Assembly: GCA_001179505.1 (NCBI GenBank)
Contig: CDMY01000249.1
Coordinates: forward strand, 62,001 to 126,000
DNA from: Vitrella brassicaformis CCMP3155
Taxonomy: Eukaryota; Protista; Chromerida
Length of the DNA: 64,000 bases
Direction: 5' to 3'
The position numbers and the translations under genes were made by a program. The notes below the pieces were generated by a model, which had not been told where the DNA came from, made no database searches, and saw only the letters and a list, made by a program, of their open reading frames with translations. This document shows, piece by piece, positions 1 through 64,000 of this stretch; the stretch's first letter is position 1; every line of letters begins with the position of its first letter.

Positions 1-1
1 C

Positions 2-193
2 GACGGCGAGCTGCGCCGCATCGAGACGGAGCTAGAGGCGATGAACCTGCAGTACCCGCCCCAGATTCAGGCCATCCGTAGCTGCCAGCCTGCCGACTAC
101 TACGAGCACATAGATGGCCCTCTGCTGACGACGAGTGACGGCCACAGAGTGTCCGAATTAGATGTCCTGCTGAGCACTCAGGGCCTCGTGTAG
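2..193 (+). CDS. 3' end of an unidentified protein-coding gene, truncated by the window edge
   Basis: Open frame DGELRRIETELEAMNLQYPP...STQGLV ending in TAG at 191-193, with GC3-rich codons like the other exons here. No family recognised. Confidence 0.55.
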   Translation, partial: DGELRRIETELEAMNLQYPPQIQAIRSCQPADYYEHIDGPLLTTSDGHRVSELDVLLSTQGLV

Positions 194-661
194 AGGAATG
201 GAGGATGAGTAGACAGGCGGGAATGTCTAGAGGGAGGGAGGGAGGGAGGGAGGGGTGGGATTTGGGTGGTGTGTGCATAGGAGGGGACAGATGGATGGTT
301 GTGTGGGCCGTCCACATGGAAGGGGGGGATGTGTCAAATGACTCGGCTATCGGTCTACACATGAATCGACGGTGACTGAGCGGCGCGCCCGTCGGTTCGC
401 GACAGCCGCCGGCCAGAGCAAAGGGAGGGTCTGAGTGTCCTTGAACTCAGCCGTGCATGCACCATTGACCGCACACGCGCACGTACCCGAGAAAGGGCAT
501 GGAAGGTATCACTCGACTACTAGCTAAGCTCGCAGATCGGGGTGTTCCCCCTTCCAAGTTTCAACACCCGTACGGCTATTGTCTTGTGTGCCCACGTTGT
601 CATCTTTCTCCGTCAATTTTTCCCCGTCCGGCTCCCCTCTGCACAAGGCTGCGCCATCTGA

Positions 662-3661
662 ATGACTCAACCTGACGAAGGTGGACGGCCGGTGCTGTGA
701 CCATTCACAACGGGCACGCGAAAGCCTGACTCGAAATCAATCGGCCTCAAGCAATGGCGGTGGAGGTGAGGCGAAGGAAAAACCCAAAGCCCCTTTTGTG
801 TTTATGCCTTCTGGGGGTTCGTTGCTTGTGTCCAGGCTGAGTCGGAGATCGACATCTTCGACGCCGTCAAGAAGGGCGACGCGGATTCTGTCACGGCGCT
901 GATCGACCGGGACGGCACAGCCATACTCAATAAAACGAAACGAGACAAATACAATTCCGATGTATGCAGTCGTGAGGACGACATGAATGCCCTTGTCGTC
1001 TGTATGTGTGTTCTCATTTCTGCGCGCAGGTCACACCCTTCGGCATGGCTGCACAGGAGGGTCACGTGGGCGTCATGTCGGTCATGTATGAACGCAAACC
1101 TGACGTCTTGCAGCAAACAGACACTGTACTGACGCACACAAAGCACCTTCTGTGCCGGTGGAGATGGAAAAAGATGTGTTTGGTGTGACGGAATGTAGCA
1201 TGGTGCGAATGCCCCGCACGAGGCTGCCCAGGAGGGCCAGGTTGCGGCGGTCAATAAGCTGCTGGAGTGGGATCTCAAACTGATCGATGCACGCGACAAG
1301 GTAACAGAGCACACACATGTCTCTGACGCCTCAGTGTGTGCTGGTGTGTTTTGATTGCAGGATGGCAAGATCCCATTCATCGATGCTGCCTGGAAGGGTC
1401 AAATTGATGTGATGGAGACCCTGTATGCCAAAGGAGGGAAGGGCTGCCTCACACAGAAGAGCAAGGTCACAATCGAAGACAAACCATCTTCTGTGCGGCT
1501 GGTGAGGAGAGATGTTCGCTGTGATGGAATGCAGCTTGGTGACTCTGCCGTGCACTGGGCTGCCTTCAATGGTCGTGTTGCGGCTGTCAATCAGCTGCTG
1601 GAGTGGGATCTCAAACTGCTCGATGCACGCACCGAAGTTACAGACCACACACATGGCTCTGACGCCTCAGTGTGTCGATTGTGTGTGTGTCTTGATTGCA
1701 GAATGGCCGCACGCCATTCATGGTGGCTGCCACCTATGGTCATGTCGATGTGATGGAGTTTCTGTATGCCAAACGAAAGGACGTGCTCACAAAGACCGAC
1801 AAGGTGAGACAACACAGTCTTCTCTCACAGCCTGATTGCCTTTCCCTGTGTGCATGACACACACAGAACGGCGACACGGCACTCCATTTGGCTGCACTTT
1901 ATGGCCACTCTGCGGTTGTGTCTCAGCTGTGAGCGACAGAGATGACTGACTGACGCGGACATCTCATCCACACACACTCTCTCTCTCTCTGCGTGTGTGT
2001 GTGTGTGTGTGTCCTTCTCAAAGGCTCGAGTGGGGCGGCGGTGCGCTGCTGGACATCAAAAACAATGGGGTGAGTGCCGACGACAAGAATGCACTCAGTG
2101 GTCTGTGTGTGTGTTCTCATTCCTGCAGATGACCCCCTTCCTGTTGGCTGCGGAGAAGGGCCACGTGGGCGTCATGTCGGTTATGTATGAGAGCAAACCT
2201 GACGTATCGCAACAAACAGACAGCGTGGTACCGACACAGACAAACCATCTTGTGTGCTGCTGATGATGAGGAGATGTGCGTTTGGGTGTGATGGAATGTA
2301 GCATGGTGCGAATGCCCTGCACTTCGCTGCCATGAATGGCCATGTTGCGGTCGTCAATCAGCTGGTGGAGTGGGATCCCAAACTGATCGATGCACGCACC
2401 ACCAATGTAACAGAGCACACACATGTCTCTGACGCCTCAGTCTGTCGATTGTGTGTGTGTGTGTGTTGATTGCAGGTTGGCCACACGCCATTCATGGTGG
2501 CTGCCATAGGTGGTCGTGTCGATGTGATGGAGTTTCTGTATGCCAAACGAAAGGACGTGCTCACACAGCAGAACAAGGTGAGATACACAGAATGCCTCTC
2601 GTCTAATTGATTGCCTTTCTTTGTGTGCATGACATACACAGGACGGAGACACGGCACTCCATTTCGCTACACTCGATGGTAGAATTGAAGTGATGAAGTT
2701 CCTGTACGAGATGGACGCGCCCATCCTGCAGCAAAAAGGCGACGTACCAACCTAAGCATCTTGTGTGCTGCTGGTCATGGTGAGAAGATGTGCGTTGGGT
2801 GTGATGGTGCAGACTGGTTGGAATGCAATACATGCGGCTGCCCAGGAGGGCCATGTTGCGGTCGTCAATCAGCTGCTGGAGTGGGATCCCAAACTGATCG
2901 ACGCACGCAACAATGTAACAGAGCACACATATGTCTCTGACGCCTCACTGTGTCGATTGTGTTCGTTGCAGGAGGGCCTCACGCCATTCATCACGGCTGC
3001 CATAAAGGGTCATGTCGATGTGTTGGAGGCCCTGTATGCCGAGCGAAAGGACCTGCTCACACAGAAGGCCATCGTGAGACAACACAGCCGAAGACACATA
3101 GGGAGTGCCTCTCTGATGTGTGAGTGTGTTGATTGCAGAATGGCGACACGCCATTCATGTTGGCTGCCTACAATGGTCATGTCGATGTGATGAAGTTTCT
3201 GTATGCCGAAGGGGGGGAAAAACTGCTGACACAGACGAACAAGGTGAGAGACACACAGGATGCCTCTCATCTGATTGATTGGCTTTCACTATGTGCATGA
3301 CACACACAGTACGGACACACGGCACTCCATTTGGCTGCAGCCGGAGGCCACTCTGCGGCTGTGTCTCTGCTGTGAGCGACACAGATGAATGACTGACGCG
3401 AACGTCTCATCCACACCCTCTCTCTCTCTCTCTCTCTGTGTCATTCTCAAAGGCTCGAGTGGGGCGGCGCTTTTCTGCTCTACATCAAAAACAACGATGT
3501 GAGTGCACACAGAGATTCACACCATCGATGGGCTGAGTGGTGTGCTCACTCATCACAAACAGGGATGTACGCCCTGGGATTTGGCGGAGAAGAAGCCGGA
3601 GATCAGAGAGATCATGCGGCCGTACAAGCCTGCTTCTGGGTCTTGCTGTGTGATCATGTGA
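662..3661 (+). CDS. Multi-exon ankyrin-repeat protein (about 14 repeats) ending in CaaX (CCVIM)
   Basis: Exons such as 1199-1300 HGANAPHEAAQEGQVAAVNKLLEWDLKLIDARDK, 1361-1465, 1535-1636 and 1702-1803 are bounded by AG/GT. The last exon reads GCTPWDLAEKKPEIREIMRPYKPASGSCCVIM-TGA (3659-3661). The start is uncertain: exon 1 has a 4-nt insertion relative to the paralogue at 4498. Confidence 0.85.
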
Positions 3662-3807
3662 GTCAGAGTCTGTCAGTCGCTCGGAGGTGCATCGAATGAG
3701 AGTCTAGGAGGCATTGTGAGTGGGTGATTTGACAATGAGACCCGATTGATCATGTGTCGTCGTAAACGACACGGCGAAATGCAGCCCTCGGTTTCTTTCT
3801 TGTGTCT

Positions 3808-4160
3808 TCATGTGGACCATTGCGAGGGGCTGTGAGGTGCTGTGTGTTTGCCATGAGACATCAAGACTTGATTGGAGATGTCCATCAACACGTGAGCATG
3901 TAGCCCTGAATCTCTCTCTGTATTGATGCTGCCCTGCCGGCTGGTCAGCTGCTCGCGGAGGCTGCGATTCTCCTCGTGCAGAGCGCCGAAAGTCTGCATC
4001 AGTGACATAAGGAGACACAGACTTACGCCGATTAGCAGTCTCTGTCATTGGCTCACACACACCTGTTGGTTGACAGTCTGTCTGGCCCTCTCCTTGTCGA
4101 GGCAGCTCTAGAGCCGCCGATTCTCTAACGCAGCCGCCTGCAACTCACGCTGAAGATGCA
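3808..4160 (-). pseudogene. Duplicated 3' part of a small coiled-coil gene (copy of 12360-12630)
   Basis: Exons AIVHLQRELQAAALENRRL and LMQTFGALHEENRSLREQLTSRQGS are nearly identical to the 12.4-12.6 kb copy. Homology stops near 4230. Confidence 0.5.
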
Positions 4161-4497
4161 CTATCGCCTGACAAACACACACACACACACACGCCCTCCC
4201 CGATTCGTGCATTATCCGGACCCTCACATCTTCGATTGTCTTGACCTCTTGTCCTCCTGCCGTGTAGGCACCCGTCTCCTGCCTTTCACTCCGGGGAATG
4301 AGGGCGATCGGGGTCCTAAAGTGGCTGAGGGTGACACATAGGCGCACTGAGCTAAGCTCGCAGATCGCGGTGTTCCCCCTCCGAGATTCAGACAGCACCC
4401 CTACGCCTATTGTCCTGTGTGCCCACGTTGTCATCTTTCTCCGTCAGTTCTTCCCCATCCGCTGTCGCTCCCCTCTGCACAAGGCTGCGCCATCTGC

Positions 4498-6943
4498 ATG
4501 ACTCTGACGAACGTGGACGGCCGGTGCTGTGACCATCCACAACGGGCACGCGAAAGCCTGACTCGAGATCGATCGACCTCCAACAATGGCGGTGGAGGTG
4601 AGGGCGAAGGAAAAACCCAAAGCCCCATTTGCGTCTACGCGTTCTGGGGGTCCATCGGGTGTGTCCAGGCCGAGGCAGGTATATATATCGACATCTTCGA
4701 CGCTGTCAAGGCAGGCAGCGTGGATTCAGTCACGGCGCTGATGGACAGGGATGGGACTCAAATACTCAAAAAGCGAGACAAACGAGAAGTGAGAGAGAAG
4801 AGACCCCCCGGTGGTGTGTCGTTGATTCCTCTGTTTCCCTATCTGGGCGCAGTTCACTCCTTTCATCGCAGCTGCGAAGGACGGTCAAGTTGAGGCCATG
4901 AAGGTCATGTATGAGAGATGCAGCAGCCCGGAACTCTTGCAGCAAACAACTCAGGTGCCTGCCTGGTGGCTGAGGGAGTGATTTGCAAATGTGTCGGCGG
5001 TGTTCTCTGTCCTGCAGAATGACGGCACGGCAACTTACTGGGCTGCGATGAACTGTCACCTTGCGGCTGTCAATCAGCTGCTGGACTGGGGGGGCCCCAA
5101 GCTGCTGTCCGCACGCGGTGGCGCGGTAAGAGACCACACATGTCTCAAGGCGGCTCCCTGCGCTGATTCTGTGAGCGGCTCTGCGTCGGATTGCAGCGGA
5201 GATTCTCGCCGTTCATGCGTGCTGCTGAGAACGGGCATTTGGATGTGCTGAAATCGATGTATGGCAAAGGGGGGAAGGGTTTGCTCATTCAGCAGGACAA
5301 TGTAAGAGACCGAGGAGGTGGCCAAGCCGCACAGGGGTCGGCGGGTCATGCTTCTCCCTCTGTCGGCCTGTCTGCCAGGCTGGACAGACGGCACTGCACG
5401 TTGCTGTTTACAAGGGCGAAGACGCAGTCGTTGCTCAGCTGTGAGAGGGAAACCTAGCCACTCGACATCTCATTTGCAGTGTCTCCGTCTGCGCATGGTG
5501 CTGCAGGCTGCAGTGGGGTGGGCCGTCCCTTCTGCGCATCAAAGATGATTCGGTGAGTGCACATACTTTTGCAGACCATCGATCGCTGGTGACGCACTTT
5601 GCCTGAACAGGGCGAAACGCCGTGGCAGTATGCCAACAGAAGCCCTGCCATCCAGGGAATGTTTGAAATATGCACTGAGGTCCCAAAGAAAGCCGTCGAT
5701 GTCGTCCTGAGACAGATCAAACGTGTACGAGGACAAGAAAAGATGCCATTTGCTTTCACATGATGTATCTCTGTCTCAGCGGAACATCTTTGCAGCTGTG
5801 AAGGCCGGTGATCTCACATCGGTCACTCAGCTGATGAAACTGCACGGGCCGGAGACTGTCGAAAAGAGAGAGAGCGGCTGTGAGCCGTGTTGGTATAGAA
5901 CATGCGCCTGTTACCTCGATGGGGTAATGCCATTTCAGGTTGCAAGCGATCAATTCGCTGAGATCTTCACCTGTCCATTCTTGCAGCTTTATGGGATGAC
6001 GCCTTTCCTTTTCGCATCGCGCAAAGGGCATGTTGAGATCATCAATCACATGTACAGCAAAGCGGGGCTTCCGATTCTGCTGCAGAGGGGCGCTGGTGGT
6101 TGGTCTGCCGTGCACTTGGCTGCCATGGAGGGCCATCAGAAAGCGGTCGCGTGGTTGCTAGAGGTTGGCGGCTTCGATCTCCTCACGTTCAGAACAACCA
6201 TGGCGAGATACCACCACACATGTCTCGCCTGATGTCTGATGATGAGATGTCTTGACTGTGATTGAATGCAGTTTGGCTGTACTCCCCTTCATTGTGCTGC
6301 CATGAGGGGCAGCGCCGGAGTTGTCGAGACCATGCTTCACTTCTTGGAAGGCACTGAACTACTCGAGACAAAAGCTGCCTTCAAGGTGCGTAGAAATTCA
6401 ACCTGCTGGAATCTCGTCCACACGCCAATCTGACTGGGTCTTTCCTGCAGTCTATCACTCCCTTCATCTTCGCTGTCTGCTATGGCCATATTGATGTGAT
6501 GAAACTCATGTACGCCAAGATGGGGAAAACTTAGAGACAAAACTGCTTACACAGCAGGACTCTGTAAGAGTCGCCCAAAGGCACACCAAGATGTCCAGTC
6601 CGGTTGACTGGCGTTTGTCTTGTGTACACGCCATTTGTTGCAGGAAGGTGATACACCCTTGCATTACGCCGTGAGGGCAGAACAATATCGTGCTGTGGCC
6701 CAGCTGTAAGGGACAGAGGACAGGGAATGATGGGACATCTGCATCAGGATGTGTCACGTGGATCAGGATGGAATGGGGAGGACCGATTCTTCTAGAAATA
6801 AAGAACAACGACGTGAGCGCACACCGGTTGACAGAAAGCCAATGGCTACCCTTGTTTGTTGTTTTCCACAGGGTCGCACGGCGTGGGATAAAGCACCTTT
6901 CTTTGGGCGAATTAGGGGAGTGATGAAGAAATACAGACAATAG
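4498..6943 (+). CDS. Multi-exon ankyrin-repeat protein with two ankyrin modules
   Basis: ATG at 4498. Exons include IDIFDAVKAGSVDSVTALMDRDG, SPFMRAAENGHLDVLKSMY and TPFLFASRKGHVEIINHMY...SAVHLAAMEGHQKAVAWLL. Final exon GRTAWDKAPFFGRIRGVMKKYRQ-TAG at 6943. Confidence 0.8.
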
Positions 6944-7335
6944 GTCTGAGGCTTAGAGACTTGTGGCTGAGCAGCCATAGAGAGACATGAGCAGCGCAGG
7001 ATTCTCTTTGTCGTATGCACTTGGTGTGGCCGGATTATAGGCTGTATGTTGTGTCTTTTGACAGAGAGAAAGATGAACATTGACTGCCACCATCAAAGGG
7101 GCAGTGAAAAATGGCAGTAATACCGTGTAAGTTCGTGTTTGTCCGTGCATGTGTACTGGTGAGTCTCTTCGAGCCTATTGGGATCATGAATGAGCCCACC
7201 ACGCATCAGACCAAACACATACAAATGGAGGGATCACTCATAGAGGGATCACCCGGAAGACAAGCAAACGTGCTTCAATGAACGAGGGATCTCCTCGGTC
7301 CTTCTGCTTGTCCAAACCGCCGTTTTTGCGTGAGT

Positions 7336-7416
7336 TTTCCGCATGGAAAGCTGGATTTCCGCCTGGAAAGCTGGCCTTCTGCACTGCAAAGCTGGCTTTC
7401 CGTGGCGCTGGCTGGC
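7336..7416. repeat. Four degenerate 20-21 nt tandem units, the first two internally palindromic
   Basis: tttccgcatggaaagctgga / tttccgcctggaaagctggc / cttctgcactgcaaagctggc / tttccgtggcgctggctggc. Confidence 0.7.
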
Positions 7417-7908
7417 TTTTCTGAGTGTCTGTCCAGCTTTCTGAGTGGAGGGCCCACTTGCCGGCCGAAGCACCAGCTTTTCGCCGCGTGAACGAGAGAC
7501 AGAGAGATACAGACACTAGTACTAAGAGTCTTGAAAGGCAGGCAGGCAGGCAGACAGGCGGAGGGAAGAAGGGATGTCATTAGATGAATGGATCGTCTTC
7601 ATCTGCTTCCAATCCATTCATTGGTTCTTGCCTTGTCTTGCCCAAGCAACAGGTAAGATGGCGATGTCTCTCCCTCTTTAACCTCCTAATGTCTTGCCTT
7701 ATGTAACCCGGCCTTTGGACGAGGTAGCTGAATTCCGACACACGTCTGGCCCGATGGTGAGGATTGTTTTACTTGTGGGGCATTGAGTGGTGTTTGATGG
7801 TCATTTTGGGTTCAAATGACCGGCATGGGCCGTTCGGTTGGGGGCCCCGTGGGGGCCCAGCATTCGAGACCATCGAGTCGGTCCTCTCTCCCTTCCCGGA
7901 CTCCGGCA

Positions 7909-10900
7909 ATGGCTGGGGTGCCTCGTCTGGTGATCTACGCCAGGGACCTCACCTTCAGTGAGGATGACAAACTCGGTGAGCGAGGGGGTGAGCGAGGGGG
8001 TCAGCATGCTGTCCGCATGGGCATGATCTTTGTGTCTGGGGCAGGGAGGGGGGGATTCGGTGTCGTCTATCGGGGCGTCTTCAAAGGGCGGCCCGTGGCC
8101 GTCAAGGTCGCTCACCCCAGCGAAGAGCTCGCCCCGCACGTGCGTACACAGAGCGGCAGAATTGACCTCACTCGTGGGGTGACCTCGCATCTGTGTGTTG
8201 TGTGCAGGAGCAGTTCATTGAGGTTCTGCGAGAGGTGGAGCCCATGTTCCACCTGCGCCATCCCAACATCGTGGAGTTCCTGGGCGTGTGTGCGGCAGAC
8301 GAAAAGCACGGCCTTATGATCGTCACTGGCAGGCGCTGCGTCTCCTTCGCTTCATCCAATTGTCTTCCTCTGTGCGTCTGCCGCCATTCTCAGAGTTGTG
8401 TGAGTGCGGATCGCTGGACAAATATTTGGCCAAGAACAGACCTTTGCCCCCCGATGTGCGAGACAGATTTGTGAGAGAGGTACGCACTGCAGACAGCGTC
8501 ACGCGTCTCATCTACCGGTGTGTCGATTGCCGTCAGATATGTGAGGGTGTCCAGTACCTTCACGACCACGGGATCGCTCACCTGGATCTCAAACCAGGGA
8601 ACATTCTGGTGAGGGAGAGCCATCTCCCGGTCAACGGCCGCAGGCTGGTTTCATGTCCCACTTGTTTGTCAGTTGGCGAAGTATCTGGTGATCAAAATAT
8701 CTGACTTCGGTATGACGCGCAACACTCAGAGGACAACGAGTTCTTTTGCAGGTGGACAGAGACACTCACACGGAGACAGAATGCATCCAATGCATTCATA
8801 CCTTTGCTGCAGGCGGGGGGACGTACAACTTTATGTCACCGGAAACAATGAATCCAGAGAAATGTAAGGAAGGATCCCTGTGAAGGGCGGCGTCCCGTGA
8901 CTGCCCATTTGTGCAGTGGTCAAGCCTTCTACCAAGTCGGATATCTGGACGTTGGGCGGGATTCTGAGCGAGCTACACGGAGGGCAGCGGATTCATAAGT
9001 CCACATGTCAGACGCACTATGAGATGGTGGCTGATCGTGATGCTTAGGCGGGCCGCCCTTCGAAGGCCAAAGTCCCGTCAGCATCATGATGGCAGTTGTG
9101 GTCGATAAACAGGTGACGTTCACGCGTATGACATGACAGACGCGACTTGCTTTGTCTGTTCTCATTAGATTCCCCGCATCCCCGATTCCGTGCCTGCGCA
9201 CATCAAAGCTGCCATCGAGGCAAGCCGAGAGACTTTCATGTGCCGCGTTTGGCTTCTGAGTGTGATTGCTTCTCAGAGTTGTTTTGCCTTCAAGCCGGAA
9301 GATCGTCCCACAGCCAGAGAGGTAGCGGTCATAGACTATTGGACAGAGGCGTGCGCATGTCGAATGTCTGCTTGCCTGACTGCTCGGTAGTTGTTAGCTA
9401 AGCTGGGCATGTCGTCGTCTCCGTCAAAAGGTGCAGGTCCACTGACTGTCAAATGACACGAGAAGGCCCAGTCGCTTCATCCTGACTGCTTGACTGCGTG
9501 CAGAGCCGGTGTTGGTTCACCCTGCCCCTGTGTCTCCTGCTGTCGTGTCTCCCACTGGCCATTCATCGGGCGTTCACGTGAGCATGGCCAGCACCGCAAC
9601 GGGGCCGCCGAGTGCGGTCTCGCCCACACAGATCAAGCTTTTGGTTCCGCAAGAGCAGACAGGTCGGCTGTGGAAGGCACGTACACACACACAGAGAGAG
9701 ATACGACTGGTCATTCATGATTTGTATGGTGCAGCGTTCCCTACCCAGCAGCCGTCAGCGAAGACACCGCCCAACGTCCCACAGCCGCAGATCAAACACG
9801 TAAGAGAGACAGAAACTGAATCCCACACGTCAATGGGCCGCTCTTATTGTGCTGGTTGTGTGTCAGACTGACATCTTCAAAGCCGTCGAGGAAAATGATG
9901 TGCAATCCGTTCGTTGGCTCATCGAGCGAGACGGCAAGGACATACTCGACAAACGAGGCCACTTCGAGGTATGCAACTTTGAAGATGACAGAAATGCCCT
10001 CAGTGGTCTGTCTGTGTATTCGTTCCTACAGAATACACCTTTCCTGTTGGCTGCAAAGAAGGGTCACGTGGGCGTCATGTCGGTCATGCATGAGAGCAAA
10101 CCTGACGTACTGAAGCAAACAGACCAGGTAACAACACAGACAAACCATCTCGTGTGCTGCTGGTGATAAAGAGATGTGCGTTTGGGTGTGATGGGATGTA
10201 ATAGAATGGTTTCACTGCCCTGTACTTGGCTGCCTGGTTTGATCAAATTGAAGCAATGAAGTTTCTGTACGAGATGGACGGGTCCATCCTACAGCAGACA
10301 GGCCCGGTACCAACCTGAGCATCTTCTATGCTGCTGGTTATGGTGAGAAGATGTGTGTTGGCTGTGATGGAATGCAGGATGGTTGGAATGCAATACACTT
10401 GGCTGCCGAGAAGGGCCGTGTTGCGGCTGTTAATAAGCTGCTAGAGTGGGATCCCAAACTGATCGATGCACGCACCAATGTACCAGAGCACAGACATGTC
10501 TCTGACGCCTCAGTGTGTCGATTGTACGTGTGTGTGTTGATTGCAGTTTGGCTTCACGTCATTCATGCGGGCTGCCAACAATGGTCATGTCGATGTGATG
10601 AAGGCCCTGTATGCCAAACGAAAGGACCTGCTCACTTAGACGGACAAGGTGAGACAACACAGTCTTCTCTCACTGCTTGATCGCCTTTCCCTATGTGTGC
10701 ACGCCACACACAGAGCGGCAACACGGCACTCCATTTGGCTGCAATGAATGGCAAAATTGAAGCGATGAAGTTTCTGTATGAGATGGACGGGTCCATCCTG
10801 CAGCAAACAGGCCAGGTACCAACCTAAGCACCTTCTGTGCTGCTGGTCATGGTGAGAAGATGTGTGTTGGCTGTGATGGAATGCAATAGGATGGCTACAC

Positions 10901-12107
10901 CGCTTTGCACTGGGCTGCCCACGAGGGCCATGTTGCGGCGGTCAATAAGCTGATGGAGTGGGATCCCAAACTGGTCGATGCACGCACCACCAATGTAACA
11001 GAGCACACACATGTCTCTGACGCCTCAGTGTGTGTTTGTGTGTTGATTGCAGGGTGGCATGACGCCATTCATAGTGGCTGCTGGGCAGGGTCGTGTCGAT
11101 GTGATGGAGTTTCTGTATGCCAAACGAAAGGACCTGCTCACACAGACAACCAATGTGAGGCACGCATGGAGATACACAGAATGCCTCTCATCTAATTGAT
11201 TGCCTTTCTTTGCATGCATGACACACACAGAACGGCGACACGGCACTCCATCAGGCTGCGTACAAAGGCAAAATTGAAGTGATGAAGTTCCTGTACGAGA
11301 TGGACGGGTCCATCCTACAGCAAAAGGGCCAGGTACCAACCTGAGCATCTTCTGTGCTGCTGCTGGTCATGGTGAGAAGATGTGTGTTGGCTGTGATGGA
11401 ATGCAGGATGGTTGGAATGCAATACATGCGGCTGCCCAAGAGGGCCATCTTGCGGTCGTCAATAAGCTGCTGGAGTGGGATCCCAAACTGATCGATTCAC
11501 GCGTTGCCAAAGTAACAGAGCACACACATGTCTCTGACGCCTCAATGTGTCGATTCTCTGTGTGTGTGTGTGTCGATTGCAGTATGGCTGGACGCCACTC
11601 ATGAAGGGTGCCATGAAGGGTCATGTGGATGTGATGGAGGCCCTGTATGAGAAACGAAAGGACCTGCTCACACAGACCGACAACGTGAGACAACACAGTC
11701 TTCTCTCATCTGATTGATTGCCTTCTGTGCATGACACACACAGAAAGGAGACACGCCACTCCATTTGGCTGCGTACTGGGGCAGCTCTGCAGCTGTGTCT
11801 CAGCTGTGAGACACAAATGACTGACTGATGCGAATGTCTCATCCACACTCTCTCTCTCTCTCTCTGTGTGTGTGTGTCATTCTCAAAGGCTCGAGTGGGG
11901 CGGCGGTGCTCTGCTGGACATCAAAAACAACTCGGTGAGTGCCCACAGAGATTAACACCATCGATGGGCTGAGTGGTCTGCTTATTTCATCTCATCTCAT
12001 GACAACAGAAGGAGACGCCCTGGGACAAGGCAGAGGGCAAGCCGGAGATCAGAGAGATCATGCGGCCGTACAAGCCTGCTTGTGGGCCTTGCTGCGTGAT
12101 CATGTGA
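7909..12107 (+). CDS. TKL-like protein kinase (non-RD) fused to an ankyrin array, C-terminal CaaX; one ankyrin exon carries an in-frame TAG
   Basis: GRGGFGVVYRG, VAVK, IAHLDLKPGNIL, ISDFG, GTYNFMSPE, KSDIWTLG. A Pro/Ser linker follows, then the N-cap DIFKAVEENDVQSVRWLIERDG at about 9870 and about 11 ankyrin repeats. Ends KPACGPCCVIM-TGA (12105-12107). TAG at 10637-10639. Confidence 0.85.
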
Positions 12108-12359
12108 GTCAGAGTCTGTCAGTCGCTCGGGTGTGCATCGAATAAGAAGCTAGGAGGCGTTGTGAGTGGGTGATCTGACAGTGAGACCCGATTGATCATG
12201 TGTCGTCGTAAATGACATGGCAAATACGAATTGCAGCCCTCGGTTTCTTTCTTGTGTCTTCATCGACCATTGCGAGGGGCTGTGAGGTGTTGTGTGTTTG
12301 CCATGAGACATCAAGACTTGATTGGAAATCATGTCCATCCACACGTGAGCATCCAGCCC

Positions 12360-12850
12360 TCAGTTTCTCTCTGCAATGATGCTGCCCTGCCGGCTGGTCA
12401 GCTGCTCGCGGAGGCTGCGATTCTCCTCGTGCAAAGAGCCGAACGTCTGCATCAGTGACATAAGGAGACACACACCTCACGCAGATTAGCAGTCTCTGTC
12501 ATTGGCTCACACACACCTGTTGGTTGACAGTCTGTCTGGCCCTCTCCTTGTCGAGGCAGCTCTTGAGCCGCCGATTCTCTAACGCAGCCGCCTGCAACTC
12601 ACGTTGAAGACGCAATATCGCCTGACAAACAATCACACACACACACACACACACACACATAGACAGACACACATGCACACAAAGCTTCCCGATTCATGCA
12701 TTATCTGGCCCCGTCACACACTGTGCGTGTCCGTGTGTGACGCTGTGTGTGTGCGCTCTCACTGACATGCAGCCCCGGGCGTCGCACATCTCGTCCCACA
12801 CACGTACCTCGCGGATCTCCGACTCCCCACACCATCGCCGCCTTGTGAGC
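12360..12850 (-). CDS. Small coiled-coil protein (start not resolved)
   Basis: Spliced exons ...ESEIRE|AILRLQRELQAAALENRRLKSCLDKERARQT|...LMQTFGSLHEENRSLREQLTSRQGSIIAERN-stop. No in-frame ATG was found upstream. Confidence 0.45.
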
Positions 12851-13063
12851 GGGGGAGCCGAACTGCGCCACGCGGACAGAGACGCCAAAAACGCCTAGGG
12901 TTTGCTGGGTTGCATGGTTTGTCTCCCGGCGAGAAATCGCATGTAAGAGGGATTCATAGCTTGTTGTCAGGTACAGCGGGGAAAGGGGGTAGCGTGGAAT
13001 GAAAACAAAGGCTGCAATCACTGTCTGTGTTAATGCGTCTGTTCAGGTGACCCTCGTAGCTTA

Positions 13064-13962
13064 ATGGCGTCAGAGTCCGCCAGTGCATCCGCCCGCAGCC
13101 CCGCTGACATGCACTTGAAGGTCGGCGGCCGCGCATTCGTCCTGCCCGGTAGCGTCATCTCGCATCTGCGGCGCAAGCACCCCCGCTCCGTGCTTACCGT
13201 CATGCTCAGTAGCCAGTGGTCCAGCAGCCTCAAGCGTGACCATGAGGGCAACATCATCCTGGCTGACTGGGATGCGGACAGCTTCGAGCTGCTGCTGCAG
13301 CGGATGGAGAAGGAGGCGACGGACGGCAGTGCGGACGGCATCAAGATCCCTAGCGAGATGAGGCGCAACTATGACGAGTTGTGCGACCTCGTGGGCATCC
13401 CGCTGGCCAAGGCGGCGTTTCCGCTGAAGCTGGTCAAGATGGAGGGTCCCGACAGGGCCGGCACCAATGCCAGTTGGTCGAACAAGGAGGGCAAGCTGAC
13501 CATCGAGCGCAACGGAGGAGAGGCCTGGCAGAGCGAAGTGGGGCTGCAGTTTGCATATCCCAATGAGGGCAAGTTCTGCCTGTCGGTGAGCGGGACGGCG
13601 GGGGCGAGCGTGAGACTCTCCATCTCGAGCATTGAATTTGACACATTCGACCTCGTGAGCGAGACCTTCGTGCTCAGAGACGACCGCCGCATAGGTTAAT
13701 GAGTGCATGGATGCGAAAACACTATAGGTGGTGTGGTGTATATACTTCCTCAGGTGTGTTTGGCAAGGCCGGTCTGGAGGAATCGGCCGTCGTCGAGTGG
13801 AACGTCGATGGCGACGGGAAGAGCACAGGCGTGCGGCAGCTGGCCCGTTCGCCGCTGGGCTTCGACGAGAGGTGCATCCAGTGTACGTGCAATGCTGGTG
13901 CGGCCGGCACGACGACATTCACCTTAGAATACGAGGCCGATGCGGACGAGTCGGACCTCTAA
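13064..13962 (+). CDS. BTB/POZ (KCTD-type) domain protein, two coding exons
   Basis: MHLKVGGRAFVLPGSVISHL...SVLTVMLSSQW...RDHEGNIILADWDADSFELLL matches the BTB_2 pattern. Intron 13695-13753 (gt..ag) joins the 211-aa and 87-aa ORFs in frame. Confidence 0.8.
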
Positions 13963-14452
13963 GGCAGGTGAGAGAATAAACAGGGCAATGGGGACATGTT
14001 TGGATTGTCCTTAACAGTGGTTGTGTCGTTCGTTTGTACAGGCGTTCAAGCCAGTGTAGCCGTAGCCTTCCCATGGACCTAGCGAGCTACTAAGTGTGCA
14101 TACATGGTGGATGCGGGATTAGTGATCGGATGATGGATGGATGGACGGATGGATGAGGCGAGGCGAAAAGCGATGGGTGGCGCGCGCGCATGGGGGTGGT
14201 CGTGGTGTGTGTGTGTGTGTGTGTTTGTGTTTGTGTGAGTGTGTATGCAATCGACTGCCTTACCCCCGACAACCCCCCACTCGTTGATATCTGTCGTAAC
14301 ATGTTCCATGCATATGTGGACACCGCCAATGACCGCTGCAATGAGATTGATCAGACCCAGTCCCATCATCATCGTCATTCGAGAAAACACTCCATATGTA
14401 GACACACGCCACCAATCAATTAAGAAAACGACAGTCTACCGACATGGCTAGG

Positions 14453-16912
14453 CTAGTTGTCCCCCTCCCTCTGCCCCACACCCGCCTCCCCACCTTCATC
14501 CACACACACACTATCAGGGTCGAACCTGAAACCCTCACCCACTCCAACCTCTCCCTCTCTCGAGCACCCACTCCCCACATTGCCGCCCCCTCCCGCTGTC
14601 TGCCCATCTCTCGTCTGCACTGATGCAGACGGCCAGTCAGGCACCACAACCGATGAGAATGGGTGTCTCACTGGTGGGAAGGGTGATGCGGGTCGGGGGA
14701 AGGGCGAGGCGAAAATGGGTCGATACGGCGACAGGCTGGCCGACGGGTGGGGAGGGGTGAGGGGCGGGCGAATGCTACCGAGGTAGCGCGCACGCGTCGA
14801 GGGGACATTGCAGTACCCGGGCAGAAACGACGCGCCGCTGGGACGGGGCCGGACGACAGGGTAGTGCTGCTGCTGCTGATGCTGATATGGGGCGACAGAC
14901 AGCGATGGAAAGGCAGTCGCCGATTTGGCCGCTGGTGGTGGGACGAAGGGCTTCACCTCCGGCACTGGACTCTGGCCCCCATCAGCGCTCTCCTCGGCCG
15001 GCGTCTCCCCCACTGGCGTGTCTGATACTTTGAGGGGCGGGGTGGTCGTGTCCGCGGCTTGGCGCTCTTCTCCTGGCTGCCCGCTGGTCGCGTCGCTCTG
15101 GTGGCCGATCTGCTCACGTATTACGTCCGCCCACATGGCCGCCCGTCGCTCGGTCGAGCAGAGAATGGTCAGAGGGGGGAGGGACGGGGTGGTGGGCTTG
15201 AAGTGCACCGTGAACTGCCGCGATTCGGCCGCCATCTCCACACGAGCAGCCGACGAGAGGGGGAAGATCCGCGGTGGGGCATCCTGGTCGCCCTTGTCCG
15301 CTTCCTGCGCGGCCCCACTGATGCGTATGGCAGCCGTCGTGAGCGTCATGGAGGCGATGGTGGACTTGTCGGCGCTCTCCACCACGTGCACCATCCCCGT
15401 CTCAAGTTCTCTCTCCTCGCCCGACACCCCCCTGCCCTTCTCCCCTCCAGCCGTGCTCTTATCGGCCTCATTCTCGCCACCCGCCTCGACAAAGCGCTCG
15501 ATCGTCTCGAGCATACGATTTCGCTCATCTTCAGGTAGCCGATGGTGCGGCTGGTGGTGGGTGGGTGGAGGGAAGACAGCGTGTGAGGGCGGGGTGGCGG
15601 TGTGCCGTCGGGTGGTCGGAAGACCCGACAGCTGCTCCTCGTCTTCTTCCTCATGACCATCGGCAGCAGGGTGAACTGACGGCGCCTCTGCCGAATCATG
15701 CTGGACCTCACCAAGCCCTCGCAGCCCAGTAGCCTCCCCACTCCCCTGATCATGAGCAGCACGCACCCTCCCCATGTGGAAAAGTGGTTGGGGGACAGTC
15801 GTCAGGGTGCTGGCAGCCGGCGTCCTGAGGCTGAGGCTGCCCTGAGGCGGCAGTGTGCGAGAGGGGACAGAGGGGGAGGCTGGTCGAGTCCAGTGGCGGG
15901 ATGGCGGGAGGGACTCGATCACGTCGGATTCTGGTGCGGGCACCGCCGGTGATGCCCTGACCTGTGGCCACACAGACACACAGACTCACTCACATGTTTT
16001 TTTTTATGACAGATGCCTCTCCGTGAGTGAGTGTGTGTTCGTATCTACAATACCTGTATCTCTCGCAGCTCCAGCTGTGCCTTGAGCAGTTCATTCTCAG
16101 CCTCAACGCATCTGAGTGGCACACGGCGAGCATTCACCTCCCTCTCATCCCTCATTCCGTTCCCTTCCCTCTCCCACCCACCTAATCCTTGCTATCAGCT
16201 GCGCGCATCTAGGACACCCGTCAACCCCCAATGCCGGCGCCGCCACACACACGTTCCGCAGCGTCACTGTCCGTGAGCCAGCCGCACCATGACGATCTGC
16301 AGACGAGCGGTAGGGGCTGGCCGCGTCCTTCAGCTGCATCGAAGGGTGCCCTGACAGCGGGACAGACGGCATCGACGGTGACAAGTTCTCAAAAGCTAGA
16401 GTGCGATTGACACCTGATAACGGACAGCGCAATAAACACTCGTGACAATGAGGGAGGGCATGTAGACAGTCTGTGTGTGTACCTTTCTTGCGCTGCGAGG
16501 TGTTGGCACTGACAGGCATGGCCAGCTGGCAGTGATACCGGCTCGTGTTGAGAGGTGTGGGCGCCAAAAGGGGGGCTGACGGACGACCATGTCGACGGAG
16601 CTCATCGCTCCTGCCCATCCCAAGGGAGCTCCTCGTCCTCGCCCGCCCTCCATGGTCCGACTTGGGCGTCAGTGAGCCGCTCGCCTCGGCTGCTGCTCCC
16701 TGTAGCCCATCAAACAGCCCTTTCTTGACAACAGCCCCGCTTCTGACACCAGTTGTGGACTCGTGAAGCCGGTGCAGAGGCCCTGGGCGGCTTTGCTGAT
16801 GGATTGAGAGGATGGGTGACGAGATGCGCGAGCGACGCAGGGAGGCTGGCGGTGAGAGGGACCGCTGTCTTGCTGGTGATGACGGTGAATCGCGCTTGTG
16901 GTTATGCGTCAT
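14453..16912 (-). CDS. Pro/Ser-rich hypothetical protein, possibly with a PH-like segment
   Basis: 508-aa ORF 14453-15979 plus upstream ORF 16145-17077 (MTHNHKRDSPSS...). FTVHFK...LTILCSTERRAAMWADVIREQI resembles a PH C-terminal strand-helix. It could instead be part of the TBC gene. Confidence 0.5.
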
Positions 16913-17299
16913 GATGAGAAAAGGGAGGCAAAAGGGAGAAAGAAGGTAGAAAGGGAGGGCAACTTGAATGTAAACGATGAGAACTCCAACATGCAGTTCA
17001 CGTTCAGCGAGACTCGGCAACGCAAGCGGAAGCAGTCTCTCATCGGTACTCATCATCGCGAGGACACAGATGGCCAAAATGCCCGACCCACAACGTTTCT
17101 ACGTCCCAGCCAGCCAGCCAGCCTGCCTGACTGCTCCTTCGTGTCATTTCATTGCTGCCGATGGACAGCATGTGGCTCGGGTGAGCTAACAAACGGTCGG
17201 CAAGAGCTGTCGCGCATAGAAGGAACAACATAAGCCGGAGGACAGGAATGAACCTGACACGACACAAACAAACAAGCCCCACAAATGCACTGAACTAAC

Positions 17300-20200
17300 T
17301 TTTTGCATTCATGCCATTTCCGCTTGCTGACCTGTTCGCCTGCCGCCTCTGGCGACGGCACGGTCCGATAGAACGAAGAGGCCCCAGGAGGGGACAGATG
17401 GCCCGCAGTCAGCCCATCGTATGCACCGTTGTGTCCATCGGAGCTCTGCGTGGCGACAGGCGGCCGCTCGGGAATGCGGCTGGTCTCGTGGACGCGCTTG
17501 TAGAACGCCTCCTTCATGGCCCACGGGACAGACGTGTCGACGGGGGAGGGGGGCGGGACGGGCGGCAGCCTTGGCGAGGGAGGGCACTCGTCCACCGCCC
17601 CCTCTCCCTCGTGCTTATCTCGCTGCACAGATGATGTCACTCCGATGCTGCCCCATTCTCGTCGTGGCTGGGAGAGAACGGGCCGTCTTGGTTGATCCGC
17701 TGATGTCGTGAGGGGGAAGACAGGTCTGGCGGTGGGTTGGGTGGGCCCTTCCGGCCTCTCTCTGACCGCATAGACAGTATTCGCTGTCGTGTGGTTGACG
17801 AGAGTGGCTGGGGCGCCACTGGGGAGAGCCGCCGTGCCCTCCCGGGAGACGTAGGGGACCCACCCGCGGACCCCGCCCATTGGGGGGACAGCGAAAGGTC
17901 TGACTGGCAACAACCACACAGACCACACATCACACAAGCGACACATGAACTAGCTGTATATGGATGTCTCTCAGACCACCGTACTCGTACTCACTCACCA
18001 GCGTCAGGGCTCTGGCTTTCGAAGCTGTCCTGCGGTCCTGCGGCAGGGAACCCCTCCTCGCCCTGAGACCCACTCACCGAGAGAGGCCCCAGAAACCACG
18101 ATAAAGGCGGCACCGAGAACGAGCTCTCGCGCCTGGACGCCATATCGTCCGTCACGGCTGTCGACGATGGGGCGGCGGGTGTGGGGTCGGACGGCACCGA
18201 CGAGGGCGAGAGGGATGAGGGCGGGAGGGGGGATGGCTCGTTGGTCATGCTGAGGTCGTCGATGGCCGTCTTGACGGCGTCGGAGAGGCCGAGCACCTGC
18301 GCCTGGAACACTACCAGCCGACCGAAGAAGAGGGCGTCCTCCTCAGAGCCGCTGCGGATGTTCCTGAACGGCCCAAGATGGCACGGTGAAAGGAACACTC
18401 ACACATATGGATGAGTGGCTCGTTGCTGTTTGGTTGATCTACTTGAAGAGGTTGTTGAGGTCTTCCATGTCCATGTTGCCCTGGACGATGAAACCCTCGA
18501 GCAGACGGAGGAGCGCCAATCCGATCGCAACAACGCTCTCAAGACCCTTAACAGACACAAAGAGACACAATGATACAGCGCAAAGAGCCTGTGTGTGCGT
18601 GTGTGCTGACCTCTGAGAGGATGTATGTCCACACAGGCGGAATAGCAGCGATAGGTAAAGTATTCACATACAGCGTGGGAAACCTGAAAACGCCCACCCA
18701 CCACCGATCCATGAATCCATCCATCCACAAGACACGGCTCCACGCACCCTTGGCGTCCCCACTCACCATCTGGTGGCCACGGCCTGTGGCGGGTAGCTCT
18801 CCGACACAAAGTGCTCATACAACGCCGGCAGCTCCCTCTCACACAGCCGGTCAAACGCCCCCAGCAAATGCAGCAGCAGCCGGTTCCCCTCGCCCACGTC
18901 GTGGTTGGCAAACCCAAAGAGCTCCATCCCGTGGAAGTCGCGCATGAGCCGCACGAAGTACGAGAAGGCCGATGGGGTGTCGAAGTGGGTGTAGATGAGG
19001 AGGAAGGCCGCGAGGAAGTTCATGCCCTGGATGTAGCCCAGGGTGGGGTGCAGGTGGGCGAAGGCGTTGAGGATGCGATGCAGCGACAACTCGTGCGACG
19101 CGTCCAAAATGCCGGGAAACGTCCTGACGGATGAGGAGGGAGCAAGGGACAGTGGGTATGACGGTCAATTCTGAGCGACAAGAGGCTACCTGTGCGTGTC
19201 CCTTGCGATAGCGTCGGTGACGCGAGTGCCTCTCACGTCGGTGAAGGGCTCATCGCCATACCGATCCAACGCCTGAAGGTAAGAACAACGCGATCCACCC
19301 ATACAGAATCCAGGCATTCCATGATGCGTGTCCGTGCACCCACCCACACCCCCCCACCCACCTGGATGGCCTCCTGGTCCGGCGGCCCCAGCATCTCACT
19401 CAACCGATCCCCAATGGCCTCGAGCCGACTCCGATTGACCACACCCACCGTCGGCCGCACACCCCTGCCCCCACCCCCGCTCCCACTACTCATGTCGCTC
19501 GACTGCCCAGGCGACCCGCCCCTCTCCGCACCCCCACGACCGGAGTCCGCAAGCGACCAGCCGCCCCCCACATCCACCAGGCCGGCCATCGGCAGCAAGT
19601 CGCTGTCGGAGGGCGTCGATTGGATTGGGGGTGGGGGGAAAAGAGACGGCGAGGAGCTCGACGACGGGGGTGGTTTGAGTACACGTGGGAGCGAGTCGAC
19701 CGACGGCGGCAGTAGCATCAGGTTGGGCCCGCGAGAGTGTCGCAGGCCGAGTGGGTGTGATGGCTGGGGGGATGATTGGGTGGAGCGAAGAGGGGGCAGG
19801 GGGTCGGGCAGTGGCACTGCCTCAAGATTCGGCTTCCAGTAGCTGCGGAGATGGCGCCAAAGCTGAACCACAGACAGACAGACAGACAGACACAGACATA
19901 AAGAGGTCGTCTCATCAGACGTGCTGCCGTGTCCAAACGTACCTGCCGCCTCTGCACCGTTGCATTCTCATCATCCTCACTGTTATCATCACGATAGCGC
20001 CCTCCCCTATCCCTCCCACCACCCAGAGATGACGCACTCTCGCCGTCCCACTCGCTCACCAGGCCAGCGCCCAGCCGCCAGCCGCCCCACCCCCCTCCAC
20101 CCCTCCTCCCTGCGGTCGGCGCAAAGCCCATTTGACCGAGAATCTTCTCCCACGCCGTGGTGGTGCTCGTTGCGGACCCGGCAAACGACACCGATGGCGC

Positions 20201-20623
20201 CATCTTGCCTCCCCTGCCCTTGGGCGAGTTGCTCATGGGGACGTGCACCCAGCCGCCGCTCGAAGTGCTGTGGGGCGACACGGCGCCGGCCGAGTGCTCA
20301 CGGTGCAGCGGGACGGGCTTGGGGCTCCTGCGGATGTTTGGCGATGGGATGGCCGACTTGAAGGACTGTGACGTGTTGGTGTCGGTGTCGTCATCTTTGT
20401 CGACGATGCGGTCATCCATGTGTGCAGGATAAAGGAACGAGTAATAGCGGGTGGAGCGGCGTGCCTCTGATGGGCTGCCCCCGGAAGCGGCGTCCGATGG
20501 TTGGTCGGGCCACAGCTGTGAGAGGAAGGCCGAGAGAGATGCGGTGGAGTCGCGAGCCGGCGATGACCGCCCGGATGAGAAAAGAGCTCTGAACACACCA
20601 CCACACACCGAAAAGCACAGCAT
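17300..20623 (-). CDS. TBC-domain Rab GTPase-activating protein
   Basis: LHRILNAFAHLHPTLGYIQGMNFLAAFLL (Gln finger) and DVSRTFP-like IxxDxxR motif in the preceding exon, then LCERELPALYEHF...RWFFT. Low-complexity flanking exons. Ends approximate. Confidence 0.8.
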
Positions 20624-21256
20624 CAGCTCTCTCCATCCCTCCTTACCGGGCCCTCTCTCTTTTCCTCACTTTTCGCTTGGTGAGTAGGCCAATCTATGGT
20701 CCTGAATGCCTCGCGCCGTCTGGCAGGTGCTCTTGTTCTTCCCCGGCGGCGCGTTCTTGTGCTTTTGCGTCACCGAAGCAGCACCTGACATCTGCTGGGA
20801 AATGCGGCTGCGCCAATTCGCAACATCAGTTCTCAGCGCGGAAGGGCTCTTGCACGTGTCGGGAGGGGGAAAAACTCCCTGAGAGAGCGAGCTTCTTCTT
20901 TAAGCTCGCAACAAAGCTCGCAGCTACGAGTGCCATCGAAGGAGGGAAGGGAGATCTCTCACGGAGGCGTGTGCCTTCGGTGAGGCTGTCTGTCCCCTGT
21001 TTGACCCGTCCTTGCGATTGTCCCAGCGGATCGCGCGTTCTCCTCGACCTATCAGCGAGAGAGAGAAGCACGGTCGCGCTGTCTGGTAGACATTTTCCTT
21101 CAATTGAACTGCCGCATCTGATCTCTTCTCGAGAACTGTGCTGCTGTCCTTCCTTTCGAGAGAACTCGGCTGTCTTCTGCTTCCCTGTCAACGAAACCAC
21201 CACCACCACCTGTCTGTCTGGCATCTCTGTGTGCAAGCAAGATCTCCTTGACCGTG

Positions 21257-22662
21257 ATGGCGGCGACATCGACATCTTTCCTGAACGAGGGGTATTGGAC
21301 ACCCGGCCGCGGTGCACAGCTGGCGGCAGAGCTCAAGTGGCCTTTGCTTGCGTCGATGGCTGTGTACCTGCCTGTGGTATTCTCGTTGCGGCGGTGGATG
21401 AGGAAGAGGGACCCGCTGCCCATCAAGCCCTTTATTTTTGCCTGGAATGCGACGCTATCATTGTTCTCGCTTCTTGGCGCGGCGCTGATCGTAAGCAGCC
21501 AGAGGGGTGTCCGTGAACAATTAGTGATCGTGTTGTGTGCTGTGTGCAGCTTCTGGACGACTGGCGGTTGATTACGACGCCGTTTGCCCACGAGAAGGAT
21601 ATCATGGTGGGCTTAGAGGAGACAGACAGGCTCCATACACAGTCCGGTGACATGCGTCTGTGTGTTCGACCAGCCCAACACTCGTGCAGTGGTGACGCTG
21701 TTCACTCTGACGAAGGCGTTGGAGTTCGGCGACACAGTGCTGCTGGCGCTGCGGAAGCGACCAATCACGTTCCTGCACGCCTACCACCACCTGAGCGTGG
21801 TAAGGAAGATGACACGAACACCTGCACAGCTGCTGGCTGCTTGAAGTGAGTGGTGTCGTCTGGTCTTTCTGTCTTTCAGGCGCTGTATTGCTGGCACGCG
21901 CAGTTGCTGAGTGTGTCGTTCGCCCACCTGTTTGTGTTCATCAACCTCTGCATCCACGGCGTCATGTACCTCTACTACGCTCTCTCGGTGCTCCTCTCCA
22001 AAAACAAGTGCGCATCTGCCCCACACACACACCCATCCACACACACAGTTTCACACATGAACTGATGTGTCCGTGTATTGCCGATCAGGGCTTTGCATAA
22101 ACTGAGGCCATACATAACGGGGGCCCAACTCACCCAGGTGAGACGCATGGAGGGATACGACACCCACACACCCGCACCCACCCACCCACACACACACACA
22201 CACACTCAGAGCAGGAGACTGATGCCATGCGTTCGATGTGCTGTGCAGATGTTTGTCGGCCTGTCCATCACAATAGCAGCGTTGCTGAACCCCGAGGTGA
22301 CGGGCGAGCCCTCTCACTTCAACAACGCCATGGGGGCGCTGGCCATGTACTTCTCATACGCGGTGCTCTTCGGACAATTCTACATCTGCAACTACATGCC
22401 GGTGAGAAGAGATAAGTACAGTGGCACAAGGCACCACCGCACACATGCGCATATGTAAGAATGGCGTGTCGCGACTGATCATCAGGGCGTGCACAAGAAG
22501 AGCCTGCTTCTCCTTTCCTCCGTCTGGATGAGAAAGGAGGGCGAGAGGCAACCGGCTGAGACGAAGACACAGCCATTAGCGATCGGCAAGGGGACAACGG
22601 CTCGGGCAAGAGTTTCCGCGACGTTCCGCATGTCCACCTGGGTGGCCAGCTTCAAGCACTAG
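21257..22662 (+). CDS. ELO: ELO/GNS1-family fatty acid elongase
   Basis: TKALEFGDTVLLALRKRPITFLHAYHHLSV (KxxEFxDT and HxxHH motifs), INLCIHGVMYLYYAL, several TM segments. ATG at 21257, TAG at 22660-22662. Confidence 0.92.
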
Positions 22663-23029
22663 CTCAAGACCGACAAGAGCCAAAGGCACGAGGGAGTGAC
22701 GGTGTGACTACCTGTGATGGTCGCGTGGATCTCTGACGCAATGCAGCTGTAAGGGATCTACGGGATCGCTCGATGTGGGACGCCCCCGCACGACGTTTCG
22801 TTTCGTAGCGGATGTAGCGAACCTACCTGCACCTGTGGGTGTGCATGGCTGTGGCCTTTTTTGTAGTGTGGCTTATGTGTGAATTTGAGTTGAAGTCTCA
22901 AGTGGAGGAGAATGGGTTGCTTTTCGGCTGCCTGACAGTGATTTCTTTACCTGTTGTATCTGTATGGATGGTGTGAATGAGATTTTCCTGTGCGGCAGTT
23001 TTGTTTCATATGTGTATATCTTGCTATCG

Positions 23030-23320
23030 CTATACGTACGTATCTGTGTACATGTATGTATGCACCTGTGTACGTGTGTATGTGTGTGTACATTTGTGTA
23101 CATGTGTGTGTGTGTACATGTGTGTACATGTGTGTGTGTGTACATCTGTGTGTGTACATGTGTGTGTGTACATGTGTGTACGATTGTCGTGTACCAATTG
23201 CGTGTCGTGTATTCCATGTATTGCGTCTACGTATGTACAGGGGCCTAGCAATTGCAAATATGTATATGCCCTAGCAAATATGTATATAATATAGGGCCTA
23301 GCAAATGCATGTGTGTGTGA
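23030..23320. repeat. Low-complexity (TG)n/TGTACA array followed by three ccctagcaa-containing units
   Basis: gtgtacatgtgtgtgtgtacatg repeated over about 150 nt, then gggcctagcaattgcaaat / gccctagcaaatatgtat / gggcctagcaaatgcatg. Confidence 0.8.
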
Positions 23321-24110
23321 TGCATTACCTCTCTGTGTCTCTGTGAGCGTGTGAGTCGGCGTCCTTTCATTCGTTGCCTCCCCTCCAGTGATTCATTGAT
23401 TGATTGATTGTGCTACAACAGCCGTATGTACGTATGCGATCGATTCTTGCGTATCGTGTCTGTGCGCCTTGTGTGCGTACAACCCGTGCGTGTCACATCT
23501 GGCAATTCATGCATAATTCATGCATATGTACGTACTGACTGACGCTTCGAGTTGCGACGCGCGCGCGCTGCGCTGGTTGTCTGTCCGCGTGTCGCTGTTT
23601 GCAGTATGGTACAATACCGTCGTCTCTTTGCCTCCTCGTTTGTTCGTTCGTTCGTTCGTTCGTGTGGTCGTGCCGGTGCCCATCAGCTCAGCAGGAAGGA
23701 AAGGAAGGAAAGGAAGGAAGGCACGCACAATGAACACGGTACGTGTACAGACAATAGCGTAGCGTACATACGTCGTGTCTTTTTGGTTTGTGTATTGAGT
23801 CGTCTGCCTGTCTGTTCTTCAGTTTGTCCGTCTGCTGTTGCCGCGTGTCGCTCACTTGCATTTTGCAGTGGCGATTCGGCAGCCGGGTAAACCCGCTCCC
23901 CCCTTTCTCTAAACTCTCTCGGTTTGTCTCCCCTGTGCTACTATCATTGATGTCGTGTGGTGCGCGTGTGTTACTGTGATTGCCTGCCTTCCCATGCTTC
24001 TGTGAAAGCGAACTCTCTGGCTCGCAGACTCAAACGGGCTGCGTGTTGCGTGTCCGGGATGCATGTTGGGGTGCGTGTTGGGATGCATGAGTGGATGAAT
24101 GAATGAATGA

Positions 24111-26769
24111 ATGACTTCCGCCAGGCCGCCTAGGGTGCTCCCTGAAACCGCAGCAAACGGGCTCACTGAATCGATGATCTCATCAGCTGTAGCATACCTG
24201 CGTCCATCTTTGTCTGACCGCCTGGCATCTCTCATCCAGTACTGCCTGTGGGGATGCCTCATCTACTACCTCTACCAATCTTTCCACGGCCGCAAAGCCA
24301 TCCCATCGTTCAGCAACCCCTACTACACCACCATCACCTCGGAAATCGGCGCCCTGCGGGCCACACTCGACAGATCTCTCCGCCACATGGACGCTATGGA
24401 CACGGGCATCCTCTTCCTCACAGGAGTGGCCGTCCTGTACTGGCTCATGCGGATCGGCGAGAGCATTGTTGACGTCGTCGTGAACGCCAAGTGGGCGAGG
24501 CTGCTGCCGTATGTGCCGGTTGTGAGGGAGATCGTCGCCAAGAAGACTCAAGAGGCCGAGGACGACATCAGGAAGTCGCTGCTCAAGTGCAGGACCACAC
24601 GCACCACCGAACTGCCCGAAGCGGTAGGTGACAACCCATTGACTTGAGCTGTTCATGCACTGTGCATTGTGGGATGTCTGTTTGCCAAACAGGGTTGGGA
24701 TGCGGATCTGATTCTGGACCGAGTGGGTCAGTGGAGTGAGCTGGAGAAGAGGGAGTGGCGTGAGGGTAAGGCCAGCGGGGCCGTCTACTCGGGGCAGGAC
24801 GACCTCATGGACCTTATTGGGGAGGTGTACAAGCGATTCAGCCTCAGCAACCCCCTGCACCCAGATATCTTCCCGTTCACAAGGCAGATGGAGGCAGGTG
24901 AGTGGCAAGACGACGACAAAGATGGCGAGAGTCCCGTGCTATCTCTTTGCCGGCGTGTGTGTTCAGAGGTTGTGTCTATGGTGGCTGACCTGTTCAACGG
25001 CGACGAACAGACTTGCGGATGTGTCACGAGGTACATATTTGAGTGACAGAAAATCTCCATACAACCGACATTCTCTGTCATGTTGTCTGTGTATGTCAAT
25101 CACCCATTCAGCGGTGGGACGGAGAGCATCATGATGGCGATGCGTGCGTATCGTGAGTGGGGCCGGGCCGAGCGCGGCATCATCACGCCACAGATCATCG
25201 TGCCCGCCACGGCCCACCCCGCGTTCGACAAGGCCGCCGCCTACTTCAAGATGCGCATCACGAAGATACCCGTCAACATGCCCTCAGGCACCATCGACCT
25301 ATCGCGGGTGGGTGATGTGAGAATAACCGCATCACACGAACACCCTCGATCCCTCCTTCATGCCATTCTCGTGCTGTTGTGTGTTCAGCTCATCGGTGCC
25401 ATCACCCCAAACACGGTGGCCATCGTCGCGTCATGCCCCTCCTGGCCACACGGCACACTCGACCCCGTCCAGCACATCGCGTCCATCGCGCGCACGAGGA
25501 GGATCCCATGCCACGTCGACGCCTGTCTGGGGAGCTTTGTGGTAGCCTGCATGGAGAGCAGCGGCTTCGACATGCCGGCCTTCGACTTCCGTGTGCCCGG
25601 GGTGACGTCTCTGTCGTGCGACACACACAAGTTTGGCTTTGCGCCGAAAGGCACCTCCGTGTTGCTCTACCGGTCCCCTGAACTGAGGGCATACCAGGTG
25701 ATGAATGCAAGGATAGATGGATGGATGGGTGCAATGCAAATATTTGTGTGTGGTGCAGTATTTCACGACGGTCGACTGGATGGGCGGCATGTACGCGTCG
25801 CACAGCGTGGCGGGCAGCAGGCCTGGCGGTCTCATCGCAGCCACATGGGCAGCCATGATGTACACGGGCAAACAAGGTACCAATCACCCTCGCCGCGCAG
25901 ACAGGACTTGCAGACCCATTTCCTCTCGTGTGTGGCCTTTGGTGTGTAGGCTATGTGGCTGCGACCAAGAAGGTTGTCAACTTCACTCGCGAGCTGGCGG
26001 CCGGCATCGACAAAATGCCCGATCTGGAGGTCCACACCACCCACACAGCGACGCACAGCCACCCATGTCAGTCTGATTTCTTGTTTGTCCTCCTGGTCAG
26101 GTTATCGGTCACGGCGACACCTGTGTGGTGGCGTTCCGATCGACCAACCCCAACCTGCCCACACTGCCTGTGAGGAGAGCACCGGATGCTGAAAGAGGTC
26201 TTCTGAGTGCGTGTCTGTGTGTGTGTGTGTGTGCGTCAGATTGGCGAGGCCATGGGCGACCGAGGGTGGAAGCTGAACCTCCTGCAGAAGCCTGACGCAG
26301 TAAGGACAGGGCGAGCGCGAGCATGCCTGTGACCGTAACTGACGCGCTTCCTGTCATGTGTGTGTAGGTTCACCTAGCTGTAACGCTGCCCGTCGCCAAT
26401 GGCGGCAGTCGTCGCTTCCTCGACGACCTGGCAGAGGCCGTCGAACAAGTGGTCAGGAAGATGAGACGAAGCAGCAGCTCAAATGATACACACACATGCA
26501 ATGCTCTCTCTCTCTCTCTCTGTTTGTGTGTGTGTGTGTGTGTGTGCAGAAGAGTGACCCGAAGGCGTACGCCAAGGGAACCGCCGCTATCTACGGATCG
26601 GCCAAGACCGTGCCAAAGTGAGGCAGAGAGAGGAAGCAAAGAGCTGAGGGTCTCGGTGTTGCCATCTATCTGCGGCTCTCTGCCTCTGCTGTGTGTTGCC
26701 GCGTATGTGCACAGGATGTTGGTGGAGTCGCTGGTCAAGAAATGGCTGGACGTTTACTACACCGCCTGA
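24111..26769 (+). CDS. SGPL1: Sphingosine-1-phosphate lyase (PLP-dependent)
   Basis: ASGAVY, SNPLHPDIFP, SGGTESIMMAMRAYR, TAHPAFDKAA, HVDACLG, SCDTHKFGFAPKGTS (PLP lysine), GSRPGGLIAATWAAM. N-terminal TM segment. Ends LDVYYTA-TGA. Confidence 0.95.
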
Positions 26770-27074
26770 GCAGCCAGCCGCCAGGATGCGCTTCCTGTAT
26801 GGCTGGGTGTGTTTCGGTGTTTATTTGTGAACTCATTTTCATCTCTCTCAGTAGTGTGTGGGTGTATGGGCAGCTGGCTAGCGCCGTTCGTTACTTTGAT
26901 GGGGCTGTTTTTATTCGTTGTGGATCGGTGTGCCATGCATGGGCACACGGATGTATGGAGGATGTATGTATGTGTGTTGTGGCGTGTGTTGTGGCGTGTT
27001 GTGTGGGTCGGCAGTCGGACACTTTGATAAATCAGGGCGATGCCGTGCGCAGATACACACGAATCGTGCAGGAG

Positions 27075-27335
27075 GGTCCCTACCTTCAAGTGCAGCCTTC
27101 TGCCTCGTGAGATTTTCCCCGCCGTTAAGTGCATGCCAGCCGCTGGCATTCAGCGGGGCTGCGGGCGGACGCACTGGCGGACTCTGACGCCATTAAGGTA
27201 TACGAGGGAGGCGAGATTTCTCGCCGAGACAATCAAACCCCGCAAACCCTACCGTTGTTTTCGGTCTATCCTCGCTTTTCAAAAGAGGAACACACACACT
27301 TCATAGCGCAGCGATGGTGTGGAGAGCCCACCCCT
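27075..27335 (-). pseudogene. Relic of the BTB gene 5' end and its upstream region (inverted paralogue of 12820-13125)
   Basis: The reverse complement reads cttaatggcgtcagagtccgccagtgcgtccgcccgcagccccgctga (MASESASASARSPA) followed by a stop. Upstream blocks tagggtttgc, ggcgagaaatc and ccacaccatcgc are shared with 12820-12945. Confidence 0.75.
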
Positions 27336-27399
27336 GGACGAAATCACAACGTTAACTTGAATCATTCTCCGTCTTCATCGAGAGCGACCAGGCAGACAG

Positions 27400-28988
27400 C
27401 GAGACCGAGGGGGGCGGCAAGAGAAGAAGAAGCGCAAGAATCGCAAGAACAAGGTCAGCTCCAAATCGCCCATCAACGGCGCGGGTCCGCACCTGCCCCT
27501 GCCCAAGACGACACCTCGCGAGGTGTCGTCCCACCAAGGCCTACCGCCGCCCGGCGAAGAGGCCAAGCCGCCAGTGGACGTGCCGACGCCCAAGACGGCT
27601 GCTGCTGTTGAGGAGCATGATTGCAACGGGCTCTGCCAAACTGGGCCACGTCACATCATGTAAGTCGCCCATCGGTGAGCCACGCACTTTGACACGGCCC
27701 GTTGCATTCATTTTGCATCTGTTTTGTTTTGTCTTGTTTGGCAGAAGCCCGAGGCACAGTCAACAGCCGTTTCCAAGGCCTTAGACACAGAGAAAGCCTA
27801 CATGAGGATATGTGTCTCATCATGCAGCCTTCCTTTGGTTACCGAGAGAGCCTCCAAGCACCACAACCACCACTCCCGGAGCACCACAACACAGGCCGCC
27901 AGAGAGGGAGGGAGGGAGGGAGGGCGGGCTGCAGTGAATGTTGTGTTGTGTTGTGTTGTCTTGTCTTGTCTTGTCTTGTCTTGTCTTGTGTGTATCATGC
28001 AGTTGAAGAGTGTGATGGACAGGAACTTCGGTGCCAAGACTGTGACCATCGTGGACTGCCGATACGGGGCCGAGTTCAATGGTGGGCTCACACACACACA
28101 CGCACACACACACTCACGCACAAAAGATGTGCCTGTGTGAGTGCTCGCTCATCGATGTGTGTCGGTCTGGTGGTGTGTATGCAGGTGGGCACATTCGGGG
28201 TGCGCTGCACGGCAAGTCGATCGACGTGGTCAAGGAGGCGCTGTGGAAGCCCAACGGACAGCCCAAGTACACCAACGAGCACGTAAGCGACCGACCGACC
28301 GATGGATGGATGGGAGAGACCAGTGTGTATGTATGTCCATCGATGCATCTGTCTGCGCGTTTGTGTGTGTGTGTGTCGGCAACAGGTGATAGTTTTCCAC
28401 TGCGAGTACTCGAAGGCTCGAGGGCCTAGCCGAACAGTTCCTTCATGCATGGTCAGACACACACGTGTTCACGATGACATGTGTGCCAGTGACACACAGA
28501 CACCCTCATGAATGTCTGTGTGTGTGTGTGTAGGGTTTCTCGTACTCGAAGGTATTCATCTTCGATGGCGGATACAACAATTTCTACCGCCAGCACGCAA
28601 AGGTACGCAGACCTGTTTGTCACACACACAGACACCTACACACACACGTGGTGGTCTGTGTGTGTGTGTGTATGTGTGTGTGTGCGCAGAGCAAGTACGT
28701 GGTCGGCAAGTACAAATCGGAGGATAGCCTGTCGCCCGCCGAGGTGAGCAAATTGGCCAACTGCATCCACTCACACCCAAGCAAAGGACTGAACCAGCAG
28801 CACTCGTTTCTCTCTCTGTGTGTGTGCGTGTGCATCAGTATGCGGCCGCTGGTGAGGAGCGCGAGCAGCGCAAGGCCAAGGCGGACATGATCAAGGCCTG
28901 GATGGATGGCGGGGGTGCTCATGGCCATGAGGGGTCGTCAGATTCTCAGCTACCAAAGAGTAACAAGTTGACGATTGCTCACCCCTAA
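27400..28988 (+). CDS. Cdc25-like rhodanese-fold phosphatase (5' end unresolved, possibly disrupted)
   Basis: TVTIVDCRYGAEFNGGHIRGA, VIVFHCEYSKARGP (HCx5R), VFIFDGGYNNFY. No in-frame ATG was found and there is a probable frameshift at about 27420. Stop TAA 28986-28988. Confidence 0.75.
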
Positions 28989-30652
28989 ACATGGCTCACC
29001 ATTCAAACCAAACGCTTCGGGCGCCATGTAAAGCCTTGTGCCCGCTCCTGCACACGCAATTGTGCACATGGACACCTAGCCTGACTCGCGGCGGCAGCGT
29101 CTTCTTCTCGTTTGTCTGTCACCGCCTTGAGCCGACACTGTTCTGTTGAGATCGATGACGAGCCCGAAATCGGTAATCTTGATGTCTTCTCCCTTGGTCA
29201 CCTGCACAATAAAGAAATGGGTGCGAATGGACGTTGCAGTCTTGCAACTTACAAGTATGTTGCCGGGCTTCAAGTCACGATGTACTATATTCTTGTCGTG
29301 AAATGACTGCACGCCCTCACAAATCTATCCGACGACAGATGAACGGGTGCTCTGATTCAGCCCTCTGTGCCCGTATTAGCTACTTACCTGTTTCGCAAAC
29401 TTGTCGCGGAGATTGGCCGGCAGAGGACCCTTCGTCCTCTCGAGAAACGACTGCAGTGAGCCACCCTCGCACAACTCTGAGACACACGAAAGCAACCACC
29501 AGGCAAGAAAAGTCAGAGGGTAACGAGCACATGGACAACCCACCCACCTGATATGATCATGGGTCCGTAAGTTTCGTGAGAGCAGATGCCCAGAAAGGTG
29601 ATGACATAGGGGTGCCTGATATGCAACATCGGCTCCACCTCCTTCAAGACGTCGTCATAGAGAACCTGTATGAAAACATGTCGTATCTATTCGTTGGTCC
29701 GTGGATCGAGCTGCCGTGCCGACGTGGATGGGTATGATTTTCCTGTCCTCCTCATTGACGACCTTGATAGCCACCGGCTGACCTTTCCACAGCCCCTTGT
29801 AAACCGTGCCAAAGCCTCCGGCTCCTTGACAGACGCACACATTCAATTGACCAGATGTGGGCATGCGATGGCCTCTGGCTCACCGAGTCTGTCTGCCTCG
29901 CTGAATCTGATGTTTTGCCGATCGATGCGCAGGCGGAGAGCCGCCGCCATGACGGACTGCTTATCGCCCTTTTTCGTCGTCTACGAACACAAAGCCAAAG
30001 CAAGTGGGTCGTGTGTGATGAGCAGGTGCCCTCTCACGTATTTCATCGGCGGTGCCGGTGCCTGTCCTGATGCATTCTGGCCAGATGGCACTGCAACGCA
30101 CACAGCATTGGATGCAATGATGTGCCAGATCAGCATGTGAAGACAGACAGACCTGTTTGCTGCTTGTATTTTTCCATGATCTCTCTGATTTTCGGCTTCC
30201 CAGCCGCCAAATCCCACGGCGTTTTTCCCTGCCAAATTCAAATGCGTCACTGAATCATTCGACCATTCACAAGTCTGTGTGCACTTGTTTCGTCGTTCTT
30301 GATGTCGAGGAGATTGACCCCGGCCTCAACGCCCCACTCCAAGCTGCATTTGGGCACAGAGGGTGAGGAGAGAGAGACTACATAATGGTTGGTTTGGGTT
30401 GTTCATTAGTGCCGCTTACAGCTGAGCCACCGAATCGCGTCCGCTGTTCTTGACAGCCTCGTGCAGCACTGTCTCTCCGACCTGTGTGTGTGATGCTCAG
30501 AGCAGGGCCGTCAAGGAAGGACTGCGAGAAGGGAATCTGCTTCTCACCTCGGTCTGGTGTGTGAGGATGTTCTGCTTGTCGTGCCCTTTGGCATACATGG
30601 CTTTCAGCACATCAACCCAATAATTCGCAGCAATAAACGGCGTCTGACCAGT

Positions 30653-30755
30653 GTAGATCTATCGGTTGACGTGCTTTACAACCGCTCACACGTCCATTCA
30701 GTCAAATCAAGCTGCACGCAAAGGTCTGTGCGTTAACGGTCGCCTCTTGGCGGTA
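30653..30755 (-). repeat. 3' pseudo-LTR of the retroelement
   Basis: gtagatctatcggttgacgtg...cgcctcttggcggta; 4 mismatches versus 35596-35698. Confidence 0.9.
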
Positions 30756-30857
30756 CACGATGCACTGTAGATAGATCGACATGCAGCAAACCGCAGCGGT
30801 ATTAGTCTCGCGAGATGCGGTGACACGACGAAACAAAGGAGCTAGAGAGCAGCACCA

Positions 30858-33800
30858 TTACGTCAGATCAGCAGCAGACAGCAACGATGGAAAATAACGG
30901 GTAATACGATGGAGCTGCCTATGTAGAAAGTGCTGGGAATAGCCAAAGAAACCCATTTCCCGCATGCACAGCTTCAAAGTGGCAGGTACCTGGTCATTGC
31001 ACTCACGCATCGTGAAGTCAAGCACACGCAGCAGATGGCCATAGACGACATTGGCTTTGCGCCCACGAGACATAGCAGAGCGAGAGTGTACTTAACGAAT
31101 GAAGGGCAAGACAGGACAGGCAGCAGTCAGTGCCAGGGCATTGGGGTTGTGCTGCGAGAGCAGCACGTTAGTGGCGCGAATGTGTACCGTGCATCCAACA
31201 TACACTCCTGACTTATCCTTCTCCAACACACATTTGTCATGATAGAAAGTGGGGGACAGCAGACGATCATGCACACGACACAATGCTCCATGCAGACGTG
31301 ACGGCACACAAGTGAGGGGTGGGGAGACAAACAGCCGATCATCCATTCAGCGACGTACGAAGCAGAAACGAAAGGCTTCCTTCTCATGCACTGACAGGCC
31401 ATGAATGAATTCTCTCTCACGACCAGCAGCAAATATGTTCGCCAGCCCTGGACTGAGCTGACTGCCCTGAGGGAAACCCTCACACTGGTACAGCAACAGA
31501 CCACTCAGGCGTGTGTAACCGTAGAGAAGATCATGCTCAACCACACGAATGACATCCTTTATGGTATATGTACGACACGACACATAGTTGCAGTTTGTAG
31601 TGAAAAAAGGCTTGTGGCGGGTGGAGACAGACCGACGATCACAGCCATACATAGACGGATACAAACAAGCAGACGCATGCAACACAGGCCAGGGTCGTCG
31701 ACGAGGTACATTGACGAACTTGTAGCGTGTTGGTCCTTTAGAAAGTAGTATAAAGAATACAGCGCACGAATCGCATCATCACATGGGCAGCTGCGGTAGA
31801 AGTTACCGATGTCATGGATGTGTACAGTGGGCGAGGACGGAATGGCATTCGACACGACAGCATGGCCATGTATGAATCGATTGTGGCGAGCCAGTGCATC
31901 GAACAGAGAAGACACACGCATAAACGAGAAATGGTCAGGCATCCAATCATTCCACATACTCAACACACGTCCTACATCGGCATATATGCGTGCAAAACGG
32001 TGGCGGAAGTATGAGTTGAGAGGCCGTCATTTCATTGCAGACCATTCGCTCACATTCGCACAAAATGACTTCATCTTTGGCCACAGCACAGTAGTACCCC
32101 ACACGTGAGTGCGCCGAGGTGCTGCTGGGCGTGGGCCATTGAGAAACGAAGGCAGATTGAGAAAGTCAGTATGAATCACGTCATCGTTTTGTAGCGGGAT
32201 AACATACGATGGATTGCCTAAGTGCAGACACCAATTAGCTTCCATGTACTTAAGCGGACACATCCATGCAAGACATCCCTTACTCTTGTCTACTGGTGTA
32301 CACACCAAACGACGCAGCAGAGACGCATGACGCATTACAACATGCATACGTACGTATTGCTGTGACTCAACTAACTTATCATAAGCCGGCTTCAAAAAAG
32401 AATCGACGCACTCTTCGATAACAGGGGTGTAGGGCTCTGGGTGTGACACACGAGGAAAGACACGCACCACCGTGCGAACAAATTGACGTTTCACAGATGA
32501 AAAAGTAGGTAGCAGTGTGCTATTTCTATTCCAATGGTCAGAAAGGCAAAGCAACGCACGCATAAATGGATCACTCAACAACACACACACATGCCCATTC
32601 ATCTTGGGCCAATCATCAAACACATGCAATGTACACGGACATGACACCTCATGCATGGGCAGAGACGCAACACGCTTAGCATTGTAGTAAAGTGACGTTA
32701 ATGAGGGATATGAAGAGAAGACAAAGGTTGCTTCGATATGACACATCGAATCTGATGGTAAGTGGCGAAACATCTCTCGTGTAGCATCAATGGCAGCAGC
32801 ACGAAACACCGGCATATCATTAAGCATGAGTGGGACGTAGACACGATGAAAAAGTCGCGGCCGCCAGACTCGCAGGTTGACACGTGTGGTGACAGCTCGG
32901 CGATACGCAGCATGGAAGCATTCTTAATGCACACTAGACAATGTCCGCAGAGCAGAGACATACAAACAACAGCGATCACGATCATTCAATGCACGAACAG
33001 CAGCAAGCAATGTATCGAATAGCCGAGGTCGACGTGCAAGGAGAGCGGCAGTAGCGAGAAGTGTAGTATGCGACACTTTGTCAGCAGTAAGTACTGTATG
33101 CAACTTATTAGGTGTAGGTGTAGTGGGGTAAAATCACGGATAAGATGACATGACAGGCACAGCGACAGACACATATTTGACATGCAGACGACGCACAGGA
33201 CGACAGCCTGGCATACTACGATACGGACGATGCAACACAGAGAGGTGGGTTCGAGACGACGAGCTGCGGTGGGAGTTGAGTGATGGTTGAAAAATATGAA
33301 TGGCTTGCAGCTCAACAGACTTCATCTGACGCACCGACAATCGCAGACCATCGAACGAACACAAAGGAATACATCCATATGCACACACATCAGTACGCGA
33401 CAGGGTAGAATAGAGATGAGTTTGGGAGCGTGGTAGGTCGCGCAGGCAGGAAATGCCTTTGCAATGTGTTCAGGCCATTGAAAAAGAATGCCCCAACCCG
33501 TGAAGCCCAGATAAGTGTGGCGTGTCCATGGAGAAACAACAAAGGATAGCCCGTGGCACATACGTGAGGAGGCGGGCATAAAGAGCTCACTGAGGCGCGC
33601 TCTGAATGCTCGTATCTTAGAGAGAAAGTGTGTAGGGGTCTTACTGACGAGCTCAGCCATAGCAGTTGTGTGTACAGCATGCAAACGATCCGACAGGGCC
33701 TTAAGCACAGATGGCGTGACGCAATGGATGGAGCAAGGAGATGCAAAGTCTCGCAGACCGTCGCAGTGGACCGTCCGAAAGTGCTCCGCATCTCCCGGCT

Positions 33801-34215
33801 GCACAACAAAAAGTATGTCACATCGACACATACGCCATGTGCTTTTACAGTATGAGCAGCGATTGTGTGTACGCAGGTAGTGCAGGAGGTGATGTATACG
33901 AGTGAGGAACCGCACAAATCGGAAAAAGTGATGTGACGATACAAGATGACCTACAGACGACTCACACACAAACACAACACGTTCCAAAGCAGCTTTCGAG
34001 ACATGTAGTGCAACACGAGATTCATACATATGTGTATCCATATGCGTACATTGACAAACGAGACAGTGAGAACAGGTGTTGGCACAGTGTCGATGGATGT
34101 GTGTACTTTCTACCTCATCGCGCGACCGTACAGAGTCAGAAGACAATACAGCACTCCTGCACGAGACAGTATCCGAAGGCACAGTACCGATAGGGAACAG
34201 AAAGGGGGGCAACAC
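30858..34215 (-). pseudogene. EN-RT polyprotein of the element, with several stops and frameshifts
   Basis: YLGFTG..EH (about 33510), LYSTL..IPL..ELQAIHIFQPSLN (about 33280), EVSCPC (32635), PVDKSKG (32290), WPKMK..RPLNSY, HDIGNFY (31800), GFPQGSQLSPGLANIF (31470), R*MDD (31347), thumb HSRS..K..V.G...R and GY motif. Ends at 30858. Confidence 0.85.
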
Positions 34216-34389
34216 AGGTATTGTTCGTGTATGCCACTACGGCGCGAGACGCAGTGGCGTCTTACTTTAGTCGCGTTTCGGTCGGAGGCGGCGTTTGGTG
34301 TAGTTGATGGCCACATACCAGAGAATCTGGCGCGGCGACAGGCCCACCGCATTGGCGCTGATGCGCTTGCCTCACGTCAGCAATAGCGT

Positions 34390-35433
34390 CTACACCATGT
34401 CAGCCATACTAGCACCCAGCGACTCGACGGCACGAACGAGACGTCTGGCGTGGCCCCAGGCTTCCCCCATGTCGTCCTCATTGTCAAATACCGTGTCGAT
34501 GTCGCACTCCTCGCTGGACATCATGATGGTGATGCCAGTGGGTTTGTCGACGTCTCCCTTGTAGATGTCGAATGTGTCCGGCAGATCGCGGATGCGGCGG
34601 GCGAGTGCAGCTCGAGAAGTGAGCGCGCTCATATTGACGAGTGCTCTGTTGGGGATGGCGGCGTCGATGTCGATCTCTATGATGCTACCGCTGTCATTGA
34701 TGTCCTCGTCGTTGGTGGGCTGAGTATCGTCGGCGGTGGGCATGTGGGTGTCGACAGCAGAAGCAGCAGCTGCTGCTGCAGACGAGGGGGCTGTGCGTTT
34801 GCGGCCTCGATGGGTGTTGGTCTGGTGATAGTCCTCGAGGAGGCGGGGGAGGGCGGCGATAGCGTCCGCCACCTTCTGTGGGTTGGTCTCATTGATGACG
34901 AAACTCACGACACCGTTGACGCCTTACAGGAGGAGGCTGATTTGCTGCTCGAGGTCTGTGCGCTGTACACTACGTAGGTTGGGGTTGCTGACGAATGGCT
35001 TAGCGGCGGCGATGTCATTGAGGATGCTCCGGTGGGGCTGCGAGTTGTGCTTGTCGCACAGCAGCTTCAACGCCGTCCCCACGACGAGGAGCGTCTTGAC
35101 GGTGACGCCGCGTATGTGGCTGTCGGGGTGGCCGAGTGTGAGGAAGGCGTCCTTCTCGCTGAGGTGTCGGATGCCGTCGGTTTGGTCGTTCTTCACCATG
35201 ATGTACTTCATGTTCCCGTTCCGGATGACCCGCACGATCCCCTCGGTAGTATAAAAACATGCCTTGAAGCGGCCTTGATTGTGGGCGGCAATGCCGTGAG
35301 GGTTGAGCGGGTCATCGACAAAGCGGACCTCCGTGTCACGATCCGTGTGGGAGCGTGTACGGGACGGAGCCGACTGGTCGCCGGCGCCGATGTCGCGAAG
35401 GACGTCCACGAAGCGGGAGGGGGCGTGGCTCAT
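34390..35433 (-). CDS. Upstream ORF1 of the element (about 347 codons, one in-frame TAA), unknown function
   Basis: ORFs 34924-35433 and 34390-34908 are in the same frame, separated by TAA plus 5 codons. GC3-rich, and lies inside the terminal repeats. Confidence 0.6.
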
Positions 35434-35595
35434 GGTTGGGGAAGCCGACAGGGTGCCGGAAGGGAACGGGAAAGGGGGACGAACCGAAGGGACACGACCA
35501 GGAAGGGGAAGGGGGAAGGGGAGGGGGAGAGGGAAGAGACGGAAGGGGGAGACGATTCAGAAGGAATGCCAGAAATGGATATCCTCCTATCAGAT

Positions 35596-35698
35596 GTAGA
35601 TCTATCGGTTGACGTGCTTCACAACCGCTCACACGTCCATTCAGTCGAATCAAGCTGCACGCAAAGGTCTGTGCGTTAACGTTCGCCTCTTAGCGGTA
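35596..35698 (-). repeat. 5' pseudo-LTR of the retroelement
   Basis: Direct repeat of 30653-30755. Confidence 0.9.
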
Positions 35699-36542
35699 TC
35701 AGTCTGCAATCCACAGACAGACATGCACACAATATCGATACCAAAAAGGAGTCAAGAGACACGTGCACTTTTCTCTTACAATATCGCGTGCATCGATCAG
35801 TTTGGGATCCCACTCCAGCAGTTGATTGACAGCTGCAAGCTTGCCAAGGAGTGCAGCCTCGTGCATTGCGGTCCGACCAAGCTGTTGCATTGTATCACAA
35901 CCAACACATCTCTTCATTTCAGTAGCAGGACAGAGGATGGTTCCTTTGTGTTGGCACCTTGTCTGTTTGCTTCAGAATCGACGGCCCATACGCGTCGTAC
36001 ATGACTTGCATGGCACCGACCTCATCAAGCGCTGCAAGAAAGGGTGTGTTCTACGCGCAGCCAACAAAATGAAAGTGACGAGACAATCCCTCCTTTCTTT
36101 CGTCTGCTCACCCCGCTGTCGTTTCGTTTGTCCAGTATTGCTACACCGTGAGTTTTGATCATTTGGGTGACAGACGCACACTCGCCCTTTTCCGCGGCCT
36201 TGAACAAGGCCTCAACAACCTCATACTCGTCAGCCTGTCGAGGACAGTCATGAACATGCGCACCACTCAAAAGGGCCAACCACGCGTCCCACACCCCACC
36301 ATCTCTTGCTGGGGCTGATGCCAATGCGCGGCGACGGAAGCGCTTGAAAGGCGACGCAGGGGCGCCCCGACGGGGAGGGGGCGAGACGGCAGCAGCGGTT
36401 TCAGGGAGCACCCGGGGCGAGACGGCTGGTTGCGAGCTTAGCGCACATTTGCTGTGGGGAGGGGACCAGCTTTTCGCCCAGACCTTGCCTTGTCGATACG
36501 AGAGGGCAAGGGCATACTCAACAAACGAGGAGACTACGAGGT

Positions 36543-37670
36543 ATGCAGTCACTGAAGTCGTCCAGCAAGAGCCTTCACGAGCTCAGTGCCAAGGCACTCG
36601 ACGGGTGAGTACAGTACAAGAGCAACAGCGCCGCACAGCAGGCGAGGAAGTGATTCATGTCGTGTGTCTGTGTGTCTGTGTGTCTGTGTGTCTGTGTGTC
36701 TGTGTGCGTGTGTGGGAATGTCTACGACACGCAGGGCCACGGTCAACTTCAAGGACTATGCGGGCAAGGTCCTGCTCGTCACCAACGTGGCATCCAAATG
36801 AGGCCTCACCGAGGTGACAACAACACCACACCACACAAGAGGCCCTTCAAGCGGTATTCTTCACCCACCGCCTGTCTGTCTGTCTGTCTGGGTGGATGGC
36901 TTCAGACCCACTACACCCAATTCACGGAGATCTGGCAGCAGTATCAGGACCGCTTCAAGGGAGGGGAGGAGGAGGGCGGCTTCGAGATATTCGCTTTCCC
37001 GTGCGCTCAGTTTGCCAACGAGGTAGGTAGGTAGGTAGGCAGGCTGCAGGCTGCCAGGCTGCACGTGGTGTGGTGACTGACATTCGGCTGGCAGGAGTTC
37101 CCGGACGCGGCCGACATCAAGAAATTCGTCGCGGCCTACAACATCCCTGAGAAATACAACGTCAGAATGATGGAGAAAATCGACGGTGCGTCGGTCGTGT
37201 CGGGTTACTCGCCAGGCCATTCAGGCCATTGGTCGATCTCGTTGCATGGGTGGGTGTTGCCTTGTCGGTGTGGGTGCAGTGAACGGCCCGAATATGCATC
37301 CGGTGTTCTCGTTCCTCAAGTACCACTCCAGCCTCTATGACGACCAGTCCAATGCGGCCAGTCCGATCTCGTGGAACTTCGGTCAGTCACCAGAAACAAG
37401 GACAGACAGAAACGACAGCGATTGACACACACGAGACGAGACGAGACAGACGCTCCTGCGTCTGTTGGTCGTCAATTACCAGGGAAGTTTTTGGTGGACC
37501 AGGACGGCCATGTCGTGAAGTACTACGGGCCCGAAGTCATGCCTAAGTAAGTGAAGCGACCACCGTTGATGTCACGAACCTCTCTCTCTGTCACGTTGCC
37601 ATTCCCAACTGTTAGGTCGCTCATTCCGGACATCGACCAGGTCATCGCTCGTGCGCCGCCCCCACAGTGA
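36543..37670 (+). CDS. GPX: Selenocysteine-containing glutathione peroxidase
   Basis: LHELSAKALDG|ATVNFKDYAGKVLLVTNVASK-TGA(36799-36801)-GLT, FEIFAFPCAQFAN, VNGPNMHPVFSFLK, ISWNFGKFLVDQDGHVVKYYGP. Real stop at 37668-37670. Extra 5' coding sequence cannot be excluded. Confidence 0.93.
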
Positions 37671-37749
37671 ACAATCGAAAGAGAGAGGTAGCCCTGACGC
37701 CGTCTCCCCCTCCGCCCTCCTGCCCCCATCTTCGCTTGCCTTGCCGCGG

Positions 37750-37800
37750 ATGATGGCTGCACCGTCAAACCCCCTACAGCGGGGCTCGGTGCGGCCTGAG
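37750..37800 (+). promoter_or_regulatory. Type II SECIS element in the GPx 3' UTR
   Basis: ATGAT-ggctgcaccg-tcAAA-cccc(c)tacagcgggg-ct-cggtgcggcc-TGAG: GA/GA quartet, 10-bp helix II, unpaired AAA and apical mini-helix, 80 nt after the stop. Confidence 0.9.
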
Positions 37801-38235
37801 AGCTTCTCTGGCCTGTTGGTCTGCTGTGTGGCTCCCTATGGGTGTAGGGGGGGGCTGCGCCGCCGGCCGGTGGAAAGGGGAGGAGAGCGAGGCAACGCGA
37901 CTTGGGGGAGGGAGGGGGAGAGGGGCATGGGGCTGGCGGGAAGTCGTGTATGTATTTTGGTATTGTGTATGTGTGTGTGTGTGTTGCGCAAGTCTGTATT
38001 TGTCGATCGGTCGATCGTGAGGCTAGGACTGATGGCTGGATGGATGAATGGCTGGCTGGCTAGCTGGCTGGATGGCTGGATGGCTGGATGATGGCTGCAA
38101 TGCAGCTACATGCATGTATTCTGTTTGGATGACTGTGAGCGACTCGGGATCGATTCAACGCGATTGCTGCTCCGTGTCCATCATTCGCCTCGAGTCATGC
38201 GCCCATCCCTCTTAGAAAAGATTCCAATATGCATA

Positions 38236-38445
38236 GCAGGGGGGGCCATGTTGCTGCGGTCAATAAGTTGATAAAGTGGGATCCCAAACTGATCGACGCA
38301 CGCACCAACGTCAGTTTCAATTGCAGAAAAGAGAGCTCACACATGTCTCTGACGCCTCGGTGTGTCGATTCTGTGTGCGTGTGTTGATTTCAGCATGGCA
38401 CCACGCCATTCATGTCGGCTGCCGTGGGTGATGAAGTCGATGTCT
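38236..38445 (+). pseudogene. Orphan ankyrin exon-intron-exon fragment
   Basis: GGHVAAVNKLIKWDPKLIDARTN, then the family-typical intron (acacatgtctctgacgcctc..gattncag), then HGTTPFMSAA. No flanking family exons. Confidence 0.8.
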
Positions 38446-39044
38446 TGTATGCACATTGCGTTGGGAGTCGCCACTCAACACGATTTTCTCCATTGCGCCC
38501 TCCTTGAGCGAGGTCCCTCGTTTCCTCAGAGACATGTTCCATCGATGTGTGTATACAGACAGACAGCGGTGATCCATCCATGCGATAGACACGGCAGCAG
38601 CCGAGTTCGTGCGATCACATCAGCAGAGAAAGACAAGGCCACCAGCTCCCCACCCTACTTACAGCCCTCCACCCATATCTACAGCCTCACCCCAATTAAT
38701 TACACACGGCACATCACACCCATAAACCCACACACACACACAAAAACACACGTACAGACAAAGGCGACGGGTCGAAGCAGATGGACGGCTGCATGCCCTC
38801 AGGCATCACGACGCCCTTCATGAATCACGCTACGCTAGCTGGCCATCTCAGTTAGATAAAGACCGACGCCATGCGATGCTCTCTCTCGTCACACGAAAGG
38901 CAGATAGGCACAAGTGGACACGCACACAGATAAACAAACCGCCGACTCACCCACACATACACACAGTGAATTAGCCACACAGATAACACAGATACCATAG
39001 CAACACGCAGCTAAATGGACCCCGTCCATCGACTACTGGCATGC

Positions 39045-42000
39045 TCACGCTGAGCGTCCCAGCACAGTGGGGTTGGGCGACCTCAACTGGGACGGCGTGG
39101 CGTCATCGGGCACCACCGACCGGCTGCTGGGCGTCTGGCTCGTCGGGGTGGGCGCCACGCCCAGCGATATGTCGCCACCCATATCCTCAGCTTCGTCCTG
39201 ACACTCATGGACACACACACAGTGTCTCTCGTCGGGCTGTGCGTGTGGCGGATGTTAAGCCGCTCACCTTCATGCCATCATAGCCAAAGCCCCGGCCAGT
39301 CCGGGGCGCCCTGCTAGACTTCATGTCAGCCTGGGAGACACACACATGGATGGATCATTCCACCACGTCTGTCTCCAATAAGGCCGCATTTCTGACCTTT
39401 CTCGACGTGGCCCGCGAAGAGGCCGATGTCGATCCAGTGGTGCTTCTGGTCTGCACCCAGCTGCTGTGTGAGGCCTTGGAGGATGATGAGTCGTCGGCGG
39501 ACTGCAGCAGACGCGCCTTGCCTTTGCACCGGCGGCACATGCACCAGCCTCCACAGATCAGGGCGACCATGATGATGAAAGCTGAAAGGGGAACACCAGA
39601 CAACATAACATGGTGGGTGCTGGTCGCCGAGTAGCTGTGCTCCGCTGGCTGGCCCTACCGAATATCACTGGCAGGCCGATCGGCAGCACGGGCGAATCGC
39701 CGCCATCGCCAGGGCCTAATGGTTCCTCCACCGCTGCTGGCAGACACAAGACATCAATCAGCACATTTGGCAGCCAGGCCACATCACATCACATCCAGCC
39801 CACCGCCCTCCCTCCCAATCTCTGCTCACCTGCAGCAGGGGCGGCCTGCACCTTTCCATCCAACCCGATGATGCGCACGTCGTTGCCAAACCGGCCCATC
39901 CTCAGCCGCTCGGTGTATCTCTCCCGCAGCCTGGCCAGCACATCGGCTGCAGAGGGCTGGTCTCCCTTGGCAATGACCACCTCGACCGTCACGTTGTCCT
40001 TCTCGTTGTCCTCTGAGAGGGGCGGGGTGGCCATGTCGACGGACAGACGCTCCCGCGGCACCTCAGTCAGTTGACTGAGGCGATTCGACAGGGTGTCTGT
40101 GAACACAGTGGCCACATCGGCCACCTGAACAAACAAAGAGAGAGAAGGGGGAGAGAGAAGTGCGGTGGGTCGAGAGTGTCTTCACCGACTGACCTCTCCG
40201 TATTGGACGTTGAGTGTGAGGTCGACAGTGACAGAGCCCTCCTGGCTGCTCTTCGGGAGGAACTGGTCACCCGATGATGGCTTGGTGCTTTGACACATGT
40301 CTGGCGGGCAGGTGGACACCTGCATTTGGTCAGTCTGCTTCTCGGAGGGGCAGTTCCCCTCCACTCTGCAGAGAGAACGCAATGACAAGAGGGCGAGGGA
40401 GGCCAATAGTGTGTGTGTATATCGCTGCGCTTACATGAATCTGCGTGTCCTCCTGCATTGGCTGTCGCACTCGCCCCACTTGCCCCATCTGCCCTCACAC
40501 TCAGCTGCACACAGACAGACACACACACAGACAGGCAGACAGACAGACGGGAATCCCTTCAGGTGTGTCGCCTTGGCATTGATCCATCCATCCCTCCCTC
40601 GTTCGCACCTGCCCCTCCACATGAAGAGTCCTGTCCCTCTGTGCATATCTCTGCCTTGGTTTCGCCGTCGTCGTGGAGGCACTTCCTGCCCCCTCCCTGT
40701 GCTTCCGTGAGCACCTGGTACGTCCGCCGCCGGAGGCAGTTGTCATCGCAGACGGACCAAGCCCCCCACACGCCCTTGCAGTCAATGGCTGCCACCACAC
40801 ACACACAGAGAGAGAGAGAGAGAGATGAAAGAAGCAATGTGCTTTGGGAGGGGGGAGCCGCGGGGGACTCACTTGGCAGGCACATGTCGCCGGTGCATTT
40901 CTCGGTGACCTTCGTTGTGACCTCATCCAGCGGCCCCTTGTCGCAATCGTACCCGCCCCTTTTGGTGGCCCGCCGCACCGTCTTTTCCCGCCACCTCTCG
41001 CACTCGGCGCTGCACTTGGACCACTCCCCATACTCGGGGTCGCCGCACACATACGGATCGCCGCTTGACGAAGCACCAGCTGCTGCTTCTGCCCCTGCTG
41101 CCGCTGTGGTGCTGTTGGCCGCCTCTTTATCGTTGTCTTTGTTGGCCTTTTCCTTGTCCTTGTCCTTTGCCTTTTGCGCGACGATCTGTTGGTTCTCGGT
41201 CTGCTGTTTGGTGCAGAGGTGGAGGTTGCAGGCAATGGACTGGACGAACCCCGACTGGCGCTTGCAGGGCGTGCCGTCGTTCTGTGGGGTCCTTGTGATG
41301 GTGTAGGTCCGGTGTTTGGTGCAGGTCTCGTCACAGGGCTCCCACATCGACCAGGTGCCACGGCAATCGACGTCTGCATCATCACACGTCATCAAAGTGC
41401 AATCCCAGATCCCAGATCTTTTTGCCCGTGTTGTGTGTGCGCTCACTCCTCTGGTACATCTGCACGTGTGAGGGCCCCCCACACGACTGCTCCCTGTCGC
41501 CCTCACACGCCGTCGAGCACTGACCACCGGCATTGTCACTTCTGGTGACCGTCGGGCCCGCGCTAAGGCCGTCGAGCACCAGAGTGGGCTCCTCATCCCC
41601 CTCACCCAACACACGCACACGGTGGTCGATCTTGTTGGCATCCGAACGCACGCCCTCGTCCTTTTGCAGCAGGGTCATGCTGCTGTTGGTGTTGGTGCCC
41701 CCTGCCGCATCGACAGGGACCCCCTGCGGCGCCATCAGCCCACAGACACACTCGTTGCCCCCACTCAGACCAAAGAAAGGGTAGCCCGGGAACGTCACCG
41801 CCTCTGGGCGCGCACTCGCGAGAGCGATGGCTGTGTCGTTCTCTTCAGCTGCTGATGGTAGAGTGTTGTTGCCGTAAGCCGCCTGCAAGAGTGCTGGCGT
41901 GTTTACGTGAGAACAGAGGTAGAAGCAGAGGTCGACGGTCATGACGGAGGGGTCGTGGATGGGGCGGGGGACGGCGACAGTAACGGAGGGGTGCTCCAGC

Positions 42001-45000
42001 TTCTCGTAGCACCCCACTGGGGCGTAGGACAGGCCTGTGCAGCAACAGAGAGGGGGGAGGGCATATGTGTGTATGTGTGTGTGTGGGTAGGGGCCACTCG
42101 CCTTCGGAGCACTGGTCGGTGTAGCAGGGCTGCTGCTGTGACTCCATGTGTTTGTGGGGGCACTCGTTGCCGTCGCCCTCCCTCTGCTGCGCCACGATGA
42201 ACGTCCGGTTGCGCATGCAGTCAGACCCGCAGGCTGACCACTCGCTCCACGTGCCGTTGCACGACTTATCTGCAAACAGGGGAGGGAGGGGAGGGCCATT
42301 GGTGTCATTGGTGTCATGTGTGTCTGCTACTCCCTCCCTCTCAGTTTGTATGTCTCCCTTACTTGGGCACTGGTCCCCCTGGCATCCGACGCGCTGGACG
42401 TACCCGGCATCAATCGCACACGCACGCCCCTCCCCCTCAGGCCGCTTTGTGACAGTGTACAGCCTCTCCTTGACGCACTGCTTGCTGCACGGCCCCCACT
42501 CGCCCCATTTGCCCTCGCACCCCACACTGACGCCCTCAACCTCCTCGATCAGCTGCTGCTTGTCGCTGAGATCACTGAGCTCGCACTCGGACTCCTCGCA
42601 TTTGTCAGAGTCGAGTTCGACTGTCTGATCTGGGTGGAGGCAGGCCGTGCCCTTGCCGTATGCCGGGCGGATGACAGAGTAGACGCGAGATCGCGCGCAG
42701 GTGCGGTTCCGCTGCGCCATGCACTTGGACCACTCGCTGAAGGCGCCGTAACAATTCTTGACTGATGAGACGAGAGCAACAGAACAATGGTCAGAGAAAA
42801 AGGTTGTTGTGGCCGGGATGTGTGTTACGAGAGAGTGGTGTACCGTTGGCTGGCTCGCATGCATCCGAGTTGCACGGCCTGACGTCGAATTGGCCGTCGG
42901 CTGCGGGGCAAGGCTCCCCTCCCTGGGATTGCAGCTTGGTGACCTTGAAGGTCCTCATCCGCAGACACTCCGCCCCACACGCACTCCACTGGCTCCACCG
43001 GCCCTCACACGCCATCGCATTGCTGGTTGCCGATGCAGTGGTGTTCTTCTCGGCCTCGGTTTCCATGTTGCCGCACTGGCCGTCCCTGCAGGCCCGGACG
43101 ATCTGTGTGCCGTCGGCTACGGGGCACTCCTTGCCGTCGCCCTGCTTCTCCTGCGTCACCCTGAAGCTCTTGATGTGCTTGCAGTTGGCCTGGCACTGAG
43201 ACCAGTCGGCCCACACGCCCACACAATCGACGCTCTTCTCGCCGGCCTCTTGGTCCTCTTTCTCGGCCTCCTGTTTGGCCTCCACGGTGGCTGTCTCTGG
43301 GCAGGCGCACTTGCGCGTCTGCTGGGCGCCCTCCTCGTGTTTGCAGCGTGACCCTCGGCCGACATGTGGCTGGGTGATGGTGAAGCTGCGGGTCTGCTTG
43401 CAGGAGTCGTCACACACCGACCACTGGGTCCACTCGCCCTTGCAGCTCACGTGAGGCGTGTCTGCAGCAGGAGAGTCACGGCACACACATGACTGACTCC
43501 TACGCGTTTGTTGCCTGTGCATGGGGCTTGCTTACGGAAGCTCATAGCGGTAGTGCCGTTGACGGAGCCGAATTGGTCAGAGACGGATCGGTCGGCGTAG
43601 ACGAAGCAGGGCATCTGTGTGGATGTGGATGTGTCGCTGCGCCTAGACCTGCTGGCATAGCACGCCGGGCCGTAGGCTCCCCAATGCCAGGCGGCGTTGG
43701 GGCAGCCGCTGCGAATTTTCGATTCAACGTTGTCGTAGTGCACCTGCATTTGTGTGAGAGGGAAGTGACACAGATGTGCCTTTCTTGCGCGCGTGCGTGT
43801 GTGTGTGTGCTGTGTTGTGCTGTGTTGTGCTGTGTGTGTGTCTACCAGGCACTCTGACTGGCACCCCTCTGTGGTGCCATTGCTCTGACACAATGCCACG
43901 CGGTCATCTGAGAGAGAGAAGCAGCACAACACAGCAACAAAGATACCTCCGGTGGCCATTTGTGTGTGGCAGTGTGGTCTACGTACCATCGCCTGGCACA
44001 GGCGCACCCTCAGCAAAGCCATCGACGGTCGTGGCGTTGCCCCCTGCCGGCAGCCGCGTCTCGTCGGCGTCGAAGCCCGTGCACATGATGCGGTGCCGCT
44101 CGTCAAAGTCGGTCTCGCACTCCCCGTCGAGGATGTAGCACATCCCTATGTGGTCCTTCCGCAGACCTAGGGCGCCCGAGTGGTCGTACTGAAACGTGCA
44201 CCTGGCCACACACATCCATCGCATCGCTGTCATCGTCGAGCATTGAGTGGTGTTAGGTACTTGAGCATGGGCCTCCTCTCGCCCTCTGCGCCAGTGTCGC
44301 ACAGGATCTCGCAGACGGAGGAGACCATGTCGTCGTGCTCGCAGTTGGAGAACATCGGCCAGGCGTTGGTGGGGCCCAGCTTGTCGCAGCTCGGCAAACG
44401 GCCCCAGAGGGTCGTCTTGGCACACCTGCACACACACACAGCGAGAAACAGAGAGAGAGAGAGAGAGTGGGTACGAGCATGGGCGCAGAGGTGGCGAGTG
44501 GGCTGTTTGCTGACCACATGTCGAGAGTGACGACGAACTTCATCTCCGCCACCTGCACTATCCTCTTGCAGTCCGCCAACTCGTCGCTGCACACACGAAC
44601 ACACAGACACAGGCACAAACAGCCACACAGGCAAACCCGACAATCAGGAGATGCCTATGCCTTTCATACGCCACACGAAGTTCAGTACCTGGTGAGCAGC
44701 CAGTGGTGGCTCTGGTGGTTCTTGCAGTCTCCACGCGCCCACCTGCACACACACACACACACACAGAAAACCACGCAAAAGCAGGTGTCACCGTGTCATA
44801 CAGATCTGCCGTGCAATGGTGTGCTGTGCCCGTCACTCACTTGCAGCCGAAGGTCCTGTCAAACACCACCAGCCGGTTGCTATCCGGTGACAGCCTCTCA
44901 TACTCGTCGTCGTCTTCATTCTCCTCGTCGTCGCTCGGCTGCTGCAGCATCCGCGAGTAGCCCAGCGCCGACACAGCTACTGAGATCCCATCTCTGCCAT

Positions 45001-45112
45001 ACTGGCGGCTGGCGCCAGAATTGTGTTGTGAGATCTGCAGGCCGAGCGACGCATCTGTTGTGCGGATGGAGGCCAGCAAGGACAGCAGGGGAAAGGCAAG
45101 AAAGTGCGTCAT
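39045..45112 (-). CDS. Type I membrane protein with Cys-rich N-terminus, nine thrombospondin type-1 repeats and a WSC domain
   Basis: Signal-like MTHFLAFPLLSLLAS. Nine CxGxW..WSxC-type motifs between about 43440 and 40780. WSC: VGCYE..CFYLC..FGLSGGNECVCG..CSTACEGDREQSCGG. TM LPIGLPVIFAFIIMVALICGGW then RRCKGKAR. Ser/Thr-rich tail ends LGRSA-TGA. Confidence 0.85.
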
Positions 45113-45581
45113 CGGCTGGTCGGCTGGGTGAGCAAGAGTCAGCAGGGTTTGTGACCCCACGGCCGTTACTCCCTCCGGATTGCATTGCATTGCATTTCGG
45201 CTGCAAAATCGGTCACAAAATGCGCATTCGTGTAGGCACCACACCACAAATGTAGGCACATGTGTCCTGCGTGTATGTACCCGTCGGTCAGCCAATCGCC
45301 CCTACTACGCACTCCATGCCACGCCATGCCATGCCATGCCGCCAAAAGTGTCAAAATACGCACATAAACCCACAGATGTTTGTATGTATGTATACGGACC
45401 AAACGAATGACAGTCTAAGCACGGGCAGCCTGTCCATCTGTACACACCACACCACACCACACCACATACACACCAGCCCAGCCACACATCTCATCTCACC
45501 TCACCATGCCCCTCACGCACACCCACCCACTCGTCTGACTGACTGACTGACTAGTAAGCCTCTCATTCATGGTTCGTTCGT

Positions 45582-47272
45582 TCATTCGTTCCTCTCTCTC
45601 TTGGGCTGTGCGGCCAGGTGGCCCACGGCGATGGCGGGGGGCGCAGCAGCGGGGCCGGCCGGTCCGGGGTTGGCCGACTCACCGCCCGCCGCACCCTTGC
45701 TGTTCCGCCGCACAGCCAGGCTGCTGTCCAACACGCGCAGCTGAGCCATGAAACCTGCAGACATGCGCACCCGAGATGGGCGAGTGGGAATCGGATGGAT
45801 GGGTGGGCGTTGACCTGTGTTTGGCGAGGCGAATGGTCGCTGTGTCTGCACCAAGTTGAGCGCCTTGTCCATCGGCAGATGGAACTCATCCTGACACCCA
45901 CACATCTGTCTGTGTGTGTGCTCTTTCCGGCTGGCTTACCATGAGGAACGCAGTACAAATGGTGGGTGCCCGGCTGATGCCCGCACCGCAGTGAACCAAC
46001 ACCTGACCGACACATCCATCAAACACAGATACATACGTACACACGACGTTCTGCAGCCTCTATGCCGTCCAGCCCCCCTCTCCCTCTCTCTAACCTTGCC
46101 CCCTCTGTGTATGGCGTCCCTGATGAACTCTATCGCTTTGGGGAAGAACCGAGATATGTTTTCTGACACACAGACACACACAAGTACACAAGACACCTGC
46201 ACCTGTGTTGTTGGCCACTGTGATGTGTCCGCCATGCACTGACCTGAGGGCGTGTCGTCTGCGGGAATGACGTGGTACTCGAAATCGCTAGGGAACCGGG
46301 GCGGCAGATTCACACAGCAGCAAACTGCACCCAGGCAATGAACAAGCAGCATCGTCATAGTCAGTCACACTGGCCCGTCCGGGTGGCCTCCTAACTTGAC
46401 TCACTGTGTGTGATGCCCTGAGTGCGAAGCTGGTAGCGGTCGTTGGCAGGGTGAAACGAACCCTGCAAAGAGATGGGCGGGCGAGCCTTGCAGATGATGC
46501 TACCTTCTGTTCGTTCTCATACGACCTTCCTTACCAGCCACAGACCCGGAACAACCTGCTGCATCTGTGCAGCCAAACCACACACACACACGCACAGGCA
46601 CACACACAGACGGAGGGAGAGTGAGCGCCCTCGATGTGTGTGGTCCGTGTTGGGTGATGCTGGTACGCGATTGAAGTCAGCGCGTCCCTCCTGGACAATC
46701 TTCATCTCCTCCTGGAACCTGTGTATGAGTCCCTTGCCCTGCAGGTCCAGCAGCACCTTGTCGCGCAGGGAGCTCTTGTGCGCCTCCCACGCGTCGGCGT
46801 CGCTGTGCTTGGACACGTTCGTCACCGCCATGCGGTACTCATCCAACACACTACACCCACACACAAAGCACACACCTTTCTCGCCACGCCATCGATGCCA
46901 TTGTTCCAGCCATTGTCTGCTTGCCTCTTGATGTGGCTGGGGCAGCCTCCAGAGTGGGAATACGTCAGCAGGGCTGCACACAGAACAGAGAACACACCGC
47001 AGAGGTGCCGATGGATCTGCGGACTTGGTGAGGTCACGGCTCACCTGCGAAGTAGAATGCCACCTCATCTCTGTCGATGAGCGGCTCCCGCGTAGGGAAC
47101 AGCATGTTACGCAGGAAATGCATGACTGCACGAATTCACGAGAGACAATTCGCCCGCAAAACACGACGGAAGGCGAGCTTGAAAGGCAAAACCCGAAAAA
47201 AGAAGGCGCTACCTTTTCAAGACGCTGGCCACACCCAAGGCAAGATGGATGCAGAGAGGAGTTTGTGGCCAT
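45582..47272 (-). CDS. Dual-specificity protein phosphatase
   Basis: VVPGLWL, FEYHVIPADDTPS, ISRFFPKAIEFIRDAI, VLVHCGAGISRAPTICTAFLM (HCxAGxSR), RPFASPNTGFMAQL. 5' exons uncertain. Confidence 0.88.
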
Positions 47273-47328
47273 TTTGCAACGATAGATCTGCTCTGTGTTG
47301 TGTCGGTGCCTTCAGGCTGGTTGCAACG

Positions 47329-48516
47329 ATGGTTGAGTTCGGCAACTTGAAGACGGATGCGGGCATCGCCAAGCTCAACACACAGTGAGGAGGAGGGGCC
47401 CTGATCTGTCTGCTGCAGCACACACATCCATTGATCAAGCGCGTGTGTGGTGGTGTGGTGGTGCATCTCGTGTGCTTGTCTGGCTTGTCTGTCTGTGTGC
47501 AGCTTGGAGAAGTGCTCGTACATCACCGGCTTCATCCCGACGCAGAATGACGTCACGTGTCTCGGCAAGATGCTGGCGTGCCCCGATGGCAAGAAGTACC
47601 CACACGCGGCGCGATGGTACCGACACATTGCCCACTACACCCCCGTGAGGCGCAAGATGTTCCCCAAGGGCGAGATGGGCAGCAAGAAACCTGACGATGA
47701 AGACGACATCGACCTTTTCGGTCAGCGATAGTGAGGCAGGCAGGCACACCTACCCGCATCTGTAGCATGGTGTGATTCTGTGTGCGATTGTGTGTGTTCA
47801 GGTGAGGAGACTGAGGCCGACAAGGAGGCCGCCAAGAAGCTGGCGGAGAGCAAGAAGGCCGAGGCAGAGAAGTCCAAGAAGAAGAAGGTGGAGAAGTCGC
47901 TCCTGCTCATCGACTGCAAACCCTTCTCGAGCGACACCAACCTCGACAAGCTGGCTGAACTGGTCAAGCAGATTAAGATGGAGGGGCTGGAGTGGAAGGA
48001 ACAGACCAAGAAGGTACGTGCGCCATCGACCATCACATCCATGTGCATATGTGGGCATATTGGTGTGTGGTTATGCGTGTGCAGATACCCATGGCGTTCG
48101 GGCTCAACAAGCTCCAGGTGCGCCGAAAGCTGCGCACCCCAGAATGGACAGGATAGACAGACAGGCTGACCATTGTGTTTGTGTGTGTGTGTCTGTATGT
48201 GTGTCTGTGTGTGTGTGTGTGCAGGTCGGTTGTGTGATCCAGGACGACTTGGTGTCGACGGATCTGCTGTGCGAGCTGATTGAGAACGTGGGCATGACTG
48301 AGGAGCAGATCAAGAAGAGAAAGGAGCTCGAGGAGGCCGAACACGAGGAAGGCGCGGAGGTACACACACACACACACCACAGAGAGAGAGAAGGGGAGAG
48401 AGACTGTCATGTCCCATGCTCTTTTTGCCTGTGTTGCCTGTGTGTGTTAGGACGAGGACGAAGAAGACCTCGGCCTCGTCCAGTCGGTCGAGATCGCTGC
48501 CTTCAACAAGCTCTGA
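47329..48516 (+). CDS. EEF1B: Translation elongation factor 1-beta
   Basis: MVEFGNLKTDAGIAKLNTHL..SYITG, HAARWYRHI, DDEDDIDLFG, KSLLLIDCKP, IKMEGLEW, PMAFGLNKLQ, VQSVEIAAFNKL-TGA. Confidence 0.95.
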
Positions 48517-49322
48517 ACGGGCAGCGTGCATGATTTTCCGGGCGTCCTCGTGCACGCGTCAACGCAAGATTTGAGAGGTGTTTTTCGTGTCGTGCTGTCG
48601 TGGGTTGGGTTGCGTATGCATTCAATTCACGACCCCCCGCTACCCCCTTTATCGATGCATCAGTCTGTGTGGTCGATCGGTGGTTCGTTGGTGACTTTTG
48701 TGCCTGCGACCTACATGTGTTGCCCCCTCCCCCCATGTTGCTCCTCGACTCATTGGTCGCCTGGTCCGACTCCTAGCGCCTTTCTGTCTCGGGGCAGGCA
48801 GGGGCTCCGAGCCGGAGACGGCGTGCAGTGAGGCGAAGAGCGACCTGAGTTCATTCAGCCGTGCCCGTGGCGCCGTGTGGAAGCGAACGATTTTGAAGTA
48901 TGGTGATGCGTTGCGTGGTCTTGGTCTTGTCGCGTGTGTGTTATGTGCGTGAACTGGTTCACGCGTTGAAGAGGGGTTCGCGTGCATGTGTCGATCTGTC
49001 CCTCCATCCACATGGCCGTACTCAAAAAATGCATGGGAACCGCCATTAGACGCACAGACAACAAGACGCGCAGACACACTGCCTTAACGAGAAAATCAGA
49101 CCCAGTGACAGCGGAAGCGCAGAACCAGAATCATTCGACCTGTTGTCTAACCAACCACAGCCACAACTGCAACCACGAGGAACAAAACTGCCGCGCCCCG
49201 CCCGCCCGCCCGCCCGCCGGCTCAGTGACTCAGAAGAACTTCCAGTCCCTGACGGCCTTCTTAGGCTGCGCCAGGGCAGGCTGCACTTTGCTCTTGCGCG
49301 ACAACTTAAGAACCGTGTCGCG

Positions 49323-52300
49323 TCACTGGCTCGACTCATCCGCCGGCGACTCCTGCACCGCCAGCATCTGAGACACGGGCAGACAGACATTGTGGACATA
49401 TCGGTGCAACCGACACAGAAATCGAGGACGACTTAGAAAGTTCTTGTGCACGACTTACGGGCGCTGGCTTGCCTTCTCGACGGACCCTCTCCAGCTCCTC
49501 TTTGAGGGACTGAATAGAGACACATACACAGCAGATAGAGATAGAGCCGGCGATTGAGAAGATGTGTCCTGGTTGGTCACTCACGTCGTTCTCTCTCTGC
49601 AGCTTCTCAATGAACTTCTGCAGTGTGGCTTCCCGCAAAGATGACTCATGCAGCTCATTCTGGAAAGACGCGATGCGGTCCTCCATACCCTTGGCCGCGG
49701 CGGCGCCCTCGACGGAGGATGCCTTCATGCCATCGATATCGCCTTGCAGTGTCTCGACTCGGCCAGCCAGATCCTTGTTGGCCTTCGACATCTCCTCCTT
49801 CTCCGCTGTAAGGGACGCGATGCGGTCCTCCATATCCTTGGCCGCCGCGGCGCCCTCGACGGAAGACGCCTTCATGCCATCGATATCGCCTTGCAGTGTC
49901 TCGACTCGGCCAGCCAGATCCTTGTTGGCCTTCGACAGCGCCTCGATCGTCATTTTTTCTTCTTCGATCTGCTGAGTCAAGCCACTGATCGTCTTCTGGG
50001 TGTCCGCAGCGTCCAGCACCCCTTGTGCTGCAGTCGACCGCAGTGACGAAACCTCCGCCTCCAAACCCTTCGTTGCCGAATGGGCGCCCGCCAGCTGCTC
50101 GTCTACCGTCTGCAAGCAGCAATGACAGACCAATAGGGAGTGGCTCATGGCCGCTGGACTAGTGATTGGTAATACCTTCCTTTCTGCCCTTAATGTCTCG
50201 ATTTCCCCCTCCCTCTCAGCCGCGGCTTGCTGCGCACTCGCCAGTGCGCTCTCCAGTTCCGCGATTGCCTTGGCGTGCTCCTCTAAAGTGGCACTGGCAG
50301 CTGTCTGCGCGGCGGATACTTCGGCCTCCAAGCGCGTCTTGGCAGAGTTTGCCGCCTCAAGATCAGCTGTAAGCTGCTGCTGGGCCTTGTCCTGCTCTAC
50401 CTGGCTCTCGTAGAGTCGTTTAAGCTCATCTCTCGCCGCCTGTTGGAAACCAGAATGCTCATTTTTGCGCGCAAAGACGTGAGTGAAGGGGCAACGTGAC
50501 TCTTACGCTGCTCTGTTGAGTGACAGCGTTCAACTCGGCCCGCAGCTTGGAGAGCTGCTCCTCTGCCGCCGTGGCTGCCTGCTCGGCTCCCTGACATCAA
50601 CCAATGCATGATGCCACACAAACGACATGCCATATGAGACACGAATACATTTGCAGATAGAGCCTACGTACTTGCTTTTCTGCCTTGAGCGATCGGATGG
50701 TCTCGGCGTCTTGTTCGGCCTTCCGGTGCGCCTCGGTCACTTGGGCCTCCAGATGCGACACTCGGTTGGATGTAGTGGCCCACTCAATAGACGCCTGGGC
50801 ATTCGATGCTTGGAGGCCCGACAGCTGTGATTCAAGGGCGGAGGATGAAGACTTTAGAGACTCGATCGTCGCCGTCAGTTCCTCGTTCTCTTGCTGAAGC
50901 TTGCGTGTCGACTCCTGCAGCTTCGTCTTGTCTTCTCCGATCGTCTGCAAAGGAAGATATGCATACAGAGCACATGACGGCTGCAGGGTCAAAGCCTTGC
51001 GCGCAGCATGTCGTCCCACCGTGATCGTCGTCGTGAGCTTTTCGATCTCGTCGCTCTTGCTTGTCAGCTGCTCCTTGAGCTTGCCTGCCACCCACTCGCC
51101 CTGGTCCAGCAACTGCTGCAGCTCGTCGCGCTGCTTGGCCAGCTGCTGCGCGGCCTCCGTCTTAGTTGCCAGTTCGTCCTCCATGTTCTTGAGAGAGTCT
51201 TGGAGGTCTGGCACACGCGCCGCTTCACTCTCCAGTGACCGATTCTTGTCCTCAAGCAGACGCATCTTCTCTTGCAGCTGAATGATGGACCCACAGCACA
51301 CACACAGCGTCCAGGTGAAAGACCACATTGTCCTGCCAGGCCGAGTATGACTGCGCCTCTCTTACCTCGGCTGTCTCGGCTGCCAGAGATTCGTCTGCTC
51401 TGACAGCCATGTCACTGGCCTGAGGACCGGGGAGAGCAGAACAGGTGCATGGTGTCTCTCGATCGGTCCAGGGCCCATCCGCGGCCCTTTACTCACCTTC
51501 TTCGCCGAATCCAGCTCCGACTTGAGCCTCGCCATCGCATCATCCCTCTCTTTGAGCCGCTTCTCCAACTGAGTCCGCGTCTCCTCGCCTTTCTGCAGTT
51601 CCATCTCCAGCTCGGCATTGCGCTGCACCAAATCCTCCTCCAAGTCATCCATCTCGTCAGCAAGACTCATCTCCACCACAGGGGCTGACATGCGGCGCGT
51701 GCCACGACGCGAAAAAGAGGCGGACAGAGTGTCGCGCTTCGAGGAGGAGGCTGGCGATGGAGTGACGGTGGCTTCGCTCTGGATGGCGGCTTCGGCTGCC
51801 TGGATGGAGACTGCTGCTGGTGATGGTCGGCCTCTGGGGCTCTGCAGCACGCCTGGGACGCGAGGCGTCTTGGGGTCCTGGCCTCGCTCCGTCATGAAAC
51901 CGCTGGAAAGTCGGAACAAATGCGTGATGCTGGACAGAGAAACTAAGCCATTCACCTGGTCTGTGCCATCTGCGCCTCCATCAGCTTGCTTCGGAGTGTG
52001 TCGACCTCAGTGTTGAGGTTGGATGCCTGCGTGCGCTGCCCCTCCATCAGGTTCTTCAGTTCGCTGAGCTCGCGAAGCCGATCAGCCTGAAGCAAGACGA
52101 GGCAAGCAGGGCAGGTCGACCAATGTGTATGTCGTGTGCAGTGCCACCTACCGCGAGGGCTTCAAGTTGCTGTTTCTGCTGCTGGTCTGCCCTGGACTGG
52201 GCCAGCAGGTGGACGTTCTTCTCCATCTCGTCTCTCAGACGCGTCTGACAAGGCAACCGTGATTCATGTCGTCATGCCTTCATAATAGATCCCACGGTGT

Positions 52301-53363
52301 CTCCCCCACCTCACCTGAGCGTCCGCCTCCTTCCCCCTCAGCTCGGTGATGAGCGCCTCCAGTGCTTCGATCTGCTCCGACATGTCCTCCTTTCCTTTTT
52401 CAAATTCGCTACGCAGCTTCACCTCATCCTCAAACACACGTGACTTCCTTCCCCCTGGTCGAAAAGTCCCACGATGAGTAAGGGCACCGGTGGGTGTCAC
52501 CCTGCCGTCAGAGGCCTTTCCTTGCGAGGCCACATCGCTGAAGTCCACTGACTTCTCCCTTGCTGATCGGCCGGCGCCGGCTTGCAGGTTGAGAAGGCGT
52601 CGGTTCGCCTTTTGCTGAGTCTCGGCCTTCTCCTCGGCCTCCTTGACTTTCTCTTGAAGCGTGATTTGGCGCTCTGTCTCGATGTCGATCTTGCGCTGCG
52701 CTTGCTCTAACTTGTGCTTGAGCTAGTCGACCTGCTCTCGAAGCTCCCTCTCGATATCATGTAGCCTTGACACATACAAGGTGCAGAGACACACATGGGA
52801 GAAGAGTGCACTTGTGTGTGGCCCGCCGCCGGGTGCCCTCACTCTTGGTTTTCCCGCAGAAGGGACGCGTTGCGCTTCCGCATCTGATGCGCCTGCTGCT
52901 GCGCTCTTCGCACCTCTGCCTTGGCCAGAGAGTCCGCGTGCTCCTCATCGGACGACTCTTCACTGCCATGTGTCTCGAACACCTCCGTGCCACGCTTGTC
53001 TCTGGAACGGCGGGAGGTCTCATTAGCGTCCTGATCTATGCCGAGGTCCGCCAGCAGAGTGTTCACACGGCCACTGATGTCGCTGGATCGTCGACCTCCT
53101 GAGCGTCCAGTGGCGCTTGTTGGCGAGAGGCGGCTAGAGGGGGTGTCTTGCTGCACGATGTGCTTTTGCAGCCGCAGGTTCTCCTGTTTCAGGCGACGGA
53201 CTTCGCTGTTGAGTTGCTCGATGGTTGGCGAAAGGTAAGCGGCGGGGCTCGGCTCCATGTCCGGTTGCGCCGTGGGGGAGGGCGCCCTCGGCAACTCCTC
53301 AGGCTCCACCCCCATCTTCTTGTTGTCGACGTTCAGAGAGTGCGGCTGGGCGGAGGGAAGCAT
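49323..53363 (-). CDS. Large coiled-coil protein (one in-frame TAG at 52723-52725)
   Basis: Many E/K/Q/L-rich heptad exons with consistent splice sites from MLPSAQPHSL (53363) to MLAVQESPADESSQ-TGA. Internal 147-nt duplication. Confidence 0.7.
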
Positions 53364-53913
53364 TGTGGCGGAGGGTGTTTAATGGAGATTGACGGGCCTA
53401 TGAGAGGATCGTGGAAACCAAGTGGGTTCCTGATGGACGAGTTGAAGTGGAGACTGCGAGCTCGCCTCGCTCTAACGCGCCTAACTTGCGTCCATCCATT
53501 CCACCGTTGTGTCAGCGACACGGCATGAATCTAGGCATGAATTCATTCGTATTGCTCTCATTCGATAGGCAAGGAAGACAGCAGGCTGTTTATATGTATT
53601 GTCAGACAGATATGAGACAAGGCAGCTCACATAGTTCCCGGACGCCACTTGTGAGGCACAATCAATTCGTACCTTGTTGTGACCTGCCTTCGTACCTTGT
53701 ATCCGTTCACTCCGTTCTCGACCGGTCTGTCTGGAAGAAGAGACACACGCACTTCACCCACCCACCAGACTGAGTTCTGCCATTCACCCAGCCAGGCACG
53801 CCCCTACTACAATATCACACGTTCTTCCTTCATGTGCCGCTCTCGCGAAGGCACGACACACAGACTAGAAGGCCCAAGTCATACACCAACCGCACACAGC
53901 GCCGAGAACTGAC

Positions 53914-56900
53914 CTACTGCTTGTACTTTTCCATGACCTTCCTCATGCCCGGTTTCTCCGACGCCAAGTCCCACGGCGTCTTACCCTGACACACGAAAGC
54001 GCTCCTCTCGTCCATTCACAAGTCTGTGTGCACTCACTTCATAGCCTTTGATGTCGAGGAGATTGACTCCGGCCTCAACGCCCCACTCCAACCTGGACTC
54101 GCACACAGAGAGGGTGAGGAGAGAGCGGCAAAGTTGATTTGCGTTATTCATTAGTGTCCCTCACAGCTGGGCCACCGAATCGCCTTTACTGGCCTTGACA
54201 GCATCATGCAGCACTGTGTCTCTGAGCTGTGTGTGATGCTCACAGAGAAAGGCCGTCAACGAATGACCGAGAGATCTAGCTGTTTCTCACATTGGTCTGG
54301 TGTGTCAGCATGTTCTGCTTGTCCTGCCCTTTGGCATACAGGGCTTTCAGCACGTCAACGTGATAACGCGCTGTGATGAACGGTGTAGTGCCAGTCTGCA
54401 GCCCACAGACAGACAGACAGAGACAGACAGATAGACAGACAATATCGACACCAGCAAGGCGTCAGAGACACTTGTGTGCTGTAACCTTGTCGCATGCATC
54501 GAGCAGTGTGAGATCCCACTCCAGCAGCTTATTGACAGCCGCGACATGGCCATTGGCGGCAGCCCAGTGCATGGCGGTCCGACCATTCTGTTGCATTGCA
54601 TCACAACCAACATCTCTTCATTTGAGCTGATGGACATGCACCTTGTATGTTTGCTTCAGAATCGACGGCCCATACGCGTCGTACATGAGCGGCATGGCAC
54701 CGGCCTGACCACGCGATGCAGCGGCAAGGAAGGGTGTGTCCTACATGCAGCCAACAATGAGAATCTCCCCTTTGAATCCTTTCTTTCGTCTGATTACCCC
54801 GTGGTCGTTTCGTTTATCCAGTATTGCTACACCGTGAGTCTTGATCATTTGGGTGAGAGCCGCACACTCGCCCTTCTTCGCGGCCTTGAACGAGGCCTCG
54901 ACAACCTCATACTCGTCAGCCTGTCGAGGACAGTCAGGAACACACACAGCTTACTCCGAAGGCGCTGCTGCTGCATGGGTCCATCGGGGTGTACGTGTTT
55001 GATGTTTGACGGTTGTGGAGACGCCGGTCGGCTGGCTGGCGCTGAGGGCGAGACCGGCTTGGGTGGGGGCGTGGAAGTCCCCGTCAGCACCTTGAGAAGC
55101 TGATGTAGGCAACAACATGCCGTTCGTCCATCCCAAGATGATGCGTCTCATTCACCTGTCCCGCTGTGGGCCGATCGTTAGGCTCTAGGGAAGAACATTT
55201 CTGGTGATCCATCCATCACACACAGAGACAGGGAGATAAGGGTTCCCAAAGCGTCGCAGCGTGGCGACGTCCGCTTACTTTGATGACCTCTTTGGCCTGT
55301 AGGGGCACAGAGTCGGGGATGTCGGGTGCCTGAGTACAAAGGCGGTGACAGTGCCTTCAGCTATGGCGGTGACAATGGACAATGCCTCAGCTATGTGCCG
55401 TTCTTTATCGCACGTTTTCTTCAGTTGACCTGTCTAAGTCTTATGAGTTGTTGGAAGAGAACCAGCAGCGAGACGCCATGCAGCTCGAGAATGATGATCC
55501 CGAGGGCCCAGATGTCCGCCTTGGTCGTCAGATTCTCAGCTACCAAAGAGTAAGAAGTTGACAATTCTTTCCTGCTAAATGTCGCTCACCGTTCAACGCA
55601 AATGCTTCGGGCGCCATGTAAAGCCTTGTGCCCGCTCCTGCAGATGCAAGAGTGCACATGGACACGTAGCCTGACTCGCGGCGGCAGCGTGTTCCTCTCA
55701 TTTGTCTGTCACCGCCTTGAGCCGACGCTGTTCTGTTGAGGTCAATCACTAGCCCAAAATCGGTAATCTTGATGTCTTCTTCCTTGGTCACCTGCACAAT
55801 AAAGAAACGGGTGCGAATGGACGTTGCAGTCTTGCAACTTACAAGTATGTTGCCGGGCTTCAAGTCACGATGTACTATATTCTTGTTGTGAAATGACTGC
55901 ACGCCCTCACAAATCTATCGGGCGACAGATAAAAGGGTGCTCTGATTCAGCCCTCTTTGCCCGTATTAGCTACTTACCTGTCTCGCAAACTTGTCGCGGA
56001 GATTGGCCGGCAGAGGACCCTTCGTCCTCTCGAGAAATGACTGCAGTGAGCCACCCTCGCACAACTCTGAGACACACGAAAGCAACCGCCAGGCAAGAAA
56101 AGTCAGAGGGTAACGAGCACATGGACAACCCACCCACCTGATATGATCATGGGTCCGTAAGTTTCGTGAGAGCAGATGCCTAAAAAGGTGATGACATAGG
56201 GATGTTTGAGGGACAGCATCGGCTCCACCTCCTTCAAGACGTCATCATAGAGCACCTGTATGAAAAGATCCATCTCTATTCGTCGGTCCGTGGATCGGGT
56301 TGCTTTCCCACGTGGATCGGTATGAGTTTCCTGTCCTCCTCATTGACGACCTTGATAGCCACCGGCTGGTCTTTCCACAGCCCCTTGTACACTGTCCCAA
56401 AACCTCCCTTTCCTGGCCCACACACACATTAGCTGACCACATCTCGGTATGCGATTGGTCTCGGGCTCACCGAGTCTGTCTGCCTCGCTGAATGTGATGT
56501 TTTGCCGATCGATACGCAGGCGGGGAGCCGCCGCCATGACGGACTGCTTATCGCCCTTTCTCGTCGTCTACGAACACAAAGCCAAAACAAAGGGGTCGTG
56601 TGTGATGATCAGGTGCCCTCTCACGTCGTTGATCTGCGGTGCCGGTGCCTGTCCTGATATATGCTGGCCAGATGGCACTGACACGCACACAGCATTGGAT
56701 GCAATGATGTGTCCAGATCAGCATGAAGACAGACAGACCTGTTTGTTTCTTGTACTTCTCCATGATCTCTCTGATGTCCGACCTCTCCGCCGCCAAATCC
56801 CACGGCGTCTTACCCTGCCAAATTCAAAGGAATAGACCATCCAACCGTTCGTCGGGACTTGCCTTCTTGTTCTTGATGCCGAGGAGGGAGACGCCAGCCT

Positions 56901-59267
56901 CAGCAGCCCACTCGAGCCTGAAGCTCCGTACGCAGACAGAGAATAAATTCGTCGTGTCATTCCTCTGCGTCTCTTACAGCTTGGCCACCACATCGCCGGG
57001 TTTGGAAAGCAAGAGAGCTTGGTGGAGGGCATTTCCACGACCCTATTGCATTCCATCAAAGCCAACACGTCTCCTCACCACCAGCAGCACACAGGATGGC
57101 GTGTATGTGTCGCTACATTGTCTGTTTGCTGCAGTACGTCAGGTTTGCTTTCGTACATGACTGACATGACGCCCACGTGACCGCTCTGTGCAGCGTGAAG
57201 GAAGGGTGTGAACTGCGCGCAGGAATAACACCACATACAGGCCGCTGGGTGCATGTCTGTCGGCTTCTTGATTGCATACTCCTATGAAGTCTCGTTTGTC
57301 GAGAATGTCCTTGCCGTCTCGCTCGATGAACAAACGGACGGACTGCTCATCGCGAGCCTTGACCGCCTCGAAGATATCGGCCTGCACATTAAGAATGCCA
57401 AAGTACATTCGACGCTCCCTCAGCCTCCCTGTTGCATGTACTTCGTGTGCGTACGTGTTCGGCGTTTGACGGTTGTGGTGACAAAGATGGGGTGCCGGGC
57501 GCTGAGGGCGAGACGGGTACTGGGGCTGGCGTCGGGGTAACTGCATATGCGGTAAGCCTTAAATTGGTCATCTCATCTGCATTAGTAGCCCACCGAGACT
57601 GCTGTTGGGCCGTGGGTCGGGGGTCACTGCCATCGACAGCACGTCACATGAGGCAATCTGGGTGAGCAGTGGTGGTGGGGTGGTGTGTCACCTGGCCGCG
57701 GCCTTTCGTTGGTCAGTTTGTCGAGCAGCTGCCGCAGAGCAGCACGTCAGAAGCACAGAGACACAGGAACGTCATCTCTTGAAAGCCTCAGTCAGAGCGC
57801 GTCACTTCATCTCTTGTGCGCTCGGCCGACTTCTTGGATTGAAGGCGAAACAACTCTGGTGGGCCACGTGAACAACGCGACAGGTGCATTCACCATGTAC
57901 GCAACATTGTGCGTCCGGTGTCTTGCCTGGATGGCCTGCTTGACATTGACGGGGATTTCTGAGGGGATGGGGGGCGCCTGCATGACACAGGAACACACGC
58001 CTGCTAACAGAAGCTTGTCCACACACTTATGCAGCCGCCACCTCTCTATTCTCGTATATCTTCCTCGCGATCTCCCTTTTACTGAGGCCAGCGAAAGCCG
58101 GAGATGCTACAGATACAAGGGGCCACCAGCCCTCCTGTGTGCCGTGCTTTCTCTGTGTCTCACTCACCGCCGAATATTTCTGCAAAGATCAATCTGACTG
58201 GCCAGATGTCCGACCTGAGCTCCAAGTGGGGCCCTGAGAGGTGACAGGAATCTCACTAACTGTATGATTATCAATGTCATTCTGCAAGTACTGTCTGCGT
58301 AGGCCTCTGGGGGGGCATATAGGGGAGTTCCCGCTGCAGCCACGCAAGTATGGGTCGCTTTGGGATTAGATCTTTGCGTCTGTTACCGAAGTCATGGACG
58401 CTTAGGTACGACCTCTCCTCGGGCATCACCCAAGCCAGACCGAAGTCTGAGAGCTTCACATTTCCGTCGTTGTCCAGCTGCACATCAAGCAGAGAAGACA
58501 CATGGATGTGAACAAATTATGCTACTGCTGCATGTCTCAGCCACCAGAATATTCTCGGGCTTGAGGTCACGATGGCCGATGCCTTTGCTATGGGCATGGA
58601 TGAGACCCCCACATATCTGATACACAGAAAAAGCAAAAGTGATAAACACACGGAATCGCGAACTTTAAGTCCGCCTCACCTGCTTGGCATACTTGTACTG
58701 CAGGTGCTCGGGGACTCCTGACTTCCTTCTGCCCAGTTTCTTGAGAAATTTGTCCAGTGAATCCTCATAGTACTCTGCACGATAGATGGCACCTACCTCT
58801 TCAGTTCAGTGTTCAGGTGTATCCTCAGACGTATCTCTCTTTCTCACCGAGGACGAGAAGGGGAATCTTCGTGTCGTAACACACACCTAGCAGCCTCACG
58901 ACATGAGGGTGCTTCAAGCGGGCCAGGGCGTCGGCTTCCTGCAGAACTTTGTCTTTCAGACCCTGCACAATCACACAAAGATCAGCACGAGACCGGGGAC
59001 GCCCCTGCCGATGGCTATCACCTCTCTGCCGAAGACCTTCTCGAGTTCTCTTTTCGCCTTCTTGATGGCGACCCTCGTCTCGCCCCACATGGCCTTATAC
59101 ACCTGCAACATGGACATCAGGAGGTGTGTGTCACTGTATGACTGACTGCAGCAGTTGTTCTTTCGGCCGACCTCAGCGAACGCACCACCTCCAACGAAGT
59201 CCTCTTCATCGTCCCAGTGGAGGTCATGAATTCGTATCGAGTCTATCTGGACAGAGCCGCGCCTCAT
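53914..59267 (-). CDS. Tandem kinase-ankyrin-kinase-ankyrin protein
   Basis: Kinase 1 (GGGAFAE|VY, VAIK, HRDLKPEN, SDFG), Pro-rich linker, ankyrin module (57330-56760), linker exons in consistent phase (..KYKKQT|VPSG..QIND|TTRKGDKQSVMAAAP), kinase 2 (HRDLKPGN, TDFG, YMAPE), linker, ankyrin module, ending VMEKYKQ-TAG. Junction phases were checked by eye only. Confidence 0.75.
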
Positions 59268-59341
59268 CGCTGGAGGCCGGTGAAAGGGGAAAGCGGAAGG
59301 GGGGCACGTGGGAACTTGAAGAGATCCTTGGAATAGGGAAA

Positions 59342-61970
59342 ATGACCTGTGGCTTATTCATCGCACTTACCCTTTTGCTGACCCGTGTCTGTCCGGCGGC
59401 TATTCGCAAGACAGCACAAGCCAACCTCTCGTCCAACCGCACTGTCCCCTCTTCTTTCGTCGTGCAAACAACAGCAGCAACAACCGACCAGAAGGCACGA
59501 AAGTCAAGGCAAGACGAGCCCGACGGCGAGAGTACCGAGCCCCGTTCCTTCGCGGGCCTTTCCCAGGGCGAGACATCCCGTTCTCGCACGACAGGTTTTG
59601 TTGGCGGTCGAGTCTTCGAAAACGTGGCGTCTCGGGCGAGCCATCCGAAGGAAATGTACAATGACGTGGCGGCAATAGAAGAGGACATGTCCACAGAACA
59701 TCGGGACGCTGTTCTGCACGTCAACGAGGCCAATCGTAAGACTAACATTCCATCAAGCCATGACCTCGAGGTCCACACAGGCCCCAACCCTGACTTTTGG
59801 CTGAGCAATCCCCCAAGGGGGCCGATAAGGGACGGATACGCGCGTAGGCGACGCCACTCATCCACAACATACACGCCTACTTCTCGTGTGTCTCTGCAGA
59901 GAACTTCGATCAGGACCAGATCCTCGATCCGACCACAGCCGGCCAGTCGTACCTCCACAACCTCGCAGAGGCGCCGTCAGGCTTCCATCAGTATGCCGTG
60001 CGGCAGTCCATGACCAAACGAATGGACCCCGGGATGATCACTTCACAAGAGACATCATCCGGGATGATCGCATCCTCGCGAATGGACCCCGGGACGATCG
60101 CTTCGCAAAAGACGTCTTCCGGCATGGGGCCCCTCCCCCCTGGCGCGTCGTGGGTGCCGTCGCCGGGCGGCACCAGATATCTGCGGATCATGACCTTTGA
60201 CGTGCAGATGTACATTGCCCCGTGCCTAAGGAAAAAGAAGGGTGGGCGAGGGAGGGGAGATGGTGTCATATAGGGTGAGAGACACACTGGGTTGTGTGTG
60301 TGTGGTCAGGTGCGAAGGAGTGTTTCTACATATGGGAGGGGTGCAACTCCAAGGACGCGTCGATATGTGCGGTGGAGCGCATCCTCGAGCTCATAAGGAC
60401 ATCCAAAGCAGACATTGTCGCACTGCAGGTAATTACGATGGCCAATACCACACGCACTACCAACCTACTTGCGTGTCTCAGGAGCACCACGCCCAAGTTC
60501 CGGTTGAGGACGAAGTCTACAAAATGGTCATTGAGAAATGGGTGCATTGATTAGGAGGGTGCATGAGTGTGTGTGTATGTTTCTTGTCGTGCAGTGGGTG
60601 GTGGCCCCTGCGGGTCAGGTGGGCTTCTTCAGCAACGCCATCCTCATCCGCCGCAAGAGCGGCATCCGCGTCAAGAACTCATTCGCATTCCAAATAAGGA
60701 GAGAAGATGCAGAAGTGCCCGAAATGCCACCGAGGTCAGCCCGCGTGCGGCCAACATCACAATAGCCTTTTGGCACCTGCCCCTTGCTCATTCAGATCTG
60801 CCGCAATGCTGTGGACTGAGATTCCCCACATCGGGCCAGTGGACATCGTCTCATGCCATCTAGTAAGAATGAACACTACGAGATTGTGCGCAGCTCCCAT
60901 ATGCCGTCATGTCTCGCTGTCGGTCAGGCCGGTGGTCGTTTCGACGACTTTCACTGGGAGCGTCTGATCGACGAGCGGGAGAAGGAGCTGCAGAAGATCG
61001 CCTCACACAAGCGGCCAGGCATCCCCATGATCATCGCCGGCAACTTCAACACTCACTTCAACGACCCAGAGGTAGGCTGGACAGTACGCCTACCCAATGT
61101 GTGACTCGGTCGACGCTCATTTGACAGGTGGTGTTGCCGATCATCCGCAACCACCCCATCTACCGCAGTCTGGCGGAGAGCGAGTGCACCAGGAGGGACG
61201 GCTTCCAGAGATACATGACCAGCGGACACGAATGGCTGCAGGAAAACGTATGCAGAAAGAGAGAGACACGTCTTTTTTCTGCCACTTTGCTCTTCCTGCT
61301 TGTGGTTGTGCGTCAGGGGTTCTTCCCGGCGTACACGCCCAAGGAGTTCCTTCCGTGTGAAGAAGAGTTCTCCCCCACAGCCCTGCTGCAAGAGAAGGCC
61401 CACAAGTCAAAGTCCAAGTCGCCCATCAACCCCACCAGCCCAAACAGCAAGATCAGCATCAACATCAACTCCTCATCGCCCCAGATCAGCCCGCCCTCTC
61501 TGCCTTTCCTCAAGCCGACCCCACAGCTGGCACACGACAAGCCCACCACATACAACGAGACGGGCGTCTTTTCCTCACTGCAAAGGGAGGAGAGAAAGCA
61601 CGGCGGAGGGGCAGGGGTGTTCGGCAACCTGGCGGTGCCATCCATGTCGGAGCTGCAGGCGGCCCAGAGGGCCTTCTATGGGCTGAATGCCACCAGGCAG
61701 AGAGTTGGTGCTGGAGTGGGGCCGTTCTCGTCTGCTGCTGGTGGCGGGGGTGGTTACTATAGCAGTGTGGGCGGGCTGAGGGGTCAGTGTCTCAACAGCA
61801 GGAAGTGCTGCCTCAAGAGCAACTGCCAGGCAGGCGCACACACTGAACGAAAGAACACACACAGGCAGGGAAACATGTGTGTCTCCATCCACTGCGTGGG
61901 TGCAGGGGCTGTGTTACAGCACCAAGTTCGGCGGCATCACCGACTGGATATACTTATCGGTACACACACA

Positions 61971-62006
<36 letters not shown>

Positions 62007-62397
62007 AAGACACGTTTGAGTACTACACACTTGTGCTGTGTACACCAAAATGTCAGAGCGACCTGATGACGCGGCTAGCGGCGCAGCACAGCAACTTCTT
62101 CCTCAGCGGTGTGTGGCGCGAGATATGGCTGTTCGACGCCATCGGGACCGACACGTTTGTGAAGCGGTGCGGCAACCTGGAAATCACTGACAGCATGCTA
62201 AGCGAAGAGTCACTCAGCCACCACAACGCCATTATGGTACTGACTGAGACTGCCTGTGTCACTCATGATGTATCTGTGTGTGTGTGTGTGTTGTGCAGGT
62301 TGAGTTTCAGCTGCCTTGCGACCCGAGGTCAACGGTGCTGCACAAGCGTGTGCATTGGAGTGAGTGCTTCGACGTCGACCCACACATGCAGGCTTAG
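59342..62397 (+). CDS. Secreted endonuclease/exonuclease/phosphatase (EEP)-fold protein with altered catalytic motifs
   Basis: Signal-like MTCGLFIALTLLLTRVCPA, LRIMTFDVQ, ADIVALQ|E, FSNAILIR, IVSCHL, MIIAGNFN, HRLDILI, LSHHNAIM|VEF. Ends TAG at 62397. Confidence 0.75.
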
Positions 62398-63169
62398 GAA
62401 GGACGGAGGGATGGATGGTAGTGCCTGTGAGAGAGAGAGAGAGAGAGAGACAGTCGTGTGAGAGATAGAATGGAGGATGGCTGAATGAGAATGACAAGTA
62501 AATAAGTGCATCGATAGGGGTCCATCCATCCATCCATCCACACACACACTCACTGCAGGCATCCATGAGGGTCAGATGCTCCGTCCTTACACATCAATGC
62601 ACCCAACACATGCACACACACACACACATACAGGTACACACGTGTGTGTCGTGAGGTCATCTACACCTCCAGCCATCGACAGACAGACAGCATGCAGCGA
62701 TAGAAGGAGCATAGGAAAAGAGAGCGACACAAGGTGAGTGACTGGCAAAAGCAAACACGCCGGCTGTGTTGTGTGTTTCGGCCAGGCATCTCTTGAAGAC
62801 GGCCTCTAGCGTACACCACCACACACTGCACCCGACCAGCACCCACCAGCATTGAAAAGCGGGCATGCACACGCACATACACAACGCATCAGCGGCCGTG
62901 TCTGTCGTCATCATCGCCTTAAATACACACATACACTCACGGATCCGTTCCAAAAAGTAAGTACTCTCTGTGTGCGGCTATGTGTGACCGGCAGGCCTCC
63001 ACCCCCACCCCGCACGCAGCTCTCGGGGATCACCTTGTCAGATATCCCCGGGCATCGTGTCGGGGGAAGGCGGCAGTTGGCCACACACTGGCCATACAGA
63101 ATCAGCGAATAGCGAGCAATGGGAGGACAAGGAAGGAATGTGTGGACATGGGTGTGCGTATGCGTCTGT

Positions 63170-64000
63170 CTATTTGGTCTCGATGAAGCTCTTGATGCCG
63201 GTAAGCCAGTTCATGTACTCGCGTTGCTCCTGACAGACGCACACACAAGACAGGCAAGTCACACACACACAGACACACGTCATGTGGATAGGTCGTGTGT
63301 GAGTGCATGTATTGGTCTGGGTGGCTGTGTGGTGTGACCTTGTCGACGGCGCATGCATCAATAAAGTCGCAGAGCTCCTCCCCCACACCCAATGTCGCCA
63401 GCCACTCGTCCATCCGCTCCTGCATGCTCTGCAAAGCAAACCCCCATCAACGCACACACATTTGGGGTAGACATGAGCTGTCAGGCGCTGTATTGCTCAA
63501 TGACTGACAGGCTCACCTCGTCAAGGTCTTCGAACTCAGGTCCGTTGTAGCTGCTGGCATTGTCCTTCTCCTCCGCAGTGGCGAAGTACTTGACGTTGCC
63601 AATCATAAACTGACAGATTACCGGATGACATACACACCACAGCCGCAGGGATACACATGCCACACACACACGCACACGCACAGGCGCTGTGTGTGTCTTC
63701 GATGGATACCCGGTGTGATGGGTCTGTGCTGTCTGTGGTGCAGTAGAAGATGACGCCCGTGCTGTCCTTCTTCTCAACCGTAATGGAGAAGTCAGTGGGG
63801 GTGCTCTCCTCACCACCCTCGCCCTCGCCGCCCTCATCCTCCGGATTGTAAGGACTGACATGACATGACATGACGCCACACACACACACAGACACACCAG
63901 GTCCATTTATGTACGCCAACCAGCAAGGGCAGTGCCTTGTTTACGTTGAGAGCTGGAACTCGACAGAGACTTTGGTGCCGTCGACCTCCTTGGTGAGGAC
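63170..64000 (-). CDS. MAM33: Mitochondrial acidic matrix glycoprotein (MAM33/p32/C1QBP family), 5' part outside window
   Basis: VLTKEVDGTKVSVEF, DFSITVEK, YNGPEFEDLDE, WLATLGV..LCDFI..AVDKEQREYMNWLTGIKSFI. Confidence 0.9.

What the first reader, a model, noticed from the sequence alone, without database searches (positions are those of the whole stretch)
836..12107. One ankyrin repeat per phase-0 exon, with hypervariable binding positions: a candidate exon-shuffled receptor repertoire
Seen: nearly every ankyrin repeat is a separate 102-105 nt exon between phase-0 introns (e.g. 1199-1300, 1535-1636, 1702-1803, 10547-10648). A few exon classes recur together with their introns, including a three-exon unit tandemly repeated three times at about 10.2-11.7 kb. 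Within one class the scaffold (AVNkLLEWDpKLiDAR) is almost fixed while the N-terminal residues and those around H-x-AA-x-x vary widely: HGANAPHEAAQEG, LGDSAVHWAAFNG, HGANALHFAAMNG, TGWNAIHAAAQEG, DGWNAIHLAAEKG, DGYTALHWAAHEG, LGRTAMHEAALLG, NGRTAMHWAAANG. Known: these map to the beta-turn and helix-1 binding face randomised in DARPin libraries, and one-repeat-per-exon shuffling is described for ROCO LRR and NB-ARC TPR genes of the brown alga Ectocarpus. Inference: a natural combinatorial binding library diversified by unequal crossover and possibly exon skipping, perhaps for pathogen or prey recognition.
Basis: partly seen in the sequence, partly recalled or inferred. Interest (0 to 1): 0.85.

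Follow-up and report, generated by a model that had tools for sequence, protein, structure and literature searches.

The report
Fast-evolving ankyrin gene family, exon-per-repeat
Three neighbouring genes of the coral-associated alga Vitrella brassicaformis encode ankyrin-repeat proteins, one fused to a kinase, in which nearly every repeat is its own exon and the usual target-binding residues change several times faster than silent sites, as in immune-type sensors, though what they bind is unknown.

Summary
The stretch 836-12107 holds three tandem genes of Vitrella brassicaformis, not one array.

- Gene A (754-3661) is an intact 16-repeat ankyrin protein.
- Gene B (4586-6943) is a diverged paralogue.
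- Gene C (7909-12107) is a TKL-type kinase plus 12 ankyrin repeats. It carries an in-frame TAG and an intron that is retained in an RNA contig, so it is probably decaying.

Nearly every repeat is one 96-105 nt exon between short phase-0 GT-AG introns. The exons fall into recurring classes (A, B, C, D, E) that travel with their introns. A C-A-B unit occurs three times in gene C.

At the four positions matching those randomised in DARPins, non-synonymous change is about 3.8 times the silent rate (P about 7e-9). The framework ratio is about 0.6. The signal holds in intact gene A alone.

Genes A and C end in CCVIM, a farnesylation motif, and have no signal peptide. Any recognition is therefore intracellular, not prey capture.

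Exon skipping is not shown: one transcript contig fits it but may be an assembly chimera.

The family was found only in Vitrella (24 annotated models on 15 contigs). This scan already flagged it on other DNA of this genome (s1-239435). The closest analogues are brown-algal exon-per-repeat receptors and fungal NLR ankyrin repeats.

The parts
754..3661 (+). Gene A: 19 exons, 558 aa, 16 ankyrin repeats in two modules (N-cap, D A B A B E / D A B C A B B E, tail F). No kinase. Ends in CCVIM.
   Evidence: Splice model has an open frame and all introns are GT-AG. The public model starts at the same ATG but stops at 3388, missing the phase-2 intron and the last exons.
4586..6943 (+). Gene B: diverged paralogue with two ankyrin modules. 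Exon 5987-6213 holds two repeats. There is a probable 1-nt loss in an A-run in the exon at about 6452-6562, and a GC donor at 6214.
   Evidence: Equals annotated protein P0224, 455 aa. Its 3' introns 6706-6766 and 6813-6871 are confirmed by an RNA-type contig.
7909..12107 (+). Gene C: 28 exons giving a TKL-type kinase, a Pro/Ser-rich linker, and 12 ankyrin repeats (N-cap, D, (C A B)x3, E, F). Ends in CCVIM. Probably decaying.
   Evidence: Splice model. Pfam kinase and Ank hits on single exons. Paralogues with the same layout: P0221, P0228, P0233, P0239. The public annotation splits it into three models at the two TAGs.
7909..9321 (+). Kinase-domain exons of gene C (GRGGFGVV, VAVK, HLDLKPGN, DFG, SPE). 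Intron phases are mixed. Two GC-AG introns start at 8329 and 9220.
9007..9047 (+). 41-nt GT-AG interval needed to keep the kinase frame open. It contains a TAG at 9045-9047. Paralogues read GG(R)-PPFEG here, so the ancestral donor is probably lost.
   Evidence: The RNA-type contig of run X1 runs unbroken across 8917-9110. The public kinase model stops at 9047.
10205..11684 (+). Three tandem copies of the three-exon C-A-B unit with their introns (periods 509 and 517 nt).
10637..10639 (+). In-frame TAG in class-B exon 10547-10648. Paralogous exons have CAG (Gln) here.
   Evidence: No other base was reported by the DNA runs. A public gene model ends here.
3647..3658 (+). CaaX box CVIM of gene A, with a further Cys just upstream.
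   Evidence: Read directly from the sequence.
12093..12104 (+). CaaX box CVIM of gene C.
   Evidence: Read directly from the sequence. The same C-terminus occurs in P0220, P0221, P0228 and P0239.
1929..2023 (+). Phase-2 intron splitting the terminal (E) repeat. Equivalent introns lie at 3372-3452 and 11806-11888.
   Evidence: The homologous intron of gene B is confirmed by RNA.
3662..4200 (.). 3' flank of gene A, duplicated behind gene C (12108-12654) at about 93% identity. This marks a segmental duplication covering the 3' ankyrin module and its flank.
562..856 (+). 5' region, first exon (MAVE) and first intron of gene A, duplicated in front of gene B (4393-4689) at 79-90% identity.
54327..57384 (-). 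Further family exons (N-cap, D, A, B, E/F-like) on the minus strand. More fragments lie at 30151-30399(-), 35750-35890(-) and 38244-38453(+).

Best explanation
These are three tandem members of a young gene family found only in Vitrella. The family encodes ankyrin-repeat proteins, many fused at the N-terminus to a TKL-type protein kinase.

Shown:
- Each repeat is one exon between short phase-0 introns.
- Arrays differ by whole exon-plus-intron units.
- The residues on the hairpin loop (exon positions 1 and 3) and on one face of the inner helix (positions 8, 11, 12) change several times faster than synonymous or intron sites, while the framework is conserved.

Inferred:
- Arrays grow and shrink by unequal recombination in the near-identical introns and framework. 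Because all units are in phase 0, every such event stays in frame.
- Selection then favours new residues on the target-binding face.
- Genes A and C lack a signal peptide and end in CCVIM (CVIM is the K-Ras4B farnesylation box, with an extra Cys that could be palmitoylated). The proteins are therefore probably tethered to the cytoplasmic side of membranes.
- There they bind variable intracellular protein ligands. In kinase-fused members binding would be coupled to phosphorylation. Kinase-less members such as gene A could act as adaptors or decoys.

The most likely biological setting is some genetic conflict or self/non-self recognition, as for fungal NLR repeats and brown-algal ROCO/TPR genes. 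The ligand and the setting are unknown.
For: - Gene models with open frames and canonical splice sites.
- Splice junctions seen in RNA-type contigs and cDNA contigs for the window and for paralogues.
- Exon register equals the Pfam Ank register.
- The same one-exon-per-repeat layout at four other loci of the genome.
- Selection test, parsimony counts on 7 A-B units: synonymous 0.66 changes per site, A>B intron 0.30, the four positions fixed beforehand 2.54 (ratio 3.8, P = 7e-9), position 8 ratio 4-5, framework 0.62.
- Matched gene A and gene C segments: non-coding divergence 7.2%, synonymous 18%, framework non-synonymous 12%, binding positions 42%.
- Same result within intact gene A alone: uncorrected pN/pS of 3.9 and 4.5.
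- Between dispersed loci: pS 0.23 against pN 0.65 at the hypervariable codons.
- AlphaFold model of P0031 (pLDDT above 90 over residues 85-245) puts positions 8, 11 and 12 in the first helix and positions 1 and 3 in the preceding loop.
- Best solved matches are ankyrin-R/B, NOMPC and DARPins.
- P0221 and P0228 have kinase N-terminal parts about 97% identical but ankyrin parts only 50-75% identical, with a different repeat number.
- The family was found only in Vitrella among 5.8 billion proteins: 24 annotated models on 15 contigs.
- CCVIM recurs in six members.
Against: - No ligand, localisation or expression response is known.
- The selection test is a counting method on short exons with a star-like, poorly supported tree. 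56% of informative site pairs are incompatible, so recombination or gene conversion is present and can bias dN/dS.
- No orthologues from another strain were available.
- Gene C is probably broken and gene B may have a frameshift, so part of the locus is decaying.
- Many family members lack the CaaX box, and two have hydrophobic N-termini, so one localisation does not fit all.
- Variation at exactly these positions between repeats is normal for any ankyrin protein. Only the rate excess is unusual.
Confidence: 0.6

Rival explanations
1. Concerted evolution without an arms race. The repeats are old and each has its own functionally fixed contact residues. Gene conversion and unequal crossover keep homogenising introns and framework, and purifying selection removes conversions that overwrite the contact residues. 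The high dN/dS would then be an artefact of erased neutral divergence.
For: - Identity among the C-A-B units is mosaic.
- There are four-gamete violations within 9 nt, and 56% of site pairs are incompatible.
- Blocks such as GWNAIH and AAQEG are shared in different combinations.
- A B/D hybrid exon occurs in P0228.
- Fungal NLR repeats are known to evolve in concert (PMC4986451).
Against: - The hypervariable codons are interleaved with invariant codons whose silent sites are also unchanged (GCTGCC at positions 9-10 in all seven A exons). Conversion tracts cannot skip single codons.
- Framework silent divergence is about the same within the tandem cluster (0.16-0.20) as between contigs (0.23). 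This fits a burst of duplication better than local homogenisation.
- Contact residues differ in every paralogue examined.
Confidence: 0.2
2. The phase-0 cassette layout is used at the RNA level. Regulated skipping of repeat exons or whole modules yields many in-frame isoforms from one locus, including skipping of the TAG-bearing exon 10547-10648.
For: - All array exons are symmetric (phase 0-0), so any skip stays in frame.
- Transcript contig L051 joins the D exon of module 1 of locus L002 directly to the A exon of module 2 at 100% identity on both sides, leaving out about 1.9 kb.
- Alternative splicing is reported for the analogous brown-algal ROCO genes (PMC11378527, title and abstract).
Against: - The two D exons of L002 share an identical 31-nt 3' end, so a k-mer assembler could have made the L051 junction.
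- L001 switches between paralogues inside an exon, which shows that these assemblies are prone to chimeras.
- cDNA L050 uses all exons in genomic order.
- No GT..AG exon-skipping joint was seen across gene C in the RNA-type contigs. The other skips there are non-canonical, short-sided partial matches that look like paralogue contigs. Only intron retention was seen.
Confidence: 0.12
3. Decay. The variability reflects relaxed constraint in a cluster of dying duplicates.
For: Gene C has a nonsense codon and a lost intron donor. Gene B has a probable frameshift. Several family fragments lie elsewhere in the window.
Against: Relaxed constraint cannot push dN above dS. The excess is confined to five positions per repeat while the framework ratio is 0.6. 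Gene A is fully open over 558 codons and shows the same signal on its own.
Confidence: 0.05

Closest known systems
Ectocarpus LRR-ROCO and NB-ARC-TPR genes (Zambounis et al. 2012, PMC3341825; follow-up PMC11378527)
   Same: Each repeat is encoded by one exon. Repeat exons are duplicated and shuffled. Genes are clustered with rapid birth and death. Diversifying selection acts on solvent-exposed repeat residues. The repeat array is fused to a signalling domain. The family is algal and lineage-specific.
   Different: The repeat type here is ankyrin, not LRR or TPR. The signalling domain is a TKL-type kinase, or is absent, rather than a Roc-COR GTPase or NB-ARC. Here three repeat classes alternate and each carries its own intron type. 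Part of the family has a C-terminal CaaX box. The organism is an alveolate, not a stramenopile.
Fungal NLRs with highly conserved ANK/TPR/WD repeats (Dyrka et al. 2014, PMC4986451)
   Same: Ankyrin repeats have a conserved framework and about five positively selected positions on the inner helix and the hairpin loop. There is repeat reshuffling within and between paralogues. The proteins are intracellular and are proposed to act in non-self recognition.
   Different: There is no NACHT or NB-ARC domain here. Within-class repeat identity is 68-76%, below the fungal criterion of 85%. Fungal repeats are not split into one exon each. Repeat-number polymorphism between strains was not tested here.
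RIPK4 / ANKK1-type kinases (N-terminal kinase, C-terminal ankyrin repeats)
   Same: The domain order of gene C and its kinase-bearing paralogues.
   Different: No evidence of orthology: sequence relatives were found only in Vitrella. The animal genes are single-copy and conserved, not an expanding, diversifying family.
DARPin combinatorial libraries
   Same: A fixed framework with variation at the loop and first-helix positions. The a-priori test set here was the DARPin randomised positions 3, 5, 13 and 14, as I recall them (exon positions 1, 3, 11, 12). DARPins are among the best sequence matches in the PDB.
   Different: This is natural variation, not a designed library. Position 8 (DARPin 10) also varies. 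Repeats are 34-35 residues long, with an extra short helix after helix 2.
Vertebrate ankyrin genes (ANK1-3), where most of the 24 repeats are encoded by single exons (recalled from memory, not checked here)
   Same: A one-repeat-per-exon layout in an ankyrin protein.
   Different: Those genes are conserved and show no sign of diversifying selection or of changes in repeat number.

Membership tests
Ankyrin repeat (Pfam PF00023 / PF12796) | A unit of about 33 residues matching the Ank profile | tested here: met
   Single class A and C exons pass Pfam's Ank cut-off, and the class B exon falls just below it (18.3 vs 21.1 bits). In each case exon residue 1-2 aligns to profile position 1-2. P0031 matches ankyrin-R/B, NOMPC and DARPin chains at E = 1e-64 to 1e-68.
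Ankyrin repeat (Pfam PF00023 / PF12796) | Helix-turn-helix plus hairpin loop, stacked into a solenoid | tested here: met
   AlphaFold model of P0031: pTM 0.80, pLDDT above 90 over residues 85-245, with regular pairs of helices in each repeat.
Exon-shuffled repeat receptors of the Ectocarpus type | Each repeat encoded by one exon | tested here: met
   Confirmed by cDNA.
Exon-shuffled repeat receptors of the Ectocarpus type | Number and order of repeat exons differ between paralogues (shuffling) | tested here: met
   Exon-class orders differ between gene A, gene C and loci L002-L005. Unit relationships are mosaic. P0221 and P0228 differ in repeat number.
Exon-shuffled repeat receptors of the Ectocarpus type | Diversifying selection on exposed repeat residues | tested here: met
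   Counting method only: ratio 3.8, P = 7e-9. Likelihood site models were not run.
Exon-shuffled repeat receptors of the Ectocarpus type | LRR or TPR repeats joined to a Roc-COR or NB-ARC domain | tested here: not met
   The repeats are ankyrin. The only other domain found is a protein kinase.
Fungal-NLR-type hypervariable ANK repeats | A NACHT or NB-ARC nucleotide-binding domain | tested here: not met
   Precomputed Pfam lists for family members show only kinase, Ank and (once) MORN.
Fungal-NLR-type hypervariable ANK repeats | Internal repeat identity of at least 85% | tested here: not met
   Class A exons are 68-76% identical in protein sequence.
Fungal-NLR-type hypervariable ANK repeats | About five positively selected positions on the inner helix and hairpin loop | tested here: met
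   Positions 1, 3, 8, 11 and 12.
Fungal-NLR-type hypervariable ANK repeats | Repeat-number polymorphism between strains | not tested
   No second strain could be compared. The one read-laying run was used on contigs.
CaaX-prenylated proteins | C-terminal Cys-aliphatic-aliphatic-X with X = M/S/Q/A/C | tested here: met
   CVIM at the C-terminus of genes A and C and of P0220, P0221, P0228 and P0239.
CaaX-prenylated proteins | Actual farnesylation and membrane attachment | not testable with these tools
   Needs biochemistry or imaging.
Active protein kinase (TKL-like) | Gly-rich loop, VAIK Lys, catalytic HxD...N, DFG and APE motifs | tested here: inconclusive
   All motifs are present in the gene C model, with HLD for HRD, and Pfam kinase hits occur on single exons. 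However, the frame depends on a 41-nt intron that is retained in RNA.

The most novel reading that the evidence does not exclude
The symmetric phase-0 repeat exons are used as splice cassettes. Regulated skipping of single repeats or whole modules (as in the L051 junction that joins module 1 to module 2, or skipping of the TAG-bearing exon of gene C) would give each locus many in-frame binding-surface isoforms. That would be a Dscam-like combinatorial receptor system in a unicellular alveolate, layered on top of germ-line diversification.
Probability: 0.12. Interest if true: 0.85.

Novelty: new variant of a known kind. Interest (0 to 1): 0.6.

Why it matters
Chromerids are the closest photosynthetic relatives of apicomplexan parasites and live in association with corals. 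My searches of the held library found no paper on this family or on ankyrin-repeat expansion in Vitrella.

This family combines three things:
- the gene layout known from brown-algal candidate receptors (one repeat per exon);
- the evolutionary regime known from fungal NLR ankyrin repeats (a fixed framework with about five fast-changing contact positions);
- a different output module (a TKL-type kinase plus a lipid anchor).

If the members are intracellular sensors, that would be a further independent origin of a repeat-based recognition repertoire, and a tractable one, because short exons make the changes easy to follow. Practically, the public annotation of this locus is wrong in several places: gene A is truncated and gene C is split in three. 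Proteome-based surveys therefore underestimate the family.

Tried and rejected
- **Profile search of 1.84 billion representative proteins** with the class-A exon alignment. The top 150 were almost all giant generic ankyrin proteins. Only P0031 carried the family signature. Its use was to identify the organism.
- **Motif scan of the metagenome contigs** with an 18-mer from the conserved A-exon framework. It gave 44 single chance matches and none was family-related.
- **Test of whether the conserved introns are functional.** Rfam found nothing. Folding intron plus A exon plus intron gave z-scores of -0.07 to -0.46, with only a local hairpin in the upstream intron. Intron divergence between dispersed paralogues (0.19) is close to silent-site divergence (0.23). 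Intron conservation is therefore explained by the youth of the family, and I dropped the idea.
- **Apparent excess of silent over intron divergence** in the gene A / gene C comparison (18% against 7.5%). I judged this explicable by splice-signal constraint in introns of 57-95 nt and by the known bias of the Nei-Gojobori count, so it is not a finding.
- **PHI-like recombination test.** Not significant, with high homoplasy at all distances.
- **Alternative genetic code for the in-frame TAGs.** Rejected. Gene B ends at a TAG, paralogues have CAG at 10637, and the second TAG lies inside an intron-like interval.
- **L001 as evidence for a new isoform of gene C.** Rejected as an assembly chimera, because the switch lies inside an exon at the conserved AVNKLLEWDPKLID stretch.
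- **RNA evidence.** It was limited to assembled contigs. No raw RNA reads were on offer.


Full report
**What is there**

The window comes from Vitrella brassicaformis CCMP3155, contig CDMY01000249.1 of assembly GCA_001179505.1. A predicted protein of the window (P0031 = CEL96932.1) identified the organism.

The finding's stretch, 836-12107, holds three plus-strand genes, not one array.

- **Gene A (754-3661)** splices from 19 exons into an uninterrupted 558-codon frame. All its introns are GT-AG and 57-95 nt long.
- **Gene B (4586-6943)** is a more diverged paralogue and equals the annotated 455-aa protein P0224.
- **Gene C (7909-12107)** needs 28 exons. It encodes a TKL-type kinase (GRGGFGVV, VAVK, HLDLKPGN, DFG, SPE), a Pro/Ser-rich linker and twelve ankyrin repeats.

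The 5' region of gene A is duplicated in front of gene B. The 3' module and flank of gene A are duplicated in gene C and behind it.

**Check of the observation**

The quoted exons are exact.

In gene A, 14 of 16 repeats are single exons of 96-105 nt in phase 0. The last repeat of each module (class E) is split by a phase-2 intron. Gene C has the same layout from 9867 onward, while its kinase introns have mixed phases. Gene B has one exon that holds two repeats.

Exon residue 1 aligns with position 1 of Pfam's Ank model, so the introns sit at the repeat boundary.

Exons fall into classes, each followed by its own intron type:
- N-cap
- D (TPFLLAA..GHVGVMSVMYESKPDV)
- A (..AVNKLLEWDPKLIDAR)
- B (TPFM.AA..GHVDVME.LYAKRKDLL)
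- C (TALH.AA..GKIEVMKFLYEMDGSIL)
- E
- tail F

Gene A reads N D A B A B E / D A B C A B B E F. Gene C reads N D (C A B)x3 E F. The triple unit lies at 10205-11684. Four other loci of the genome show D, A and B again as separate exons.

**RNA support**

Only assembled contigs were on offer.

- RNA-type contigs show GT..AG joints at 6705>6767, 6812>6872 and 11934>12009, and pieces that begin exactly at exon starts 8917, 9867 and 11053.
- cDNA contig L001 matches gene C exons 11583-11684 and 11744-11805 at 100% and continues through 11889-11934 (94% over an overlapping hit) and 12009 onward (98%), joined as modelled.
- cDNA L050 uses all exons of paralogue L003 in genomic order, at the predicted boundaries.

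**State of the genes**

- Gene A is intact. The public model stops early, at 3388, because it misses the phase-2 intron. It therefore loses the CaaX exon.
- Gene C has an in-frame TAG at 10637-10639 where paralogous exons have CAG.
- Gene C's kinase frame also depends on a 41-nt interval (9007-9047). Paralogues show that an ordinary intron once sat there (they read GG(R)-PPFEG). An RNA contig runs straight through the interval, and it contains a TAG.
- The public annotation splits gene C into three proteins at exactly these two TAGs. Gene C is probably a recently disabled copy.
- Gene B seems to have lost one A from an A-run near 6530. The annotators avoided this by using a donor inside the exon.

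**Variable positions and selection**

Before counting, I fixed as the test set the exon positions that correspond to DARPin randomised positions 3, 5, 13 and 14. These are exon positions 1, 3, 11 and 12. The mapping rests on my knowledge of the DARPin design plus the Pfam register.

Counts were made on the seven A-B units of the window, with a tree built from introns and framework. The tree is star-like and weakly supported. Parsimony counts:

| Site class | Changes per site | Ratio to synonymous |
|---|---|---|
| Synonymous sites | 0.66 | 1 |
| A>B intron | 0.30 | n/a |
| Intron upstream of A | 0.59 | n/a |
| Test positions (non-synonymous) | 2.54 | 3.8 (binomial P = 7e-9) |
| Position 8 (noticed afterwards) | n/a | 4-5 |
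| Remaining framework | 0.41 | 0.62 |

The four test positions are 4 of the top 5 codons of 32 in class A, and the top 4 of 24 in class B.

Further comparisons agree:
- For the matched segments of gene A and gene C, non-coding divergence is 7.2%, synonymous 18%, framework non-synonymous 12%, and the test positions 42%.
- The signal holds in intact gene A alone: uncorrected pN/pS is 3.9 and 4.5, against 0.67-0.78 for the rest.
- Between dispersed loci, framework pS is 0.23 and pN at the five variable codons is 0.65.

An AlphaFold model of P0031 (pTM 0.80) places positions 8, 11 and 12 in the first helix, with i, i+3, i+4 spacing, and positions 1 and 3 in the loop before it. This is the region reported as the binding face, and as positively selected, in fungal NLR ankyrin repeats (PMC4986451).

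**Caveats**

- Variation at these positions between repeats is normal for ankyrin proteins. The unusual part is the rate excess over neutral sites.
- Recombination is evident. Identity among the C-A-B units is mosaic. Motif blocks are shared in different combinations. 56% of informative site pairs are incompatible, although a distance-based test was not significant. A B/D hybrid exon occurs in P0228. Gene conversion could therefore have erased neutral divergence and inflated the ratio.
- Against that view, invariant codons with unchanged silent sites are interleaved with the variable ones. Silent divergence is also about the same within the cluster as between contigs. That fits a recent burst of duplication.

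**Shuffling at gene level**

P0221 and P0228 are encoded on different contigs. Their kinase N-terminal parts are about 97% identical and their linkers about 90%. Their ankyrin parts are only 50-75% identical and contain different numbers of repeats. Either the arrays diverge much faster than the kinase, or arrays are exchanged between paralogues.

**Exon skipping**

This is not shown.

Transcript contig L051 joins the D exon of module 1 of L002 to the A exon of module 2 at 100% identity, in frame, leaving out about 1.9 kb. However, the two D exons share an identical 31-nt 3' end. L001 also switches paralogue inside an exon. An assembly chimera is therefore at least as likely as a real isoform. 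What the contigs do show is intron retention.

**Likely function**

Genes A and C have no signal peptide or membrane span and end in CCVIM. CVIM is the farnesylation box of K-Ras4B (established knowledge). The same C-terminus occurs in P0220, P0221, P0228 and P0239. Other members end in KKYKR-like basic tails, and two have hydrophobic N-termini.

I therefore read genes A and C as lipid-anchored, cytoplasm-facing binding proteins. In the kinase-bearing members, binding would be coupled to phosphorylation. A surface receptor for prey does not fit. An intracellular sensor or adaptor in some conflict or recognition process does fit, but this is inference.

**Distribution and literature**

Sequence relatives were found only in Vitrella. 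There are 24 annotated models on 15 contigs, plus transcriptome contigs. The next hits are generic ankyrin or MORN proteins.

I found no paper on this family. The closest known systems are the Ectocarpus ROCO-LRR and NB-ARC-TPR genes (PMC3341825) and fungal NLRs with conserved ANK/TPR/WD repeats (PMC4986451).

This scan had already noted the family on other pieces of the genome. One follow-up (s1-239435) reached a similar reading. My tests are independent of it.

**Verdict**

This is a new variant of a known kind of system: exon-per-repeat, fast-diversifying repeat proteins, here with ankyrin repeats, a kinase and a prenyl anchor in a chromerid alga. Interest 0.6.

Noticed in passing
window 754-3388, 7816-9047, 9086-10639, 10744-12107: The public annotation truncates gene A: it misses the phase-2 intron at 3372-3452 and the CaaX exon. 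It also splits gene C into three 'unnamed protein products' at the two in-frame TAGs.
   Followed up: yes
window 8329, 9220, 6214: Three introns appear to use GC donors (GCAGGC, GCAAGC, GCGAGA) with normal AG acceptors. All other introns modelled are GT-AG.
   Followed up: partly
L002:10315-12438 and L051: A transcript contig joins the D exon of module 1 to the A exon of module 2 of a two-module paralogue, in frame. The two D exons share an identical 31-nt 3' end, so it may be an assembly artefact.
   Followed up: partly
P0221 and P0228 (contigs of 95,438 and 148,739 bp): Two paralogues have kinase N-terminal parts about 97% identical but strongly different ankyrin arrays with different repeat numbers. 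P0228 contains a hybrid repeat, B-type at its 5' end and D-type at its 3' end.
   Followed up: partly
window 3700-4200 and 12150-12650, minus strand: The duplicated flank behind genes A and C contains a minus-strand open exon (MQTFGALHEENRSLREQLTSRQGS...). The segmental duplication therefore also copied part of a neighbouring gene.
   Followed up: no
window 7336-7402: A 20-nt tandem repeat (3.3 copies, TTTCCGCATGGAAAGCTGGC) lies in the spacer between genes B and C.
   Followed up: no
P0160, P0157: Two family members have hydrophobic, signal-peptide-like N-termini. Part of the family may therefore be secreted or targeted to an organelle, unlike genes A and C.
   Followed up: no
window 9430>9501: An RNA-type contig of run X1 joins 9430 to 9501, three bases upstream of the modelled AG acceptor at 9503. 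The skipped piece ends in TG. This may be a strain difference or a NAGNAG-like alternative acceptor. The frame is kept.
   Followed up: no
window 54327-57384 and 30151-30399, minus strand: Further family exons whose tail reads ...IREIMEKYK(K/Q)QTG, without a CaaX box. They appear partly fragmentary.
   Followed up: partly
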